A stretch of DNA of 64,000 nucleotides from a virus. This document shows, piece after piece, positions 1 to 64,000 of the stretch (positions within the stretch are counted from its first letter, which is position 1; every line of letters starts with the position of its first letter). Where the stretch lies: the IMG/VR virus record IMGVR_UViG_3300042520_001767, positions 64,001 through 128,000 of that record; one strand, written 5' to 3'. Under the pieces are notes generated by a model, which saw nothing but the letters and a program-made list of their open reading frames with translations, had not been told where the DNA came from and ran no database searches. The position numbers and the translations under genes are program-made.

Positions 1-1
1 A

Positions 2-34
2 TATGTTGTTGAGAATGCGATTGTAACGCATAAT
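2..34 (+). other. C-terminal end of an intein in the helicase, probably at Walker A
   Basis: Bases 2-40 translate YVVENAIVTHN|TT, a canonical block G (H-N followed by Thr+1). The downstream extein (TTQSIIGA..ILIV) fits the sequence following a GK(T) P-loop. Confidence 0.75.
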
Positions 35-1345
35 ACAACTCAATCAATTATTGGTGCTATTGAGAGTGGTGCTGAAAGAATTCTTATTGTTACAACTTCA
101 TCAACAAAGATTAACTGGGAACGTGAAATAAAAGTTTTTTGTGATGAAACAACAATTATCGATGGAAAGAAATGGGATGTAAGTAAATTTACTATTATAA
201 ATTTTGATATTTTAAAGAATTTTCATACACTACCACCTACTAGAAAATTAAAAGAAGGTGAAGAAGAACCAAATCAAATTAGAGATTTAGTCAACGCTAA
301 ATTTGATTTATGTATTGTGGATGAGGCACATAATTTAAAAAACAATGAGAGTATTAGAGGTAAAATAATGGTTGATGTTTGTGTTAAACACAATATACCA
401 AAAGTGTGGTTACTTACTGGTACACCAGTAGCAAATAGACCTATGGATTTCTTTAATCTTTTAAAGTTAATTAAGTCACCTATAGCTAATAATTGGAAAC
501 ACTACGCTGTTAGATACTGTGATGGTAAACAGTTCTTTAGAACGCTTAAAAATGGTCAAAGAAAGCAAGTATGGATAACTGATGGTGCGTCAAATTTAGA
601 AGAATTATCAAATAAAACAAAAAATTTATTATTAAGGCGTTTAAAAACGGAAGCTATCGACATGCCAGATAAAATAGTAACCCCTATGTACCATCAATTA
701 GATTCTAAGGGGTGGAAGATGTACCATCAATTATGGGATGAATATGTTGAAATGAAAAAGAAATTAGGTAAAAGGACTAATGAGTCACAAAAAGATTTGG
801 TTGAATTAATTTTATTGAGACAATTTATTGCAATTCAAGCAATCCCATACACTATTGAAATGGTTGAAAATGCTTTAGAAATGGGTAGAAAGGTAATTAT
901 TTTTACTTCATTTTCAGAAGAACAAGATATAATTGCGAATCATTTTGGTAAATTGGCTGTAAGACATAATGGTTCGTTATCAAATGCTAAAAAACAACAT
1001 TCAGTTGACCAGTTCCAGAATAACGATAAAATAAAAGTATTTATTGGTAATATAAAGAGTGCTGGTGTTGGAATTACACTTACACAAGCTACTGTTGTAA
1101 TATTTAATTCATTTGATTGGGTAACTGGTAATAATGAACAAGCTGAAGATAGGTCGTTCAGAATTGGGCAAAAGAACGATGTAAACGTTTATTATCAATT
1201 ATTTGAAGACACGATTTCAGTTAGGATGTGGGAAACTTTAAAACAAAAAAAACAAGTAATTAACACAATATTAGGTGTTGATAATACATCAAAAGAAGAT
1301 GAAACTGATTTATTAATTCAAAAAATGTTAGATGGTGAATTATAA
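2..1345 (+). CDS. SNF2/SF2-family helicase, 5' part outside the window
   Basis: Frame +2 is open from base 2; the ORF track starts late at GTG 317. Walker B LCIVDEAH, motif III LLTGTP, SNF2-type RRLK, and HELICc motifs SAGVGITLT and EQAEDRSFRIGQ. Confidence 0.9.
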   Translation, partial: YVVENAIVTHNTTQSIIGAIESGAERILIVTTSSTKINWEREIKVFCDETTIIDGKKWDVSKFTIINFDILKNFHTLPPTRKLKEGEEEPNQIRDLVNAKFDLCIVDEAHNLKNNESIRGKIMVDVCVKHNIPKVWLLTGTPVANRPMDFFNLLKLIKSPIANNWKHYAVRYCDGKQFFRTLKNGQRKQVWITDGASNLEELSNKTKNLLLRRLKTEAIDMPDKIVTPMYHQLDSKGWKMYHQLWDEYVEMKKKLGKRTNESQKDLVELILLRQFIAIQAIPYTIEMVENALEMGRKVIIFTSFSEEQDIIANHFGKLAVRHNGSLSNAKKQHSVDQFQNNDKIKVFIGNIKSAGVGITLTQATVVIFNSFDWVTGNNEQAEDRSFRIGQKNDVNVYYQLFEDTISVRMWETLKQKKQVINTILGVDNTSKEDETDLLIQKMLDGEL

Positions 1346-1849
1346 CTTTTTACGTTTAATTTTATTTCTATTTAGATTACCTTCATAATAAACATCATTA
1401 ATCACCCTAGTAGTACTCCACATAGGTCTTAAATTTTCCAATGCGTTGACAACACTAGGGTGCTCAGTTGTGTCAAAACTACTTACTGGTTTAATGTGGT
1501 CAACATGCCACTCACCATGATTATCCCATGACATACCTTCTGTGAATAACAGCTCAATATGTTTTTTAAATTCTAAGGCAGAGTACCCAAGAAGGTCTAT
1601 TGTGTAACCTTCTTTTTTAGTGTTTAATCGCCATAGTGACATTTTAAGAACGCTTCTCCACAAACCAACATGTTTATTTTTTAATCTATATTCTCGTCTT
1701 TTATCTTGGTTTTTTTGATTGTATTCTTTTTTATAATTATTTTTACATTCTTTACATTGACAATAATAACCATCTTTACCTAATTTATTAACGTGAAATT
1801 CAGTAATTGATTTCTCAATATTACATTTAGTACATATTTTACTTTGCAT
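1340..1849 (-). CDS. Free-standing HNH endonuclease with N-terminal CxxC zinc ribbon
   Basis: CTKC..CQCKEC followed by FTEGMSWDNHGEWHVDHIKP..ALENLRP. Likely ATG at 1849, overlapping the upstream gene. Same family as 54807..55490. Confidence 0.8.
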   Translation of the reverse strand: MQSKICTKCNIEKSITEFHVNKLGKDGYYCQCKECKNNYKKEYNQKNQDKRREYRLKNKHVGLWRSVLKMSLWRLNTKKEGYTIDLLGYSALEFKKHIELLFTEGMSWDNHGEWHVDHIKPVSSFDTTEHPSVVNALENLRPMWSTTRVINDVYYEGNLNRNKIKRKKL

Positions 1850-2246
1850 TTGGAATAACTTTAAAATCAATGTTATATGGTGTTGAATCTTCTAAGTAAA
1901 ATTGAACATAACCATAAGTCATATTATTTTCTTTATTAAATAATATATCTGACACAATGGTTTCAAAACCTAAATTCTCTTTTAATGCATCTTCTAAAAC
2001 TTTTTTAAGTGTGTCAGTAAATTCGAATAATCCATTGGTTAAAATTTTATTTAAAACCATTTTAGTTAATAATATTCTAATTGATTTTTCTTGTGCTAAA
2101 TAAACACCATCTTCGATACAATTAATATCATCATTTATAAAATTAACTATTTTATCACTCATTGATAAAGACTCAATTTTGCATTTATTTTTAAACTTAT
2201 GTTTAAGTTCAGAATTTATTCTAATTTTTATTTCCGTTTCTTTCAT
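1839..2246 (-). CDS. Putative ribbon-helix-helix DNA-binding protein
   Basis: N-terminal IKIRINSELKHKFKNKCKIESLSMSDKIVNFI has the beta-strand/helix/helix pattern of Arc/CopG proteins. Confidence 0.5.
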   Translation of the reverse strand: MKETEIKIRINSELKHKFKNKCKIESLSMSDKIVNFINDDINCIEDGVYLAQEKSIRILLTKMVLNKILTNGLFEFTDTLKKVLEDALKENLGFETIVSDILFNKENNMTYGYVQFYLEDSTPYNIDFKVIPNAK

Positions 2247-2360
2247 TTTAATTAATTTAATTAAATTATTATTTGTGGTAACATTGTACCCACATTAATA
2301 AATATATTAATATTTTTAAAAATTAATATATTTACTTTCTTTTTAAAAATATTTATCATT

Positions 2361-2569
2361 GTAATAACGAACAATCAGAAGATAGGTCGTTCAGAATTGG
2401 GCAAAAGAACGATGTAAACGTATATTATCAATTATTTGAAGATACAATATCAACAAGAATGTGGGAAATGCTTAGAAATAAAAAAGATATTATCTCAACC
2501 ATTATGGGTGAGAAAAAATTAACAGATGATGAAATAACTGATTTACTATCAGAACAATTAATAGAATAA
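2361..2569 (+). pseudogene. Orphan second copy of the helicase 3' end
   Basis: Translates NNEQSEDRSFRIGQKNDVNVYYQLFEDTISTRMWEMLRNKKDII...LIE* with no start codon. 2378-2421 is identical (44 bp) to 1145-1188. Confidence 0.88.
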
Positions 2570-2572
2570 AAT

Positions 2573-2848
2573 ATGGTAACAATTTATGGATTTAAAGACT
2601 GTCCTTACTGTACTGAATTAAAGGACATATTAACAGCCGAAGGTATCGAGTTCAAAGACGTTGACGTTAACCTTCCAGAGAACGAAGAAGAGTTCAACAA
2701 GATTATGGAAATATCAAAAGCGGAAGAAGTTCCAATTGTAAAAGTGGGTAAACAATTACTAGTCCCAAATGTTTCATTTAAATCGATTCAAGAAGCTTAC
2801 TACTTAACTATCAAATTATTAAGCGACTCAAACACATCTTCAAAATAA
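2573..2848 (+). CDS. Glutaredoxin/NrdH-like redoxin
   Basis: VTIYGFKDCPYC active site and VP cis-proline motif. The last 16 codons overlap the next gene in antisense. Confidence 0.9.
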   Translation: MVTIYGFKDCPYCTELKDILTAEGIEFKDVDVNLPENEEEFNKIMEISKAEEVPIVKVGKQLLVPNVSFKSIQEAYYLTIKLLSDSNTSSK

Positions 2849-3882
2849 GGTATTCGTTTAAGATTTATTTTATTAACTAAACAAAATTTGTTTTTAATTG
2901 AGTCATTTTGTTTAGTTAATAAAAACGATTTTTCACCACCAAATCTATTTACTGGTTTATAATGCTGTATACCATCAAATTCAATACATGTGTTATAGTC
3001 TGGCAAATAAAAATCAAATTGTAAAACTTGTATATTCTTACAATTTGGAAATGTGTGTTGTTGCTTGAATTTAACACCATTTTTAATTAAATATTCTCTA
3101 ATTTTCTTCTCCCCTTTTGATTCTTTACAAATAGGGCAACCATTACCTCTTAGATGCATATTAGGTGTTTGTGTAAAAACACCATGTTTCTCACAAACGA
3201 TTTCTATTTTACTTTTTGAATCTTTATAAACTGTTTTCGAATAATCGTATTTATCACCATGTTCCATTTTAGCGTCTTTAACAAAAGTATCTGTTGTTTT
3301 ATTTAAACCAATACATTTTGGACAACCTTGCCCATATAAATGAGCATAAGATAGTTGTTCAAAAACACCATGTTCTGGACATATTATTTTAATTTTAGTT
3401 TTAGCGTTAACGTATTCAACTAATGAATAATCGTATTTTTTTTCATGAATAAATTCAGCTTTATTTATTAAATCATTATTTGTTTTATGTAAACCATGAC
3501 ACTTACCACATTCTTGACCTTGTAAATGGTTATCTGGTATTTGTTCAAAAACACCATGTTCTGGACATATTATTTTAATTTTAGTTTTAGCGTTAACGTA
3601 TTCAACTAATGAATAATCGTATTTTTTTTCATGAATAAATTCAGCTTTTTCAATAAATTGTTCATTACTTTTTCTAGTTTTAATAGAAACGGTAAGATAT
3701 CTGCACTTAGGACAACCTTGTTTTCTAGTAACATGATGATGCGGTGTTTGCTCAAATTCACCATGAATTGGGCACATTATTTTAACTTTATTTTTAATTC
3801 CATTATAAGCGATTTTAGAATAATCATATTTATCGTTGTGTATAATTCTTGCTTTGCTTATAAATTTAATTTCTTTTTCCAT
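2800..3882 (-). CDS. Putative homing endonuclease: tandem Cys/His zinc modules plus Vsr/DUF559-like PD-(D/E)XK nuclease domain
   Basis: Four repeats of YDYS..Y....K+.I.CP.HG.F.Q....HL.G.GCP.C, then QFDFYLPDYNTCIEFDGIQHY. Confidence 0.8.
   Translation of the reverse strand: MEKEIKFISKARIIHNDKYDYSKIAYNGIKNKVKIMCPIHGEFEQTPHHHVTRKQGCPKCRYLTVSIKTRKSNEQFIEKAEFIHEKKYDYSLVEYVNAKTKIKIICPEHGVFEQIPDNHLQGQECGKCHGLHKTNNDLINKAEFIHEKKYDYSLVEYVNAKTKIKIICPEHGVFEQLSYAHLYGQGCPKCIGLNKTTDTFVKDAKMEHGDKYDYSKTVYKDSKSKIEIVCEKHGVFTQTPNMHLRGNGCPICKESKGEKKIREYLIKNGVKFKQQHTFPNCKNIQVLQFDFYLPDYNTCIEFDGIQHYKPVNRFGGEKSFLLTKQNDSIKNKFCLVNKINLKRIPYFEDVFESLNNLIVK
3355..3648. repeat. 108-bp direct repeat inside the endonuclease gene (3355-3462 and 3541-3648)
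   Basis: Base-by-base comparison shows two identical copies 186 bp (62 codons) apart. Confidence 0.9.
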
Positions 3883-3885
3883 GTT

Positions 3886-3894
3886 AATAAATAT
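3886..3894 (-). promoter_or_regulatory. ATATTTAT(A/T) putative late-promoter motif
   Basis: TTGTAGATATTTAT lies 3 nt before the ATG at 3882; the same 14-mer precedes the ATG at 54786. Confidence 0.5.
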
Positions 3895-3973
3895 CTACAA
3901 TATTGTTAAAAGATATATTTAGTACTTATTCATAAATAACAAAGAAATTTTTGGGTTAATTCTATTTTTTCTT

Positions 3974-3982
3974 ATATTTATA
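3974..3982 (+). promoter_or_regulatory. ATATTTATA putative late-promoter motif
   Basis: 13 nt upstream of the neck-protein ATG; recurs before most structural units. Confidence 0.55.
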
Positions 3983-3995
3983 AGAAAAGAAAAAT

Positions 3996-5141
3996 ATGGG
4001 AATTAGTTTAGACGAAAAAGAAAAGTTGTTCCGTCAATTAAGACATTCATTAGGTGCACCTATACGCCAAATTGAATTAACAGAAGACCAATTATGTACA
4101 CTACTAGAAATATGTATAGAAGATTACGCACAATATGTTCAAGAATGGTTAATTGAACATCAATGGCAATCTTTGTTAGGTCAAAGTATTGACACTACTG
4201 ATATGGCTTTCGCCTTGAGTGTAAGAAGTTTTGATTTCATGACTCAATATACCTATGCATATTCAAAACAAGTTGGTTTACAAACCAATGGTCCATGGGA
4301 ACTTAAAAAAGACTATGTTGAATTAGAAGCTGGTAGACAAGTTTATCAAATCCCAGCTGGACGTGAAGTTAATGAAGTACTTTGGATTACACCACCAGCT
4401 ACTAGTCAAGCTTTATTAGCTAACTATGGTGGTATTGATTATGGTTTTGGTGGTGGTTTCTCACAAATTGGTGGCGGTGTTGGTACTGGTGGTCAAGGTG
4501 GTGCTGCTCGTTCTGGTTATTATATAGCACCAGCTTTTGATATTTTATTAACTGCTGCTGATATGAATTTAAAGAATCGTATTGTTAGAAGTGAACTTGT
4601 TTATAAAATAACTGCTGGTCCTAATGGAACAAAACTATTACATTTATTGAGTACACCTGGTTCTAAACTATCATTTGGACAAGGTATTGGTGGAGTTGGT
4701 AGTTCAATTAATATGACTGGTTGTCAAGTATGGTATTTTTATTATGATACAACAAATGGTGATGCTGATGCGTGTAAAAAAGACAACCCAGATATTATCA
4801 AAATGCCTAATCAAGTTCCTTTATCTAAATTAGATTATGCTGATTTTAATGAACCTACAAAAACACTTATTCGTCAATTATTTATTGCTGAAGGTAAGCG
4901 AACACTAGGTAGGGTTAGAGGTAAATTTGGTGGAATTGTTGGTGTGGCTGAAGCAGAAAGAACTATGGATTACGATACATTACTTTCTGAAGGTAACGAA
5001 GAAAAAAGAGCTGTATTAGAAAGACTAGACGCTAGGTTAGAAAGATTATCAAGTACAAATCAACTTCAACGTGGTGCAGATGAGGCAACTAATCTAAACA
5101 CCGCATTACGCTTTAGACCAATGGGGTTCTGGGTATATTAA
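3996..5141 (+). CDS. gp13: T4 gp13-like neck/head-completion protein
   Basis: N-terminal LRHSLGAPIRQIELTEDQL resembles the gp13 LGAP..V/IEL..DQ signature; Gly-rich central insertion. Confidence 0.72.
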   Translation: MGISLDEKEKLFRQLRHSLGAPIRQIELTEDQLCTLLEICIEDYAQYVQEWLIEHQWQSLLGQSIDTTDMAFALSVRSFDFMTQYTYAYSKQVGLQTNGPWELKKDYVELEAGRQVYQIPAGREVNEVLWITPPATSQALLANYGGIDYGFGGGFSQIGGGVGTGGQGGAARSGYYIAPAFDILLTAADMNLKNRIVRSELVYKITAGPNGTKLLHLLSTPGSKLSFGQGIGGVGSSINMTGCQVWYFYYDTTNGDADACKKDNPDIIKMPNQVPLSKLDYADFNEPTKTLIRQLFIAEGKRTLGRVRGKFGGIVGVAEAERTMDYDTLLSEGNEEKRAVLERLDARLERLSSTNQLQRGADEATNLNTALRFRPMGFWVY

Positions 5142-5176
5142 ATAAAAAAAGAGGCTTAATTGCCTCTTTTTTTATT
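5141..5176. terminator. Bidirectional intrinsic terminator
   Basis: AATAAAAAAAGAGGC-TTAATT-GCCTCTTTTTTTATT perfect inverted repeat between convergent genes. Confidence 0.85.
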
Positions 5177-5178
5177 TA

Positions 5179-8100
5179 TTAAAATCCCCATTCATCTTCT
5201 GGTTCTTCTTTTTTTGTTTCTACTATTGGTTGTACTTCAGCCTTCCAATAACCAGAAGTTTCTTCTGGCGACATAGGTTCATAATCATCTGGTATTTCAC
5301 CGAAAGTGTCATCATATTCATCATCCAATCGTAATTCTTCGTCATTCCTAACAACATTACCATTTTCATCTTCTTCTAATTCATCCTCATCTTCATCACC
5401 CTCAGAATAAACTCGTTTCTTTTTAACAACAACTTTTTCTTCTATAACTATTTTTTCAGCTTTTTTTACAACTTTTTCAATAACACCATCGATTGGTTGA
5501 TAAACAACTTCTGTTTCATATTCAGACAACCCTCCTTCATCAACGCTCACAAACATATCATACGTTTGACCAGTCATTATATTACATTCAACAACGTAAT
5601 CTAACCATTGTTCATATCTATCATCAGAGTTATTATTACCAATCATTTGATAATATTTATCTCTATCTATTGCATTTTTTTCATATTTAAAAATATCTAA
5701 AATATGACATAAAGGTTCACCCCACTTTCTAGAAATAAGGGTACCATCACCATTTTCACTAACATCACAAATAATGAAAATATCTTTTTGTAAATCACCA
5801 GTTGTTTTAATTAGATTTAACTCTTTAATTTCTAAGTGTTTAAAAATATCATCAAGGGTATCTTTTTCATGTTTAATACCTTCTAATTTAGCTATATGAA
5901 TACGCTCGTGATAATCAGCTCTAATTTCTTCCCACTCTACTAATTCCATATTGTTTGGAATCTTATTAACCTTATCCCAAAATTTAATCTCTTTATCTTC
6001 CATTCTCATAAGGTCTTCATATGAATCTTGGTCTGTTTCTTTAAAAGGTATTCCAGATATTAATTCACATTCACCTTTTGTGAATATAGTTCTTTCTTTT
6101 AATTTTTCAGTTGTTTTCTTTGTAATTTTATCCTTTACCTTTACAATATCTAAAACTACTTTAGACCTAACATCTTCATTAAAGCAAACAAGAAGTGGTC
6201 TTACCTTTTTGTTAAACGCTTCTAAATAACGAGCAACATTATATTCGTCAGTATATAAACTATTATTTATATCAATAATACGTTCAGTAATTGATATATA
6301 ACCTTCAGTATCTTTTTCACCATTTTCTTCCATAACTATAAGTGCTTTTTTAAGTACTTCTAATTCTTTTATATTTTCAAAGTCTTTCTCAATAGTTTCT
6401 GGATTAATCAATTTACAATTCAATTGAACTTCTCTAGTTACATTAGGTGGTACCCTATCTAATCCATTGTTAATATACCATTTTTCAAGTTGTTTGTTAG
6501 TCATTTTGTTATGGTAAATTGTTTTCAAATCACCATGAGATTTAGAAGTTCCAGTATTGATATAAAATAAAGTATCACCCAAGGTAACATCTAAACCTTC
6601 TCTCATTGCTAACTCCATATGAGCTTGTTTAGGCATTGGATTACCAGCTTTATTCTTCATTAGAGCCTTCTTTTTATACTCGGTTATAGTTGTCTTAATT
6701 TTAGCTTTTGAAGCCATCTTAACAAGCGGAATTTGATAATTATAAATCTTATCAACATAATCATAATAATGATTAACAAACGAATAACCATCACCATCTA
6801 ATAACATCCTAATACCTTTACCTAAAAATTCCTCAATATAAACTGACATTTTTTTAGATTTAACAGAGTTACCAACCAACTTGATTTTACCACCAATATC
6901 ATTTGCATAGTTTTTACGAGCAAAGTTAATTGTTGAGTTACAAATATCATCGATATCTAAACCCATACGACCCTCCATAAATGTTTCGTTGAATTCAGCC
7001 AATACCGCATCTAAACCAGTTAATTCTCTCCCACCATCTTCACTAGTTTTCCAATGTGAACCTTTAGCTAAATATTTTATTTCATCTATATTATCTGGTG
7101 ATGCGAAGTTTGCCCCGTCAGTATCCATAACTAATGCTCTAAACCCATATTTTTCCGTAAAGTGCTTAATCATAAGTCGCAAATATTGACGACCACGACA
7201 TGTTGTTTCCTCCGCAGAGTCAGTATCACCCCAGTTAAAAATATATGGTGCACCATATGAACCAAACCATGAGTTAGCTAGAATTTTAAGAGGTAATTGT
7301 TTCTTATCGTACAAGTTAGCTAAAGCTTTGTGTTCAATAATTTCTTTTTTGGTTGAATCAATTTCTTCTGTTGTTAAAACTTCACCATCTTTTAATTTAG
7401 CTTCTAATTTTTTAGCTTTTTTCTTTTCAGTTCCAGTCAAGAATTTAAACTTATCACGTGTATCAACAACGTATGTCAACATTCCTTCCATTACACCAGA
7501 AATATCCAAGTCTGGGAAAATCAAGTGAGTTAACTGAATCTTTGGGTAAAGTGCGGCAAAGTCTAACTTAACAACACCTCTTGCATAACCAACCTCTAAT
7601 AAACGTGATAAACCACCAGTAAAATCTCTTTTAGGTAATCCAGCTGGTATTGCTAAACCATTTTCATAAGACCATGCAGCCATAATAAGTTTCCATTGAC
7701 CAGCAGTACCCATTGTAGAACTACGCATAAAGGTAGTAGGTAACATTTTAGCAATAAGGAAAGATGCTTGGTTAAATATATTATCAATTTGTTCAGTTTC
7801 CCATAAGTCATCACAAAGATATCTCTGAACAATATAATCACCTTTAACTATTTTATAACCATCTTTTAATGGTTTTTTATCGGTAATAATATACCAATCA
7901 CCATCAGTATTATTAAATGCGTATTGATTTTTTTTATCAGACCATGTTGTGTTTATTTTATCGCCAGGAACATACACACGATTTGGTTTTGCAATCTCTG
8001 AATATTGAGTTATATATTTCAAACCCCAAGATTTAATTTCAGAGTTGATTGCCATTGCTCTACGAACAGCATGTGAAATATCCATAATATTATAACCAAA

Positions 8101-9015
8101 CATATGTGTTTGTTTATATTGTTCAGTTTCACCACCTAATTTAAGTGATGCGTCTTTTCTTTTAATTTTAGATATTCTATTAAGTGTAATTGCTAATTCA
8201 GTAATTGGTATTGAAAGTCTTTCAGCACGTTCAAATAAGAAAGGCCAGTCAAAGTTCTCAGAATTATAACCAGTTATAATATCTGGTTGCACCGCATCGA
8301 TGATTTTAAAGAACTTTTCTATATTTTCCCTCTCACTATTACGTTTATCTATAGATGTATCACCTATAGTCTCTAAAACACCCTCCAATCCTTTATTATC
8401 ACGAACACCAATCTGAAATATTGCGTTTTTACTAGCAAATAACCCCTCAGTCTCTAAGTCAAATTGAAATCTATGAACATCATCGTAATCATCCATTCCA
8501 TTAAACAATCTTTTACCACTTTGGATAAGGTATTGTTCAGTAGGGCTAAACATAACAAATAAACTTCTATACATAGGTGATTTATCGTCATTTGGGTTTA
8601 TATGTTTATCACTAAACACATCAACACCACCATCTTTAAAAAATTTTAATAAATTATTATAAGAATGTTTACATGTAGCCATGTATTTATACCCATTTTC
8701 CATACGGTCTGGTGTATATCCTTCTTCATTACTAGTGATAAGTTTTGTGATTTTAATACCATACTCTTTACATGCTTCCATGATTTTAAGTCGTTTACCA
8801 CCATAAATCATTGAAGTAACGTCTTCTTTAAACCAAAGGAATGGTTTATAAATATCATCATATAAGTATTTACCCTTTTCTGGGTCGTTAATAACTAATG
8901 TAACTTTTGGTTCGTTATAATTTGATTCAATTGCTACAATGTATTTCTCTGGATTAGAACCCTGTAAAAAGGATTCAATAACTTCATTACTTACTTTTGT
9001 TTTTGATTTACTCAT
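5179..9015 (-). CDS. polB: Family B DNA polymerase with 3'-5' exonuclease and acidic C-terminal tail
   Basis: ExoI FDLETEG, ExoII GYNSENFD, motif A LDFAALYP, motif B KILANSWFG, motif C MDTDG. Confidence 0.95.
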   Translation of the reverse strand: MSKSKTKVSNEVIESFLQGSNPEKYIVAIESNYNEPKVTLVINDPEKGKYLYDDIYKPFLWFKEDVTSMIYGGKRLKIMEACKEYGIKITKLITSNEEGYTPDRMENGYKYMATCKHSYNNLLKFFKDGGVDVFSDKHINPNDDKSPMYRSLFVMFSPTEQYLIQSGKRLFNGMDDYDDVHRFQFDLETEGLFASKNAIFQIGVRDNKGLEGVLETIGDTSIDKRNSERENIEKFFKIIDAVQPDIITGYNSENFDWPFLFERAERLSIPITELAITLNRISKIKRKDASLKLGGETEQYKQTHMFGYNIMDISHAVRRAMAINSEIKSWGLKYITQYSEIAKPNRVYVPGDKINTTWSDKKNQYAFNNTDGDWYIITDKKPLKDGYKIVKGDYIVQRYLCDDLWETEQIDNIFNQASFLIAKMLPTTFMRSSTMGTAGQWKLIMAAWSYENGLAIPAGLPKRDFTGGLSRLLEVGYARGVVKLDFAALYPKIQLTHLIFPDLDISGVMEGMLTYVVDTRDKFKFLTGTEKKKAKKLEAKLKDGEVLTTEEIDSTKKEIIEHKALANLYDKKQLPLKILANSWFGSYGAPYIFNWGDTDSAEETTCRGRQYLRLMIKHFTEKYGFRALVMDTDGANFASPDNIDEIKYLAKGSHWKTSEDGGRELTGLDAVLAEFNETFMEGRMGLDIDDICNSTINFARKNYANDIGGKIKLVGNSVKSKKMSVYIEEFLGKGIRMLLDGDGYSFVNHYYDYVDKIYNYQIPLVKMASKAKIKTTITEYKKKALMKNKAGNPMPKQAHMELAMREGLDVTLGDTLFYINTGTSKSHGDLKTIYHNKMTNKQLEKWYINNGLDRVPPNVTREVQLNCKLINPETIEKDFENIKELEVLKKALIVMEENGEKDTEGYISITERIIDINNSLYTDEYNVARYLEAFNKKVRPLLVCFNEDVRSKVVLDIVKVKDKITKKTTEKLKERTIFTKGECELISGIPFKETDQDSYEDLMRMEDKEIKFWDKVNKIPNNMELVEWEEIRADYHERIHIAKLEGIKHEKDTLDDIFKHLEIKELNLIKTTGDLQKDIFIICDVSENGDGTLISRKWGEPLCHILDIFKYEKNAIDRDKYYQMIGNNNSDDRYEQWLDYVVECNIMTGQTYDMFVSVDEGGLSEYETEVVYQPIDGVIEKVVKKAEKIVIEEKVVVKKKRVYSEGDEDEDELEEDENGNVVRNDEELRLDDEYDDTFGEIPDDYEPMSPEETSGYWKAEVQPIVETKKEEPEDEWGF

Positions 9016-9035
9016 TTTAATTTATTTATTTAATA

Positions 9036-9065
9036 CAAATGTACGAAATAAATAAATTAAAACAA
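9036..9065 (-). promoter_or_regulatory. Bacteroidota-type host-sigma promoter for polB
   Basis: TTGTTT-N16-TACATTTG on the minus strand, matching the TTG / TAnnTTTG consensus. Confidence 0.6.
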
Positions 9066-9086
9066 GCAAAATAACTAAATAAAATT

Positions 9087-9109
9087 TAACTTTGTATATT
9101 ACAAAGTTA
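9087..9109. repeat. 10-bp perfect inverted repeat (terminator or operator)
   Basis: TAACTTTGTA-TAT-TACAAAGTTA between the end of the fibre module and the polB promoter. Confidence 0.6.
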
Positions 9110-9141
9110 CTTTATTTTTTTTTAATGTGTCAATATAAATA

Positions 9142-9516
9142 TTATTTTTTTATTGACCCATCTAATACATTCACATATAATTCCTCTCTAATAGGTACTA
9201 TAAGAGTACCAGAACCATCTAAAAAATCTATTTCAAATTTAGCAACGTATCTACCAGCAACTGATGTTTCTTTTTGTGTGAATTGATATACTAAATAATA
9301 TTCTTCACAAAGACAATTATCTTTAGGTAAGACTTCTTCAATGCCAGCTGCTTTACATGCAATTTTTTTAACACCTGTATCTATGTCAGTCATAGTAAAT
9401 GTTATAACAGCATTTTGAATTTTATCGTGAAATTTATGAAAATCATTCCTTCCATCTTGGATTAATTCAAGTTTTAATTTATTTAATGTTGCGTTTTTAT
9501 TTATAAAAAATTCCAT
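9142..9516 (-). CDS. BppU-N-like Ig-fold baseplate/fibre adaptor
   Basis: YQFTQKETSVAGRYVAKFEIDF resembles the BppU N-terminal Y.F...ET..AG.Y...F.I pattern; last gene of the fibre module. Confidence 0.55.
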   Translation of the reverse strand: MEFFINKNATLNKLKLELIQDGRNDFHKFHDKIQNAVITFTMTDIDTGVKKIACKAAGIEEVLPKDNCLCEEYYLVYQFTQKETSVAGRYVAKFEIDFLDGSGTLIVPIREELYVNVLDGSIKK

Positions 9517-9528
9517 ATTTCTGATATT

Positions 9529-10965
9529 TTAATTTATTACTAAAAATTTTATTGTTGTTGTTTCTGTTGGTGCAACATAGTTAATTGTAAACGAACCAGT
9601 TTCCTCAACAACTGAATTAATTCTACAAGTCGCATCATTAGTCCCTAACTGACAAATAACTATACTATTTTCTGTTACCGAGTTATTTGTTACTACAAGT
9701 GATGTCGAACCAGCTAACACATTTACTTTACCACTAGTTTCATAATTAACCGCAGTTAATTGCGTAGCTATTTCAGATTTTAAAAAACCAAATGTAAAAT
9801 TCTTCCATAAAGAATTAGCTACATCTTTAACCATTAACTTATCACCATCTTTTATCATATTGTAATTAACATCTAAATAATCGTGAATTTGAGCCATTTG
9901 ATACCCGTTCTGAACTTTAACGAATATTTCACCAACAGTGGAACTAACCCTTGTAACTACACCAATATAAACAGAATGTAATGGAGATAAAGGTTCAGCA
10001 CCATAAACTAAATTTCCATTAACACCAAGCCATACTGACCCACCTACTACACCACTAGAAGTGTTTAACCCACTAAACAATCCGTTTGTCACCACATCAA
10101 CCTTATCGTTAACACTACCTGTTTTTTCAATTAACCCAAGCGTTTTACTTGAAGTAGTTTCACTTGTATTTGATGCTTTACCAGCCAATATATTTGTACC
10201 ATTCGCACCAGTAACATAAACAGCTTGACCCTTGTTAATATTTTCAGATAATTTAACAGTTAATCTGTTAGTTAAATTTATATTAATATCGTTTATTTTT
10301 GCTATCTCTTCTTTTTCACTAGGTGATAATAAACCAGAATTCGTTGTTGTAGCTAGTGGTATGGTTGTACCACTTCCACTACTACTTTCTAATAAACCAT
10401 CTGTCGGACTTGCAGTGTAAGTTAAATCTGTTGAACCTGTTAAACCTGTTGAACTTAATGTTGATAGGTCAATTTCTGATATATCACCATTTGATTCTCT
10501 TGATAATACCTTCGTTAGTGAATTATTTATTAGAGGTGTTGTGTTAATATTTAAATTTGAAACATAAGTGGTGTGTTGTTTTAAACCTGTTATATTTGAA
10601 CCCAATACTATTGTAGTATTACCACTTGCGACACTATTCAACCCATGAACAAATGAATAATCACCATTAGCTATGGTTAATTTACCGCTAGATAAAGATG
10701 ATTTACCATTAGCTAGTGTTGAATCACCTATAGCAAACGCATAATCAGCGGTTGCGTCAGTTGTCGTTGAATTATTAATCCTTATAGATTCATTACCACC
10801 ATTTCCAATAATAAAAAGATTTACTTGTTTCGGTGTTGAATCACCAAAATAACAAAATAAATCATCACTATTCTCGCTAATAAAAAAACCATTATTAACA
10901 CCATCATCTGGTAATTCTGTTATTTTACCTACATAAACAATATTACCTACTTGTTTTATTCCCAT
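9529..10965 (-). CDS. Tail/head fibre-like protein
   Basis: YadA-head-like repeats (AFAIG..TLANG, SFVHG..SVASG), ATTTNSGLLS fibre motif, Ser/Thr/Gly-rich composition. Confidence 0.65.
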   Translation of the reverse strand: MGIKQVGNIVYVGKITELPDDGVNNGFFISENSDDLFCYFGDSTPKQVNLFIIGNGGNESIRINNSTTTDATADYAFAIGDSTLANGKSSLSSGKLTIANGDYSFVHGLNSVASGNTTIVLGSNITGLKQHTTYVSNLNINTTPLINNSLTKVLSRESNGDISEIDLSTLSSTGLTGSTDLTYTASPTDGLLESSSGSGTTIPLATTTNSGLLSPSEKEEIAKINDININLTNRLTVKLSENINKGQAVYVTGANGTNILAGKASNTSETTSSKTLGLIEKTGSVNDKVDVVTNGLFSGLNTSSGVVGGSVWLGVNGNLVYGAEPLSPLHSVYIGVVTRVSSTVGEIFVKVQNGYQMAQIHDYLDVNYNMIKDGDKLMVKDVANSLWKNFTFGFLKSEIATQLTAVNYETSGKVNVLAGSTSLVVTNNSVTENSIVICQLGTNDATCRINSVVEETGSFTINYVAPTETTTIKFLVIN

Positions 10966-10967
10966 AA

Positions 10968-13868
10968 TTATGTTACTGTTGTTATAGTTGTTACACTTGT
11001 TATATTATTTACATCTATGTTTTGATAAATTAAATGTTTACGTTGATTAAAATTATTTACGTATGTATCAGATATAGCAACATCGAAATCATAAATATAA
11101 CCCCAAAAACCCTTATTAGGTATTTGATTTACGAATGTTTTTAAATTTATTTCAGAACCATACATTGTATTTGCGTTTTTAAATAAAGTAAGAAATGTAT
11201 TACCACCAATTACAGAACTACCAGCTATTTTATTTATAAGTATATTTTGAGATGACATAAAATTAGTTAGATTTATACCATCATTTCTAAGTCCACCCAC
11301 AATAGTATCAAGTAATGATGAATTACTATCTATATTTAACTGAAGAAATTCATTTGTACCACTAATAAAACCTTGACCGAACGAAGAATTTATAATAACA
11401 CCGTAATTAGCTATATCTGTATAACCTAAATTATTAGAGTTAAATATTTTACCATTGTTAATTAAAGATATGTTATCTATTGATATAAAATTATTCATAC
11501 TACCTTTATTAATTATATTAGCACTAGACATAACTGAGGTGTTATAAATATAACCATCATTAGAATCAATGAAAATAACCCCAGCAACACCATATCTTTG
11601 TGAATAATCTAAAAACACACTATTATTTAAATTATTAACCTTAAAAGTAGATACTAATTCTTTTGGTTCCCCAGAAATAATAGGTATAATATGAAAATCT
11701 TTAGCTAAAGTAGTACCTGTTAACCCACTCAAAGGTAATGATACATTTACTGAAAAATTACTTATATGGTCTATCAACGGTAATCTATTCCCAACAGTAA
11801 CAGTTGGTGCTGAAGTAGTACCACTAATAAATGGATTTGATACTGATTTAGCGAAATCGGTATAAAAATTATTAATTATTGGTTCAGACATAATATATCT
11901 ATGGTTAAGACTTATTGTTGGGTTATTGTTCGTACAATAATTAACATTTAATATCTTATAAATAGTACTACCGCTAGTCCCACTAAGTTCACTAAATTCC
12001 TTTTTATGTAAAAAACCATTCCAGTTAAAATCATCCATTTGGAATCTTCTATATCTTTGTACTCTCCAATCTTTATCAACAGAGATATTACCATAAACAT
12101 TTTCCCTTTTTAATATAAAACCATTTCTATTAGCTTTAAAATTACCATTATCGTCATTGATTATTGTATCATTAAAATCATATTCTAATTTATCACCAAT
12201 AAATGTTAAACTTTCAGCGTTTATTGAGAAATTCGAACTATCAATAGCTGTTAATGATATTTGTTCAATAAATGGAGCTGGGTTTTCAATACCAGACATT
12301 GACATGTAAGGTAACCCATCATGTACTTCAGTATTTAAAACACCAGTTGGTTTAAATACTGGTTTACCGTTAACATCATTAATAATTATATTATTTGGTA
12401 TATTAGAATATCTTTGTTTTTCGAATCTAAGTTGGACACCTATATTTTGAGCACCAGTAAGTAGTGGTGAAAATTGTATATAACCAACATTAAAATAATT
12501 AACAATTGTAAATGTTTGTCCAGTTGTAACCGTAGAACCACTAGGTGCAAATACAACAGTAACAACATCACCATTAGCCGCAATAGTATTAGGTACGTTA
12601 TTAAATTGAGTAAAATTAGAAGCTGAACCAATAACAGTATGAATTTGTTGTCTAGTACTACTATCAGAACCATTTACAATATATTTCGTTTGATAATCAG
12701 TCAAGATATATTTATTACCAGTTATTAATTTTTTTTCATTTTTTAAAACATTTAAAGTAGCATGGGTTCCACTATATATGGTATTTAAAGACGATAATTC
12801 AATTTCTGACACACTACCGTTTGATTCCCTAGACAATACTTTTGTTAGTGAATTATTTATTTCTGGTGTAGTGTTAATATTTAAATTAGCAACATATGCG
12901 GTATCATCCATTGTTGCAAATATATTACTACCACCTAATATTATACTTCTAGATACAGAACTATTAAATACATTATTGTTTCCTCCAACAATAGCGGAAT
13001 TTGTATTTTCATTTAAATAATTTCCTTGACCACCAATAATTACTGAGTTATTTGAATCGCTTATTGAATTCCCCTCACCAATAAAAATACCAGATTCTTC
13101 AGAATTATCTACACTATTAATAATACCACCAATAATCGCTGAATTTTTAGAAGCGTCAATAACACTAGTATTACCGCCTAATATAGATGAATTATCACTA
13201 CCAATATGTATTTTATGTTTACCACCACCTAAAATAGTTGATGATGTACCACTAGCACCATATACACCATCATTAGGTATAAAGTTAGTATCGCCACTAA
13301 AATGAACAAATGATAATTTTCCATAAGCAGTAACACCAACACCACCAGCACTTGAAATGTATCCACTGGCAACCGTACTATGACCTTTTGAATTTGAAAG
13401 CCCACCACTAGCAATTGTATTTCTTCCACTAGCTCTATCACCGTAAGAACTAGCCACAGTATTTGAACCGAAAGCACTTGAAAAATCACCACTAGCAACA
13501 GTATCCCTACCACTAGAAAATGATGCTCTACCTTCAGCTATAGCTCCTTCACCAATAGCTATTGAATAATCACCAGTCGCATCAACATTGGTATCATTTA
13601 TAGTTTTCAATGAATGATTACCAGTAGAACCAGAATTCCAATAACCACCTTCTATTATTGTACCACCACTATAAGTCGGTAATGTAATTGAAATATCACC
13701 ACCATTATATTTTTTTAATGTTAATACGTTATTATTAGTTATTGCTGTATATATAGAATCACCCTTTAAGATAATAAAATTACTATCAAGTTCACCCTGA
13801 CTCAACACACTACCTTTATTTATATCACCATATGGTGAATTAGTTATCCTAAGTATTAAATTTTCCAT
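10968..13868 (-). CDS. Long fibre/receptor-binding protein
   Basis: N-terminal LSQGELDSNF fibre-attachment-like motif, Hep/Hag-like TVASG repeats, IIGG.NN beta-helix repeats, Asn-rich C-terminus. Confidence 0.7.
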   Translation of the reverse strand: MENLILRITNSPYGDINKGSVLSQGELDSNFIILKGDSIYTAITNNNVLTLKKYNGGDISITLPTYSGGTIIEGGYWNSGSTGNHSLKTINDTNVDATGDYSIAIGEGAIAEGRASFSSGRDTVASGDFSSAFGSNTVASSYGDRASGRNTIASGGLSNSKGHSTVASGYISSAGGVGVTAYGKLSFVHFSGDTNFIPNDGVYGASGTSSTILGGGKHKIHIGSDNSSILGGNTSVIDASKNSAIIGGIINSVDNSEESGIFIGEGNSISDSNNSVIIGGQGNYLNENTNSAIVGGNNNVFNSSVSRSIILGGSNIFATMDDTAYVANLNINTTPEINNSLTKVLSRESNGSVSEIELSSLNTIYSGTHATLNVLKNEKKLITGNKYILTDYQTKYIVNGSDSSTRQQIHTVIGSASNFTQFNNVPNTIAANGDVVTVVFAPSGSTVTTGQTFTIVNYFNVGYIQFSPLLTGAQNIGVQLRFEKQRYSNIPNNIIINDVNGKPVFKPTGVLNTEVHDGLPYMSMSGIENPAPFIEQISLTAIDSSNFSINAESLTFIGDKLEYDFNDTIINDDNGNFKANRNGFILKRENVYGNISVDKDWRVQRYRRFQMDDFNWNGFLHKKEFSELSGTSGSTIYKILNVNYCTNNNPTISLNHRYIMSEPIINNFYTDFAKSVSNPFISGTTSAPTVTVGNRLPLIDHISNFSVNVSLPLSGLTGTTLAKDFHIIPIISGEPKELVSTFKVNNLNNSVFLDYSQRYGVAGVIFIDSNDGYIYNTSVMSSANIINKGSMNNFISIDNISLINNGKIFNSNNLGYTDIANYGVIINSSFGQGFISGTNEFLQLNIDSNSSLLDTIVGGLRNDGINLTNFMSSQNILINKIAGSSVIGGNTFLTLFKNANTMYGSEINLKTFVNQIPNKGFWGYIYDFDVAISDTYVNNFNQRKHLIYQNIDVNNITSVTTITTVT

Positions 13869-13889
13869 ATTTTATCGATGCTTTTTATT

Positions 13890-13898
13890 TATAAATAT
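13890..13898 (-). promoter_or_regulatory. ATATTTATA putative late-promoter motif
   Basis: 21 nt upstream of the ATG at 13868. Confidence 0.55.
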
Positions 13899-13948
13899 CT
13901 AATACATTTTAATAAAGTTAGAAAACGTTATGTGTTAACAATATTTAT

Positions 13949-14356
13949 TTATCTTTTTTTAATTATATTTTTATAAGGTACCCAAATTATTCCAATAAAA
14001 AATAAGGATATAAATCTACCAGTTCTATATCCTTTACCTAATCGTGCCATACCTTTTAAATACTCCATATCAGCTTCCCATTTTGAAATAAAATTTAGTG
14101 ATGCGTTTTCAACTAAATATCTATAATCATGCAGCATCGCATTCAAATCTAAATTAGGTATATCATCTAAATCTTTAACAATTGTAGCACCATCAAAGTC
14201 TTTTGTGTTTTTACAAAAATATCGGTATGCTTTAACGTAATTGTTAATTTCTTTTTCTGGTACTTCTTTTATTTTAAGTAAAGTCACAACTTTAGTTAAT
14301 TTATTAAGCAACACAACTTGTGGTTGTTTAAAGAAACCATTTCGACTAAAAAACAT
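13949..14356 (-). CDS. DUF1353-like protein with C-terminal hydrophobic helix
   Basis: FDGAT..AMLHDYRY motif, typical of DUF1353 proteins found next to phage fibre genes. Confidence 0.5.
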   Translation of the reverse strand: MFFSRNGFFKQPQVVLLNKLTKVVTLLKIKEVPEKEINNYVKAYRYFCKNTKDFDGATIVKDLDDIPNLDLNAMLHDYRYLVENASLNFISKWEADMEYLKGMARLGKGYRTGRFISLFFIGIIWVPYKNIIKKR

Positions 14357-14871
14357 TACTCTGTAATTGTAAATTGAACACCAACAGGTTCTTCATTCAT
14401 TATTAATTTATTTAACAAAAAACCTATTGCCAACGGCTCACTTATTGTTATTTCAGGGTTATCTAGTGTACCTCCATTAAAATACCCCATTACTTTTTCA
14501 TATGTCGGGTAACCATAATCAACTATTGTAAAATCACTTGGCATAACACCATTATTAGATTCTAGATAACCAAACATCGGTACTGTAATTCTTTCCTCTG
14601 AACCTTCTAATTGTGAATCATAATCAGGATTTGGTATTGACATTAGAGTAGTTTGATTTGACGACACAATATCATCTTCCATTCCCATAAACATCATTTC
14701 TTTAATAGATATGATAACTTTTTTATTGTTTTTAATACAACTCATTTCAAATCTTATTGAAAGAAATTTATCTAACCTCCTATGAGTTATTGCGACATCT
14801 TGTATAATTACATTATCAAAAGAACCTTGATTTTCTAAAGGTGATTCGTATTTTTGTGCTGTTAATTTCAT
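14356..14871 (-). CDS. Hypothetical fibre-associated protein
   Basis: 171-aa ORF translationally coupled between fibre genes. Confidence 0.6.
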   Translation of the reverse strand: MKLTAQKYESPLENQGSFDNVIIQDVAITHRRLDKFLSIRFEMSCIKNNKKVIISIKEMMFMGMEDDIVSSNQTTLMSIPNPDYDSQLEGSEERITVPMFGYLESNNGVMPSDFTIVDYGYPTYEKVMGYFNGGTLDNPEITISEPLAIGFLLNKLIMNEEPVGVQFTITE

Positions 14872-14901
14872 ATTTAATTTTTATTTATTTATTATTTTAT
14901 A

Positions 14902-17331
14902 TTAAGTTATAGTTATTGTTCTAGTTATACCACTAAGTCTTATTTTTAAACCAGTAAGTGTATTTGATTCTAACCAAACATCACCATCATTTGGTGCCGT
15001 TGGAGCTGAACCAACTCTTAATCTCATTAATGCTGATAATGTTGTTGACGGTGCTATATCTAAATTAGCCGTAGGTGTAGATACCCCAACACCAATCTTT
15101 CCACTTGTAGTTGCACCAGTTAACGGGTTACCCGTAACCGTACCATAAGTACCTGTACCAAACAAAACACCACCTAGATTTAATGAATTTACAGTATTAT
15201 TAGGTAAACTAATATTTGTACCAATTATAATGTTATTTGGGTTAGTATTAGCATTGGTCATCCCATAACCAACCCTAAATCCAATAAAATTAGAATATGT
15301 GTTACCAGATGATTGAAAACCAGTATTAAAACCAATAAAATTACTTGCTCTATTATTAATTGAATAACCACCTGATGTATTACCTATAAAATTACTATTA
15401 AGTGCGTCATTTGCTTGAATACCAGCGTTATTACCGATAAAATTTGAACCCGTTACACCTGTCACACTATTACCAGCGTAATTACCAATAAAATTTGAAG
15501 TTGAAGCATTCCTTGAATTCTGACCAGCATTATTACCAATGAAGTTTGAGTTACTAGAACTTGTTGCACCAGAACCAGATTGTTGACCTAAAAAATTTGA
15601 GTTACTAGCACCTATCGCACCAAAACCAGCTTGATTACCTAAAAAATTTGAGTTATTAGCGGTTGTTGCACCGCTACCAGCTTGATAACCCATAAAATTT
15701 GAGTTATTAGCTGTTGTCGCACCCCTACCAGCTTGATAACCCATAAAGTTTGAGTTATTAGCGTTTGTCGCTTGCCAACCAGTATCATAACCCATAAAGT
15801 TTGAATTACTTGCAGTTGTTGCATTTTGACCAGCATTCTGACCAATAAAATTTGATGTACTAGCACTAGTTGCACCATTACCAGCATATTCACCAAAGAA
15901 ATTTGAATTATTAGCATTTCTTGCGTTTGCACCAGCACGTTGACCAAAAAAGTTTGAATTACTAGCACCTGTCGCACTCACACCAGCAAAATAACCCAAG
16001 AAATTTGAATAACTTGCAGTTGTTGCATTTTGACCAGCATTCTGACCAATAAGATTTGAGTTACTAGCACTTGTTGCATTTCTACCAGCATAATTACCTA
16101 AGAAATTTGAGTTACTAGCATTTGTTGCTTGATAACCAGCAAAATTACCCAAGAAATTTGATAATGAAGCGTTTGTTGCTCCACCACCAGCATAATAACC
16201 AATGAAGTTTGAAGTATTAGCAAGAGTAGCATTTTCACCAGAATTATACCCCATGAAATTCGAGTCATAAGCACCTGTTGCACCATAACCAGCACCCCAT
16301 CCCATGAAATTCGAGTTATAAGCACCTGTCGCATTATAACCAACATTAAACCCGAAGAAATTCGACCTACTAGCATTTGTTGCGCCATAACCAGCATTCC
16401 AACCAAAAAAGTTTGAATTACTAGCACCTATTGCTTGATAACCAGCACTCTCACCAAAGAAATTTGAATTGTTAGCACTAGCTGAACCCCTACCAGCTTG
16501 ATGACCCATAAAATTTGAGTTATCAGCGTTTGTAGCATCTTTACCAGCTAATCTACCAATGAAATTTGAGTCACTAGCATATGCCGCATATTCACCAGCA
16601 CTTGGACCAAAGAAATTAGAAAAAGTAGCACCTATTGCTTGATAACCAGCTCTCTCACCAAAGAAATTTGAGTTACTAGCATTTGTTGCACCATAACCAG
16701 CATAATAACCCATGAAATTTGATAATGAAGCGTTTGTTGCACCATAACCAGCTTGACTACCTAAAAAATTTGAGTTACCAGCGTTTGTCGCCACAAAACC
16801 AGCTTGACTACCTAAAAAATTTGAATTACCAGCGTTTGTTGCGTTCCTACCAGCCTGATAACCTAAAAAATTTGAATTAGAAGCGTTCCCTACACCATAA
16901 CCAGTTTGATAACCAAAAAAGTTTGAATTAGAAGCACCGAACCCCCCATAAGCAACTTGATAACCCATGAAATTTGAATTATTATTAGAACCAGCATAAG
17001 CACCAGCACTAGTACCATAAACAAACATATTACCACTATCAGCCACCGCACCATCACCCAATGCAATAGAACCACTACCATTAGCTGATGGTGGATTTAA
17101 TGGTGGTGTTGCATTTTCAGAATAGTATTTTGGTTTTGAATCAATATCTATAGCAACATAACTAACATAACTATCACCAGTTAATAAAAGCGTATTTGTT
17201 GACGCTGAAAAATATCCACCAGTAACAAACGGTGGTAAAAACCTCTTAGGTACAATACCAGCATCCTCACCACTTTGGCCTAAAGGAGTATAACCACCAA
17301 TCTTACCTTTATTTAACTTACTTTCAAGCAT
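14902..17331 (-). CDS. Beta-solenoid fibre protein with about 34 tandem 17-aa repeats
   Basis: Consensus A(S/N)NSNF(F/L/M/I)GxxAGxxATx counted by hand; C-terminal IGVGVSTPTANLDI and PTAPNDGDVW fibre motifs. Confidence 0.8.
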   Translation of the reverse strand: MLESKLNKGKIGGYTPLGQSGEDAGIVPKRFLPPFVTGGYFSASTNTLLLTGDSYVSYVAIDIDSKPKYYSENATPPLNPPSANGSGSIALGDGAVADSGNMFVYGTSAGAYAGSNNNSNFMGYQVAYGGFGASNSNFFGYQTGYGVGNASNSNFLGYQAGRNATNAGNSNFLGSQAGFVATNAGNSNFLGSQAGYGATNASLSNFMGYYAGYGATNASNSNFFGERAGYQAIGATFSNFFGPSAGEYAAYASDSNFIGRLAGKDATNADNSNFMGHQAGRGSASANNSNFFGESAGYQAIGASNSNFFGWNAGYGATNASRSNFFGFNVGYNATGAYNSNFMGWGAGYGATGAYDSNFMGYNSGENATLANTSNFIGYYAGGGATNASLSNFLGNFAGYQATNASNSNFLGNYAGRNATSASNSNLIGQNAGQNATTASYSNFLGYFAGVSATGASNSNFFGQRAGANARNANNSNFFGEYAGNGATSASTSNFIGQNAGQNATTASNSNFMGYDTGWQATNANNSNFMGYQAGRGATTANNSNFMGYQAGSGATTANNSNFLGNQAGFGAIGASNSNFLGQQSGSGATSSSNSNFIGNNAGQNSRNASTSNFIGNYAGNSVTGVTGSNFIGNNAGIQANDALNSNFIGNTSGGYSINNRASNFIGFNTGFQSSGNTYSNFIGFRVGYGMTNANTNPNNIIIGTNISLPNNTVNSLNLGGVLFGTGTYGTVTGNPLTGATTSGKIGVGVSTPTANLDIAPSTTLSALMRLRVGSAPTAPNDGDVWLESNTLTGLKIRLSGITRTITIT

Positions 17332-17344
17332 AATTTAATTTTTT

Positions 17345-18247
17345 TTATAATCTTACAGCTTCAATTGTGTAAGTTGTTTCATTATAGTATAGATAGGTAT
17401 TACCAACAACAGCCCCTAAAGCTTCTGTAATTGCAACAATAGCTGTAGCTCTATCTAGATAAGTAGGTAATGAAGAATTTGAGAATACAGTCATTCCATC
17501 CAAACTTCCACCAACATTAACTTGAGCACCAAAAGCATTAACATTACTAGCTGTTGAATTAGCACAAGCACTCTCACCAAAAGCGTTAACATTATTACCA
17601 GTTACACCCTTACCAGCATTCTCACCAAAGAAATTTGAATAAGTAGAATTAATTGCACCATAACCAGCACTTGAACCAAAGAAATTTGAGTTATAAGCGT
17701 TTTTTGCACCATAACCAGCACTCTGACCTATAAAATTTGAATTTCTAGCATCTGTTGCTTCATAACCAGCCTGATTACCAAAGAAATTTGAGTTATCAGC
17801 GTTTGTAGCACCAGCACCAGCTTGAGGGCCCATGAAATTTGAGTTATAAGCACTTGTTGCGTACCTACCAGCACTTGGACCAAAGAAATTTGAATCACTA
17901 GCATCATCTGCACCCTCACCAGCACTATCACCAAAGAAAATTGAATTACTAGGTGAGAACGTATTATTAGTTCCAAGACCAGTTGATAATAACGAAGTTC
18001 CATTAACAACAGTTATAGGTGAACTTACTATACCGTTTACAGTATATGTAGTGTTATTATTATATGTAAATATTATAGAATCACCACTATATGTAGCACC
18101 AGTGGTGTATATACTATAATAATAGTTTCCATCATCATCTTTAACTTTTATTGTTTTATTTTCAGTATCTAAAAATAAATTAAAATTACCAACGTTAGAT
18201 GTTGGTACTGATGAAGCATTTTGTGCTTGTAATTGAATGTATTGCAT
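17345..18247 (-). CDS. Short paralog of the 17-aa-repeat fibre protein (about 7 repeats)
   Basis: Same xxxSNFFGxxAGxxAxx repeat; shares 24-27-bp identical tracts with 14902..17331. Confidence 0.75.
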   Translation of the reverse strand: MQYIQLQAQNASSVPTSNVGNFNLFLDTENKTIKVKDDDGNYYYSIYTTGATYSGDSIIFTYNNNTTYTVNGIVSSPITVVNGTSLLSTGLGTNNTFSPSNSIFFGDSAGEGADDASDSNFFGPSAGRYATSAYNSNFMGPQAGAGATNADNSNFFGNQAGYEATDARNSNFIGQSAGYGAKNAYNSNFFGSSAGYGAINSTYSNFFGENAGKGVTGNNVNAFGESACANSTASNVNAFGAQVNVGGSLDGMTVFSNSSLPTYLDRATAIVAITEALGAVVGNTYLYYNETTYTIEAVRL

Positions 18248-18253
18248 AGTTTT

Positions 18254-18670
18254 TTATTTTAAAATTCCTGTTCCTATTATTGTTGAGTTTCCACTAAATA
18301 TTATCGCACCAGCAATATCGATTAAACCATTATTAATAATATTGCTATTTAATAATAATAAATTACCACCGATATAAATTTTAGCGTATTTATCAAATGT
18401 TATACTACCTATTGTTATTTCTGTATCTTTTTGTAATTCTAAATTGGTATCGACTAAAACATAATCACCAGCTATTGTAATGGTTTCATCACTTGTTATT
18501 ATTTTTGTGTTGTTTTCTTCCCAATGCTTTATGTTAATATATGGAGCAATAAAATCGGTTAAACCACTTAAACTAATTTTTTTAGTAATTCCATTATTAA
18601 CTATAGGTAAAACATCATCAATACTAGGATTAATGTTAAAGTCAAACTGAATTATTTTTTTATTTGGCAT
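18254..18670 (-). CDS. Small fibre-associated structural protein
   Basis: N-terminal KKIIQF..DDVLPIVNNGITKKIS motif seen in phage fibre proteins; beta-rich C-terminus. Confidence 0.5.
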   Translation of the reverse strand: MPNKKIIQFDFNINPSIDDVLPIVNNGITKKISLSGLTDFIAPYINIKHWEENNTKIITSDETITIAGDYVLVDTNLELQKDTEITIGSITFDKYAKIYIGGNLLLLNSNIINNGLIDIAGAIIFSGNSTIIGTGILK

Positions 18671-18686
18671 GATTTATTTAGTTTAT

Positions 18687-18695
18687 TATAAATAT
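18687..18695 (-). promoter_or_regulatory. ATATTTATA putative late-promoter motif
   Basis: 16 nt upstream of the ATG at 18670. Confidence 0.55.
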
Positions 18696-18730
18696 GTAAT
18701 TTTAATTTAAAATATTAATATTTTCATTAT

Positions 18731-20596
18731 TTACCAATTAATTCCATACCCATCTTCTTGTAGTATAAAACCATTATCTTCTGTAATAATTAAATTGTCA
18801 TCTTTTAAGCCATAATTAGGTGCTTCAGTAACATAATTATTACGTATTTGACATAATGACATATCGCAAATATTAAATTTAAACTGAGAAATCCCACCAA
18901 TAAAGGTACCACCAAAATTTTGTTCAATCGGTAACCCTCTATCCGATAAATCTAACCCACCAAAAGTTTGACTATCTATTAAACCCTGACTACCACCACC
19001 TAAACTGAAATTAAATGGTACACCAACTTGTTTTGATTTGTATTCATCTAATCGTCTAGCTATAAATTCATCAAAATCTTTTACAGTAAATTTAAGATAA
19101 CCATTTATATAAAATTTAAGATTACCCTTTCTACCTTTAATATTTTTTAATTCACAATCAGTCTTGTAATCGGTTTCAAATTTTATTACAACATATTGCC
19201 AATCTTCTTGATTTATCAATCCAGCTTCAGAATACTCCTCAGTTATAGTTACACCACTAACATATTTACTTTCAACACCAGTTGTTATACATGAACCAGT
19301 AACTGTTAATAATCTATAACCAATACTACCATCTGGTTTTATTCTAAAACCTAATGCATTATCAATAATATCTAAATTATAATCAATACTAGTTTCATCA
19401 CTAGTAATACCACTAAAACAAGGAACCATTGCACTACCCAAACCATCATTAGGTCCCTCACAACATGTATCACCAGAACTTATAATTCCAGAACCCCTAC
19501 CATAGATTAAAAATGGGTTTTGAGTGTTTGTAACTGTTTGTCTAACACTAGAAACAGCTATACCTTCACCATCATAACAACACGCTGTTTGAGAGCCTAA
19601 ACCATTATACCTATCTATACCAATACCAGAATTGTTATTTATTGTTGTTGCTGAATTGTAAATTGTTACACCAGTTAATGGTTCTGGTCTACCATCATAT
19701 GTTCTACCATATATTAGAAAACCATTTGTTATCAAATCAATTTCAGTTCTTGGTGGAGCTAAAGAAATTCCCAAACCATAATCACCGACAATAGTTATTT
19801 CTGTTTCTTTAGGTATCGTACACCATTCACTAACATCTTCAGTACAACCAGTAACACAATCACGAGTACAACCAGTATCACTACCACTCCATTGATTCCA
19901 AAACTTATTTTCAGCTCTAGTACCCATATAAAAGAAAAATCCTTCATTATTTGGATAAACGTCATTAAGTGTTTGTCCACTAGTTATTGAAAACCTTTTA
20001 TTTTTCAACCAAAATTCAGCAACCCAAGCTTGGTTAACTCTAGTTGGTAATACCTCATAAGTCGAACCATCTATTTTATAATAACCTTGATAAAAACCAC
20101 CGTAAAGATTTACGAAATTACCAACTGTTGGTATGTTTGGGTCAATCATTATCTCATATGGGTAAACATAATTACCAGTTGTACCACTAACTGCATGCAT
20201 ATTCAATCTAGTATCACCAGAATTAATAACTAGTGTTGTACCAGTTAACGCAGATAATAAAGCTTGATTAGACGTGTCACCACTTTGTTTGTCAAATAAA
20301 ATTAAACCATTATCTATACCTGTTAAACCAATAGTATTAAAGGTATAACCAGTATTTACTGCACCACTCCATGAAACAAGACTATAAATATTATCACCAT
20401 TAATTGAAGTAGGTGTACTATTGTTGTATATATTTTGGTTATTAAAATCATACCAAACAACAAAACACTCACCTTCAGTTAACTGACCGCAATACGGTGT
20501 AGGTCCTTCATCATTTGCTAAATAAAAATCCCAATAATCACTATTTGATAGTTTAAGGTCTAGTTTATTAAAGTTAAAGTTTTTTATATTTCCCAT
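18731..20596 (-). CDS. Putative virion structural protein, possibly LamG/concanavalin-like beta-sandwich
   Basis: WQYVVIKF..LKFYINGYL and FIGGISQFKF resemble LamG strands; Gly/Thr/Cys-rich; located in the structural module. Confidence 0.5.
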   Translation of the reverse strand: MGNIKNFNFNKLDLKLSNSDYWDFYLANDEGPTPYCGQLTEGECFVVWYDFNNQNIYNNSTPTSINGDNIYSLVSWSGAVNTGYTFNTIGLTGIDNGLILFDKQSGDTSNQALLSALTGTTLVINSGDTRLNMHAVSGTTGNYVYPYEIMIDPNIPTVGNFVNLYGGFYQGYYKIDGSTYEVLPTRVNQAWVAEFWLKNKRFSITSGQTLNDVYPNNEGFFFYMGTRAENKFWNQWSGSDTGCTRDCVTGCTEDVSEWCTIPKETEITIVGDYGLGISLAPPRTEIDLITNGFLIYGRTYDGRPEPLTGVTIYNSATTINNNSGIGIDRYNGLGSQTACCYDGEGIAVSSVRQTVTNTQNPFLIYGRGSGIISSGDTCCEGPNDGLGSAMVPCFSGITSDETSIDYNLDIIDNALGFRIKPDGSIGYRLLTVTGSCITTGVESKYVSGVTITEEYSEAGLINQEDWQYVVIKFETDYKTDCELKNIKGRKGNLKFYINGYLKFTVKDFDEFIARRLDEYKSKQVGVPFNFSLGGGSQGLIDSQTFGGLDLSDRGLPIEQNFGGTFIGGISQFKFNICDMSLCQIRNNYVTEAPNYGLKDDNLIITEDNGFILQEDGYGINW

Positions 20597-23271
20597 TAAA
20601 AAATTTCTAAATTAGTTCTTCTCCAACCTGTACTAGTTTTAATGTACATGAAGTTATCATCTCTCGTTATATTCCCTTCACTACCAGTACTATCACTTGA
20701 CGAGGTTGGTGTGTATAAAGGAATCGTTAATGCGTTAGGTTTAAAATCATTATTTGTTATGAAATTACCATCAGAATCAGTTATTAAATCAGCTGATTTG
20801 TTTATACCTTTTGCGTGTAATATACTTAACCCACCACCTATCGCTGTTTGTTGTGTACCATTAAAGTTTAATTCAACGTTATTATCTTCAGCTAAAATTG
20901 TTTGTGTTTCTAAATGCGTATTATTTGATGTGGTCATACCAGAAGCTAATTCTTTAACCGCTTCAACTAATATTGGTACTATTTCGTTATAATTTAAAGA
21001 TAGCATTCCATCACCTTTTGCTCTAGTTCTAACTATATCTGGTACATAATTTTGAACTTCTTGAGCGATAAAACCATATTTAATACCACCACCCATCTCA
21101 GATTCTGGTGTATATTCAAATGAAACACCTCTAAGATTCTTAATTATATCTAGTGAGTTATCTAAATCATTTATATTTTGTTTAAGTCTAGCATCTGAAG
21201 CACCAGCAACTATTTTACCAATTGCATTTGTTGCTATTGGGTCAGTTGATGTTAACCCATCAATTATTAAGTCTGGAACATATACAGCATTACCAGTATT
21301 AGCTGTAATATTTTGACCACCAATTATTACAGTGTTACCAACATTTATTATTTTATTATTTTGACCACCAATTATTGCTGACTCATCAGCATTATCAATA
21401 ATATTTAATTTACCACCAGCAATTATATTATTACCGTCAAAAGTAGGGCTAGTTAATATATGATTACTACCACCAAGTATTATTGAATCAAAATTATTAG
21501 TTATTTTATGATTAATTCCACCAATAATACTTGACCAAGTTGAATTATCAACACTACCTGAATATGTATTCAAGACTAACGAATTAATTGACGAATTACT
21601 AATATTGGATAATTGACTACCAATTGACGATGATTGTACAGAATTTTCAATTATTGAGTTATTTTCACCACCAATAATTAAACCATTATCTGAATCATAT
21701 ATTGAATTATAGCTACCATTAATTACTGTAGAATAATCACTATTACCTGTTGAACCAGTAATATTTTGATATTCACCACCAATAATAATACTTGAGGTGA
21801 TTAGAGCACCACCTTTAATTTTAGAAGCATAAGTATTCAATAACATACATTGATAACCACTATCAATTGTTGATTGCTCACCACCAATAATTGTTGATGC
21901 GTTAATGTTATTTGTTGTACAATTATCACTACCAATCATGGTTGATAAAGATGTCAAACCGAACATATTAGATTGATAATTGGTAATCATAGTATTAAAC
22001 GTATTTGCGCCAATCATATTCATTTCTGAACCACCAATCATTATTGAATTATTAAAACCAACAACCGATGTGTTATAATATGTTGAACCACCACCACCTA
22101 ACATTATAGTATTAGCTTCACCAGTATAATAATCAGATGTCATTACATGGTTAACACCACCTATTATTGATGAATAATCCATATTTTTAGATATGGTTGA
22201 ATTTAATGAGGTGATTATAGATGAATTAGAATCATAAATATTATTACCACCACCACCAATTATAGAAAAATAATTCGTTTTACCAGTCACAACATTATTT
22301 TCACCACCAATTATAGAACCCCACCCATAATTATTATCACAATTTATCGTATTATTTTGACCACCTAAAATACTAGAAAAAAATGTAGTACTTATGTTAT
22401 TAAGTTCACCACCTAAAATAGTTGAATAAGAAGAAAAGAAATCAATAGTAGAATCATGTGAATAAACAAATGAATTTAAAGCATTCGCTATTGTATATGT
22501 ACCACCAGCTAGTGAATAATCACCGTTTGATTCGGTATACGAACCTTGAGATATAGCTCCTACACCACCAGCAAGACTATTATTCTGATTTTCATTTAAA
22601 ATTGCCGAATAAAGACCTTGACCATCTGACCATAAGGAATAAGTACTACCACTACCTGAACTCACTAACCACTCACCTTTACCTTCAGAATCAATACATG
22701 TCCACACATAACCAACTTGTGCCTTATCCTTAATTATAAGTCTATCCGTTCTAGTTATCCCAGAAACATCAACCCAAATAGTTCTACCAGTAAAATCTAA
22801 ACCAGTAGCGTCTAAATAATCAACAGATACTGTAAATAATTCACCACTATAATTTCCACCACCTAAGTCAATCATATCAACAACATCAACATTATAACTT
22901 ACACCAGTATAATGTGTATATCCAGTGTTTCCATCTACATTAAAATAAGAACTAACGTCTGGAACATAAAAACTACCAGAAGATTGAGTATCGGCAGAAT
23001 TTGAGGGTGTTATAGCTGAAAATACTGAATCAGCTATACTCATATTACTATCACCCCATGTAAATATAGTAGTTGTGTTGTTTCCAGAAAAAGTACTATC
23101 AACATTAAATATCGTTTGTGTAATAGAACTTAATACTGGGTTAGGACCAGTTGGTAAATCGCTATATGGTAGACCAAAAGTAGTCGCACCAGATAGATTA
23201 GTAGTTGTATTAATTCGTTGTTTTGCTTGTCTATTATCAGAAAAGTCTAATTTTGTTCTAAATATACCCAT
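20596..23271 (-). CDS. Fibre/spike protein with Peptidase_S74 intramolecular chaperone domain
   Basis: IIGG.NN beta-helix repeats, then SDARLKQNI..LRGVSFEY..YGFIAQEV..LNYNEIVPILVEAVKEL. Confidence 0.85.
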   Translation of the reverse strand: MGIFRTKLDFSDNRQAKQRINTTTNLSGATTFGLPYSDLPTGPNPVLSSITQTIFNVDSTFSGNNTTTIFTWGDSNMSIADSVFSAITPSNSADTQSSGSFYVPDVSSYFNVDGNTGYTHYTGVSYNVDVVDMIDLGGGNYSGELFTVSVDYLDATGLDFTGRTIWVDVSGITRTDRLIIKDKAQVGYVWTCIDSEGKGEWLVSSGSGSTYSLWSDGQGLYSAILNENQNNSLAGGVGAISQGSYTESNGDYSLAGGTYTIANALNSFVYSHDSTIDFFSSYSTILGGELNNISTTFFSSILGGQNNTINCDNNYGWGSIIGGENNVVTGKTNYFSIIGGGGNNIYDSNSSIITSLNSTISKNMDYSSIIGGVNHVMTSDYYTGEANTIMLGGGGSTYYNTSVVGFNNSIMIGGSEMNMIGANTFNTMITNYQSNMFGLTSLSTMIGSDNCTTNNINASTIIGGEQSTIDSGYQCMLLNTYASKIKGGALITSSIIIGGEYQNITGSTGNSDYSTVINGSYNSIYDSDNGLIIGGENNSIIENSVQSSSIGSQLSNISNSSINSLVLNTYSGSVDNSTWSSIIGGINHKITNNFDSIILGGSNHILTSPTFDGNNIIAGGKLNIIDNADESAIIGGQNNKIINVGNTVIIGGQNITANTGNAVYVPDLIIDGLTSTDPIATNAIGKIVAGASDARLKQNINDLDNSLDIIKNLRGVSFEYTPESEMGGGIKYGFIAQEVQNYVPDIVRTRAKGDGMLSLNYNEIVPILVEAVKELASGMTTSNNTHLETQTILAEDNNVELNFNGTQQTAIGGGLSILHAKGINKSADLITDSDGNFITNNDFKPNALTIPLYTPTSSSDSTGSEGNITRDDNFMYIKTSTGWRRTNLEIF

Positions 23272-23285
23272 TTTATAGCTTTTAT

Positions 23286-23317
23286 TATAAATATTCCGTA
23301 TTTCTAATATATTTATA
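23286..23317. promoter_or_regulatory. Back-to-back pair of ATATTTATA motifs (23286-23294 minus; 23309-23317 plus)
   Basis: Each lies 14 nt upstream of one of the divergent starts (23271 and 23332). Confidence 0.65.
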
Positions 23318-23331
23318 ATAAAACTTAATTT

Positions 23332-23826
23332 ATGGCAACATTTAAAAAGAAAGATTTACAAGAATTGGTTGGTGGTGATTTTACATCTGCTGGAGGTGAT
23401 AGAAATGTAACAAATAATAGTGAGATAGAAACTGGTCCAGTTCAAAAAGATTTTAAAGATGATTCATCTTTTGAAAAAGGTGTTTCAACCACAACAGATA
23501 AAGTATTTGGTCGTTATAGACAAAATATTCCATGGTTTGCTGTGTATAGTTTTGGTGGTTCTAGAACTGGTGGTTTACCAGTTAACTACGGTATTAATGA
23601 AGAAAATAAAAACACTATTATCACTAAAAAAAGTGTTGAAGAAAAAATTGAAGATTTAGTTAAAAAAAGTAAATCATCTGATATTAATTCAAAAGACTAT
23701 AATCCTAAAGTTGAAAAAGTTTTAGATGAAATTTCCGATTTGGATTTATCTGAAAAACAAATTGAAGAATTACTAAAAGCACTTGAATATAAAAAGAATA
23801 ACCCTTCTAAAACTAGAAATATATAA
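23332..23826 (+). CDS. Hypothetical late protein
   Basis: 164-aa ORF after the late motif; contains INE. Confidence 0.65.
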   Translation: MATFKKKDLQELVGGDFTSAGGDRNVTNNSEIETGPVQKDFKDDSSFEKGVSTTTDKVFGRYRQNIPWFAVYSFGGSRTGGLPVNYGINEENKNTIITKKSVEEKIEDLVKKSKSSDINSKDYNPKVEKVLDEISDLDLSEKQIEELLKALEYKKNNPSKTRNI

Positions 23827-24227
23827 TGAAAACCAATTTAGATAACACAAATTTCAATCACGACAATAAACAATTGGATGGTGAAGCACTAAAAATGCGT
23901 GAAACTAGGTTAAATAAAGAATTGAAAGACGGAACTATAACACCAGATGGTGAAAAAGAGTTAGAAGAAATTAAAAAGAAATTATTTCACGCTAGAGACA
24001 TAATTAATAAAGGTAAAGAAATCACCAAAGATACAGATTATAGAAATACTTTTAGAGACGAAGAAAATGTTATGAAAGTTGGTACTGCTAATTTATCCAA
24101 AAAAAGTGATAAATCGGGTCCAACTAGTAATATATTATCAAATAAACAAGCAATGAATGAAGAAATTTCTTCAATTAGATATTTAATAGAATATATGAAT
24201 AACAATAACAAAAAACAAAAAATATAA
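23826..24227 (+). CDS. Hypothetical late protein
   Basis: 133-aa translationally coupled ORF; charged; C-terminal MNEEISSIRYLIEY. Confidence 0.65.
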   Translation: MKTNLDNTNFNHDNKQLDGEALKMRETRLNKELKDGTITPDGEKELEEIKKKLFHARDIINKGKEITKDTDYRNTFRDEENVMKVGTANLSKKSDKSGPTSNILSNKQAMNEEISSIRYLIEYMNNNNKKQKI

Positions 24228-24230
24228 ATT

Positions 24231-24689
24231 ATGCCAACTCCTTACAATGGTGGTCAATCACCACTAGAAAATTATGCAATAAATGGAAACCCATTATATC
24301 CTGGTACTGGTAGATTAGCTATTATCGGTCAAACAAAAATTGGTACAACTAAATATGCTTTTAATGGACCTTATAAAAACCCAGAAATTACAGGTAGTCC
24401 AAGTTCACAATATGGTTTAACTCACACAAACGCAATTGCTGATAGTGTAAGTAAATACAATGGTAGAGGTACTGGTGATGGTGTATCACAAGGTGTTTAT
24501 GGTGCCATAACTAATTATAATGGTGGTAATGTTGAAGATATAAACGGTGTTTTATCACAACCAGGCTCTGGTCGTAATTCACAAGTAACATTAAATGCTG
24601 GTACTTGGGGTTATGGACCAAAACCAATTGCTGGTAGTAATTATGTTGCACCTAATATGGCTGGTAACACTGGACAAGTAATTATTTAA
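24231..24689 (+). CDS. Gly/Asn/Pro-rich hypothetical protein, possibly capsid-associated
   Basis: 152-aa ORF with very few charged residues. Confidence 0.6.
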   Translation: MPTPYNGGQSPLENYAINGNPLYPGTGRLAIIGQTKIGTTKYAFNGPYKNPEITGSPSSQYGLTHTNAIADSVSKYNGRGTGDGVSQGVYGAITNYNGGNVEDINGVLSQPGSGRNSQVTLNAGTWGYGPKPIAGSNYVAPNMAGNTGQVII

Positions 24690-24695
24690 TTTTAC

Positions 24696-25385
24696 ATGAA
24701 ACTTTACAATTTATATCAAAACATTATATTAGAAGATATTATTAGGTTAACACAACTAAATGAAGATGTATCACCTAATGATGTTGATGGAGTTTTAAAT
24801 GGTGATAACGGAAAATTTTACCATGTTTCATTTCTTTATAAAGATGAAAAAGGTAACCTATCTAATAGGTGGGTTCAATTATACCAAAGAAATATATCAA
24901 CAGCTAATAATGGTTTAATTGATGCGTTTCAAGTTTCTAGAGATGGAAAAACAAGTGGTTTAAATAGTAGAACTGGTAAAGAAGAAAACTTTACTGGTTG
25001 GAGAAAATTTAGACTAGATAGAATAAGTGACTTTAAAGTTTCTAAAGTCCCATTCTATCAACCACAAGGTGGTTTTAATAAAACAGGTAATAATTCACCA
25101 ACAGTTCAAAGTACACAAAAAATAGCATCAGTTGGTTCTTATCAATATGCTGATTCTACTTTGAAAAACAATAAATATGTAGGTAAAAAAGTTCAAAAAT
25201 TAAATAAACCAGAACCAGATGTTAAAAAACCAATGGTTAATAAATTAAATAAAAAAGAACCTGTATCACAACAACCAATGGTTAATAAAGTAAATAAAAA
25301 TGAACCAATTGTTCCATTACAACAAAATAATCAACAACCAGAAATGGATGATGATTTAGAAAATAAAGATGAAATAAACAAATAA
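24696..25385 (+). CDS. Stand-alone WYL-like domain protein
   Basis: VSFLYKD..NRWVQ..LIDAF..WRKFRLDRISDF matches the WYL R.FRLDRI signature; N-terminal IILE/LNE segment; low-complexity tail. Confidence 0.65.
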   Translation: MKLYNLYQNIILEDIIRLTQLNEDVSPNDVDGVLNGDNGKFYHVSFLYKDEKGNLSNRWVQLYQRNISTANNGLIDAFQVSRDGKTSGLNSRTGKEENFTGWRKFRLDRISDFKVSKVPFYQPQGGFNKTGNNSPTVQSTQKIASVGSYQYADSTLKNNKYVGKKVQKLNKPEPDVKKPMVNKLNKKEPVSQQPMVNKVNKNEPIVPLQQNNQQPEMDDDLENKDEINK

Positions 25386-25388
25386 AAT

Positions 25389-25973
25389 ATGGATTCACCA
25401 GCACCAGTAAATTTAGCGGCATTAAAAGGTATTTTAGCCAACGCTAAAAAAGTTATGAATAAAGTAGAGGAAACAAATCCTAAAGGTAGTAAACAACCAG
25501 TAAGAGAAAGTTATGACGATGGTTATTCTAATCAACCGATGTATAACGAAATAGACGAGAGAGAACCAGTATATGAAAATTTTACACCTACCACTCCATC
25601 CCGAATGCAACCTCAAATGTATACATCTGAACAAGTTATGGCATCAAATTTACCGTTAGCGGTAAAAGAAGCAATGATTAAAAGTCCAATACCACAATTA
25701 CAAGGACCACCATCTAAATTTAGTTTAGAAGATTTAGGTGATTTAATAGAAAAACCTAAAAATAAGTATAATTCACCTGGTGTTCCAATACATGAATCTA
25801 GTGGTAATTACAAACAACAAATATCTATTGACCCTAATATGTTAAAAGATATGATTAAAGAAGCAGTTGCTGAGTATTTTAAAGAATCTCACGATAAACA
25901 GATTACCGAACAAGCAATTAAAAAAACAATAAATGTTTTAATAAAAGAAGGTAAAATACAAACAAAAAAATAA
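25389..25973 (+). CDS. Hypothetical Pro-rich protein with several [ILV]-x-E sites
   Basis: 194-aa ORF containing VRE, IHE, IKE, ITE and LIKE. Confidence 0.6.
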   Translation: MDSPAPVNLAALKGILANAKKVMNKVEETNPKGSKQPVRESYDDGYSNQPMYNEIDEREPVYENFTPTTPSRMQPQMYTSEQVMASNLPLAVKEAMIKSPIPQLQGPPSKFSLEDLGDLIEKPKNKYNSPGVPIHESSGNYKQQISIDPNMLKDMIKEAVAEYFKESHDKQITEQAIKKTINVLIKEGKIQTKK

Positions 25974-25981
25974 AAACAATC

Positions 25982-26007
25982 AAAAAGGGCTTTTTAGTCC
26001 TTTTTTT
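25982..26007 (+). terminator. Intrinsic terminator
   Basis: AAAAGGGC-TTTTTA-GTCCTTTT followed by a T run. Confidence 0.7.
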
Positions 26008-26008
26008 A

Positions 26009-26038
26009 TTTACTAATATTTTAAATTAATTATATTTG
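26009..26038 (+). promoter_or_regulatory. Bacteroidota-type host-sigma promoter
   Basis: TTTACT-N16-TATATTTG upstream of the glycosyltransferase at 26071. Confidence 0.6.
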
Positions 26039-26070
26039 AATATTAATAAAAAGTTTTTAAATAAAAATTT

Positions 26071-28443
26071 ATGAAAAAATTAAAAGTACTAGTAGTACCT
26101 AGTGACAGAACTGGTGTTGGAGCATTTCGCTCTATAAACCCACATTTAGCTTTAGAAAAAAATTACTCAGATGAATTTATGGTACACATAGATTATGAAC
26201 CTCAAATAGATAATGATGAATGGTTAAAACAATACGACATTATTCATTACCATAGAACACTAGGTCATTACAATCAAATGCCTCAATTATTAGAAAGAAC
26301 CAAAAAATTAGGTATTGTGACTATTATGGATTTGGATGATTATTGGTCACCTGGTCCACATCACCCAGCTTATTATCTAATAAAAGAAGCTGGAATTGAT
26401 AAGATGATTTTAGATAATATTAAAATTGCTGAAAATGTAACAACAACAACAACCTTATTCGCAGAAGAGATTAAAAAATACAATAAAAATGTTCATGTGT
26501 TAGCTAATGCTATTGACCCAAGTGAAAAACAATTTACACCTAATTTAGAACCATCAAATGGTCGTATTAGAATTGGATGGTTAGGTGGTTCTTGTATGAG
26601 CCCAGACACTGAGATTTTAACTAATCAAGGTTGGAAACGATTTGATGCGTTAGACCAAAGTGAAACTGTTGCGACATTAAATCCTAGCACAAATAAATTA
26701 GAATATCATAAACCAACTGGGTATATATGTGAACCATTTGAGGGTGAATTAAACTGTGCTAAAAATGGTTTAGTTGAATATGAAGTCACACCAAACCATA
26801 ATATGTATGCTTCAGTTGCTAAATCATTAACACATAAAAAATTAAATTTAGAATTAATTCAATCTGAAAAAATACATGGTAAAAATTTCCATGTTAAAAA
26901 AGATGCATTATGGATTGGTAAAGAAGAAGAATATTTTGTTTTACCTATGTTAAATGAATACACTGAACTAGAAGAAAACGAAAGTTACATTGATAGATTA
27001 ATTTCTAAAAAACGTTATAATGGATTATCTGAAAAATATGGTTCTGATAAGCGTATTGACATGGATAATTGGTTAGCGTTTTTTGGGTTTTGGATGGCTG
27101 AGGGTTGGACAACTAAAACAAATGGTTTACACCAAGTAGGTATAGCACAAACAAAAGATAATGGATACCTATCACATATGTATGAATTATTAGTTAACAT
27201 GGGTTTCAACCCAACATACACAAAAGATAAACAACAAGTTAGAGTTTTTGATAAACAATTATGGGATTATTTATCAAATTTTGGTGGTGCTCATGATAAA
27301 TTTATACCTCAAGAAGTTTTAGAATTATCTCCAAGACAATTAACAATATTTTTAGAATGGTTCATTAAAGGTGATGGTCATATTGAAAATAATAAATATA
27401 CTAGAACTAGAGCATTTACTTGTTCACCTTCATTAGCAAATAACTTACAAGAAATTGCGTTAAAAATTGGTATTTCAGCTACAATAACAAATAGAGGAAA
27501 AAGAACTAGTGAAATTAAAGGTAGAGTAATTAAATCACAATATGACTCTTTAGTAATTAATTTTACTAAACACCATAGTGTTAGTAAACATAATAAAAAC
27601 ACACCATTAATCAAAACTGAAGACCAATATAATAAATACTATAAAGGTAATGTTTATTGTGTTGAAGTTCAAAATCATATTATTTATGTTAGAAGAAACG
27701 GTAAAGCTATGTGGATTGGTAATTCCCATTTAAAAGATTTACAGATACTTAATGGTGTTGTTGGTAAACTTAGAGGTGATGGTTTATTAGACAAAGTACA
27801 GTTTGTGTTATGTGGTTTTGATACTAGAGGTACACATACCGAAATTGACCAAAAAACTGGACAACAAAAAACTAGACAAATCAAACCTATTGAAAGTGTT
27901 TGGTATCAATATGAAAAAATATTTACTGATGATTATAAAACGATTAGTTCAGAATATAAAGATTTTCTAATGAAATTTACACCAAATTCTGAATATGAAA
28001 ATGTTTCTAACGAACCTTATAGACGTGTTTGGACAAAATCAATCTCCACTTACGCATCAAATTATAATTTATTTGATATATCATTAGCACCAATTGAAGA
28101 CAACATCTTCAACAAAGTTAAAAGTCAATTAAAAGTTATTGAAGCTGGTTTCCACAATAAAGCTATTATTGCTCAAGATTTCGGTCCATATCAGATTGAC
28201 GTTAAAAATGCTGTTAAGTTTGGTGGTGGGTTTGATTTAGAGGCTAATGGAATTCTGGTTGACCCTAAAAAAAACAATAAGGACTGGTATACAGCTATTA
28301 AAAAATTAATTCAAAATCCAGACGTAGTTACAACCCTACAAGAAAATTTACATAATACAGTAAAAGATACTTATTCAATCAATAAAGTAACTGAACAAAG
28401 AAGAGAATTGTATTTGGATTTATATAAAAAATTAAAAAAATAA
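26071..28443 (+). CDS. GT-B (GT4-like) glycosyltransferase interrupted by an intein
   Basis: Exteins: TIMDLDDYW, IGWLGGS^SHLKDL, FDISLAPIEDNIFNKVKSQLKVIEAG. Spliced product about 413 aa. Confidence 0.85.
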   Translation: MKKLKVLVVPSDRTGVGAFRSINPHLALEKNYSDEFMVHIDYEPQIDNDEWLKQYDIIHYHRTLGHYNQMPQLLERTKKLGIVTIMDLDDYWSPGPHHPAYYLIKEAGIDKMILDNIKIAENVTTTTTLFAEEIKKYNKNVHVLANAIDPSEKQFTPNLEPSNGRIRIGWLGGSCMSPDTEILTNQGWKRFDALDQSETVATLNPSTNKLEYHKPTGYICEPFEGELNCAKNGLVEYEVTPNHNMYASVAKSLTHKKLNLELIQSEKIHGKNFHVKKDALWIGKEEEYFVLPMLNEYTELEENESYIDRLISKKRYNGLSEKYGSDKRIDMDNWLAFFGFWMAEGWTTKTNGLHQVGIAQTKDNGYLSHMYELLVNMGFNPTYTKDKQQVRVFDKQLWDYLSNFGGAHDKFIPQEVLELSPRQLTIFLEWFIKGDGHIENNKYTRTRAFTCSPSLANNLQEIALKIGISATITNRGKRTSEIKGRVIKSQYDSLVINFTKHHSVSKHNKNTPLIKTEDQYNKYYKGNVYCVEVQNHIIYVRRNGKAMWIGNSHLKDLQILNGVVGKLRGDGLLDKVQFVLCGFDTRGTHTEIDQKTGQQKTRQIKPIESVWYQYEKIFTDDYKTISSEYKDFLMKFTPNSEYENVSNEPYRRVWTKSISTYASNYNLFDISLAPIEDNIFNKVKSQLKVIEAGFHNKAIIAQDFGPYQIDVKNAVKFGGGFDLEANGILVDPKKNNKDWYTAIKKLIQNPDVVTTLQENLHNTVKDTYSINKVTEQRRELYLDLYKKLKK
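26593..27723 (+). mobile_element. LAGLIDADG-type intein (377 aa) in the glycosyltransferase
   Basis: Block A CMSPDTEILT, block B TPNH, endonuclease helices FFGFWMAEG and FIKGDGH, block F VYCVEV, block G RRNGKAMWIGN|S. Confidence 0.92.
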
Positions 28444-28446
28444 AGG

Positions 28447-28477
28447 TTGATTTATTGGTTTTTTGTTAGTATATTTG
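28447..28477 (+). promoter_or_regulatory. Bacteroidota-type host-sigma promoter
   Basis: TTGATT-N17-TATATTTG upstream of 28509. Confidence 0.6.
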
Positions 28478-28508
28478 TATTAATAATAATAAACAAAAAA
28501 CCAATATA

Positions 28509-29072
28509 ATGCCTTTAGAACAAGAAAAAATTGTTGCAAATACTAAGAAGTATTTCGACACAACTACAAAACTTGGGTTTATGACTGAAGACCTAATCAA
28601 ATTTTTAGGTGAATCTTTTATCAAAGCTCCAGCTTCAACTATGACAGACCTATACAACGCTTTTGAGGGTGGTCTTATCGACCATCTATTAAGAGTTACT
28701 TCTTATGCTGTTAAATTTAATAACGCCTTACCAGAAGAAGAAAAGGTAGACCAAAACTCATTAATAAAAGTTTGTCTTTTACACCAAATCGGTAAAGCTA
28801 ATCTTTACAAACCATGTGAATCAGAATGGCATAGAAAAAACCAAGGTAAAATGTATGAATTTAATTCCGATGTCTCATCTATGAGAGTAGGTGAGAGAAG
28901 TGTATATTACGCTATGTCTCATGGTGTTAAATTTACCGAAGAAGAATATAGTGCTATTTTAAATTTTGATAAAAATGATGATAAAATGTCGGAGTATCAT
29001 AACTCAACTGTTGGTGATTTATTAAAAACGGCTGCGTTGTTTGCTATTAAAAATGAAAAAAATAAAAAATAA
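28509..29072 (+). CDS. HD-domain (YhaM-like) protein with degenerate HD motif
   Basis: AFEGGLIDHLLRV ... LLHQIGK, where the family normally has HDIGK. Confidence 0.65.
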   Translation: MPLEQEKIVANTKKYFDTTTKLGFMTEDLIKFLGESFIKAPASTMTDLYNAFEGGLIDHLLRVTSYAVKFNNALPEEEKVDQNSLIKVCLLHQIGKANLYKPCESEWHRKNQGKMYEFNSDVSSMRVGERSVYYAMSHGVKFTEEEYSAILNFDKNDDKMSEYHNSTVGDLLKTAALFAIKNEKNKK

Positions 29073-29073
29073 T

Positions 29074-29643
29074 ATGGATTTATTAGATAAAATGAGAGAA
29101 AAAGTCTTATTATTAGCAGACTTAGAAAGTGGTTACACACAAGAAGACTTCGATAAAGAATTCAACACAATTAATGTTGACGATTATTCACATAAAATTA
29201 AATTAGCTTTTAAAAATGAATCAAATAATCCAGACCCAGAATACGCAACCGCTGGGTCATCTGGGTTTGATTTGAGAGCTAATCTAGAATCACCTATTGT
29301 ACTAGAAAGTGGTGAATATAAATTAATTAAAACTGGTCTTTATTTTGAAATTCCAAACAATATGGAGATAACAATCAGGTCACGTAGTGGTTTAGCATAT
29401 AAACATGGTATTGCCGTTCTTAATGGGATTGGTACTATTGACAGTGATTACACAGGTGAAATAGGTGTTTTATTAATAAACCACGGCAAAGAAAATTTTA
29501 TAATTGAACACGGTGATAGAATTGCTCAAGGTGTTTTATCTAGCGTTATTGGTAAAAATTTAATTAATCTAAAAAAAATAGATAATATTAATGAAAACAC
29601 TGAACGTGGTTCTGGTGGGTTTGGTAGTTCGGGGGTTAAATAA
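29074..29643 (+). CDS. dut: Trimeric dUTPase
   Basis: All five motifs: SGFDL, RSRSGLA, GTIDSDYTGE, GDRIAQ, RGSGGFGSSG. ATG at 29074 preferred over the track start of 29041. Confidence 0.95.
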   Translation: MDLLDKMREKVLLLADLESGYTQEDFDKEFNTINVDDYSHKIKLAFKNESNNPDPEYATAGSSGFDLRANLESPIVLESGEYKLIKTGLYFEIPNNMEITIRSRSGLAYKHGIAVLNGIGTIDSDYTGEIGVLLINHGKENFIIEHGDRIAQGVLSSVIGKNLINLKKIDNINENTERGSGGFGSSGVK

Positions 29644-29703
29644 ATTAAACCTTTTAGTTTTTATGTTGTATTTATTACTATAACATAAGATAAAACAATA
29701 ATT

Positions 29704-30390
29704 ATGAGTTACGGTCAATGGGTAGTAAACGAAGAAATGACATTTAATGAATTTGGTTATAATTCTAATGAATTAAGTGATGGTAGTAATAAACCAGTAA
29801 AGTGTGTGTGTTCTGAATGTGGTGTAATTGGGAATAAAATATATAGACGTTCAACAGCTAAACATAGGTGTAAAACGATAATAGATGGTAAAAAGAAATG
29901 TTTTAAGTGTAAAAACTTTAAAAATGTTGAAGAGTTTTCTAAAAATAAATCAACATTTGATGGTTATCAAAAATGTTGTAAAGATTGTTTTAGTAATTAT
30001 AGTTCAGTTAAAAACGGGTATATAAAAAAAACTATAAAATATAAAACTAATTTATATACTTACTTTCAAACAAAAACATCTCAACTTAAATCAAAATCTA
30101 TTTTTAAAAATATGGACTTTGATTTAACAAGTGGTTTTTTATTAGAATTATACGAAAAACAAAATAAAAAATGTTTTTTTACTAATATAGAAATTAAACA
30201 TAATACTGGGTGTCATCAATATGATAGTATAAGCGTAGAACGTTTAGACCCTAATAAAGGTTATACTAAAGATAATGTTGTATTAGCGGCTTTTAACATA
30301 AATTCATTTAAAGGTATGATGAATGAAGTTGAATTTAAGGAATATTTAGATATTATCATCCCAAAATTGATAGAATATAAAAATAATTAA
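29704..30390 (+). CDS. Putative free-standing His-Me-finger endonuclease
   Basis: Several CxxC motifs, then SISVERLDPNKGYTKDNVVL..NINSFKG. Confidence 0.7.
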   Translation: MSYGQWVVNEEMTFNEFGYNSNELSDGSNKPVKCVCSECGVIGNKIYRRSTAKHRCKTIIDGKKKCFKCKNFKNVEEFSKNKSTFDGYQKCCKDCFSNYSSVKNGYIKKTIKYKTNLYTYFQTKTSQLKSKSIFKNMDFDLTSGFLLELYEKQNKKCFFTNIEIKHNTGCHQYDSISVERLDPNKGYTKDNVVLAAFNINSFKGMMNEVEFKEYLDIIIPKLIEYKNN

Positions 30391-30404
30391 AATTAAAATA
30401 AAAT

Positions 30405-30638
30405 ATGATTACAGTAATATATTGTACAAGACAATCAAACCCAGAACATAGAGAACATCTCATAAAGTCATCTGGTCTTCATAAACACATTTTTGATGGA
30501 ATGCGACATTATAAAAGTGTCAAACATTTCGGTGGTGATAAAATATTTGTTGAGCAGCAATTAAAAGATAAAATTAAATCAGATTATTGTATTAAAAATA
30601 ATATTAAACTGATTAAAATAAAAGAAAAAATAAAATAA
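30405..30638 (+). pseudogene. Chimeric remnant: glycosyltransferase N-terminus fused to an endonuclease C-terminus
   Basis: Codons 1-27 are 18/27 identical to the N-terminus of 30666. The rest (FDGMRHYKSVKHFGG..KSDYCIKNNIKLIKI) aligns with the C-terminus of the 2800..3882 nuclease. Confidence 0.8.
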
Positions 30639-30665
30639 CGAAATATTAAAAAAAGAATTAAACTT

Positions 30666-32189
30666 ATGATAACAGTTATTTTTAGCACTAGGGAACCTAA
30701 CCCAAAACATGTTGAACACATTAAAAAAAGTTCTGGTTTACACAATAAAATTGAAGTCTTGGAATTCATCAATAATAACGACCCTAATTCAAAATATTAT
30801 AATGGTGGTGAATCATTAACGAAATTATATAATCGTGGTTTGAAACAAGCCAAAAACGATATCGTAGTTTTTTGTCATGATGATATAAAAATTAAAAGTA
30901 AGAATTGGGGTGTTAGATTGATAAACCATTTCAATGATACTGATTATGGTATTTTAGGTGTTGCTGGTACGACTCATTTAAGTAATAGTGGTAGATGGTG
31001 GGATAACCCACAATTTATGGTTGGTAATGTTGAACACAGACACGAAGGTAAAACATGGTTATCTAAATATTCTAAAAATGTTGGTGAGAATGTAATAAAA
31101 ACTGTTATAGTTGATGGTTTATTTTTTGCTGTTAATAAAAATAAGTTAAAACATAATTTTGATGAAACAGTTTCTGGTTTTCACTTTTATGATGTTGATT
31201 TTTCTTTTAGGAACCATATAGAAGGTGTTAAAGTTGGTGTAGTTTCTAACATAAGAATATTGCATAAATCAATAGGTGTAACAAATGAAGAATGGGAAAA
31301 AAATAGAATTTCATTTAGTGCTAAATGGTCTGATAAATTACCCACAGCTATACAAGGCGACATTTTTTATGAAGATATTAAAATACAAATTAAAAACCAA
31401 CCAAAATTAGGTATAATAATATTAAATAAATCTAATAATTATTTGTTATTTAAATGCCTTTCTTCAATAATTGATAAAACTAAGTATGAAAATTATAAAA
31501 TATACATTGGGGATACTGGTTCAACTGAAGACGAACTAAAAGAAATTAATAAATTTATCGGTGATAATAATAAAATTTCATTGTATAACATAGGTATTTA
31601 TAATTTTGGTCGTAATAATAATAAAATAGTAAAAAATATAATAGATAAAGATACTGAATTAATTTTGTTTTCAAATAACGACATTGAATTAATTAATGAT
31701 TCAATATCTATTATGGTTCAAAAATATATATTAACTAAAAATATAGTAGGAACTATAGGTTGTAGGTTATACTACCCAAATAAATTAATTCAACATGCTG
31801 GTATCAGTATGATGGTTAATAAGAGGAATCAATTTTTTCTTTCACATGTTGGTATAAATACATATTATCGTTATGGTGAAGATGAAGAAGTGGTTGGTTC
31901 TACTGGTGCTTTTTTAATGATATCTAAAAATTTATTTAATAATATTGGTGGGTTTAATGAAAACTATTTAGAATGTTTTGAGGATGTAGAATTAAATATC
32001 AACACGTTAATATTAAATAAAAAAAACTACATTATGACATCAGCAGTTTGTTATCATCATGAAAGTGTTACTAGAAATAAAGATGAATATAAAAACAAAA
32101 AAATGAGTGAAGATATGTCAATTAGATTATTACCACACTTAGAAAAAAATAAAGAAAAAATAAAGAAGTTTATTAATGTAATTGATTAA
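30666..32189 (+). CDS. Two-domain GT2 (GT-A) glycosyltransferase
   Basis: VFCHDD..VDGLF..HFYDVD in domain 1; GDTGS, FSNND, QHAG, GGFNENY..FEDVEL in domain 2. Confidence 0.85.
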   Translation: MITVIFSTREPNPKHVEHIKKSSGLHNKIEVLEFINNNDPNSKYYNGGESLTKLYNRGLKQAKNDIVVFCHDDIKIKSKNWGVRLINHFNDTDYGILGVAGTTHLSNSGRWWDNPQFMVGNVEHRHEGKTWLSKYSKNVGENVIKTVIVDGLFFAVNKNKLKHNFDETVSGFHFYDVDFSFRNHIEGVKVGVVSNIRILHKSIGVTNEEWEKNRISFSAKWSDKLPTAIQGDIFYEDIKIQIKNQPKLGIIILNKSNNYLLFKCLSSIIDKTKYENYKIYIGDTGSTEDELKEINKFIGDNNKISLYNIGIYNFGRNNNKIVKNIIDKDTELILFSNNDIELINDSISIMVQKYILTKNIVGTIGCRLYYPNKLIQHAGISMMVNKRNQFFLSHVGINTYYRYGEDEEVVGSTGAFLMISKNLFNNIGGFNENYLECFEDVELNINTLILNKKNYIMTSAVCYHHESVTRNKDEYKNKKMSEDMSIRLLPHLEKNKEKIKKFINVID

Positions 32190-33064
32190 TGGAAAAAATA
32201 AATATTTTAATTGGCTGTTTATCGTTTAAGGAATTAACTGGTTCTGAATTATATGTTTTTGAATTGGCTAAAGGATTAAAAAAAATAGGACATAACGTTA
32301 GTATAATATCACCAATTATTGGTAATCCTTTAATTGATATGGCTAATGAATTATACATCCCTGTTTATAATATTAATTACCCACCAAACGAAAAATTTGA
32401 TTTAATCCATTGTCAACATAAAAGTGTTACAACAAATCTAATATCAATATACCCAGATATAAAAAAAATATGTAGTATACACTCTGAAGTAACAGTTGAA
32501 GAATACCCAGTAATTCATGAATCTATTCATAAATATATTGCTATTCGACCATCTATTAAAGATATGTTAATAAATACCTTTAATATTAATGAAAAAATAA
32601 TAGAATCTATATATAACCCAATTGATATTGATAGATTTAATTTAAATGATACTAAAAACTTAGGGTATGTTTTGTTTGTTGGTAGCTTAGAACATTTAAG
32701 AGAAAAATCATTATTCGACATTAGTGAATATTGTATAGAAAACAATAAAGAATTATGGATTGTTGGTAAAAATCATAGTAATTATTTGCAACTTCTGTTA
32801 TCGCAAAAACATGTTAAATATTTCACTGAAACTAATGAAATAGAAAAATTTGTTAAGGAGTGTGATGAAACAGCTGGTATACTTTTAGGTAGAACAACTA
32901 TTGAAGGATGGATGTGTGGTAAAAAAGGTTGGATTTATAATGTTGATTCATCTGGTAATATTTTAAGTAAACAATTACACGATATTCCAGAAGACATTGA
33001 TAAATTTAAAAGTGATAATGTTGTTAAAGAAATCATACAACAATACATTTCAATTATAGAATAA
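32189..33064 (+). CDS. GT4-like glycosyltransferase
   Basis: TGSELYVFELAKGL..GHNV, IYNPID, GRTTIEGWMCG. Confidence 0.75.
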   Translation: MEKINILIGCLSFKELTGSELYVFELAKGLKKIGHNVSIISPIIGNPLIDMANELYIPVYNINYPPNEKFDLIHCQHKSVTTNLISIYPDIKKICSIHSEVTVEEYPVIHESIHKYIAIRPSIKDMLINTFNINEKIIESIYNPIDIDRFNLNDTKNLGYVLFVGSLEHLREKSLFDISEYCIENNKELWIVGKNHSNYLQLLLSQKHVKYFTETNEIEKFVKECDETAGILLGRTTIEGWMCGKKGWIYNVDSSGNILSKQLHDIPEDIDKFKSDNVVKEIIQQYISIIE

Positions 33065-33066
33065 CT

Positions 33067-34083
33067 ATGAGAAAAATAAAAAATTGGGTTACAAATAAAA
33101 TCGCTACTATTTCATTAGCCACGGCTAACGTTGAAAAAAATGCGTTAAGTCAAGTAGGTGAATCATTAGGTACTGATGTAAACCATTCACAAAGACACAC
33201 ACAAGGTCAACTAGCTGACTCTTTAATAAATGGTGAACTAACACAAGAGGTTCTTAACCTTCGTTGGAGAACATATAAAATAATGCGTGAATCTGAAGGT
33301 GTTACATCCGAAATTATTGGTTATGATGAAGAAAACAGACCGATAGTTGAAACTCGCAAAATAAACGTAAAAGCTGGTCTTGAAAAAATTAAATTAGATA
33401 CATTTGATTATTACCCTTTAGAAATGGTTATTGATAACTATGACATAACTCTAGGTGTTAATCAAGCGATGGATAATGATAATATAACTATATTTGATGA
33501 AGTAATTATAAACCAAAATACTGAACAAATAAGTATGACTGGACCAATTGGTCCAGATGGTCAAAAAGATATTGTTGTTGAACCAAGTAAAGTTGAATTT
33601 TCAGCATCTCATGGTTCAATCAGTGGTACTGATTATTTTACCACCAACAAATCTGAACGACCAATTATGATTATTAGGAATCAAATACCTAAATTTAGAT
33701 TGGAAACATATACAAAAAAACTAAACATTAGAAAAATAAACGAAACAGAACGTTTATTAGAATTTTATGTTAGTAAGTATGCAGACGAATACAATCGAAC
33801 CAGCAGATTATTCCTTAGTGATTTAAAGAAAGCTATGATTGAACCAGAAAAATCCACTATAATTGAATTTGAAGGTGTCAATTTCATCACATATAAATCA
33901 ATGGGTGCTAATGATTTTTTAGAATTTGAATATGATAATATATCATATGATAAAATTATTGAATACAATGGGTTTTATGTTGTTAAATTTATTGGAACAG
34001 TTAAAATTGACGGTAGAGATATTTTAGATGAACATAGAATGGTTGAGCTAGATAAAAAATATGAAAATAAAGAAAAAAAATGA
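33067..34083 (+). CDS. Hypothetical protein
   Basis: 338-aa ORF embedded in the glycan operon; no motif recognised. Confidence 0.7.
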   Translation: MRKIKNWVTNKIATISLATANVEKNALSQVGESLGTDVNHSQRHTQGQLADSLINGELTQEVLNLRWRTYKIMRESEGVTSEIIGYDEENRPIVETRKINVKAGLEKIKLDTFDYYPLEMVIDNYDITLGVNQAMDNDNITIFDEVIINQNTEQISMTGPIGPDGQKDIVVEPSKVEFSASHGSISGTDYFTTNKSERPIMIIRNQIPKFRLETYTKKLNIRKINETERLLEFYVSKYADEYNRTSRLFLSDLKKAMIEPEKSTIIEFEGVNFITYKSMGANDFLEFEYDNISYDKIIEYNGFYVVKFIGTVKIDGRDILDEHRMVELDKKYENKEKK

Positions 34084-34715
34084 GTATATTAAGTAAATAT
34101 TTTGATAAGGTTTATTGTGTTAATCTTAATCGAAGACCAGATAGATGGCAGAAAGTAACTGAAGAATTTAAAAAATTAGGGTTTGATGAAGTTGAAAGAT
34201 ATGAAGCTATTGATGGTAAAGAATTTGATTGGTCAACAATAAAATATAACCCAACTTTATTGGTTGGTGAATTAGGTTTAATTGAAACTCATATCAACTT
34301 AATAAAAGAAGCTGCTGAAAATAAATATAAATCAGTTTTGATTATGGAAGATGATGTTTATTTCACTCCAGAAATACAAAAATTAGATGAGTATATGGAA
34401 GCATTACCCAAAGATTGGGATATAGTATATATTGGTGGAAACCATTCTTATGGTCAAACACCAACAAAAGTTAATGATAAGATTTTAAAGTTAAATAAAA
34501 CATATACAACACATTGTATTGTGATTAAAGATACTTTATTTGAAACAATCATTGCTATGACAGAAGGTCGTAAAAAACAAATAGATGTTTATTATGCTGA
34601 TTTACAAAATGTTTATAATGTTTATGGTTTTACACCAAATATGGCTTTACAAACAATTGATTTCAGTGATATTCAAAATAGACAAGTAAATTATAACGGT
34701 TATTTTAATCAGTAA
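34080..34715 (+). CDS. GT25-family glycosyltransferase
   Basis: YCVNLNRRPDRW, EAIDG, LIMEDDV. Confidence 0.88.
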   Translation: MSILSKYFDKVYCVNLNRRPDRWQKVTEEFKKLGFDEVERYEAIDGKEFDWSTIKYNPTLLVGELGLIETHINLIKEAAENKYKSVLIMEDDVYFTPEIQKLDEYMEALPKDWDIVYIGGNHSYGQTPTKVNDKILKLNKTYTTHCIVIKDTLFETIIAMTEGRKKQIDVYYADLQNVYNVYGFTPNMALQTIDFSDIQNRQVNYNGYFNQ

Positions 34716-34717
34716 TT

Positions 34718-35452
34718 ATGTTAGAAAATAAATTAATAATTGTTGTTACATCATACAATGTTGGTAAGTATATTGAAAGATGTTTAGAATCAATAAAAAA
34801 TCAAACATATGAAAATTTTAAATGTTACATCACAGATGATTTATCGACAGATGATAGTGTTGAAAAGATTAAAAAAATTATATCACAAGATAATAGATTC
34901 TTTCTTATAGAAAATAAAGAAAAAAGATATCAGTGTGGTAATTATGATTTAATTTGTCGTGAAACAGAAAAAATAGATGATGAAGATATTGTTATTGAAG
35001 TTGATGGTGATGATTACCTTTCATCAGACGATGTTTTTAACAGAATAGTTGATTATTACAAATACAATAACATTTGGATAGCTAATGGTAGTTTTATTTT
35101 TGAAAGTGGTGGTAAAGGTTTTACCAAAGAAATTACTGATTTAACAAAAATAAGAGTAGAACCATTCACCGCATCACATATTAGAACATGGAAAGTTTTT
35201 TTATGGAGAGCAATTGATGTTAATGATTTAAAAGATGAAAATGGAAATTGGTGGACCGCTGGTGGTGATTTAATCTTTATGTATGATATGTTGGAAATGG
35301 CTGGGTTAGAACATTACAAACATATGTATGAAGTTAATTACGTTTACAACGATTCAAATCCAATAAGTGATGGTAGAATACATTTAGAATACGTTAACAA
35401 GTTAAACACGTTAATAAATAATAAAAAACCTAAAGAAAGATTAATTAGATGA
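34718..35452 (+). CDS. GT2 glycosyltransferase
   Basis: SYNVGKYIERCLESI, DDLSTD, EVDGDD. Confidence 0.88.
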   Translation: MLENKLIIVVTSYNVGKYIERCLESIKNQTYENFKCYITDDLSTDDSVEKIKKIISQDNRFFLIENKEKRYQCGNYDLICRETEKIDDEDIVIEVDGDDYLSSDDVFNRIVDYYKYNNIWIANGSFIFESGGKGFTKEITDLTKIRVEPFTASHIRTWKVFLWRAIDVNDLKDENGNWWTAGGDLIFMYDMLEMAGLEHYKHMYEVNYVYNDSNPISDGRIHLEYVNKLNTLINNKKPKERLIR

Positions 35453-36306
35453 ACGAACTTAAAGAAATAATTGAAAAAAACACAAAAGTTGATTTTTATT
35501 TTCCATTTTTGAAAAAAAAACAACCTAAAAAAAACTTCATATCTGTAATAATCCCAGTTATGGGTAGAACTAATTTTTTAAAGCCACTTATTAAAACAAT
35601 TAAAAAAGGAATTAAAAATACTGATAAAAAAATAAACATTACTATTGTAGAACATTCAGCTGAACCTTTATTTAAAAATGGTTGTGAAGAATTAAATATT
35701 GATTATTTTTGGATAGGTAAAAATATAGATGAACCATTCAATAAGTCACTTTGTCATAATATTGGGGCTATGTTAAATAGAAATAGTGATAATTATCTTT
35801 TTCATGATTTAGATTGTTTAGTTTTTGATGATTTTTTCATTAACATTATAAAAGAATTAGAATCTGGTTCAACAGCTCTACAAACATTTAGAGATAGAAG
35901 ATTATATTATTTACCAGATGAATTAACAGAAAAAATCGTTAAAAATGAAATAGATATTAGCGATATTGATATTACAGATGAAACAATTGTTTTAGGTGAC
36001 ACTGGTGCACCAGGTGGTTCAATATGTTTAAATAAAAATCTTTTTATTGAAATAGGTGGTTATGACCCAGAATTATTTCATGGTTATTCACCAGAAGATA
36101 TGTTTTTTTGGAAAAAAATGGAAACATTCACAAACATTATTTCAGTAAATAATGAAATATTACATATGTCACATGAACGTTTAAATAACACAAATAAATA
36201 TATTAAAGAAATGATAAAATACGTTCAAATATTTAATGGATTAGATAATCATAACAAGTTAGAATTTCTAAATTACAAGAAAGAAATAATAGAAAAAATT
36301 TTTTAA
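35449..36306 (+). CDS. GT-A glycosyltransferase, GT2/GT7-like (galactosyltransferase C-terminal motif)
   Basis: SVIIPVMGR, FNKSLCHNIGA, FHDLD, GGYDPELFHGYSPED. Confidence 0.8.
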   Translation: MNELKEIIEKNTKVDFYFPFLKKKQPKKNFISVIIPVMGRTNFLKPLIKTIKKGIKNTDKKINITIVEHSAEPLFKNGCEELNIDYFWIGKNIDEPFNKSLCHNIGAMLNRNSDNYLFHDLDCLVFDDFFINIIKELESGSTALQTFRDRRLYYLPDELTEKIVKNEIDISDIDITDETIVLGDTGAPGGSICLNKNLFIEIGGYDPELFHGYSPEDMFFWKKMETFTNIISVNNEILHMSHERLNNTNKYIKEMIKYVQIFNGLDNHNKLEFLNYKKEIIEKIF

Positions 36307-36307
36307 T

Positions 36308-37111
36308 ATGATATATTGTAAATTAAAAGGTGGTTTAGGTAATATGTTATTCCAAATAGCGGCAGCAAAATCTTTAGCTATTGATAATAATACTGATTGT
36401 TATTTCCCTAATTTATTAGAACATTTAAAATATTTGGATATTGATAAAACACATAACCCAGAACTTAATCATAGTAACGAATATATTCAAATATTAAAAA
36501 AATTAAAAGTTAATTCTTTACCACAAAATAGAACTAGTTTAATAACGTATCCTTTTGATTTTATTGAAACACCTACAATAAAAGAAAACACAATAATAGA
36601 TGGTTTTTTTCAAAGTGAAAAATATTTTTCACATAATAGAAATGAAATATTAAAATTTTTAAATTTTGATTTTATTGAAAAAGAATCAATCGAAAAAAAA
36701 TATGAATTTATTTTTTCAAAACGTTGTACATCAATACACATTAGAAGAGGTGACTATTTAAAATACCCAAATCATCATCCAGTTCAAACATCTAAGTATT
36801 ATTTAGATGCGATTGAAATTTTAAATAAAGATACTGATTTATTTATTGTTTTTAGTGATGATATAAATTGGTGTAAAGAAAACCTAAAACTAGATAACAT
36901 CATTTACATTGAAGGTGAAAAAGATTATATTGAACTATATTTGATGAAAAATTGTCATAATAATATCACATCAAACTCATCCTTTTCATGGTGGGGTGCT
37001 TGGTTAAATGAAAATCCAAGTAAAAAAGTTGTTGGACCATTAATATGGTTTGGTAATGCGATAAAACATAACACTGGGGATATATTACCCGAAAAATGGA
37101 TTAAAATTTAA
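36308..37111 (+). CDS. GT11 alpha-1,2-fucosyltransferase-like
   Basis: GGLGNMLFQ, SIHIRRGDYL, FSDDINWC, NSSFSWWGAWL. Confidence 0.92.
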   Translation: MIYCKLKGGLGNMLFQIAAAKSLAIDNNTDCYFPNLLEHLKYLDIDKTHNPELNHSNEYIQILKKLKVNSLPQNRTSLITYPFDFIETPTIKENTIIDGFFQSEKYFSHNRNEILKFLNFDFIEKESIEKKYEFIFSKRCTSIHIRRGDYLKYPNHHPVQTSKYYLDAIEILNKDTDLFIVFSDDINWCKENLKLDNIIYIEGEKDYIELYLMKNCHNNITSNSSFSWWGAWLNENPSKKVVGPLIWFGNAIKHNTGDILPEKWIKI

Positions 37112-37112
37112 T

Positions 37113-37523
37113 ATGGAAAAAATTTATTCAAAAGTAGAAGAAGGAAAACTATTACACATCATCAATAGATTAAGTGAAATAGAAGGTAGAACTGAAGCAG
37201 TTCCAGAAGATAACTTCATTCAATGTGCTACATTGAAAATGGAAAAAGGAAAAACATTCCCACCTCACAAACACATAACAAAAGATAGACACTACCCAGA
37301 ACAAATAGCCCAAGAATCATGGGTTGTAATCAAAGGAAGTGTTAAATGTATCTTTTACGATATTGACAACACAATCATCGCCACACCGATATTAGAAGCT
37401 GGTGATGCTAGTTTTACGCTTTATGGTGGTCATACCTATGAAATATTAGAAGATGATACTATTGTTTATGAATATAAAACTGGACCTTATGAAGGTCAAA
37501 AGTTAGACAAAACATTTTTATAA
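37113..37523 (+). CDS. Cupin protein (WbuC-like / NDP-sugar isomerase-like)
   Basis: PPHKH..QESW..GGH..E..GPY cupin metal ligands. Confidence 0.7.
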   Translation: MEKIYSKVEEGKLLHIINRLSEIEGRTEAVPEDNFIQCATLKMEKGKTFPPHKHITKDRHYPEQIAQESWVVIKGSVKCIFYDIDNTIIATPILEAGDASFTLYGGHTYEILEDDTIVYEYKTGPYEGQKLDKTFL

Positions 37524-37533
37524 CAAATACGAT

Positions 37534-38358
37534 ATGACTATTAACGATTACAAGTATGTAACGAATCAAATTTTCCCACATGGTGGTGGAACTAGGATTA
37601 GCTTTTTACTAAACGCCATCATGTTCTCAAAACTTGAAAACAAAGAATTTATAGTAACGCCTTTATCTTATGAGACAGAAAAAAAAGAATTCGATACAAA
37701 CCCAATAACAAAAACTTTTGATTACCCTAGTTACTGTAAAAGATGGGATAGTGTTTTAAATCTAGATGGTAAAAAAATATATGATTTACCCAAAGAAGAA
37801 TTTGAAAAAGTTTTACAGTTATGTTTTGCAACGTTTAATAATACACCACCATCGGACTCTATTATAAATGATAAAATCAGAGAATTAAAAACTGAAATTA
37901 AAAACGAATATTTTAAAATACCAAAAAAAGATAAAAATGGTAAACTTAAATTATCAGTACACATTAGACGCAGTGATGCGATATCATGGCCTCACAGATA
38001 TGTACCAAACGAGTATTATGTAAACACTATTAATATAGTTAAAGAATTCTTATCAAATCATAATATCGATTATGATTTAAAAATTTACACAGAAAGAATC
38101 GGCTTCAACAATAAAGGCTTTGAGGGGTATAAAATTTATTTTGATGATGAAGTGCTAGATACAGATGTTTGGGTTGATTTAATTAATTCTGACATAATAA
38201 TTGGTAGTAAAAGTGCGTTTAGCACTAGTGCTGGTATGTTAACAGATGGTATGTACATACACCCAGAAAAGGTAGACCAACTATTAGTAAGTGATTGGCT
38301 ATATAGTTGTGAATTAGATAACGACAAACTAAAAAAAAGATTCGATGAAATCAAATGA
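37534..38358 (+). CDS. GDP-sugar transferase of the GT11/GT23/NodZ superfamily
   Basis: SVHIRRSD and SDIIIGSKSAFS motifs. Confidence 0.65.
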   Translation: MTINDYKYVTNQIFPHGGGTRISFLLNAIMFSKLENKEFIVTPLSYETEKKEFDTNPITKTFDYPSYCKRWDSVLNLDGKKIYDLPKEEFEKVLQLCFATFNNTPPSDSIINDKIRELKTEIKNEYFKIPKKDKNGKLKLSVHIRRSDAISWPHRYVPNEYYVNTINIVKEFLSNHNIDYDLKIYTERIGFNNKGFEGYKIYFDDEVLDTDVWVDLINSDIIIGSKSAFSTSAGMLTDGMYIHPEKVDQLLVSDWLYSCELDNDKLKKRFDEIK

Positions 38359-38956
38359 GGTAGAAATTAGAAAATGGTTTAGTGATAGAGGTGACTATAC
38401 ACATAATATAACATATGATTTAACAGAAGACTCTATAATCATTGATTTAGGTGGTTATACTGGTGTATGGGTTGAGCAAATGATAAACAAATACAATCCT
38501 AACGTTTACATAATAGAACCAATTGAACAATTTTATAACATTATTGTTGATAAATTTAAAAACAATGATAAGGTAAATGTTTTAAAGGTTGGTATTAGTA
38601 ATGAAGATAAAGACGGTGTGATTTATTTACATGGTGATGCGACATCCGCTAATTTATCTAACGGAACATCTGTAAGTGTTAAATTTAATAAAATGAAAAC
38701 ACTTCTAGATAAATGGAACCTAGAATCAGTTGATTTAATTCAAATCAACATAGAAGGTGACGAATACGAACTTTTAGAAGACATGTTAAAAACGGGCATC
38801 ATCAACACATTTAAAAATATTCAAGTACAATTTCACTATGGGATTGATGATGATATTAAAAGAAGAGAAAATATCCATAATGGGTTAAAAAGTAACGGTT
38901 ACGAAATAAAATTTAATTACCCATTTGTATGGGAGTCTTGGTATAAAAATAATTAA
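38345..38956 (+). CDS. FkbM-family SAM methyltransferase
   Basis: IIDLGGYTG, IIEP, QINIEGDEY. Confidence 0.85.
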   Translation: MKSNEVEIRKWFSDRGDYTHNITYDLTEDSIIIDLGGYTGVWVEQMINKYNPNVYIIEPIEQFYNIIVDKFKNNDKVNVLKVGISNEDKDGVIYLHGDATSANLSNGTSVSVKFNKMKTLLDKWNLESVDLIQINIEGDEYELLEDMLKTGIINTFKNIQVQFHYGIDDDIKRRENIHNGLKSNGYEIKFNYPFVWESWYKNN

Positions 38957-38958
38957 TC

Positions 38959-39567
38959 ATGGTATATCTTATTGGTGATAGCCACACACAGTCTTTTGAT
39001 AGTAATTTTAAAACAATATGGTTAGAAGCACCTACTGCCTATCAAAATATAAAAAAAATAGGTCAAATTGATAGCAAATTAAACTTGTTAAATATTAACA
39101 AAGACACTGATTATTTGTTTTTTTCTTTTGGGGAAATAGATGTAAGATGTCATTTAGGTTTTATTTCCGATAATAATAACAGAAGCAACGAAGATGTCGT
39201 TTCCGAATGTTCAAATAGGTATTTATCATTCTTAGAATATTATATTAATTGTGGTTACAAAGTTGGTGTTTATGGTGCCGTACCATCTGGCCCCTACGAT
39301 GGGCTACAAGGTAACGGCATGGCTAGTTATAAAACACACGTTGAACGAAATAAACTAACCGAGATGTTCAACCAACAATTAAAAAATATATGTGAAAATA
39401 AAAACATATTATTCAAATCAATATTCTACGAAATTGTTGGTAAAGATAATTATTTTGATTATTTTAGCGTTGATGGGATTCATTTAAACGGTGGATTATT
39501 TAAAACAAAAAACGATGGCGTTAATTGTGAAGTTTTATTAAATGATTTATTTAAAGATTTGTTATGA
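38959..39567 (+). CDS. SGNH/GDSL-fold hydrolase or acyltransferase
   Basis: LIGDSH, FGEIDVRCH, DGIH. Confidence 0.75.
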   Translation: MVYLIGDSHTQSFDSNFKTIWLEAPTAYQNIKKIGQIDSKLNLLNINKDTDYLFFSFGEIDVRCHLGFISDNNNRSNEDVVSECSNRYLSFLEYYINCGYKVGVYGAVPSGPYDGLQGNGMASYKTHVERNKLTEMFNQQLKNICENKNILFKSIFYEIVGKDNYFDYFSVDGIHLNGGLFKTKNDGVNCEVLLNDLFKDLL

Positions 39568-40094
39568 TAAAAGCATTAGGGAGTGATATAATTATTGATG
39601 AAGATGTTGTTGCTAAACAAGATTTAGTGATAAACGGTTCGCACGTTTCAATAGATAAAGGGTTTTATTGTACAACAAACACCACTATAGGTAATTATGT
39701 ACATATCGGACCTTATGTGACTATAATAGGTGGAAAAGAAGGAATGTTCACAGCAAAAGGTTTTAACAACATAATGGCTGGGGCAAGAATTGTATGTGGT
39801 TCAGATAGATTTGATGATAGCGGTTTATTTGGTGCTATGATTCCAAAAGAATTAAAAGGAACTCAAATAATCGAACCAGTAATCATGGAAGAATTTTCAA
39901 ACATTGGTACAAACGCCATTGTCTTACCAGGTTCAATACTTAGACGAGGTGTTTTACTAACTGCTGGAAGTTTATTAATAGGTGATACAGAAGAATGGGG
40001 GGTTTATAAAGGAAACCCAGCGGTGTTAATTAAAAAAATTGACCCAACAAAAATAATTGAAAATGCTAAAAAATTAGGTTATATTGAGAGCTAA
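39564..40094 (+). CDS. Hexapeptide-repeat (LbH) acetyltransferase
   Basis: TTIGNYVHIGPYVTI, SNIGTNAIVLPG, YKGNPA. Confidence 0.88.
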   Translation: MIKALGSDIIIDEDVVAKQDLVINGSHVSIDKGFYCTTNTTIGNYVHIGPYVTIIGGKEGMFTAKGFNNIMAGARIVCGSDRFDDSGLFGAMIPKELKGTQIIEPVIMEEFSNIGTNAIVLPGSILRRGVLLTAGSLLIGDTEEWGVYKGNPAVLIKKIDPTKIIENAKKLGYIES

Positions 40095-40884
40095 AATAAA
40101 TATGATAGGTGGTGGTTTTAACCACAGCGTATCAACCAACGACATGGAACCTAAATTTATCCAATGGGTTAAAGATGGTTCAGCACCGATTTCTATATAT
40201 ATTGACAATGGGTTACATATACCAACAAACCCAAAAACTAAAAATTATGGATGGTTATGTGAATCTAAAACAATAATACCAACACATTATGAATGGTGTA
40301 AAAGAAATATTAAAACTTTAAAAAATAAATTTATAAAGGTTTTTACACATGATGTTGAATTAGCAAAAATATCAGATATATTCCAACTCACTCAATGTAG
40401 TGCAAAGTCTTATTTTGCTCATGGTGAAATGTATCCAAAAAATAAATTGATTTCAATGATTGCTTCAAATAAAGTAAGATGTGTTGAACACGTTTATAGA
40501 CAAAAAATGATTCTAAAATTTTCTAATAAATGTGACCACTTTGGTCGAGGATTTAGACCAATAGCAAACAAAGAAGATGGATTAAAAGATTATTGTTTTT
40601 CTATTGTAATGGAAAATGCAACATACGCAAACATGTTTACTGAAAAAATTACAGACTGTTTTATGACTGGGACTATACCAATTTATTACGGTATTTCAAA
40701 TATTGGTGATTATTTTGATACAAATGGTATTATAATTTTAAATGATGATTTTAAAATTGAAGATTTATCATTTGAACTATATGAATCAAAAATTGAATCA
40801 GTTAAAAAAAATCTACAATTATCTATTGATTTATTGGTTGCAGAAGATTATATTTATAAAAACTTTATTGAAATAACAAAATAA
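40084..40884 (+). CDS. GT10 alpha-1,3/1,4-fucosyltransferase-like
   Basis: YCFSIVMEN..FTEKITDCFMTGTIPIYYG corresponds to the GT10 motif. Confidence 0.8.
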   Translation: MRAKINMIGGGFNHSVSTNDMEPKFIQWVKDGSAPISIYIDNGLHIPTNPKTKNYGWLCESKTIIPTHYEWCKRNIKTLKNKFIKVFTHDVELAKISDIFQLTQCSAKSYFAHGEMYPKNKLISMIASNKVRCVEHVYRQKMILKFSNKCDHFGRGFRPIANKEDGLKDYCFSIVMENATYANMFTEKITDCFMTGTIPIYYGISNIGDYFDTNGIIILNDDFKIEDLSFELYESKIESVKKNLQLSIDLLVAEDYIYKNFIEITK

Positions 40885-40897
40885 TTAAATAAAAAAT

Positions 40898-41500
40898 ATG
40901 TCATTTGAAATTATTACTGAATTTGAACAATCAATAGCTAAATTTTTTGGTTCACCTTATGCTGTAGCTGTAGATAGTTGTACACACGGTATTGAATTAT
41001 GTTTAAGATATACCAAAGAAACAAAAATAAGTGTTCCCAAAAGAACATATTTGTCGGTACCATTTTTAGCTGAAAAAATGAATTTAGAAAGAGAATGGAG
41101 AGATGAAGAATGGGAAGATTATTATACGCTTAACTATGGTGATAAAAAAATAATCGATGCGGCTGTTCTTTGGAAAAAAGACAGCTATATACCAAACACT
41201 TTCATGTGTGTTAGTTTTCAATATCAAAAACACCTTTCATTAGGTAGGGGTGGTATTATTTTACTAGATAATGAAGAAGACTTTATAACACTAAAAAAAA
41301 TGTCTTATGATGGTAGATTACCAAATATACCTTGGAGGGAACAAGATATTGACACTGTTGGATTTCATTATTATATGACACCAGAAACAGCTAAATTAGG
41401 TTTAGAAAAATTACCTGAAGCTATAAAAACTGAGCCAAAGAAATGGGTTGTTACCGATTGGCCAGATTTAACAAAAATTAAAATATTTAGTGAAAAATAA
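40898..41500 (+). CDS. Compact DegT/DnrJ PLP-dependent sugar aminotransferase
   Basis: AVAVDSCTHG, SFQYQKHLSLGRGG with the catalytic Lys, GFHYYM. Only 200 aa. Confidence 0.8.
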   Translation: MSFEIITEFEQSIAKFFGSPYAVAVDSCTHGIELCLRYTKETKISVPKRTYLSVPFLAEKMNLEREWRDEEWEDYYTLNYGDKKIIDAAVLWKKDSYIPNTFMCVSFQYQKHLSLGRGGIILLDNEEDFITLKKMSYDGRLPNIPWREQDIDTVGFHYYMTPETAKLGLEKLPEAIKTEPKKWVVTDWPDLTKIKIFSEK

Positions 41501-41504
41501 TTAT

Positions 41505-42515
41505 ATGGAAAATAAAACAAAAAAAGGTATTTATGAAGGGCGTAAGGCTTTTCTTACAGGAATTAATGGACAGGACGGGAGTTACTTAGCAGAATATTTA
41601 TTAGACTTAGGTTACGAAGTACATGGAATTATAAGAAGAAACTCCAGCGTTGAATCGCAACAAAGTAGATTTTCAGATGAGGTAAGAAGCAAAGTTAATA
41701 TTCACTATGGTGATTTATTAGACCAAGGTGGTTTAGAAAAATTGTTAGACCAAATTCAACCAGATGAGATTTATAATCTTGCCGCTCAAAGCCACGTAAG
41801 GATTAGTTTTGATATACCACAATTTACAGTACAAACAAACGCTATTGGAATTCTAAATATTCTTGAAGCCTATAGACGTTCATGTCCAACAGCTAAGTTT
41901 TATCAAGCGTCTTCATCTGAAATGTTTGGTAACTCAGTAGATTCTGATGGTTTCCAAAGAGAAACAACACCAATGACTCCAGTAAGCCCTTACGGTTGTT
42001 CTAAAGTATTTGGTTATAATATTGTTAGGAACTATAGAAATGCTTATAAACTTCACGCATGTAATGGAATTTTATTCAATCACGAATCACCTAGACGAGC
42101 ATCTAACTTTGTAACTAATAAAGTTGTAAAAACAGCTGTTGAAATAAAATTAGGTTTAACTGATAAATTAGTTTTAGGTAATATGGATTCTTATAGAGAT
42201 TGGGGTCATTCAAAAGATTACGTAAAAGCTATGCACTTGATTCTAAATCATGACACACCAGATGATTTTGTTGTATCAACAATGACAACACACTCAGTTA
42301 GAGAAATGGTTGAATATGTGTTTAAAAAATTAGATTTAGATTACTCCAAGTATGTTTCACAAGATGCTAAATTTCTTAGAGCTGAAGAATTAAAATATTT
42401 AAAAGGAGATTCAACTAAAATTAGAGAAAAACTAGGTTGGAAACCAGAATATACTTTCGAAACGTTAATGGATGATATGATTGACGGTTGGTTAGATAAA
42501 TTAACTAATAAATAA
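41505..42515 (+). CDS. gmd: GDP-mannose 4,6-dehydratase
   Basis: TGINGQDGSYL, NLAAQSHV, YQASSSE, SPYGCSK, FNHESPRR, RDWGH. Confidence 0.97.
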   Translation: MENKTKKGIYEGRKAFLTGINGQDGSYLAEYLLDLGYEVHGIIRRNSSVESQQSRFSDEVRSKVNIHYGDLLDQGGLEKLLDQIQPDEIYNLAAQSHVRISFDIPQFTVQTNAIGILNILEAYRRSCPTAKFYQASSSEMFGNSVDSDGFQRETTPMTPVSPYGCSKVFGYNIVRNYRNAYKLHACNGILFNHESPRRASNFVTNKVVKTAVEIKLGLTDKLVLGNMDSYRDWGHSKDYVKAMHLILNHDTPDDFVVSTMTTHSVREMVEYVFKKLDLDYSKYVSQDAKFLRAEELKYLKGDSTKIREKLGWKPEYTFETLMDDMIDGWLDKLTNK

Positions 42516-42518
42516 ACT

Positions 42519-43382
42519 ATGATAAAAAAACCCTTACCATCAGCGACTACTAGAAAACCTAGAGTTAAAAAAGCTACAACTAATGTAGCTGAAGAAAAAA
42601 ATCCTTCATCAGATTTATTATCCCAAATAAGGATAGATATTAAACATAAAAATGAAACACAAAAAAAATTAACACAAGCAATCAAACAAAATGATGTAAC
42701 TATTTGCACTGGTTCTGCTGGGACTGGTAAAACGTTATTAAGTGTTTCAGAAGCGTTATTATTATTGAAAAATAAAAGTGATGTTTACCATGAAATTAAA
42801 TTAGTTAAATCGATAACTGAATTAAAGGGTGAAAGTATAGGTACCTTACCTGGGGATGCTAACGAGAAAATGTTACATATAATGATGTCATATTTAGATG
42901 CTTTTTATAAACTTATAGGTGAAGAATTAACAACTAAATTAATTGAAGCTGGATATATTAAAATGGAAGTTTTTGCTGCAATTCGTGGTCGTTCATTTAG
43001 TAATTGTATTATATTAGTAGATGAATTCCAAAATATAACACACGATAACGCTAAAACACTTCTAACTAGATTTTCAGATAATACAAAATTAGTTATATTA
43101 GGTGATACAGGTCAAATAGATATTAGAAATAAAACAGAAAGCTCATTAGATAGCTTAGCTAATAATGTGAATGCAAATCCAATTGATGGAGTATCAGTTA
43201 TCAATTTTACAGATAAAGATATTGTAAGGCATCGTTTAACCAGCTATTTTATCGGTCTTTTTTCCGACAATCAAACAAAAACAACTAAACCTAAATTGTT
43301 ACTCGAAAATAAAATCGAAGAAAAACCAAAAGATAAAGAAGAAACAAATTTATTAGTCAAAAGGTTTTCTTTTTTCAGATAA
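42519..43382 (+). CDS. phoH: PhoH-family ATPase
   Basis: GSAGTGKT, IRGRSF, DEFQN, GDTGQID, DIVRH. Confidence 0.93.
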   Translation: MIKKPLPSATTRKPRVKKATTNVAEEKNPSSDLLSQIRIDIKHKNETQKKLTQAIKQNDVTICTGSAGTGKTLLSVSEALLLLKNKSDVYHEIKLVKSITELKGESIGTLPGDANEKMLHIMMSYLDAFYKLIGEELTTKLIEAGYIKMEVFAAIRGRSFSNCIILVDEFQNITHDNAKTLLTRFSDNTKLVILGDTGQIDIRNKTESSLDSLANNVNANPIDGVSVINFTDKDIVRHRLTSYFIGLFSDNQTKTTKPKLLLENKIEEKPKDKEETNLLVKRFSFFR

Positions 43383-43397
43383 AAATAGTAATTAATA

Positions 43398-43425
43398 AAA
43401 AACCGTTGATATATCAACGGTTTTT
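43398..43425. terminator. Palindromic intrinsic terminator
   Basis: AAAAACCGTTGATATATCAACGGTTTTT, a 28-bp perfect palindrome followed by a T-rich tract. Confidence 0.8.
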
Positions 43426-43446
43426 CTTTTTTATTATAGTTTATTA

Positions 43447-43476
43447 TTTACAAATTAATTATATTAATTATAATTG
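43447..43476 (+). promoter_or_regulatory. Host-sigma-type promoter
   Basis: TTTACA-N16-TATAATTG upstream of 43517. Confidence 0.5.
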
Positions 43477-43516
43477 TTTATAATAAAATATAACATAAAA
43501 ATATAATAATTAAATT

Positions 43517-44125
43517 ATGGCTAAAATTTCGATTTCCTTAAATGAAGTACTTAGGGATTATGTTAGTCAACTAGCTTACACTTACGACAAATACATGGGT
43601 GAAAGTGGTGTAAAAGAACATGATATAACAAACTTTAATCTAATTGAATTTTTTAAATTTGATGATATCAACAAATTTAATACGTTTCTTTATTTAGAAG
43701 CACCACTAGAGATATTTGGTCATGCTGACCAAATGTCAGACGGTTTAATGAATCATTTTAATACTTTTTTAATGGATATTAAAGATGATGAAGAACACGA
43801 AATTGAACTTGTTAGTCGTGAAGTTGATAAAAGTATACCATCAACGTATTTCTTTTTATCTAAGACTGGTTGTAGAGCAGATAAAGTAAGGTTCGTTAAG
43901 GATTATGTTAGTGAATGGGATGGTGCTGATATACTAATTACAGCTAACCCACAAGCACTAGAATCAAAACCATCTGGTAAAATTAGTGTTAAAGTTAAAA
44001 CAACTTACAATGAAAACACACCTTCAGATTATGAAATTGATTCAATATTAGATTTCATTAACGATGAAGAACTTAGAAATAAAATATTAAATACAAAAAT
44101 AACAACTTACGAAGAAATTGACTAA
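43517..44125 (+). CDS. 5'(3')-nucleotidase/HAD-fold protein with degenerate motif I
   Basis: ISISLNEVLRDY in place of I.IDxDGVL.D; later ELVSRE and DILITANP fit HAD motifs II and IV loosely. Confidence 0.5.
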   Translation: MAKISISLNEVLRDYVSQLAYTYDKYMGESGVKEHDITNFNLIEFFKFDDINKFNTFLYLEAPLEIFGHADQMSDGLMNHFNTFLMDIKDDEEHEIELVSREVDKSIPSTYFFLSKTGCRADKVRFVKDYVSEWDGADILITANPQALESKPSGKISVKVKTTYNENTPSDYEIDSILDFINDEELRNKILNTKITTYEEID

Positions 44126-44126
44126 T

Positions 44127-44486
44127 ATGATTGAATTCGGTGGAAGCATCTATTATATTGACTTAGATGCATTAGAAAAAACAATTTTACCAGTTGGAGT
44201 CAAACCAACAGATAAAATAATTGAACGTGAAGAAAAAATTCATGTTGACTCAGATAATAATGTTGTACATACAGATATTACTGAAGTTAGTAAAGAAAGA
44301 GGTAGAGAAATCGATGGAGCCAAATACGAAATGGTTAGACTAATGTTGGAAATATTAATGGATGATATGGAAGAAGCTGATGACGCAACTTTAGGTGCTG
44401 AGAGAGCTTTAGAAAAAACATCATTATCATATAAAATAGCATTCAATACATTATATCATTATGGTATATTAAAAGAACAAGAATAA
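44127..44486 (+). CDS. Hypothetical protein
   Basis: Acidic ORF; ATG at 44127 follows the upstream stop. Confidence 0.65.
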   Translation: MIEFGGSIYYIDLDALEKTILPVGVKPTDKIIEREEKIHVDSDNNVVHTDITEVSKERGREIDGAKYEMVRLMLEILMDDMEEADDATLGAERALEKTSLSYKIAFNTLYHYGILKEQE

Positions 44487-44510
44487 TATAAAAAATAAAA
44501 TAAAATAAAA

Positions 44511-45665
44511 ATGGAAGAACAAAAAAATCAAGTGGTAGAACAAATCAAACAAGTAAAAGAGGTTCTAGCTAAATTAGAATCTAAAGATTTTAACTTATAC
44601 TTTTTTACCTTAGACACTAAAGGTAACCCAACAGCTGGTATTGCTAATATTTACGAACATGTTAAAATTTTAAATGATTTAGGATATAGAGCGAGTATAT
44701 TACATGAAAAAAATGATTACAAATTAAGAGGTGACCAAGAAGGTAATGGTATCGCTGATTGGTTAGGTGAGGAATACGCTTTATTACCACATTCATCAAT
44801 TGAAGGGCAGCAATTAAATGTTAGTCCAGCTGATTTTATTATCATACCAGAAATATTCGCTAATATAATGGACCAAGTAAAAGGTTTCCCATGTAAAAAA
44901 GTTGTTTTCTCCCAAAGTTATGATTATTTACTAGAATTATTACCAATTGGTAAAAGATGGAATGTTGATTACGGTTTTACCGATGTAATCACGACAACTG
45001 AGAGACAATCAAATTACTTAAAGACAATGTTCCCATCAATCAAAACACATGTTATACCAGTATCTATACCATCTTATTTTAAAGATAGTGATAAACCAAA
45101 AATTCCAGTTGTAAGTATTTTAACTAGAAATCAAGGGGATGCTGCTAAAATCGCTAAATCTTTTTATCTTCAATACCCAATTTATAAATGGATTACATTT
45201 AAAGAATTAAGAGGTTTATCTAGAGAAGAATTCGCTACAGAATTAGGTAAATCATGTTTAGCTGTTTGGGTTGATGAACAATCTGGTTTTGGTACTTTCC
45301 CATTAGAAGCTATTGAGTGTAATACACCAGTAATTGGTAAAATACCAAATATGATTCCAGAATGGATGGAAAATGTTGATGAAGAAGGTAATATTTCTAT
45401 TAAACAAAACGGTATTTGGACAAATACAACACTTAATATCCCAGAATTAATCGCAACTTATTTAAAAGTCTGGTTAGAGGATTCAATCCCATCTGATTTA
45501 ACTGAAAATATTAATGAAACAAAAGGTTCTTATACTTCAGAAAAACAAGTATCTATAGCTAGTAAAGTTTACACAACATTACATGAAAATAGAATCTCTG
45601 AATTAAAAATAACTTTAGAAACATTGGAGAATACTGAAAAAGAATTAACTACAACTAACGCTTAA
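44511..45665 (+). CDS. GT-B (GT4-like) glycosyltransferase
   Basis: GIANIYEHVKILN, IIIPE, FGTFPLEAIECNTPVIG. Confidence 0.75.
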   Translation: MEEQKNQVVEQIKQVKEVLAKLESKDFNLYFFTLDTKGNPTAGIANIYEHVKILNDLGYRASILHEKNDYKLRGDQEGNGIADWLGEEYALLPHSSIEGQQLNVSPADFIIIPEIFANIMDQVKGFPCKKVVFSQSYDYLLELLPIGKRWNVDYGFTDVITTTERQSNYLKTMFPSIKTHVIPVSIPSYFKDSDKPKIPVVSILTRNQGDAAKIAKSFYLQYPIYKWITFKELRGLSREEFATELGKSCLAVWVDEQSGFGTFPLEAIECNTPVIGKIPNMIPEWMENVDEEGNISIKQNGIWTNTTLNIPELIATYLKVWLEDSIPSDLTENINETKGSYTSEKQVSIASKVYTTLHENRISELKITLETLENTEKELTTTNA

Positions 45666-45679
45666 TAAAAACTATAAAT

Positions 45680-46477
45680 ATGAAAAATACAAATAATATT
45701 AGTGTTGTACTACCTGTGCACGAATTGAATGAAGAAACAAAAGTTTTATTTACAAACGCAGTACAAAGCGTTATAGACCAAACAATCAGACCAGACGAAT
45801 TAATTATTGTTGTTCCAAAAGGTAGCGATGTTGTTAAAACCGTTAAAAAAGTTGATTACGGTGATTATAAAAATTCAGTTAGAATTGTTGAAAATGATGG
45901 CGAAACTGATTTCGCATCACAAGTTAATTACGGGGTTTCAGTTTGTAAAACCGAATGGTTTTCAATCTTGGAATTGGATGATGAATACGCTAAAATTTGG
46001 TTCAAAAATGTTATTGAACATAGAGAAAAACACTCAAATGTTGATATCTTCATGCCAATTATCATTGATGTTGATAATGGTGGTCAATTTATTGGATTTA
46101 CAAATGAAGCAGTATGGGCTCAAAGTTTTTCAGATGAATTAGGTGTTTTAGACAATAATGCATTGTTAACATATCAAAACTTTAATATCGATGGAATGGT
46201 GATTAGAAAATCAGTTTATGATGATTTTGGTGGTTTTAAACCTAGTATCAAATTAACTTTTATCTATGAATTTTTACTACGTATGACTTTTAAAGATGCA
46301 AAGGTATTTGTTATTCCTAGATTTGGGTACAAACACTTAAACCAAAGGCCAGGTTCTCTATTCTCAACATATAAAGAAACCTTAGACCCAGTAGAAGCTA
46401 GATGGTGGTTATCAACAGCTAAAAAAGAATATTACTTCCCAGCTGATAGAAAAATAACATACGAAATTGAAAATTAA
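45680..46477 (+). CDS. GT2 glycosyltransferase
   Basis: ISVVLPVH, SVIDQTIRPDELIIV, SILELDD. Confidence 0.85.
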   Translation: MKNTNNISVVLPVHELNEETKVLFTNAVQSVIDQTIRPDELIIVVPKGSDVVKTVKKVDYGDYKNSVRIVENDGETDFASQVNYGVSVCKTEWFSILELDDEYAKIWFKNVIEHREKHSNVDIFMPIIIDVDNGGQFIGFTNEAVWAQSFSDELGVLDNNALLTYQNFNIDGMVIRKSVYDDFGGFKPSIKLTFIYEFLLRMTFKDAKVFVIPRFGYKHLNQRPGSLFSTYKETLDPVEARWWLSTAKKEYYFPADRKITYEIEN

Positions 46478-46480
46478 TGA

Positions 46481-47209
46481 ATGGTAACTAAACGAGGACG
46501 CAAGAGAAAAAATGATATGTATTTTGGTCCAGAAGAAGAAGAAGCCGTTATTAATTTTTTAGAATCAACAAACGAAATAGAAAGGAACCTCATTTTTAAC
46601 GAGTGGTTGAAAGAACCACTCGATAAAATGATTGAATCCATAATTAGAAGGTATAAACTGTACAGAAAAGGAGAAACTTTTGAAGAGTTGCATAGCGACA
46701 CCGTATCTTTTCTAATGACAAAAGTACATAAGTTTGAAAGTGGTAGAGGGAAAAAAGCTTATTCATATTTTGGGACTATAAGTAAAAATTATATTCTTGG
46801 TTTGTTAATCAAGGATGAAAAAAACATAAAACAAATGGCTTCATACGAAGAGATGTCTGAAACTATTGAAGAACGTGAAGATTTAACATATATTATTGAT
46901 GATGATAATTTTTTAATGGATGAATTTATCAAAAAATTATCTAATGGTATTAAAGAAGAATTAAACAATGAAACACTACCTATTAAAAAAAGGTTAAACG
47001 AAAATGAAAAAAAAGTTGGTCTAGCTTTAATTGAAATTTTAGAGAATTGGGAAACAGCTTTTGAATCTATGGATGGTGGTTCTAAATATAATAAAAATTC
47101 AGTGTTAGAGACGATGAGAAATTATACCAACCTATCAACAAAAGATATTAGATTAGCAATGAAAAGATATAAAGAACTTTATGAATTATTAAAACATCAT
47201 GGGTTGTAA
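46481..47209 (+). CDS. Phage sigma factor, T4 gp55-like
   Basis: KVHKFESGRGKKAYSYFGTISKN resembles sigma region 2 (KFDP..G....SYF..I..N). Confidence 0.7.
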   Translation: MVTKRGRKRKNDMYFGPEEEEAVINFLESTNEIERNLIFNEWLKEPLDKMIESIIRRYKLYRKGETFEELHSDTVSFLMTKVHKFESGRGKKAYSYFGTISKNYILGLLIKDEKNIKQMASYEEMSETIEEREDLTYIIDDDNFLMDEFIKKLSNGIKEELNNETLPIKKRLNENEKKVGLALIEILENWETAFESMDGGSKYNKNSVLETMRNYTNLSTKDIRLAMKRYKELYELLKHHGL

Positions 47210-47277
47210 AAAATTGTTATAAAATTATTTTATTATCTATTTATATTAAATAACAATATAATTAAAACATAGAAATT

Positions 47278-47670
47278 TTGCCAAGAAAACAAAAACAAGT
47301 AATTAAAACAAATAGTGATGATTCATTATCTGGTCTTATGCAAGAAACGTATAATGATGCGTGTTTACAAATAAATGACGCACAAAAAACAATTAATGAA
47401 TTATCAGCTAGTGCAACACCAGCAGATGTTGATGATTTAACTAAAATCGCTAAAGAAAAAGGTGGTCTTTTAAAAATAAAAGACTCCGCAATCAGAATCA
47501 AATTAGAGTTAGCTAAATTACAAAGTGATATAATTAAAAATCGTGGAGATATTGAAACTACTATAAATGAAAGAAGTCATGGAACGGCATCAATATCTGA
47601 TTTTAAATCAATTAGAGAGATGCTAAAGAATGATAATAAAAATAATTTTTTAGGTGATGAAAACGAATAA
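47278..47670 (+). CDS. Coiled-coil hypothetical protein
   Basis: Helical ORF preceded by a CTATTTATA variant of the late motif (47237-47245). Confidence 0.6.
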   Translation: MPRKQKQVIKTNSDDSLSGLMQETYNDACLQINDAQKTINELSASATPADVDDLTKIAKEKGGLLKIKDSAIRIKLELAKLQSDIIKNRGDIETTINERSHGTASISDFKSIREMLKNDNKNNFLGDENE

Positions 47671-47672
47671 CT

Positions 47673-49112
47673 ATGTCATTATTAGAAAAAAAACAAAAAG
47701 TTTTTGGTGAAATAGCAGCCGCTAGAACATTAACCGAAGGAATGCCAAAGATGTACAAAAATTCATCTTTCCCTTCGATTAATAATAAAGGTGACACTAT
47801 CACATTTTTAACTGATTTAATACAATCTTTAATTGGGTATATAGCTTTAATTAATGTTATTGTAGATATATTAACCCATCAGCTAGAAAAAATTGAAAGA
47901 GAAATTAAAAAAGCTCTTAAAACTGAATTAAAATCAATTGTAAGTTGTGGTGTTGACCCTAGTTTACCTAGCTTCATTAAATCTAAAGGTATAATAATCG
48001 AAGTTAAAAAAATTGATTTTTTAAATCTTTTTAAAATAGATGCAACAACTAAAGTTGGTGGTTTACTATATAATGACGTAACAACACCATTAGTTGATTC
48101 TTCTGATTTTAATACATTTCTTTACGGTGTAATACAAGGAGATGGGGCAACATATACTTGGAAAGATAAAAATGGTGTTGGATTATTTGATATAACTTTT
48201 AACTCTATCGGTGATTCTACTAGACCAAACAATTCTTTAACTATTAAATCAAATGCAGATTATAATTCAAAAACACTTAGCGATTTAAATAATAATTTTA
48301 TCGATTCACTTACATTGTTTAATTCAGCTAATATCCTAAGTAGAATTATCGACACCATTTTCGGTTCAATTTCTTTTCAAATTAAAAAACCTAGACTCCA
48401 ATTAGAAATGGAAGAAAAGGTAAATAAAATTGTTGATAAATTGGTAGATGAAGATATAAACGCAAAAGAAAGTGATTCTAATGATGACACTTTTTTTACT
48501 TTTAGTAATGACGAAATATCAATTATTGAAAGACGTTCTAGTGAAAGACAAAGAGGTGTTATCAAGATAAAAACATCAGAAACAATTGATGGTTCTATCC
48601 CAGTATCTACACTCACCAATTTTAATGATTCATTATCTACAACTACAACAATACAAGAAAAAAAATACGTAATATCAACTAGTCTAGATAACATGGCTAA
48701 TCAAAGTACCAGTAATGTTAAATTAAATGTAGATAAAGGTTCTGTTAAATTAAATTTTTTCCAATTAATTATTACGAATATTATTAAATCTATTGTGGGT
48801 GTTATCCTATCACCTAAAGTTGTTTTTATTTTTTTAATAAATTATAACATAATTTACGGACCAGATGTTAAATTTAATGATTCAGTTGATTTTATTAAAA
48901 AGTGTAAAAACTTATTCAAACAAATAATTAAAAGAATTTCTGGGTTGATAATTAAAATACTATTATCAATTGCTTTACAAAAAATAGCAAAACTAGTGGG
49001 TGATGCCGTAGCTAAAAAAAACACGGAAAAAATAAAAAATAAAAAATCTCAGTTATTAAGTCTTGTTGGTGTATCACAAGATATTTTGAGAACAATTAAA
49101 GGATTAACATAA
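47673..49112 (+). CDS. Hypothetical, probably baseplate-associated protein
   Basis: 479-aa ORF in the same unit as the gp5-like gene. Confidence 0.6.
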   Translation: MSLLEKKQKVFGEIAAARTLTEGMPKMYKNSSFPSINNKGDTITFLTDLIQSLIGYIALINVIVDILTHQLEKIEREIKKALKTELKSIVSCGVDPSLPSFIKSKGIIIEVKKIDFLNLFKIDATTKVGGLLYNDVTTPLVDSSDFNTFLYGVIQGDGATYTWKDKNGVGLFDITFNSIGDSTRPNNSLTIKSNADYNSKTLSDLNNNFIDSLTLFNSANILSRIIDTIFGSISFQIKKPRLQLEMEEKVNKIVDKLVDEDINAKESDSNDDTFFTFSNDEISIIERRSSERQRGVIKIKTSETIDGSIPVSTLTNFNDSLSTTTTIQEKKYVISTSLDNMANQSTSNVKLNVDKGSVKLNFFQLIITNIIKSIVGVILSPKVVFIFLINYNIIYGPDVKFNDSVDFIKKCKNLFKQIIKRISGLIIKILLSIALQKIAKLVGDAVAKKNTEKIKNKKSQLLSLVGVSQDILRTIKGLT

Positions 49113-49516
49113 TGTTAGAAATAAATACACTTAGTAATATATTAAATTTAATTTTATCAGCATTCGCAATCCCAGATGAACCAGTTGCACCACTACCACC
49201 ACCATTAATTGTTGTGGGGGCTCAACTAAGACCAGGCATGTCATCGCAAGCAATTGCAGCTAGAATTATTTCCAGACAATCAGAATCTGGTAGACAAGTT
49301 GGTGATGTATTTGCTGATGGACCAAATGTAGATGAAACTATGGAATTAATTAGAGTAGAAGAAATATTAAATTCGTTATTAACAGAATCGGTTGTTAATA
49401 TTGCAATACCACCTGGGATTTCAGTTACAACAGTAGGTGTTGGTAATTTAGGTGCACCAGTTATTTCACAAGGTGTTACAACAACTATTGCAGTTGGGAA
49501 TGGAATAATTAGATAA
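49112..49516 (+). CDS. Hypothetical structural protein
   Basis: 134-aa coupled ORF with Gly/Val/Thr-rich beta C-terminus. Confidence 0.6.
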   Translation: MLEINTLSNILNLILSAFAIPDEPVAPLPPPLIVVGAQLRPGMSSQAIAARIISRQSESGRQVGDVFADGPNVDETMELIRVEEILNSLLTESVVNIAIPPGISVTTVGVGNLGAPVISQGVTTTIAVGNGIIR

Positions 49517-49525
49517 ATTTTTATT

Positions 49526-49714
49526 ATGGAAGAAAAAAAAGATAATTTAGAGTCAAAAACAAACAATGAAATATTATTCCACATCAAACAATTAGAATCA
49601 GACCATGAAGCTATTAAATTGAGAATGATATTAGATTTTGACAAATTAGTTGAAATAGAAAAAAGCTTTGACCAAGCAAATAGAATAATTTTAAAAAGAT
49701 TAAAAGGAGAATAA
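49526..49714 (+). CDS. Small helical hypothetical protein
   Basis: 62-aa ORF that fills the gap between flanking genes. Confidence 0.55.
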   Translation: MEEKKDNLESKTNNEILFHIKQLESDHEAIKLRMILDFDKLVEIEKSFDQANRIILKRLKGE

Positions 49715-49715
49715 T

Positions 49716-50714
49716 ATGTATTTTATAGGAAACGGTACGAATAAAGTTTTCATGACAAACAGTGAATACAACCAAGACAATTTTAAATATTTAAAATATG
49801 GTGTTGTTGATTCGATTGAAGATGAAAATGGAATGGGTAGAATTAAAGTCAGAATCAACGGTTCACCAACTGTAGGTGGCGATGGTGATTTACCTACAAA
49901 AGAACTACCATGGGCTTTTCCGTTGTTACCAAAACACCTTTCAACAATCCCAAAAGTAGGTGAAGTTGTATGGATTTTTATAATGGGTAAAACTTCGCAA
50001 CACGCTGATAGACTTTATATCGGACCAATTATTTCTCAATTAGATAAATTAGAAAATGATAAAGCATCAGCTTTAACACCTTTAAGACCTTTTACGTTTG
50101 GACAACTAACATCTGGACCTCCAGTGTTAAGCGACAACACAACAAATAAAATTATACCAGAATTAATTGGTGTTTTCCCTAAATCTGATGAAATTTCAAT
50201 ACAAGGTAGATATAATACAGATATAACCCAAAAAAATAATGAAGTTGTAATTAGAGCTGGAAAATTTGAATCATCTAATTCCAATCAATTTAAAATTGCT
50301 TTTAATAGTAAAACACAGGGGTTTATTCAAATAAAAAATGGTGTTAAAATTCCAATATCAGATGATGATGAAACAACAGAAACTGGTACTGTTATTAATA
50401 TAGTTTCAAGTAAAATTAATTTATTAACACATAAAAACGGGTCACCAAATATAACCTTAAACCAAGAGAACCTTATTAGTGATGAGGAATTAACCAATAT
50501 TTTAAAAGATGCACACCAATTACCATTTGGTGATATTTTATTAGATTATTTACGATTACTTAAAGACGCAATTTGTTCACATGTACACAACGGAAATGGT
50601 AACCCAGCCACTGACTTAACAGCTTCTGGAAATATACAAGCGATAGCCGCTTTAAAATCAAAAGCTGAAGATTTAGAAAAAAGAATGTTAAGTAAGAATA
50701 TTCGTATTAATTAA
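49716..50714 (+). CDS. gp5/gpV-like baseplate central spike (OB fold, no lysozyme domain)
   Basis: GVVDSIED..GRIKVRI..LPWA.P..IPKVGEVVWIF OB-fold; C-terminal SHVH metal-binding motif. Confidence 0.8.
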   Translation: MYFIGNGTNKVFMTNSEYNQDNFKYLKYGVVDSIEDENGMGRIKVRINGSPTVGGDGDLPTKELPWAFPLLPKHLSTIPKVGEVVWIFIMGKTSQHADRLYIGPIISQLDKLENDKASALTPLRPFTFGQLTSGPPVLSDNTTNKIIPELIGVFPKSDEISIQGRYNTDITQKNNEVVIRAGKFESSNSNQFKIAFNSKTQGFIQIKNGVKIPISDDDETTETGTVINIVSSKINLLTHKNGSPNITLNQENLISDEELTNILKDAHQLPFGDILLDYLRLLKDAICSHVHNGNGNPATDLTASGNIQAIAALKSKAEDLEKRMLSKNIRIN

Positions 50715-50751
50715 TATTTTTATATATAAGTTAACATTTCTATATTAAATG

Positions 50752-50760
50752 ATATTTATA
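50752..50760 (+). promoter_or_regulatory. ATATTTATA putative late-promoter motif
   Basis: 15 nt upstream of the ATG at 50776. Confidence 0.55.
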
Positions 50761-50775
50761 TATAAAATATAATCA

Positions 50776-52182
50776 ATGGTAATTAGAACCTTTTTCGATA
50801 AGAATAACACAATAGTTTACAATTCAAATGTAAATACTGGGTTAAACCCTATAACTGAACTATTTTATGGTGGTCCAGCTGGAAATAACAACTACAGTAG
50901 GTTTTTATTTTATTTTGATGAAACAAGAATTAAATCACTTTATAGTGGTGGTACATTCACTGATTTATCCAAACTAAAACATACTCTTAGAATGACAAAT
51001 ACAGGTTCTTTTGATAAGGAATTGTTAAATTCAACAATAGGTTCAAAAGACAGAACAGCATCATTTAATCTAATATTATTTAAAATCGACCAACCATGGG
51101 ATAATGGTGTTGGGTATGATTATGAAATCCCATTATTAACTTTTGGTGACTCAGCTTACTATGTGGGTGCGTCAAACTGGGTTAGAGCTCAAACTGGTAT
51201 TGAGTGGAATGGCGGAGCAGGTGTTTATTCTGGTTCACCAGCTTCTATCACTATAGCTTCACAACATTTTGATAAAGGTAATGAAAATATAGAAATGGAT
51301 ATTACTGATTATGTTAATGGTGTGTTAACTGGTGATACTAATTATGGTTTAGGTATAGCATATGATAGAAGTTATGAATTATTAAATACAACAGCACCAC
51401 AATATGTTGGTTTCTTCACAAATAACACACAAACATTCTACGAACCGTATATTGAAACAATATATGATAACCATATAAAAGATGATAGAAATAATTTTTA
51501 TTTAGATAAAAATAATAAATTATATCTGTATGTTAATTTAGGTGGTAACCCAACAAACTTAGATTCTATACCAATAGTTGAAATATACGACTATACCGAT
51601 ACATTGTTTTCATCATTCACTCAATCACAAGTAACACACGTAACAAAAGGTGTTTATTCTATTGATTTAATTATCCCATCAAATGGTTCAAATGATTGCG
51701 TTATGTATAATGATATTTGGAAAAATATAGTAATTAATGGAATAACTAGACCAGATATTTCTTTAGATTTTGCAATGAAAGATTCTACGGAATATTACAA
51801 TATAGGAACATCTGATAACCTACCTAAGAAAACTGCCGTAAGTGTTTCTGGTGTACAAAACAATGAGAAAATAAAACGTGGTGATGTTAGAAAAATAATT
51901 GTTTCTGCTAGAATACCCTATACGGTAGAACAATCTCAACTTATTGATGATATAAAATATAGGTTATATGTTACTGAAGGTAAATCAGAATTAACTGTAA
52001 TTGATTTTCAACAAATTGAAATGAGTAATAATCACTATTACTTATTATTAGATACTGCTAGTCTTATACCAAATACATATTATTTGGATATACTAGTTAC
52101 ATCTAATTTAGAGGTAACAACACTAAAAAATGTATTACAATTTGATATTATTAATCAAGTTGATATGCGTAAATCACAATAG
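50776..52182 (+). CDS. Virion structural protein, possibly with a DNRLRE/CBM96-like domain
   Basis: YSRFLFYFD, PWDNGVG, SNW..W..GAG, NYGLGI patterns; beta-rich. Confidence 0.5.
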   Translation: MVIRTFFDKNNTIVYNSNVNTGLNPITELFYGGPAGNNNYSRFLFYFDETRIKSLYSGGTFTDLSKLKHTLRMTNTGSFDKELLNSTIGSKDRTASFNLILFKIDQPWDNGVGYDYEIPLLTFGDSAYYVGASNWVRAQTGIEWNGGAGVYSGSPASITIASQHFDKGNENIEMDITDYVNGVLTGDTNYGLGIAYDRSYELLNTTAPQYVGFFTNNTQTFYEPYIETIYDNHIKDDRNNFYLDKNNKLYLYVNLGGNPTNLDSIPIVEIYDYTDTLFSSFTQSQVTHVTKGVYSIDLIIPSNGSNDCVMYNDIWKNIVINGITRPDISLDFAMKDSTEYYNIGTSDNLPKKTAVSVSGVQNNEKIKRGDVRKIIVSARIPYTVEQSQLIDDIKYRLYVTEGKSELTVIDFQQIEMSNNHYYLLLDTASLIPNTYYLDILVTSNLEVTTLKNVLQFDIINQVDMRKSQ

Positions 52183-52191
52183 ATAGAAAAC

Positions 52192-52491
52192 ATGAAAAAT
52201 CTTTTAAATTTTACATTACCAATAATTCCACTAGATAAAGCAAATCATTTTATTTATGGTTTTATTATTTTTATAATCTCAAGTTTTATAATAACAATAG
52301 CAACAAATCAAAACTCTAATTATACCACTTTAAATACAAATGTAATTTCATTGTTAATAACAACGTTATTTGCATTATTTAAAGAAATTAAAGACCAAAT
52401 AATTTATAAAGGTTTTTGTTGGCCTGATTTATTAACAACTATTATTCCTAGTATTTTGATAACGTTATTGGATTACTTAAACATGGTTTAA
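52192..52491 (+). CDS. Small multi-pass membrane protein, VanZ-like
   Basis: DKANHF..FKEIKDQ..DLLT with three hydrophobic segments. Confidence 0.55.
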   Translation: MKNLLNFTLPIIPLDKANHFIYGFIIFIISSFIITIATNQNSNYTTLNTNVISLLITTLFALFKEIKDQIIYKGFCWPDLLTTIIPSILITLLDYLNMV

Positions 52492-52493
52492 AT

Positions 52494-53336
52494 ATGAAAA
52501 AACTTATAAAAAAATTACTTAGAGAAGGTTATAATCATGTTAGTTTAGATTACGTTAAAAATAAAAAACCTAAATTAGATAGATATAAAAATTTTAAACA
52601 AAAAAATATTGGTGATTTTGTTTTAATTTCCGACATGTATAGTGAAGATGAAATTAAACGCTTTGGTCTTTTAGGTCAAATTTTAGTTTTTGATAAAAAC
52701 GATAATACCGAAATAGGTAATTCTTCTTTTGGGTTTAATGAAGAAGGTATCTTAAAAGCTAGTATTGATGTAAGACCAGATTTTAGACGAAAAGGTGTAG
52801 GTACTCAAATGTATTTATATATTGAAGAATTAACTGGACTAAAAATAACACCTTCACCTAAACATTCATCTGATGCTGAAAAATTCTGGAATCAATCAAA
52901 TAGACCATTTGGTTTAGATGAAGCCATTTCAGACCCCACATTCAACGAAAACTTCAATAGATGGTTTGATGGTAGTAAAGTTGTAGATGAAGCTGGAAAA
53001 CCTCTTATATGTTATCATGGTAGTAGTAAAAACATAACAACATTCAATACTAAACGTTCAGCTCAAGGTGTATTTTGGTTTACAACAGATAAAAATAAAA
53101 TATTATCTGGTGAATCTGGAGCCGCAGCCACCAATAAAATAATACCTGTATTTATCTCAGCAAAAAAAATAGCTGGTTGGGATGAATATGAGAAATTAGG
53201 TCTCGGTCAAATAGAAGATATGGGTTATGACGCAATAAAATTAGATAATGATTATATTGTTTTTGACCCAAGAAAAATAAAGTCAATAAAAAATAAAGGT
53301 GATTGGGGTATAAATAATAAAAATATTTTTAAATAG
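52494..53336 (+). CDS. GNAT-like plus ADP-ribosyltransferase (ART-PolyVal-like) fusion with MKKLIKKLLRE leader
   Basis: IDVRPDFRRKGVGTQMY (GNAT motif A); WFDGSKVVDEAGKPLICYHGS..FWFTTD..YDAI..YIVFDP (ART of polyvalent proteins). Confidence 0.78.
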   Translation: MKKLIKKLLREGYNHVSLDYVKNKKPKLDRYKNFKQKNIGDFVLISDMYSEDEIKRFGLLGQILVFDKNDNTEIGNSSFGFNEEGILKASIDVRPDFRRKGVGTQMYLYIEELTGLKITPSPKHSSDAEKFWNQSNRPFGLDEAISDPTFNENFNRWFDGSKVVDEAGKPLICYHGSSKNITTFNTKRSAQGVFWFTTDKNKILSGESGAAATNKIIPVFISAKKIAGWDEYEKLGLGQIEDMGYDAIKLDNDYIVFDPRKIKSIKNKGDWGINNKNIFK

Positions 53337-53339
53337 ATT

Positions 53340-53678
53340 ATGAAAAGCTTTATAAAAAAATTACTTAGGGAGCAAATGATTGATGGACAAAACATGAATT
53401 CAGCTATGCAAACTATGTGTAATAAAATTAGTGTTAATTCTTATCAAGAAGTTTTAAATTATGTAGAAACAGCACTTAAAGACGTTAGTGAAGAAACTAG
53501 ACATAAAGTTATGCAAAAAATACATGTACCATTAGAAAATTTAAAGAACGAAGAAAATAAAATCACAGATGAAATTAAAACAACTCATATGTCTGGAGAT
53601 AGTATTCCAGATGAAGCCAACACGTATTGGCATCAGATTCAATCAACAATTTGTGAAATGGGTCCCGATTTTCAATAA
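53340..53678 (+). CDS. Small helical protein with MKSFIKKLLRE leader
   Basis: 112-aa ORF sharing the leader with both neighbours. Confidence 0.7.
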   Translation: MKSFIKKLLREQMIDGQNMNSAMQTMCNKISVNSYQEVLNYVETALKDVSEETRHKVMQKIHVPLENLKNEENKITDEIKTTHMSGDSIPDEANTYWHQIQSTICEMGPDFQ

Positions 53679-53775
53679 AAATTAAATATAGTTAAGTAAA
53701 TATATTTAATACATAATTACTAATCTCGTTTAACAAATTTCATCTAAGTAATTTTTTTATTCTATTTTTAATATT

Positions 53776-54786
53776 TTATATATCAAATAAAGTTGGGTGT
53801 AAATCAACTGAAACACCAGTTAACGCTCTAGGGTTTTTTAATGTTCCATCATCTATTAATTTAGGTAATGCTTTTCTAGTATCTTTAGATTGCAACCTAA
53901 TCGACACACTATCAATATTATTATTTTTTAATGTTTGAATTAAATTCCTTAAAAAACCACGTCTTTTTAAATTTTCATCGTAATTACCAATTGGTTGACT
54001 ATTCATTTGAGTTATTGAAGCAACTTTTTTATTATTAAGTATTTTAATATCACCAAATGCTCTACCACCGTAATTGTCGGTATATTCCCAACTATAATAT
54101 TTCTCTTCACCAATTTTTTCATCGGTGATATCATCTAATATATCTTTAACTTTTGGGTTAATAGTTAATTTATTTTCATTTATTATATTTTCATTTAATA
54201 AACTATATTTAATATAATTTTGTAGTTCTCTCCAATCTAAATCACTAATACCCTTATATCCTTTATCTTTAAATAATTTATTAAGTTCTTCTCTAGATAA
54301 ATCTTTAATGTTAGTAACATAATTATTCACAAAGTTATTGGATAAATCTTTAGTTATTTTAACAACTGGCATTATATTACAACCTAATTTCATAGCTGAT
54401 GATGCTCTATGTCTACCCTCTTGGTCAGATTTACCATCAACATAATAACCTATTGGTGCTTTACTACCATTCTTCATCATTAAACTATATTTTTCAGCTT
54501 TCTCATCACTATAAGCACCACCCAATACATCAGCATATGATAAACCAAAACCATTAGCTATCTTATAAAGATATTGTTTTGGTTTTAAATATTCAATTTC
54601 TTGTAACTCCCTTTTACTAATAATATAATAAAGTGGGTGTTCTAAACCACCATAATTTTCCAAACTTTTCATATCAAAATATCTACAACAATCACAATTT
54701 TGATTTGAATTAATTGAATTTAACATCACATCAATATCATGGATATTTAATTCTTCTCTTAATAATTTCTTAATTACCTTTTTCAT
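53776..54786 (-). CDS. ParB/sulfiredoxin-like domain plus GNAT-like domain with MKKVIKKLLRE leader
   Basis: APIGYYVDGKSDQEGRHRASSAMKLG..MPVV (ParB G.HR motif); C-terminal LKRRGFLRNLI, weakly GNAT-like. Confidence 0.62.
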   Translation of the reverse strand: MKKVIKKLLREELNIHDIDVMLNSINSNQNCDCCRYFDMKSLENYGGLEHPLYYIISKRELQEIEYLKPKQYLYKIANGFGLSYADVLGGAYSDEKAEKYSLMMKNGSKAPIGYYVDGKSDQEGRHRASSAMKLGCNIMPVVKITKDLSNNFVNNYVTNIKDLSREELNKLFKDKGYKGISDLDWRELQNYIKYSLLNENIINENKLTINPKVKDILDDITDEKIGEEKYYSWEYTDNYGGRAFGDIKILNNKKVASITQMNSQPIGNYDENLKRRGFLRNLIQTLKNNNIDSVSIRLQSKDTRKALPKLIDDGTLKNPRALTGVSVDLHPTLFDI

Positions 54787-54789
54787 ATC

Positions 54790-54798
54790 TATAAATAT
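54790..54798 (-). promoter_or_regulatory. ATATTTATA putative late-promoter motif
   Basis: TTGTAGATATTTATA 3 nt before the ATG at 54786. Confidence 0.5.
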
Positions 54799-54806
54799 CT
54801 ACAAAC

Positions 54807-55490
54807 CTATAAAAGTTTCGTACCCTTGCTTAAATTATCTGGTCCCCATAATGGTTGAAGATTGCTTAATTTCCAACAATCTTTAAATCCAATATCATCA
54901 GTACTCTCAAATTGAAAACTATTCATCGGTATCTTATGGTCAACATGCCATTCACCATAATTATCCCATGTCATTCCAACAGTAAATAACGCTTCCAAAT
55001 GTATCATCAGTTCTTCTATAGAATAACCTAATAAGATAAAAGTAGATGATTTTTTCTTAACGTTACGTTCTTTTAAACAAGTTGAAACTGATGTACGTGT
55101 CCTAGCGGTTAAACGATATTTTGGGTCTTCTCGTCTACGATTTCTTTCATAATCTCTAGCCCATTTTCTAACTTTATCTCTATTTTCATTACGCCATTCA
55201 GTATGTTTAGCTCTTAAAGTATCACGATTTGTAATTGACCAATCTTTATGGTATTCACTTAATTTTTCTTTATTTTTTTCAGCGTATTTTTTATCAGCAA
55301 CAGCTTTACCACCAATATTTCTTCTTCCAGATGGTCCAAATTCAACACCATTTTCTTTAAGTGTTCTAATAACAATTGTTTTATGTATTCCCATACGTTC
55401 ACTTATTGATGGTGAACCCATTAATTCTTCATTATATAACCTTAGACACTCTAAGGTTTGTTCCTGTGTTAATTCTATTTTCTTTGACAT
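54807..55490 (-). CDS. Free-standing HNH endonuclease
   Basis: N-terminal HTH-like segment; FTVGMTWDNYGEWHVDHKIP..LSNLQPLW..NLSKG. Confidence 0.82.
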   Translation of the reverse strand: MSKKIELTQEQTLECLRLYNEELMGSPSISERMGIHKTIVIRTLKENGVEFGPSGRRNIGGKAVADKKYAEKNKEKLSEYHKDWSITNRDTLRAKHTEWRNENRDKVRKWARDYERNRRREDPKYRLTARTRTSVSTCLKERNVKKKSSTFILLGYSIEELMIHLEALFTVGMTWDNYGEWHVDHKIPMNSFQFESTDDIGFKDCWKLSNLQPLWGPDNLSKGTKLL

Positions 55491-55504
55491 GTTTATATTT
55501 TATA

Positions 55505-55535
55505 CAAAGATACGAAATATATCTCAATAAGTCAA
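55505..55535 (-). promoter_or_regulatory. Bacteroidota-type host-sigma promoter for the HNH gene
   Basis: TTGACT-N17-TATCTTTG on the minus strand. Confidence 0.65.
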
Positions 55536-55560
55536 CCATAAAACCGATTATTTATAAATA

Positions 55561-55590
55561 AAAAAGTCTAACCTTTCGATTAGACTTTTT
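55561..55590 (-). terminator. Terminator of the major capsid transcript
   Basis: Minus strand AAAAAGTCTAATC-GAAA-GGTTAGACTTTTT, a GNRA-loop hairpin with U tract. Confidence 0.85.
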
Positions 55591-55610
55591 TATTTATATA
55601 AGAAATTTGA

Positions 55611-57476
55611 TTATCTTAATTCATTAATGTTGAAAGTTGGAACACCATCAACCATTACATGGCCGTAAAATCTGTTGTTGACAACCTTTTTAGCATATCT
55701 CGTCATAATCCCCTTCACTGGAGCGAAGTTAAATGGGTTATACATAGTTGGAGTTAATTGCAACGGTACGTATGGAGCATAGATGTAACCAGTATCAAGC
55801 AATGATTTACCTTTGTGACCGATGATTACAGAGAAAGCTGGAGCATAAGGGTCACGGTACACTTGGTAACGTCCGCTTAAAGAACCGATTCTTTCAATAC
55901 CCATGTTGTATTGGTCTTGCTCTGGGTTAGCGTCACTTACGTGGAAGTATTCTAAATCGTCAAAAATAGCAGAGATTTCAGAAGAAACTACGATAAAGTT
56001 AGCACCACCTCTAAGAGTAGATTTATGGATTTGAGCAGAAACTTGGTTTAATTTAGTAATTAAAGTTTGGTTCCATTCTTTTTGAGTATATGGGTTAGCA
56101 GATGTAGCAGCTTTTCTCCATCCATTATAATCCCATCTCAATTGCCAAGCAGCAGCTTTACGGATATCTCTAAGGATTTCACGGTCAATCTCAGCAGCAA
56201 CTTGTTCAGATAACATTGCAGTTAACTCAGCTTCAGCATCGATGTTGTGGAATGCACTAACGTCTTGTGCTAACTCTGGAGACCATGTAGCTCTTAATTT
56301 TCTTTCTTCAACAGATACAACAACTTCGTCTAATCTGAAAGATACTTCTCCCATTTCAGTTTCAAGTTCTAATGAAGCGTATTCAGCCCATGCAGAAGTA
56401 AAAGTGAAAGCAGATACAGTTGTAGCAGATGCACCAACATAACCATCATAAGTAGCAGTACCAGGAGTTACAACAGCACCAGCAGCAGTTGTTCCAACAG
56501 GGTGACGTAAATCTAACTCTACATAACAAGTACCAGTACCATCAGTTAAATTACTAGAACTAGACGTAACGATACCTTTACCGTATTGTTGAGTAACCAA
56601 ACGGAAAGGAACTTCTTTACCAGCAGCGATAACAGCATTTCCATCTCTATCCAAGATAGCATTAGTAGTTACAACACGTAATGAAGCTAAGAAAGATTCA
56701 GTATCTGTATTGTTACCATTAGCACCAGTCATTTTTTCTCTACCATTTCCAATAACGTTTTTAGAGAAACCAGTGATTCCTAAGATAATACCTCTTAATG
56801 AACCATCAGTTGCAGTTGGTCCAGCAGACATTGCTCCAGTAGCTACAGTATAAACACCATCATTACCTAAAGTAAATACAGCATTACCACCAACTTGGAT
56901 TGTAAGAGTACCTTTAGAGTTATCAAATAAACCATCATTGTAGAATGCATCATAAAGATTTTTACCTACGAATGGTGTTACAACACAACCACCAGAATTA
57001 ATACAAGATGGTAAAGCAGCTCCAACTGGAGTACCGTTGTTAAGACCACCTAAACCAGTGTGTGCAGAGAATTGTTGGTTTGTTGTTAAACTACCATCAT
57101 TCGCATATGGAGAACCAGCGTTTCCAGCAGCATCAACACGAGAAGATGTTTGTGGAACGAAGAAGAACAATTTACCGATTGGCATGTTCATAGCTTGTAC
57201 AGATACGATATCGTTAGCTAATAATTTAGAGAAAACTCTACGTACAATTGGAAAAACTACAGTTTCGAAAGAACCAGAGTTAGTTGCAGTAGTTGCTTCA
57301 GTCAATAAAGAAGACGCTTGGTTTTCATATAATTGAGCAATGTTTTCTTTTACGTGTCCTCTAAGACCGTCTAGGAATCCTAATGAATCCCATTTTGTTT
57401 GAGTTTCCAAACGAATAGCTTTCATGTGGTTTAAACCGATGTTACCTACTTGTCCAGATGTTAATAAATGTGACAT
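55611..57476 (-). CDS. gp23: T4 gp23-like major capsid protein
   Basis: FPIVRRVF, RKLRATWSPELAQD, AEIDREI, GYIYAPYVPL, MTRY; strongly biased codon usage. Confidence 0.96.
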   Translation of the reverse strand: MSHLLTSGQVGNIGLNHMKAIRLETQTKWDSLGFLDGLRGHVKENIAQLYENQASSLLTEATTATNSGSFETVVFPIVRRVFSKLLANDIVSVQAMNMPIGKLFFFVPQTSSRVDAAGNAGSPYANDGSLTTNQQFSAHTGLGGLNNGTPVGAALPSCINSGGCVVTPFVGKNLYDAFYNDGLFDNSKGTLTIQVGGNAVFTLGNDGVYTVATGAMSAGPTATDGSLRGIILGITGFSKNVIGNGREKMTGANGNNTDTESFLASLRVVTTNAILDRDGNAVIAAGKEVPFRLVTQQYGKGIVTSSSSNLTDGTGTCYVELDLRHPVGTTAAGAVVTPGTATYDGYVGASATTVSAFTFTSAWAEYASLELETEMGEVSFRLDEVVVSVEERKLRATWSPELAQDVSAFHNIDAEAELTAMLSEQVAAEIDREILRDIRKAAAWQLRWDYNGWRKAATSANPYTQKEWNQTLITKLNQVSAQIHKSTLRGGANFIVVSSEISAIFDDLEYFHVSDANPEQDQYNMGIERIGSLSGRYQVYRDPYAPAFSVIIGHKGKSLLDTGYIYAPYVPLQLTPTMYNPFNFAPVKGIMTRYAKKVVNNRFYGHVMVDGVPTFNINELR

Positions 57477-57521
57477 AATTTGTTTTTTATTTTTTTGTTA
57501 GGGTTATTATTTTATTTTTTT

Positions 57522-58769
57522 TTATCTTTTTTCAACTCTGCTAATCAAATCCATGATTCTTTTTGTTGATGGGTCAACATATGCTGTACTTTCATTTAAT
57601 TGTTTTGAAGTACTAGTAGATGCTTCTTTAATAATTTTACGTTCTACTGATTCGTTGATTGGTTTTCTTGTTTCCAATTCATTAACAATATTTTTGTAAA
57701 GTTTTTTAGATTCAACAAGATTGGAAACCTCATCAAATCTTTTAATGATATTTTGTTTTTCAGATTTTGTTGTTGAATGTTCTTGTAAGATTCTTACAAC
57801 ATATGTAAGATTACTATTAAAAACAACAGTTTCAACTAATTTAGTTCTAAATTCTCTAAGAGCAGTTCTAAACTCATCATTCTCAGATTTTAATTTTTTA
57901 GCTTCAGTTAGTAGAGTATTGTATTTTTTAGCTGTTTCAGAAACGATTTGTCTAGCTTTAATGGTTTCATCAAGTTTTTCACCATCAACACTTTTTTTAC
58001 CGAAACCTAAATGAGATGAACCAGAACGTCTTTGTCCTTGGTGACCAGCTTTACCATTTACATTTGCAATATTTTCTTCAATTTCTTCTTCTTCAGTTTC
58101 TTCCTCATCACCAAATTCAGAATCACCTTCTTCAGATTCTACAGCTTCTTCGTCACCGAACTCACTTTCTTCTTCTTCAGTTTCTTCATCATCATCACCC
58201 ATTTCAATGTCATACTCAACATCAGTAGATTCCTCCTCATCATCACCCATTTCAATAGGTTCTTCATCAAAGTTTTCTTCATCAGCCAAATCAGTATCAC
58301 CTTGTAGTGAATCTAGTTTTACAACATATTCACCTGGTTCTGTAATGTTTAAGCGAAGTTCATCACCAACAATTTCGATTTCATCTTCACCACTCATTTT
58401 TTTGTAAATTGCGATTACGTCTTCATCACTTGCTCCAGTCATATCAAGTTCTTCAGATGATTCCTCATCTTCCATTCCCATTGCATCCATAGCTGGTAAT
58501 TCCATTTCTGAACCTCCCATTTCTGAATCTACATCTTCCATACCACCTTCTGCGTCAAATTCGTTTTCGTCTTCCTCTCCAGCTTCACCAGCTAAAGGGT
58601 CAACATCTTCTTCTTCATAAGTCATTTCTTCCAAGGACTCTTTCACTACACTATCAATTTCTTCTTTAGCTACGCTACGAAGTATTTCTTTTGTGTTTGC
58701 ATTGAGAGCTGATTGAATGTTTTTAATATCCAATAAAGCTTCTTCAAGTATTGATTTTTTTTCTGCCAT
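57522..58769 (-). CDS. Prohead core/scaffold protein (gp22-like)
   Basis: Very acidic centre, coiled-coil C-terminus, many [ILV]-x-E sites; located between protease and capsid genes. Confidence 0.8.
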   Translation of the reverse strand: MAEKKSILEEALLDIKNIQSALNANTKEILRSVAKEEIDSVVKESLEEMTYEEEDVDPLAGEAGEEDENEFDAEGGMEDVDSEMGGSEMELPAMDAMGMEDEESSEELDMTGASDEDVIAIYKKMSGEDEIEIVGDELRLNITEPGEYVVKLDSLQGDTDLADEENFDEEPIEMGDDEEESTDVEYDIEMGDDDEETEEEESEFGDEEAVESEEGDSEFGDEEETEEEEIEENIANVNGKAGHQGQRRSGSSHLGFGKKSVDGEKLDETIKARQIVSETAKKYNTLLTEAKKLKSENDEFRTALREFRTKLVETVVFNSNLTYVVRILQEHSTTKSEKQNIIKRFDEVSNLVESKKLYKNIVNELETRKPINESVERKIIKEASTSTSKQLNESTAYVDPSTKRIMDLISRVEKR

Positions 58770-58829
58770 TTTATCTTTTTTTTATTTCTTCTTTTTATTA
58801 GATAAGCACGAGATGTTATCTCATTTGTT

Positions 58830-58838
58830 AATAAATAT
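58830..58838 (-). promoter_or_regulatory. ATATTTATT putative late-promoter motif for scaffold and capsid
   Basis: 60 nt upstream of the ATG at 58769. Confidence 0.5.
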
Positions 58839-58889
58839 ATGTGTTTTTAACAAAAAACATTTTTTATTTAAAAAAATATTATTTTTTTA

Positions 58890-59606
58890 TTATTCGAATA
58901 AAAATTTATCTAAATCATTTAATAAATTTTCTTTTATTAATGGTTTTTTAGTTTCCACGTTTTCCACATAAGGTGTCATTTCTTCTCTGCTACGACCTAT
59001 CCAAGCATCTGGAGTAGATGGTGCTGTAACAACATCCCAACAAATTATTTCAAAATCTTCTTGAACAATTTGCTCACCATTCTTACCTTCTTTAAGTGAA
59101 CCTACACCTCTAGAAGAAACACCAATCTTAATTCTATTTCTTAATAAGTTCGCTACTTCATCACCTTTTGTTGATACGATACCATAATTTATAAACCCAG
59201 GTGTCATTAATATTTCCATTTTACCCATAAGCGTATGACCTTCCCACCACGTTTCAACAATGTTATGTGAAATCCTATCACCAGCTATAACGCTTGATTC
59301 TGGGTGGTCTAATTCACCTACAGCTCTACGTTCACGTATAGCTTCTTGATATAACCTATCTTGTGATTTAAGAATTGATTCTGGGTATATTCTACCATTA
59401 CGATTAAGAATACCGTATTTTTGTAGTACAACATAAACGATAAGTGGCTCAACGATGCTGATTCTACTACCGCTATCTATTTTTTTTATTTCATTTATGA
59501 AAGGTTGGTTCCTAGGTTCATCAGGCGAAATAAATCCAGCGTCATGTTCAATTAGAACTCCTGTACCGCTACAACCTCTTTTAATTACTTTTATATCTTT
59601 ATCCAT
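58890..59606 (-). CDS. gp21: T4 gp21-like prohead protease
   Basis: NRNGRIYP, GELDHP, GVSSRGVGSL, WDVVTAPSTPDA (His/Ser/Asp residues present). Confidence 0.95.
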   Translation of the reverse strand: MDKDIKVIKRGCSGTGVLIEHDAGFISPDEPRNQPFINEIKKIDSGSRISIVEPLIVYVVLQKYGILNRNGRIYPESILKSQDRLYQEAIRERRAVGELDHPESSVIAGDRISHNIVETWWEGHTLMGKMEILMTPGFINYGIVSTKGDEVANLLRNRIKIGVSSRGVGSLKEGKNGEQIVQEDFEIICWDVVTAPSTPDAWIGRSREEMTPYVENVETKKPLIKENLLNDLDKFLFE

Positions 59607-59621
59607 AGTATTGTTTATAGA

Positions 59622-59630
59622 TATAAATAT
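59622..59630 (-). promoter_or_regulatory. ATATTTATA putative late-promoter motif
   Basis: 15 nt upstream of the protease ATG. Confidence 0.55.
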
Positions 59631-59644
59631 GTTAATTAAACAAA

Positions 59645-59672
59645 AAAACCCTAATCAAATGATTAGGGTTTT
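59645..59672. terminator. Intrinsic terminator
   Basis: AAAACCCTAATC-AAAT-GATTAGGGTTTT, 12-bp stem. Confidence 0.8.
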
Positions 59673-59676
59673 ATAT

Positions 59677-60120
59677 TTAATTTTTTTTATTCTTAAAATT
59701 AAAAAATTTATTATTTTCAAAATTATTATTTATAATTTTTTCGGTAAATAATTCTAACTTATTTTTTATATCATCAGAAGTTATCGATATTTCTGTGTGT
59801 AGAAATAGTGTTAATTCACAACACATAAAACTACTTTTACCATATCTAATACCAGATTCCCTAATATCTAAATCTACAATAGTCCTATATCCATCAAATA
59901 AAGAATCTTTATCATCTTTAAAAAGGTTGAATAAACTTTGTCTTACATTCTTATTCAAATTTCGTATTACTTGGTTATAATTTACATTTTCTTCTTCTAG
60001 AGGTTTAACCCATGAAGATATCGTTATATAAATCGCTTTTGGATTCTTATTATTCACACTACCAAAGACTACGTTATAGTTTTTAAATTTATTTGTTTTA
60101 ATTTCTTTCCCAGTTTTCAT
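59677..60120 (-). CDS. Hypothetical protein of the head module
   Basis: ORF between protease and portal region; ATG at 60120 preferred over TTG at 60138. Confidence 0.65.
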   Translation of the reverse strand: MKTGKEIKTNKFKNYNVVFGSVNNKNPKAIYITISSWVKPLEEENVNYNQVIRNLNKNVRQSLFNLFKDDKDSLFDGYRTIVDLDIRESGIRYGKSSFMCCELTLFLHTEISITSDDIKNKLELFTEKIINNNFENNKFFNFKNKKN

Positions 60121-60182
60121 ATCTAATATTTTATTCAAATATAAATAAAATCCAGGAATTAGTCAATAGGTTTAAATAGATA

Positions 60183-60977
60183 TTATTTTTTTAAAGAACT
60201 TCTTAATTCAACCAATTTAGAAATATTTTTAATGTAATCTTCATTTATTTCTTTTTTATCATTCAACAATTTATCTTTAACTCGTAATAATTTATCTTTA
60301 GCTTCTAAATTAGATTCCTCAAGTCGTTCATCGATTAAATCAATGCACTCTCTAAGTGTTTTTGAATAAACTTCTTTTTTCTTTGTGTCATCAGATTCAA
60401 TAAGCGTTTTTAACACTTCTTTGTCAGCCTCATTTAAATCAGCATACCTCTCATTATATTTATCAACCATAATTGCAGACAACATACTATTTGGTAGTTC
60501 AACGCTTTCACTTACTTCTTTTTCTTTGTTATTAATAATGTAATCAACAATAAATGATTTAGCCTCTAGAATTGCATCAATATTTCTAGGTGTTTTAGGT
60601 GTGAATATCAAAGTAGTTATATTCTCATGTAATTCTTTTTTATCATAATCATAGTCTTTTTCAAATACGATATTCTCAATTAATTTGTTATTAACAATTA
60701 AAATATCTTTTGTGTCATATTTTGAAATTATACTCATACATTCATCAACAAAACACTTTGCTTTTGATTCATTGATTTCTACTTTATTTTCAATGATATT
60801 ATAAACCAAGAATTGATTCTTCAAAGCTTCGTTTTCTTTGATTATTTTTACATAAGATTTAAATAAATCTTTTTTAACCTTGTTTTTAGTGACAACGCTT
60901 TCAACCAATATTTCGTTGTAAGCGTTTTTAATTTTACCAAAGTTTTGAACCGTTTTTGTAATATCTATTTTAGTCAT
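60183..60977 (-). CDS. Helical hypothetical protein, possibly a prohead core component
   Basis: Contains LVE, INE, VSE and LIE sites; own late motif at 60991-60999. Confidence 0.65.
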   Translation of the reverse strand: MTKIDITKTVQNFGKIKNAYNEILVESVVTKNKVKKDLFKSYVKIIKENEALKNQFLVYNIIENKVEINESKAKCFVDECMSIISKYDTKDILIVNNKLIENIVFEKDYDYDKKELHENITTLIFTPKTPRNIDAILEAKSFIVDYIINNKEKEVSESVELPNSMLSAIMVDKYNERYADLNEADKEVLKTLIESDDTKKKEVYSKTLRECIDLIDERLEESNLEAKDKLLRVKDKLLNDKKEINEDYIKNISKLVELRSSLKK

Positions 60978-60990
60978 TTTGTTTTTTAAT

Positions 60991-60999
60991 TATAAATAT
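60991..60999 (-). promoter_or_regulatory. ATATTTATA putative late-promoter motif
   Basis: 13 nt upstream of the ATG at 60977. Confidence 0.55.
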
Positions 61000-61020
61000 C
61001 TTATTTTACATATAAAACTA

Positions 61021-63999
61021 TTATTCATCCAACATTTTATCAATATCACCAATCATACCATCGATGTCTTTGTTTATTTTTAAATTTTTATTGTAAATTT
61101 TAATATTAGAAACCTTTTTAGTTTTGTCTGGTTTAATTGTTTCAACTAAAGCATCAACAAATCTATTTTTATACTTATTTGTTCTTTTATTTAAATCCCC
61201 AACCAATACTTCTTTTCTTTCAGTTAATAATTTTTCTACTTTTTTTAGAGACTCAGCAACTGTTTCAGGTTCTGCATCTATATCTAAACCACCTTCAGTA
61301 TCTATCGCACCTTCTTCTGGTACACCTTCTTCACCTTCAGCATCAGATTCATCACCGAAATCTAGGTCTTCACCACCCATTCCTCCACCTCCGAAACCTC
61401 CACCACTACCACCAGCACCAGAATCACCGCCTTCTTCACCTTCACCAGAACCACCACCATTTAACGCAACATCAAAGTCGCCATAAATTCTATCAACACT
61501 ATCAAACATGCCAGTATGTTTAATAACAGCAGCAGTATTCGCCAATTCAGCAGAAGCAGCTTTCTCCATACGTTGTTCTAGTAAATCTTGTTTTATTTCA
61601 TCATCAGACCAACCCATAATTTCTCTGTGTGCTCGTGTCCATGACATAACACCAAACCCAGTTCCAATATCAGACACAGCATCTTTAAGAAGACTAACTT
61701 TAAGTTGTAAATGTTCAACTTTTAACATTTCAGCTTGTGTTGATGGATTGTTAAGTGTAAGTGTGAAATTATCTAAATCATCCTCAAAACCTAAAAGATA
61801 TAAGTGTATGATAGCTATCTTGTTTAATTCTTGAAGAATTGATTGTTGAATTCTATTTATTGTTCTAGAAAAACGAATATCTTGAATAGCTAAATTTTTA
61901 CCATCACCAGTAGCATCATCAAAACCTAAAAACGGTTTAGGGACACGTAATGCTGTAAATAAATTACTTCTTAGGTATTCAATATCAGCAATTTGGTCTA
62001 AGTTTGATGCACCTGGCAAAGTATCTATTGGATTCGGTGCATTTTCATCCCTTACTGGTATAAAGAAATCTTGGTCATTTGCTAATTGATTATAACGTAA
62101 ATCAATTTGACCAGTTTGCGGGTCAACGATAGGCATACGTTTGAATCTATCAGCAATAGCGTTCACATATGGTTCAACATCAGCATCATCAATATTACCT
62201 ACAAATATTTTATATACACGTCTTTCTGGGGCTCTAGTTACACGATAAACAAGCATACTATCCTCTGATAGCAATAACTGTTTCCAAATACGTCTAGCTT
62301 TCTCTAAAACACTGGTTCCATATGGTAACCTTCTATCATCACCTAGTAATCTAAAGTGAGCAATTTGCCATGAGTTGAATTCAACATCACGACCTCTCCA
62401 GAAGAATTTAACTTTATCACCAGAAGAAACTTCTTCATCTGGTAATTCTCTACCAGAAATCATATCAAATAATCCAGATTCTCTTCTTTCCATTTCGTAG
62501 TTAGGCATCTGTTTAGAACCAATAACACCATTGGTTGCGTCTATATTTAAATAAATGAAATTATCACCGTATTTGCATGTGTTCCTAGTCCACATTGGTC
62601 CAGAAGTATGGAAATCTAATCTATTGAAAAATAAATCTTCTAATATTGTTTTAACACGTTTACTATCAGAATAGATATTAAGCATTTTACCTTGGTCATT
62701 TAGAGTTGTACAATTATGTGATATAATCATACCCGATTCACATTTTATAGCAAAATTAGAATCTACCGATGAATTTAATAAATCATAAACTTTGTTTTTA
62801 CCTAAATATTCTACACTAACAACTCTATGGTTCCCAATTGTAGAAACCATATCAGTCCAATTTTTATAACCTTTTTTAATTAAAAATGATGTTAACTTAA
62901 ATGAATCAATATTATATTTTTTACAATATATTTTGACTGAACGCACTGGGTTGGTTTGTGTTGATATGAATTCTTTTATTGTTTTAATGTTAAAACCATT
63001 ATTAAATATAAAATCCAAATCTTCAATTCTTGTTAAATTATATTTTTTACATAATAATTTATTGTAAGATATTACAGTACTTTTATTTAAATTAAATTTT
63101 AACATCGCTAATTTTCGTCTATTACCTTTTTTATTAATTAAATAAGTAATATATTCACTCTCATTAATATCGTTAATGTGTTTAGTTGTGTTATCGTAAT
63201 TAGGGTTAGTTTCTCCAAATCTACTAACACCGTACATTGGGTTATTTTCCCCAGCATTATTAAAAAATTCTTTTCTCTCTAATTCAGTTAAATTTTTTAA
63301 TTTATTGTTAAGACCATCTTGTAATTGTTTTATTTTTAAATTTTTATCACAATTGTCCCATGTTTTTTTACCATTTTCGCTAAAAATTTTTTTCATCTTA
63401 TTTGAAAATTCAATATTACCCCAACGTTCTTTATTTAAATCTGTGTGTAATTTTTGATGGTCATCCCAAAACATATATTCTAACTGTGAAGGGTCATTAT
63501 TTAATTTATTAAATGATTTATGGTGAACAACTATTTTTTCAGTTCTAGCTCTATCGTTTAATAATAAATTTTCTTTATTCTTTATTAATTCACTTTCAGC
63601 GACAATAACGTGAGTTAGTTTTGACCCACCATTAAAATTTGTTAAACTAACTTTCTCGTATCCTTTATAATCTAATCGTTTAGTTATAGATTTTAATGAA
63701 TCGCCATAAATTAAATCTTTGGTTTCTACCCATTTATTATCATAAGACAACCATTTATGATTATCAGTACAAACTATTTCGCTACCATCATCTAAAGTTA
63801 TTTTATATGTGTCTTTAACACCTTTTAAAATAACTTTATCAACCATAGATGGTTTTATTTTATCACCATTAATATCAACAGCATATACCCAAAAATTAGT
63901 TATGTTGTTTTCATACAATGATTCAATTGTATGTTCAGTACCATTTAAAAGGGGTATTATAGTTTCGCCACCCAAACATTCTTCCATCATCACGTCTAA
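61021..63999 (-). CDS. gp20: T4 gp20-like portal protein with intein; 5' end outside the window
   Basis: LDVMMEE^CTTLNDQG, KYGDNF, YGTSVLEKARRIWKQL, YRVTRAPERRVYKI, DFFIPVR, TLPGASNL, ALRVPK. The frame stays open to the window edge. Confidence 0.93.
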   Translation of the reverse strand, partial: LDVMMEECLGGETIIPLLNGTEHTIESLYENNITNFWVYAVDINGDKIKPSMVDKVILKGVKDTYKITLDDGSEIVCTDNHKWLSYDNKWVETKDLIYGDSLKSITKRLDYKGYEKVSLTNFNGGSKLTHVIVAESELIKNKENLLLNDRARTEKIVVHHKSFNKLNNDPSQLEYMFWDDHQKLHTDLNKERWGNIEFSNKMKKIFSENGKKTWDNCDKNLKIKQLQDGLNNKLKNLTELERKEFFNNAGENNPMYGVSRFGETNPNYDNTTKHINDINESEYITYLINKKGNRRKLAMLKFNLNKSTVISYNKLLCKKYNLTRIEDLDFIFNNGFNIKTIKEFISTQTNPVRSVKIYCKKYNIDSFKLTSFLIKKGYKNWTDMVSTIGNHRVVSVEYLGKNKVYDLLNSSVDSNFAIKCESGMIISHNCTTLNDQGKMLNIYSDSKRVKTILEDLFFNRLDFHTSGPMWTRNTCKYGDNFIYLNIDATNGVIGSKQMPNYEMERRESGLFDMISGRELPDEEVSSGDKVKFFWRGRDVEFNSWQIAHFRLLGDDRRLPYGTSVLEKARRIWKQLLLSEDSMLVYRVTRAPERRVYKIFVGNIDDADVEPYVNAIADRFKRMPIVDPQTGQIDLRYNQLANDQDFFIPVRDENAPNPIDTLPGASNLDQIADIEYLRSNLFTALRVPKPFLGFDDATGDGKNLAIQDIRFSRTINRIQQSILQELNKIAIIHLYLLGFEDDLDNFTLTLNNPSTQAEMLKVEHLQLKVSLLKDAVSDIGTGFGVMSWTRAHREIMGWSDDEIKQDLLEQRMEKAASAELANTAAVIKHTGMFDSVDRIYGDFDVALNGGGSGEGEEGGDSGAGGSGGGFGGGGMGGEDLDFGDESDAEGEEGVPEEGAIDTEGGLDIDAEPETVAESLKKVEKLLTERKEVLVGDLNKRTNKYKNRFVDALVETIKPDKTKKVSNIKIYNKNLKINKDIDGMIGDIDKMLDE
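62713..63978 (-). mobile_element. HNH-type intein (422 aa) in the portal
   Basis: Block A CLGGETIIPL, block B CTDNHKW, HNH VHHKSFNKLNNDPSQL, NUMOD3-like GENNPMYG, block F VYDL, block G IISHN|C. Confidence 0.92.
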
Positions 64000-64000
64000 T

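Follow-up and report, generated by a model that had tools for sequence, protein, structure and literature searches.

A short N-terminal leader on unrelated proteins beside the head genes of a T4-like virus: a candidate capsid-targeting propeptide on putatively protease-jointed cargo

The capsid-targeting peptide (CTS) of phage T4 has been known since the 1990s, mainly from a few small proteins of T-even phages, and has already been used to package foreign proteins in phage capsids. It is carried by the internal proteins IPI–III and by Alt, and is removed by the protease gp21 (Mullaney & Black, 1996; reviewed in PMC9026906, PMC5694885 and PMC3012670), so that the gp21-processed cargo of T4 includes an ADP-ribosyltransferase (ART), Alt (same reviews). 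ART, GNAT and ParB domains are also found in the polyvalent proteins of phages, which are predicted to be packaged in capsids (Iyer et al., 2017, PMC5512222). In the giant phages phiKZ, 201phi2-1 and SPN3US, a diverged gp21-type protease likewise cuts ejection and inner-body proteins after Glu, at a short x-x-Glu motif (PMC5694885, PMC10052503). Paralogous head proteins share conserved N-terminal propeptides, to which a role in prohead targeting is ascribed, and one substrate can have several motifs. All prohead-protease cuts identified in SPN3US, which among related systems has been studied best, remove N-terminal propeptides, self-cleavage of the protease apart (PMC10052503), so that cutting between functional modules, which we consider below, is without direct experimental precedent.

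How does the present locus compare with these systems? The window that we analysed is a stretch of viral DNA of 64,000 nt, and the pattern scan, six-frame peptide scan and Pfam scan covered this window (Table 1). According to the ORF list, three neighbouring ORFs, p280 and p112 on one strand and p336 on the other, begin MK..IKKLLRE. A degenerate DNA pattern for M-K-x-x-I-K-K-L-L-R-E matched the window three times, always at these three starts (0.00 matches in 100 shuffles), and the six-frame peptide scan revealed no further copies of the leader in the window. Beyond the leader, BLAST at E ≤ 1e-4 detects no similarity among p280, p112 and p336; nor is there a match between the GNAT-like half of p280 and the C-terminal half of p336 (E = 0.15). 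Searches of PHROGs and PADLOC with the three proteins gave nothing useful. The original prediction had been of three adjacent, otherwise unrelated ORFs on both strands with the leaders given in Table 1, adjoined by capsid and protease genes, and with candidate cleavage sites LDE143, LNE199 and INE204 between domains. The ORF coordinates, the residue numbering of the sites and the identity of the head genes all agree with it, and each site falls in a low-confidence inter-domain segment of an AlphaFold model. Its domain calls also hold, at the strengths given below.

Table 1. Features of the leader genes and of the adjoining head genes (positions are those of the window)
Feature	Position	Strand	Details
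p280, predicted cargo polyprotein	52494..53336	+	280 aa; leader MKKLIKKLLRE
p280 parts			leader, residues 1-11; GNAT-like, 12-123; disordered linker, 124-143, ending LDE143; ART-PolyVal, 144-280
p280 leader MKKLIKKLLRE	52494..52526	+	predicted cut after Glu11, codon 52524-52526
p280 junction L141-D142-E143	52914..52922	+	predicted internal protease site at the GNAT-like/ART boundary
p112	53340..53678	+	112 aa; leader MKSFIKKLLRE at 53340-53372, then small module starting QMIDGQNMN
p336, predicted cargo polyprotein	53776..54786	-	336 aa; leader MKKVIKKLLRE, residues 1-11, at 54754-54786
p336 parts			ParB/Srx-like, ~12-196; linker, 197-204; GNAT-fold module, 205-336
p336 linker sites LNE199 and INE204	54190-54198 and 54175-54183	-	candidate protease sites
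ATATTTATA, candidate late-promoter motif	54790..54798	-	4 nt upstream of p336 start codon
Major capsid protein, gp23 family	55611..57476	-	Pfam PF07068, 244.6 bits, 2.8e-72
Capsid propeptide-like N-terminal ~60 residues	57297-57476	-	sites VKE44, LYE51, LTE60
Scaffold-like protein, gp22-like	57522..58769	-	by position and acidic composition
Prohead core serine protease, Peptidase_S77 (T4 gp21 family)	58890..59606	-	PF03420, 89.1 bits vs cut-off 27, E 3.5e-25

The C-terminal module of p280 can be assigned firmly to ART-PolyVal from its Pfam match (PF18760 at residues 165–225: score 48.4 bits, curated cut-off 31.2, E = 2.1e-12), and the homologues carry the same domain. For the N-terminal module, the assignment to GNAT is of moderate strength: GNAT families in Pfam scored below their cut-offs (20.4 against 27), and Foldseek retrieved many GNAT folds with probability 1.00 and E of 7e-4 to 1e-2. 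In the AlphaFold model, pLDDT exceeds 90 in the ART part and is below 50 at residues 124–144, LDE143 closing this disordered linker. An identical p280 is present on nine contigs, one of which measures 194.6 kb, and both GNAT and ART are also found as stand-alone versions; at the start of one stand-alone ART (P0054), ...HLLRE/AILEPNFNDNF aligns with ...FGLDE/AISDPTFNENF of p280.

The N-terminal module of p336 appears to be ParB/Srx-like, again with moderate support. No Pfam match was found in any of 33 family members, and a profile search against PDB retrieved only Noc (E about 0.5). Residues 62–149 resemble the sulfiredoxin fold (Z 6.5, VIA-align), BFVD yielded ParB/Sulfiredoxin phage proteins (E 3.5e-4 and 2.2e-3), E-G-R-H-R-A is kept at residues 123–128, to be compared with the DGxHR-type motif of the superfamily, and in the protein atlas ParB_N is present in 35% of one neighbouring cluster. 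The C-terminal module may, with similarly moderate confidence from the model, have a second GNAT-like fold: residues 203–336 matched many GNAT folds at Z 6–8 (VIA-align), values below 8 being common and the pLDDT there only 50–75; this module had no Pfam match, and Foldseek comparison of p336 with PDB gave nothing at E ≤ 0.001. Some 40 stand-alone homologues of the N-terminal module, of 194–202 aa, end at the residue matching position 196–197 of p336, and the C-terminal module is joined to other partners in two further proteins (P0049 and P0051). A homologue 97% identical to p336 is encoded at another locus (L081), with capsid and protease genes nearby. No module of the clade is shuffled as widely as that of the third protein, p112, which gave no lead in the protein atlas; its match to PD-T4-6 (weak, E = 0.0016) was dismissed, and so was a Pfam match to Usp38-like_N, which scored below its cut-off.

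The leader genes lie 0.8–3 kb from a block that encodes, as in T4, a gp23-type capsid protein, a gp22-like scaffold (by position and composition) and a gp21-family protease. The capsid protein is only about 37–42% identical to those of the closest isolates. Its three Glu-ending sites are kept in 81 capsid proteins, followed by a variable stretch, and alignment with mature T4 gp23* predicts that the mature N-terminus lies at about residues 45–61. The scaffold role is assigned from position and composition because the protein matched no Pfam or PHROG family; residues 50–235 are 46% Asp/Glu, and the sites LVE313, LVE353, INE373 and LNE393 are kept in 70–72 of 73 relatives. The scaffold-like protein also carries a leader-like ERKIIKE380. 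The idea that the leader mimics this segment and changes with it was rejected, as ERKIIKE is found only in close relatives and is missing from a subclade whose leaders end ...KIIKE.

Comparison with 80 related viral contigs indicated that the leader is indeed portable, as had been claimed: it heads about 40 protein clusters that are unrelated by BLAST, and it is nearly always beside head genes, 54 of the 55 leader genes being at most some 5 kb away from the capsid gene, in a hypervariable island. All 54 best profile matches (scores of at least 17) are found no more than 16 residues from a start codon or from the beginning of the ORF, although only 12.6% of ORF residues are at positions 1–25. 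Every one of the 40 different leader variants closes with [ILV]-[KRQ]-E; the further claim, that the leader ends in an aliphatic-x-Glu site, is thus upheld, the same type of site being kept in the capsid propeptide and scaffold, with an S77 (gp21-family) protease encoded alongside.

Like the T4 CTS, the leader is an N-terminal peptide of 10–11 residues that is the sole element common to unrelated, fast-evolving proteins, and both end with an aliphatic P3 and Glu P1 (residues 8 and 10 in T4, 9 and 11 here). Outside the first two residues, M-K, and the closing aliphatic-x-E, however, the T4 sequence MKTYQEFIAE has no similarity to MKKLIKKLLRE, and since nothing else is shared the clade leader is better regarded as an analogue than as a homologue of the CTS. 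Because the T4 tag is acidic and the clade leader basic, the docking partner may differ. Both sets of cargo include an ADP-ribosyltransferase, although the ART here is a member of the polyvalent-protein family rather than of the Alt/VIP2 clade. The T4 cargo set is far smaller and less varied, and enzyme modules strung together at protease-type sites, common in the clade, are undescribed for T4. In T4, replacement of the P1 Glu by Asp prevents processing while leaving targeting intact (PMC9026906).

The internal L-x-E sites of p280 and p336, taken alone, are not significant: each protein has only four or five motifs of this type, and chance alone would place one in a 21-residue linker in about 30–40% of cases. 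Their weight comes instead from comparison with relatives, in which the GNAT, ART-PolyVal, ParB/Srx-like, p112-like and second GNAT-like modules are found alone or in many combinations and orders. The linkers of p280 and p336, originally predicted to be module joints, coincide exactly with the points at which stand-alone modules begin after a leader or end. All 35 fused proteins with a p112-like module have [ILV]-x-E exactly before it (in eight upstream families), and G-L-x-E follows the module in all six proteins with a further module downstream and in none of the 29 intact proteins in which it is C-terminal; more generally, [ILVM]-x-E is present within 22 residues upstream of 11/11 internal module starts in leader-clade proteins (about 34% expected), as against 3/12 in leaderless homologues from other phage types. 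Since many of these junction examples share ancestry, independent events are fewer than the counts suggest.

Could the junction motifs be relics? On this alternative, which we think unlikely, the leader is still a capsid tag removed by the protease, the internal [ILV]-x-E motifs are leftover leaders, and two-module proteins are injected whole. Some joints are plainly whole former leaders (KLLIKKLIKE in P0019, NIKRILRE in P0022 and KKTIKKLLKE in L082; L078 and L066 also have whole internal leaders), and six post-module G(D/N)GL-x-E linkers resemble one inherited cassette, so part of the junction motifs could be inherited remnants of this kind. Among known phages, the virion RNA polymerase of N4, a polyvalent protein, is packaged unprocessed (PMC5512222), and the N-terminal position of the SPN3US cuts, self-cleavage of the protease apart, points the same way (PMC10052503). 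What has been retained at the junctions, however, is only the pair of positions relevant to a gp21-type protease (aliphatic P3 and Glu P1): the basic IKK part has decayed, and P2 before the p112-like module varies freely (N, K, Q, S, I, T or D), even inside a single upstream family. Simple inheritance also accounts poorly for the absence of the post-module motif from the 29 intact proteins. Moreover, the models place the p280 and p336 sites in exposed, disordered linkers, and for this reason such joints would hardly escape cutting inside a protease-filled prohead.

A more radical alternative, improbable in our estimation, denies that the shared N-terminus is a capsid address at all. It might instead be recognised by some other enzyme, bind membranes as an amphipathic helix, or be encoded by an A-rich element that promotes translation initiation and is spread by recombination. 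The leader does form a basic amphipathic helix in the AlphaFold models of p280 and p336, and the DNA that encodes it is A-rich and nearly identical between copies. Against an element acting in DNA or RNA, codons 5–11 of the three copies differ by five synonymous and no non-synonymous changes, which argues for selection on the peptide, and the DNA 5' of the three ATG codons is not conserved. Against another processing enzyme, there was no radical-SAM or other maturase among the matches listed for the window ORFs (25 of 35 Pfam families). The only constant neighbours of leader genes across the 80 loci are head and baseplate genes, and the peptide motif persists where capsid proteins share only 55–60% identity, its conserved end matching the capsid and scaffold sites. 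Finally, it is very improbable that the leader proteins help to build the head core or form part of it and, like T4 gp67 and gp68, are digested and lost in maturation, without being delivered as effectors. Many cargo proteins are small and without a family match, and in the more distant relatives some leader genes are upstream of the capsid gene, at 1.4–3.7 kb from it and among the head genes, roughly where T4 has its core-protein genes, but ART-PolyVal, the two GNAT folds and ParB/Srx are families linked to host modification, with no plausible role in assembly, and essential parts would hardly be so hypervariable between close relatives, p280 and p336 having no homologue in the 80 related loci.

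The timing of expression may be reflected in ATATTTATA, of which the window contains 15 copies (7.8 expected), ten of them directly upstream of structural-gene starts, including the copies at 50752–50760 and at 59622–59630, the latter belonging to the protease operon. The suggestion that the motif is specific to leader genes was rejected, as it is not enriched there (10/55 leader genes, 177/1288 ORFs in general). Being common to p336 and to nine structural-gene starts, this candidate promoter motif may point to late timing; p280 and p112 come after baseplate-side genes on the same strand.

The domains of the cargo recall the polyvalent proteins, with which they share PF18760 ART, a GNAT beside it (a pairing named in PMC5512222) and a ParB-type domain; SprT/MPTase-like peptidases, a further feature of polyvalent proteins, are present in two of 60 leader-bearing relatives. 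As in polyvalent proteins, several unrelated effector domains are combined in single polypeptides, p280 and p336 included, and for both kinds of protein the prediction is that they enter the host together with the DNA and act early in infection. The clade cargo differs, however, in being small (two or three modules, 112–575 aa), in having an N-terminal leader of its own and, at each junction, [ILV]-x-E, in lacking any built-in peptidase or large polyvalent-protein-associated domains in p280, p112 and p336 (the Pfam scan found no peptidase domain in these three), and in being confined to the head-gene island of one T4-like clade. The combination of leader and junction motif implies processing by the capsid maturation protease, rather than by a built-in peptidase or not at all. 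With phiKZ, 201phi2-1 and SPN3US the differences are of another kind: their propeptides are mostly longer than 100 residues, as against 11 for the clade leader, no short portable tag is found on dozens of unrelated families, and the reported cuts do not separate modules. The leader system is therefore best read as an analogue of the T4 CTS, apparently extended to protease-jointed cargo polyproteins made of polyvalent-protein domains.

We therefore favour, with a probability of roughly 0.6, the reading that MK..IKKLLRE is the capsid-targeting propeptide of this clade, removed by the S77 protease, and that p280 and p336 are protease-jointed cargo polyproteins that are injected; in short, the tagged enzymes probably enter the head, are separated by cleavage and reach the host along with the DNA. 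This reading starts from what was observed: a tag that is restricted to N-termini and attached to many kinds of unrelated cargo, a rule for the junctions, the setting among head genes, and the folds of the domains. The basic amphipathic helix of the leader would dock fresh cargo protein onto the very acidic core of the assembling scaffold. The S77 prohead protease, which is predicted to be the enzyme that removes leaders and cuts junctions, would then cut after the final [ILV]-[KR]-Glu of the leader and also at exposed [ILV]-x-Glu joints (LDE143 in p280, LNE199 and/or INE204 in p336), so that one gene would yield two free enzymes, GNAT and ART-PolyVal in one case, and the ParB/Srx-like and second GNAT-fold modules in the other. 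The freed enzymes would stay in the head, and then enter the host with the DNA. The host is probably a low-GC member of the Bacteroidota, to judge by signal peptides of the FSQ and YTQ types that neighbouring genes seem to encode. That the cargo binds the core, is cleaved, stays in the virion and is injected, and which host targets its enzymes have, is what we infer from these sequences. The genes are in an island of rapid turnover, with the capsid gene on one side and the baseplate genes on the other, and there modules would be exchanged and fused. More tentatively, and at slightly less than even odds, the head-maturation protease may double as a polyprotein processor while the DNA encoding the leader serves as a recombination joint at which modules are swapped, fused and split.

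The locus would thus follow the logic of the CTS with a tag of its own, and in a lineage that is distant, uncultured and abundant in metagenomes. That the tag is found on recognisable host-modifying enzymes, with a strict junction rule, implies polyproteins released by a protease, and connects the assembly of the T4 head with the computationally defined polyvalent proteins, which have so far been separate fields. It also offers a simple sequence rule for predicting the proteins injected by uncultured phage. If the reading is right, a two-part code of address tag and joint would allow the injected effector set to be read straight from sequence, any module behind a leader or an [ILV]-x-Glu joint being loaded and released, and such a tag, short, portable and equipped with its own release sites, could serve to load foreign proteins into phage capsids.

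Three adjacent ORFs on both strands, p280, p112 and p336, encode proteins that share an 11-residue N-terminal leader, MKxxIKKLLRE, as the original prediction had it, and show no mutual BLAST relationship past residue 11. The leader pattern had three matches in the window and none in 100 shuffles, and a six-frame scan of the window found it at no site besides the three ORF starts. The three copies differ only synonymously in codons 5-11, and conservation among the three genes does not extend to the DNA preceding the ATG, so selection has acted on the leader peptide. The genes lie between the capsid gene and baseplate-side genes of an uncultured, T4-like phage of low GC (~29%) that also encodes a T4-type portal, and whose capsid identity to the nearest cultured phages is only ~37-42%.

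Features of the window discussed in the text
Feature	Position	Strand	Remarks
p280	52494-53336	+	starts MKKLIKKLLRE
p112	53340-53678	+	starts MKSFIKKLLRE
p336	53776-54786	-	starts MKKVIKKLLRE
p336 residues 205-336	53779-54174	-	predicted GNAT-type fold
HNH/endonuclease VII-related protein	54807-55490	-	227 aa
Major capsid protein	55611-57476	-	Gp23 family
Scaffold-like protein	57522-58769		very acidic
Scaffold residues 374-380	57630-57650	-	ERKIIKE
S77 prohead protease	58890-59606
Portal ORF	61021-63990	-	reaches window edge
Glycosyltransferase genes	~30400-46500	+
Sigma-70-like gene	46481-47209
ATATTTATA motif starts by structural genes	3974, 9134, 13890, 18687, 23286, 23309, 50752, 54790, 59622, 60991

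IMG/VR holds hundreds of relatives, from which 80 loci (capsid identity 55-92%) were fetched. Related loci totalling 1.3 Mb were searched in all six frames, first with a loose motif and then with a position-specific profile; every one of the 54 profile hits scoring at least 17 lay no more than 16 residues from a start codon or ORF start, against a background in which the first 25 positions hold only 12.6% of ORF residues. The short form, MK..IKKLLRE, is accompanied in more distant relatives by a long form, MKK.V.LTE.DLE.LVKKIIKE, and [ILV]-[KRQ]-E closes all 40 distinct variants. Cataloguing of the attached domains, a check suggested with the original prediction, gave ~40 clusters of tagged proteins lacking mutual BLAST similarity, with few Pfam matches (GNAT, SprT-like peptidase, GP88 and ART). 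Nearly all leader genes (54/55) are no more than ~5 kb from the capsid gene, and the content of the cargo island differs even where capsids are 80-90% identical; the 80 loci contained no homolog of p280 or p336. That the leader might have a non-capsid role, for example as the recognition site of another enzyme, has no support, there being no maturase family among the Pfam matches listed for window ORFs (25 of 35 families), and head and baseplate genes being the only constant neighbours.

Some further features of these neighbourhoods may be mentioned. The gene directly after the capsid gene in the two closest relatives starts MKLSEIFNELLE/A (a slash marks the predicted cut; L001:9886-10464 and L002:11937-12380, both +), and may represent a second leader type in the same clade. 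The window also has a gene for an HNH/endonuclease VII-related protein (phrog_1035, 3.4e-12), lying between capsid gene and cargo island and found in some relatives only (L006, L008, L009). Its product may act as a mobile homing endonuclease that aids turnover of the island. Portal_T4 and Intein_splicing matches occur among the window ORFs. Portal ORFs of relatives are either 683-691 or 1043-1493 aa long, and the protease ORF of one (L005) has 625 aa versus 241 aa elsewhere; from these length differences, head-gene inteins (in portal and protease; L005, L009, L010) seem to differ among phages. The sigma-70-like gene and structural genes are preceded by an extended series of glycosyltransferase genes (GT2, GT4, GT11, GT25), with others for GDP-mannose dehydratase, epimerase and DegT aminotransferase.

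The domain composition predicted for p280, GNAT and ART with LDE143 between them, was supported: the ART-PolyVal match is firm (PF18760, 48.4 bits; cut-off, 31.2), and in the AlphaFold model a leader helix is followed by a domain (28-123) to which Foldseek matched many GNATs with probability 1.00, a disordered stretch (124-144) ending at LDE143, and an ART domain modelled with confidence. For p336, the predicted two-domain layout stood, with a weak segment (residues 197-204) containing LNE199 and INE204, but sequence methods did not confirm ParB for the N-terminal domain. This domain (30-196), confidently modelled and with a conserved E-G-R-H-R-A motif, matched sulfiredoxin with Z 6.5 and, at E 3.5e-4 and 2.2e-3, phage ParB/Sulfiredoxin models; residues 203-336 have a GNAT-type fold (Z 6-8, modest model confidence). 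One of the fold matches of residues 205-336 was to the anti-CRISPR acetyltransferase AcrVA5 (6iuf), with Z 6.6 over 88 aligned residues; this is only a lead towards a possible counter-defence role for this module.

The main new evidence is that junctions between modules coincide with leader ends. Comparison of homologs showed that each module also occurs alone and in recombined forms. A stand-alone ART follows its leader as ...HLLRE/AILEPNFNDNF (P0054), the equivalent in p280 being ...FGLDE/AISDPTFNENF. The GNAT-like module of p280 is followed elsewhere by a p112-like module (P0056, ...NIQE/QMIDG), and p112-like modules by ART (P0055, ...GLRE/A; P0057, ...GLTE/A). About 40 ParB-like proteins (194-202 aa) stop at the position of the p336 linker; in other proteins the ParB-like module is preceded by a large domain plus an entire internal leader (P0019, KLLIKKLIKE/E; P0022, NIKRILRE/N; L082, KKTIKKLLKE/S), and the C-terminal module of p336 has other partners ahead of it (P0049, ...AVNE/G; P0051, ...SIHE/T). 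Within the leader clade, [ILVM]-x-E lies no more than 22 residues upstream of 11/11 internal module starts (~34% expected, from a motif background of 0.0185 per position), as against 3/12 for the same modules in leaderless homologs from other phage types. A search for longer proteins holding the p112-like module gave 35 fusions, with eight unrelated upstream families; in all 35, [ILV]-x-E directly precedes Q[MLIV]IDGQ, with P1 (Glu) invariant, P3 aliphatic and P2 free even inside one upstream family. After the p112-like module, G-L-x-E is present in 6/6 cases where another module comes next but in 0/29 intact proteins in which this module is C-terminal (these end G-(P/S)-x-F-(Q/E) or similar, then stop), and is therefore a property of junctions, not of the fold. 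In distant relatives, long-type leaders are found whole inside large ORFs that also have an N-terminal leader (L078:7109-8428 (+), ~residue 308; L066, start near 14570 (+), ~residue 145), and a 697-aa ORF of L082 (segment ~5719-6297) has an N-terminal leader and a complete second one at ~residue 500; these could be recent gene fusions or else genuine polyproteins.

Similar sites occur in the head proteins themselves. From its alignment with mature T4 gp23*, the window capsid protein has a predicted mature N-terminus at ~residues 45-61, and in that region V-[KR]-E44, L-[YF]-E51 and [LIM]-x-E60 are kept in 81/81 capsid proteins, followed by a variable stretch; LVE313, LVE353, INE373 and LNE393 of the scaffold are kept in 70-72 of 73 relatives. 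Such conserved sites would be expected substrates of a gp21-type enzyme. The scaffold also has, 35 residues short of its C-terminus, a leader-like ERKIIKE380 with Ala next to it, which close relatives keep (IIKE, LIKE, IVKE) and distant ones do not; this could serve as a protease site, or for self-interaction as a segment imitated by the cargo leader. Processing of the T4 CTS is governed by residues 8 and 10 (PMC9026906), of which leader L9 and E11 would, by analogy, be the counterparts.

Most likely, the cargo is loaded, cut and injected in four steps, of which we infer docking, cutting, retention and injection alike. Carrying a net charge of +4, the basic and amphipathic leader would dock cargo onto the scaffold core (scaffold residues 50-235 are 46% Asp/Glu); the shell would close round the core holding the cargo; the S77 protease would remove leaders and cut exposed junctions; and the freed enzymes, retained in the head, would reach the cell together with the DNA. 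In the strongest rival reading, junction motifs are relics of former leaders in chains that stay whole; this reading gains from the shared ancestry of many junction examples, and from phage SPN3US, in which all mapped cuts are N-terminal except the protease's own self-cleavage (PMC10052503). Relics, however, would hardly keep exactly P3 and P1 while the remaining leader decayed, nor be absent where no module follows, and the sites would be exposed within a protease-filled prohead.

The motif ATATTTATA occurs 15 times in the window (7.8 expected), ten copies lying 12-25 nt ahead of the start codons of structural genes, those of p336 and the protease operon among them. It contains TATTTATA, the reverse complement of the T4 late promoter TATAAATA, and is a candidate late promoter of this clade. 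It was not specifically enriched at leader genes, and late expression of the cargo genes is a weak suggestion.

In its proposed function, the leader matches the T4 CTS/internal-protein system, the sequence-testable features of which are found here, but there is no sequence homology to the T4 peptide, so the leader is either analogous to it or a strongly diverged version of it. Phage 'polyvalent proteins', for which packaging in capsids is predicted, have been described with GNAT beside an ART of this type and with ParB-type domains (PMC5512222); the cargo described here is drawn from the same domain pool, but lacks a built-in peptidase and has the capsid protease motif at every joint. We found no published description of this leader, or of protease-jointed cargo chains, in T4-like phages. 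The IKKLLRE tag is absent from ParB-like/ART homologs in other phage types (P0043, P0069, L085, L086, L093, L098; some contigs >400 kb). Many of these have another short peptide at their start instead, one rich in F/L and E, several ending [FL]-x-E (MKILALKDFLNE, MAVKSFKEFLME, MKHLKRFNELFE) and closer in style to T4 MKTYQEFIAE; such peptides may represent the same address system in clade-specific form.
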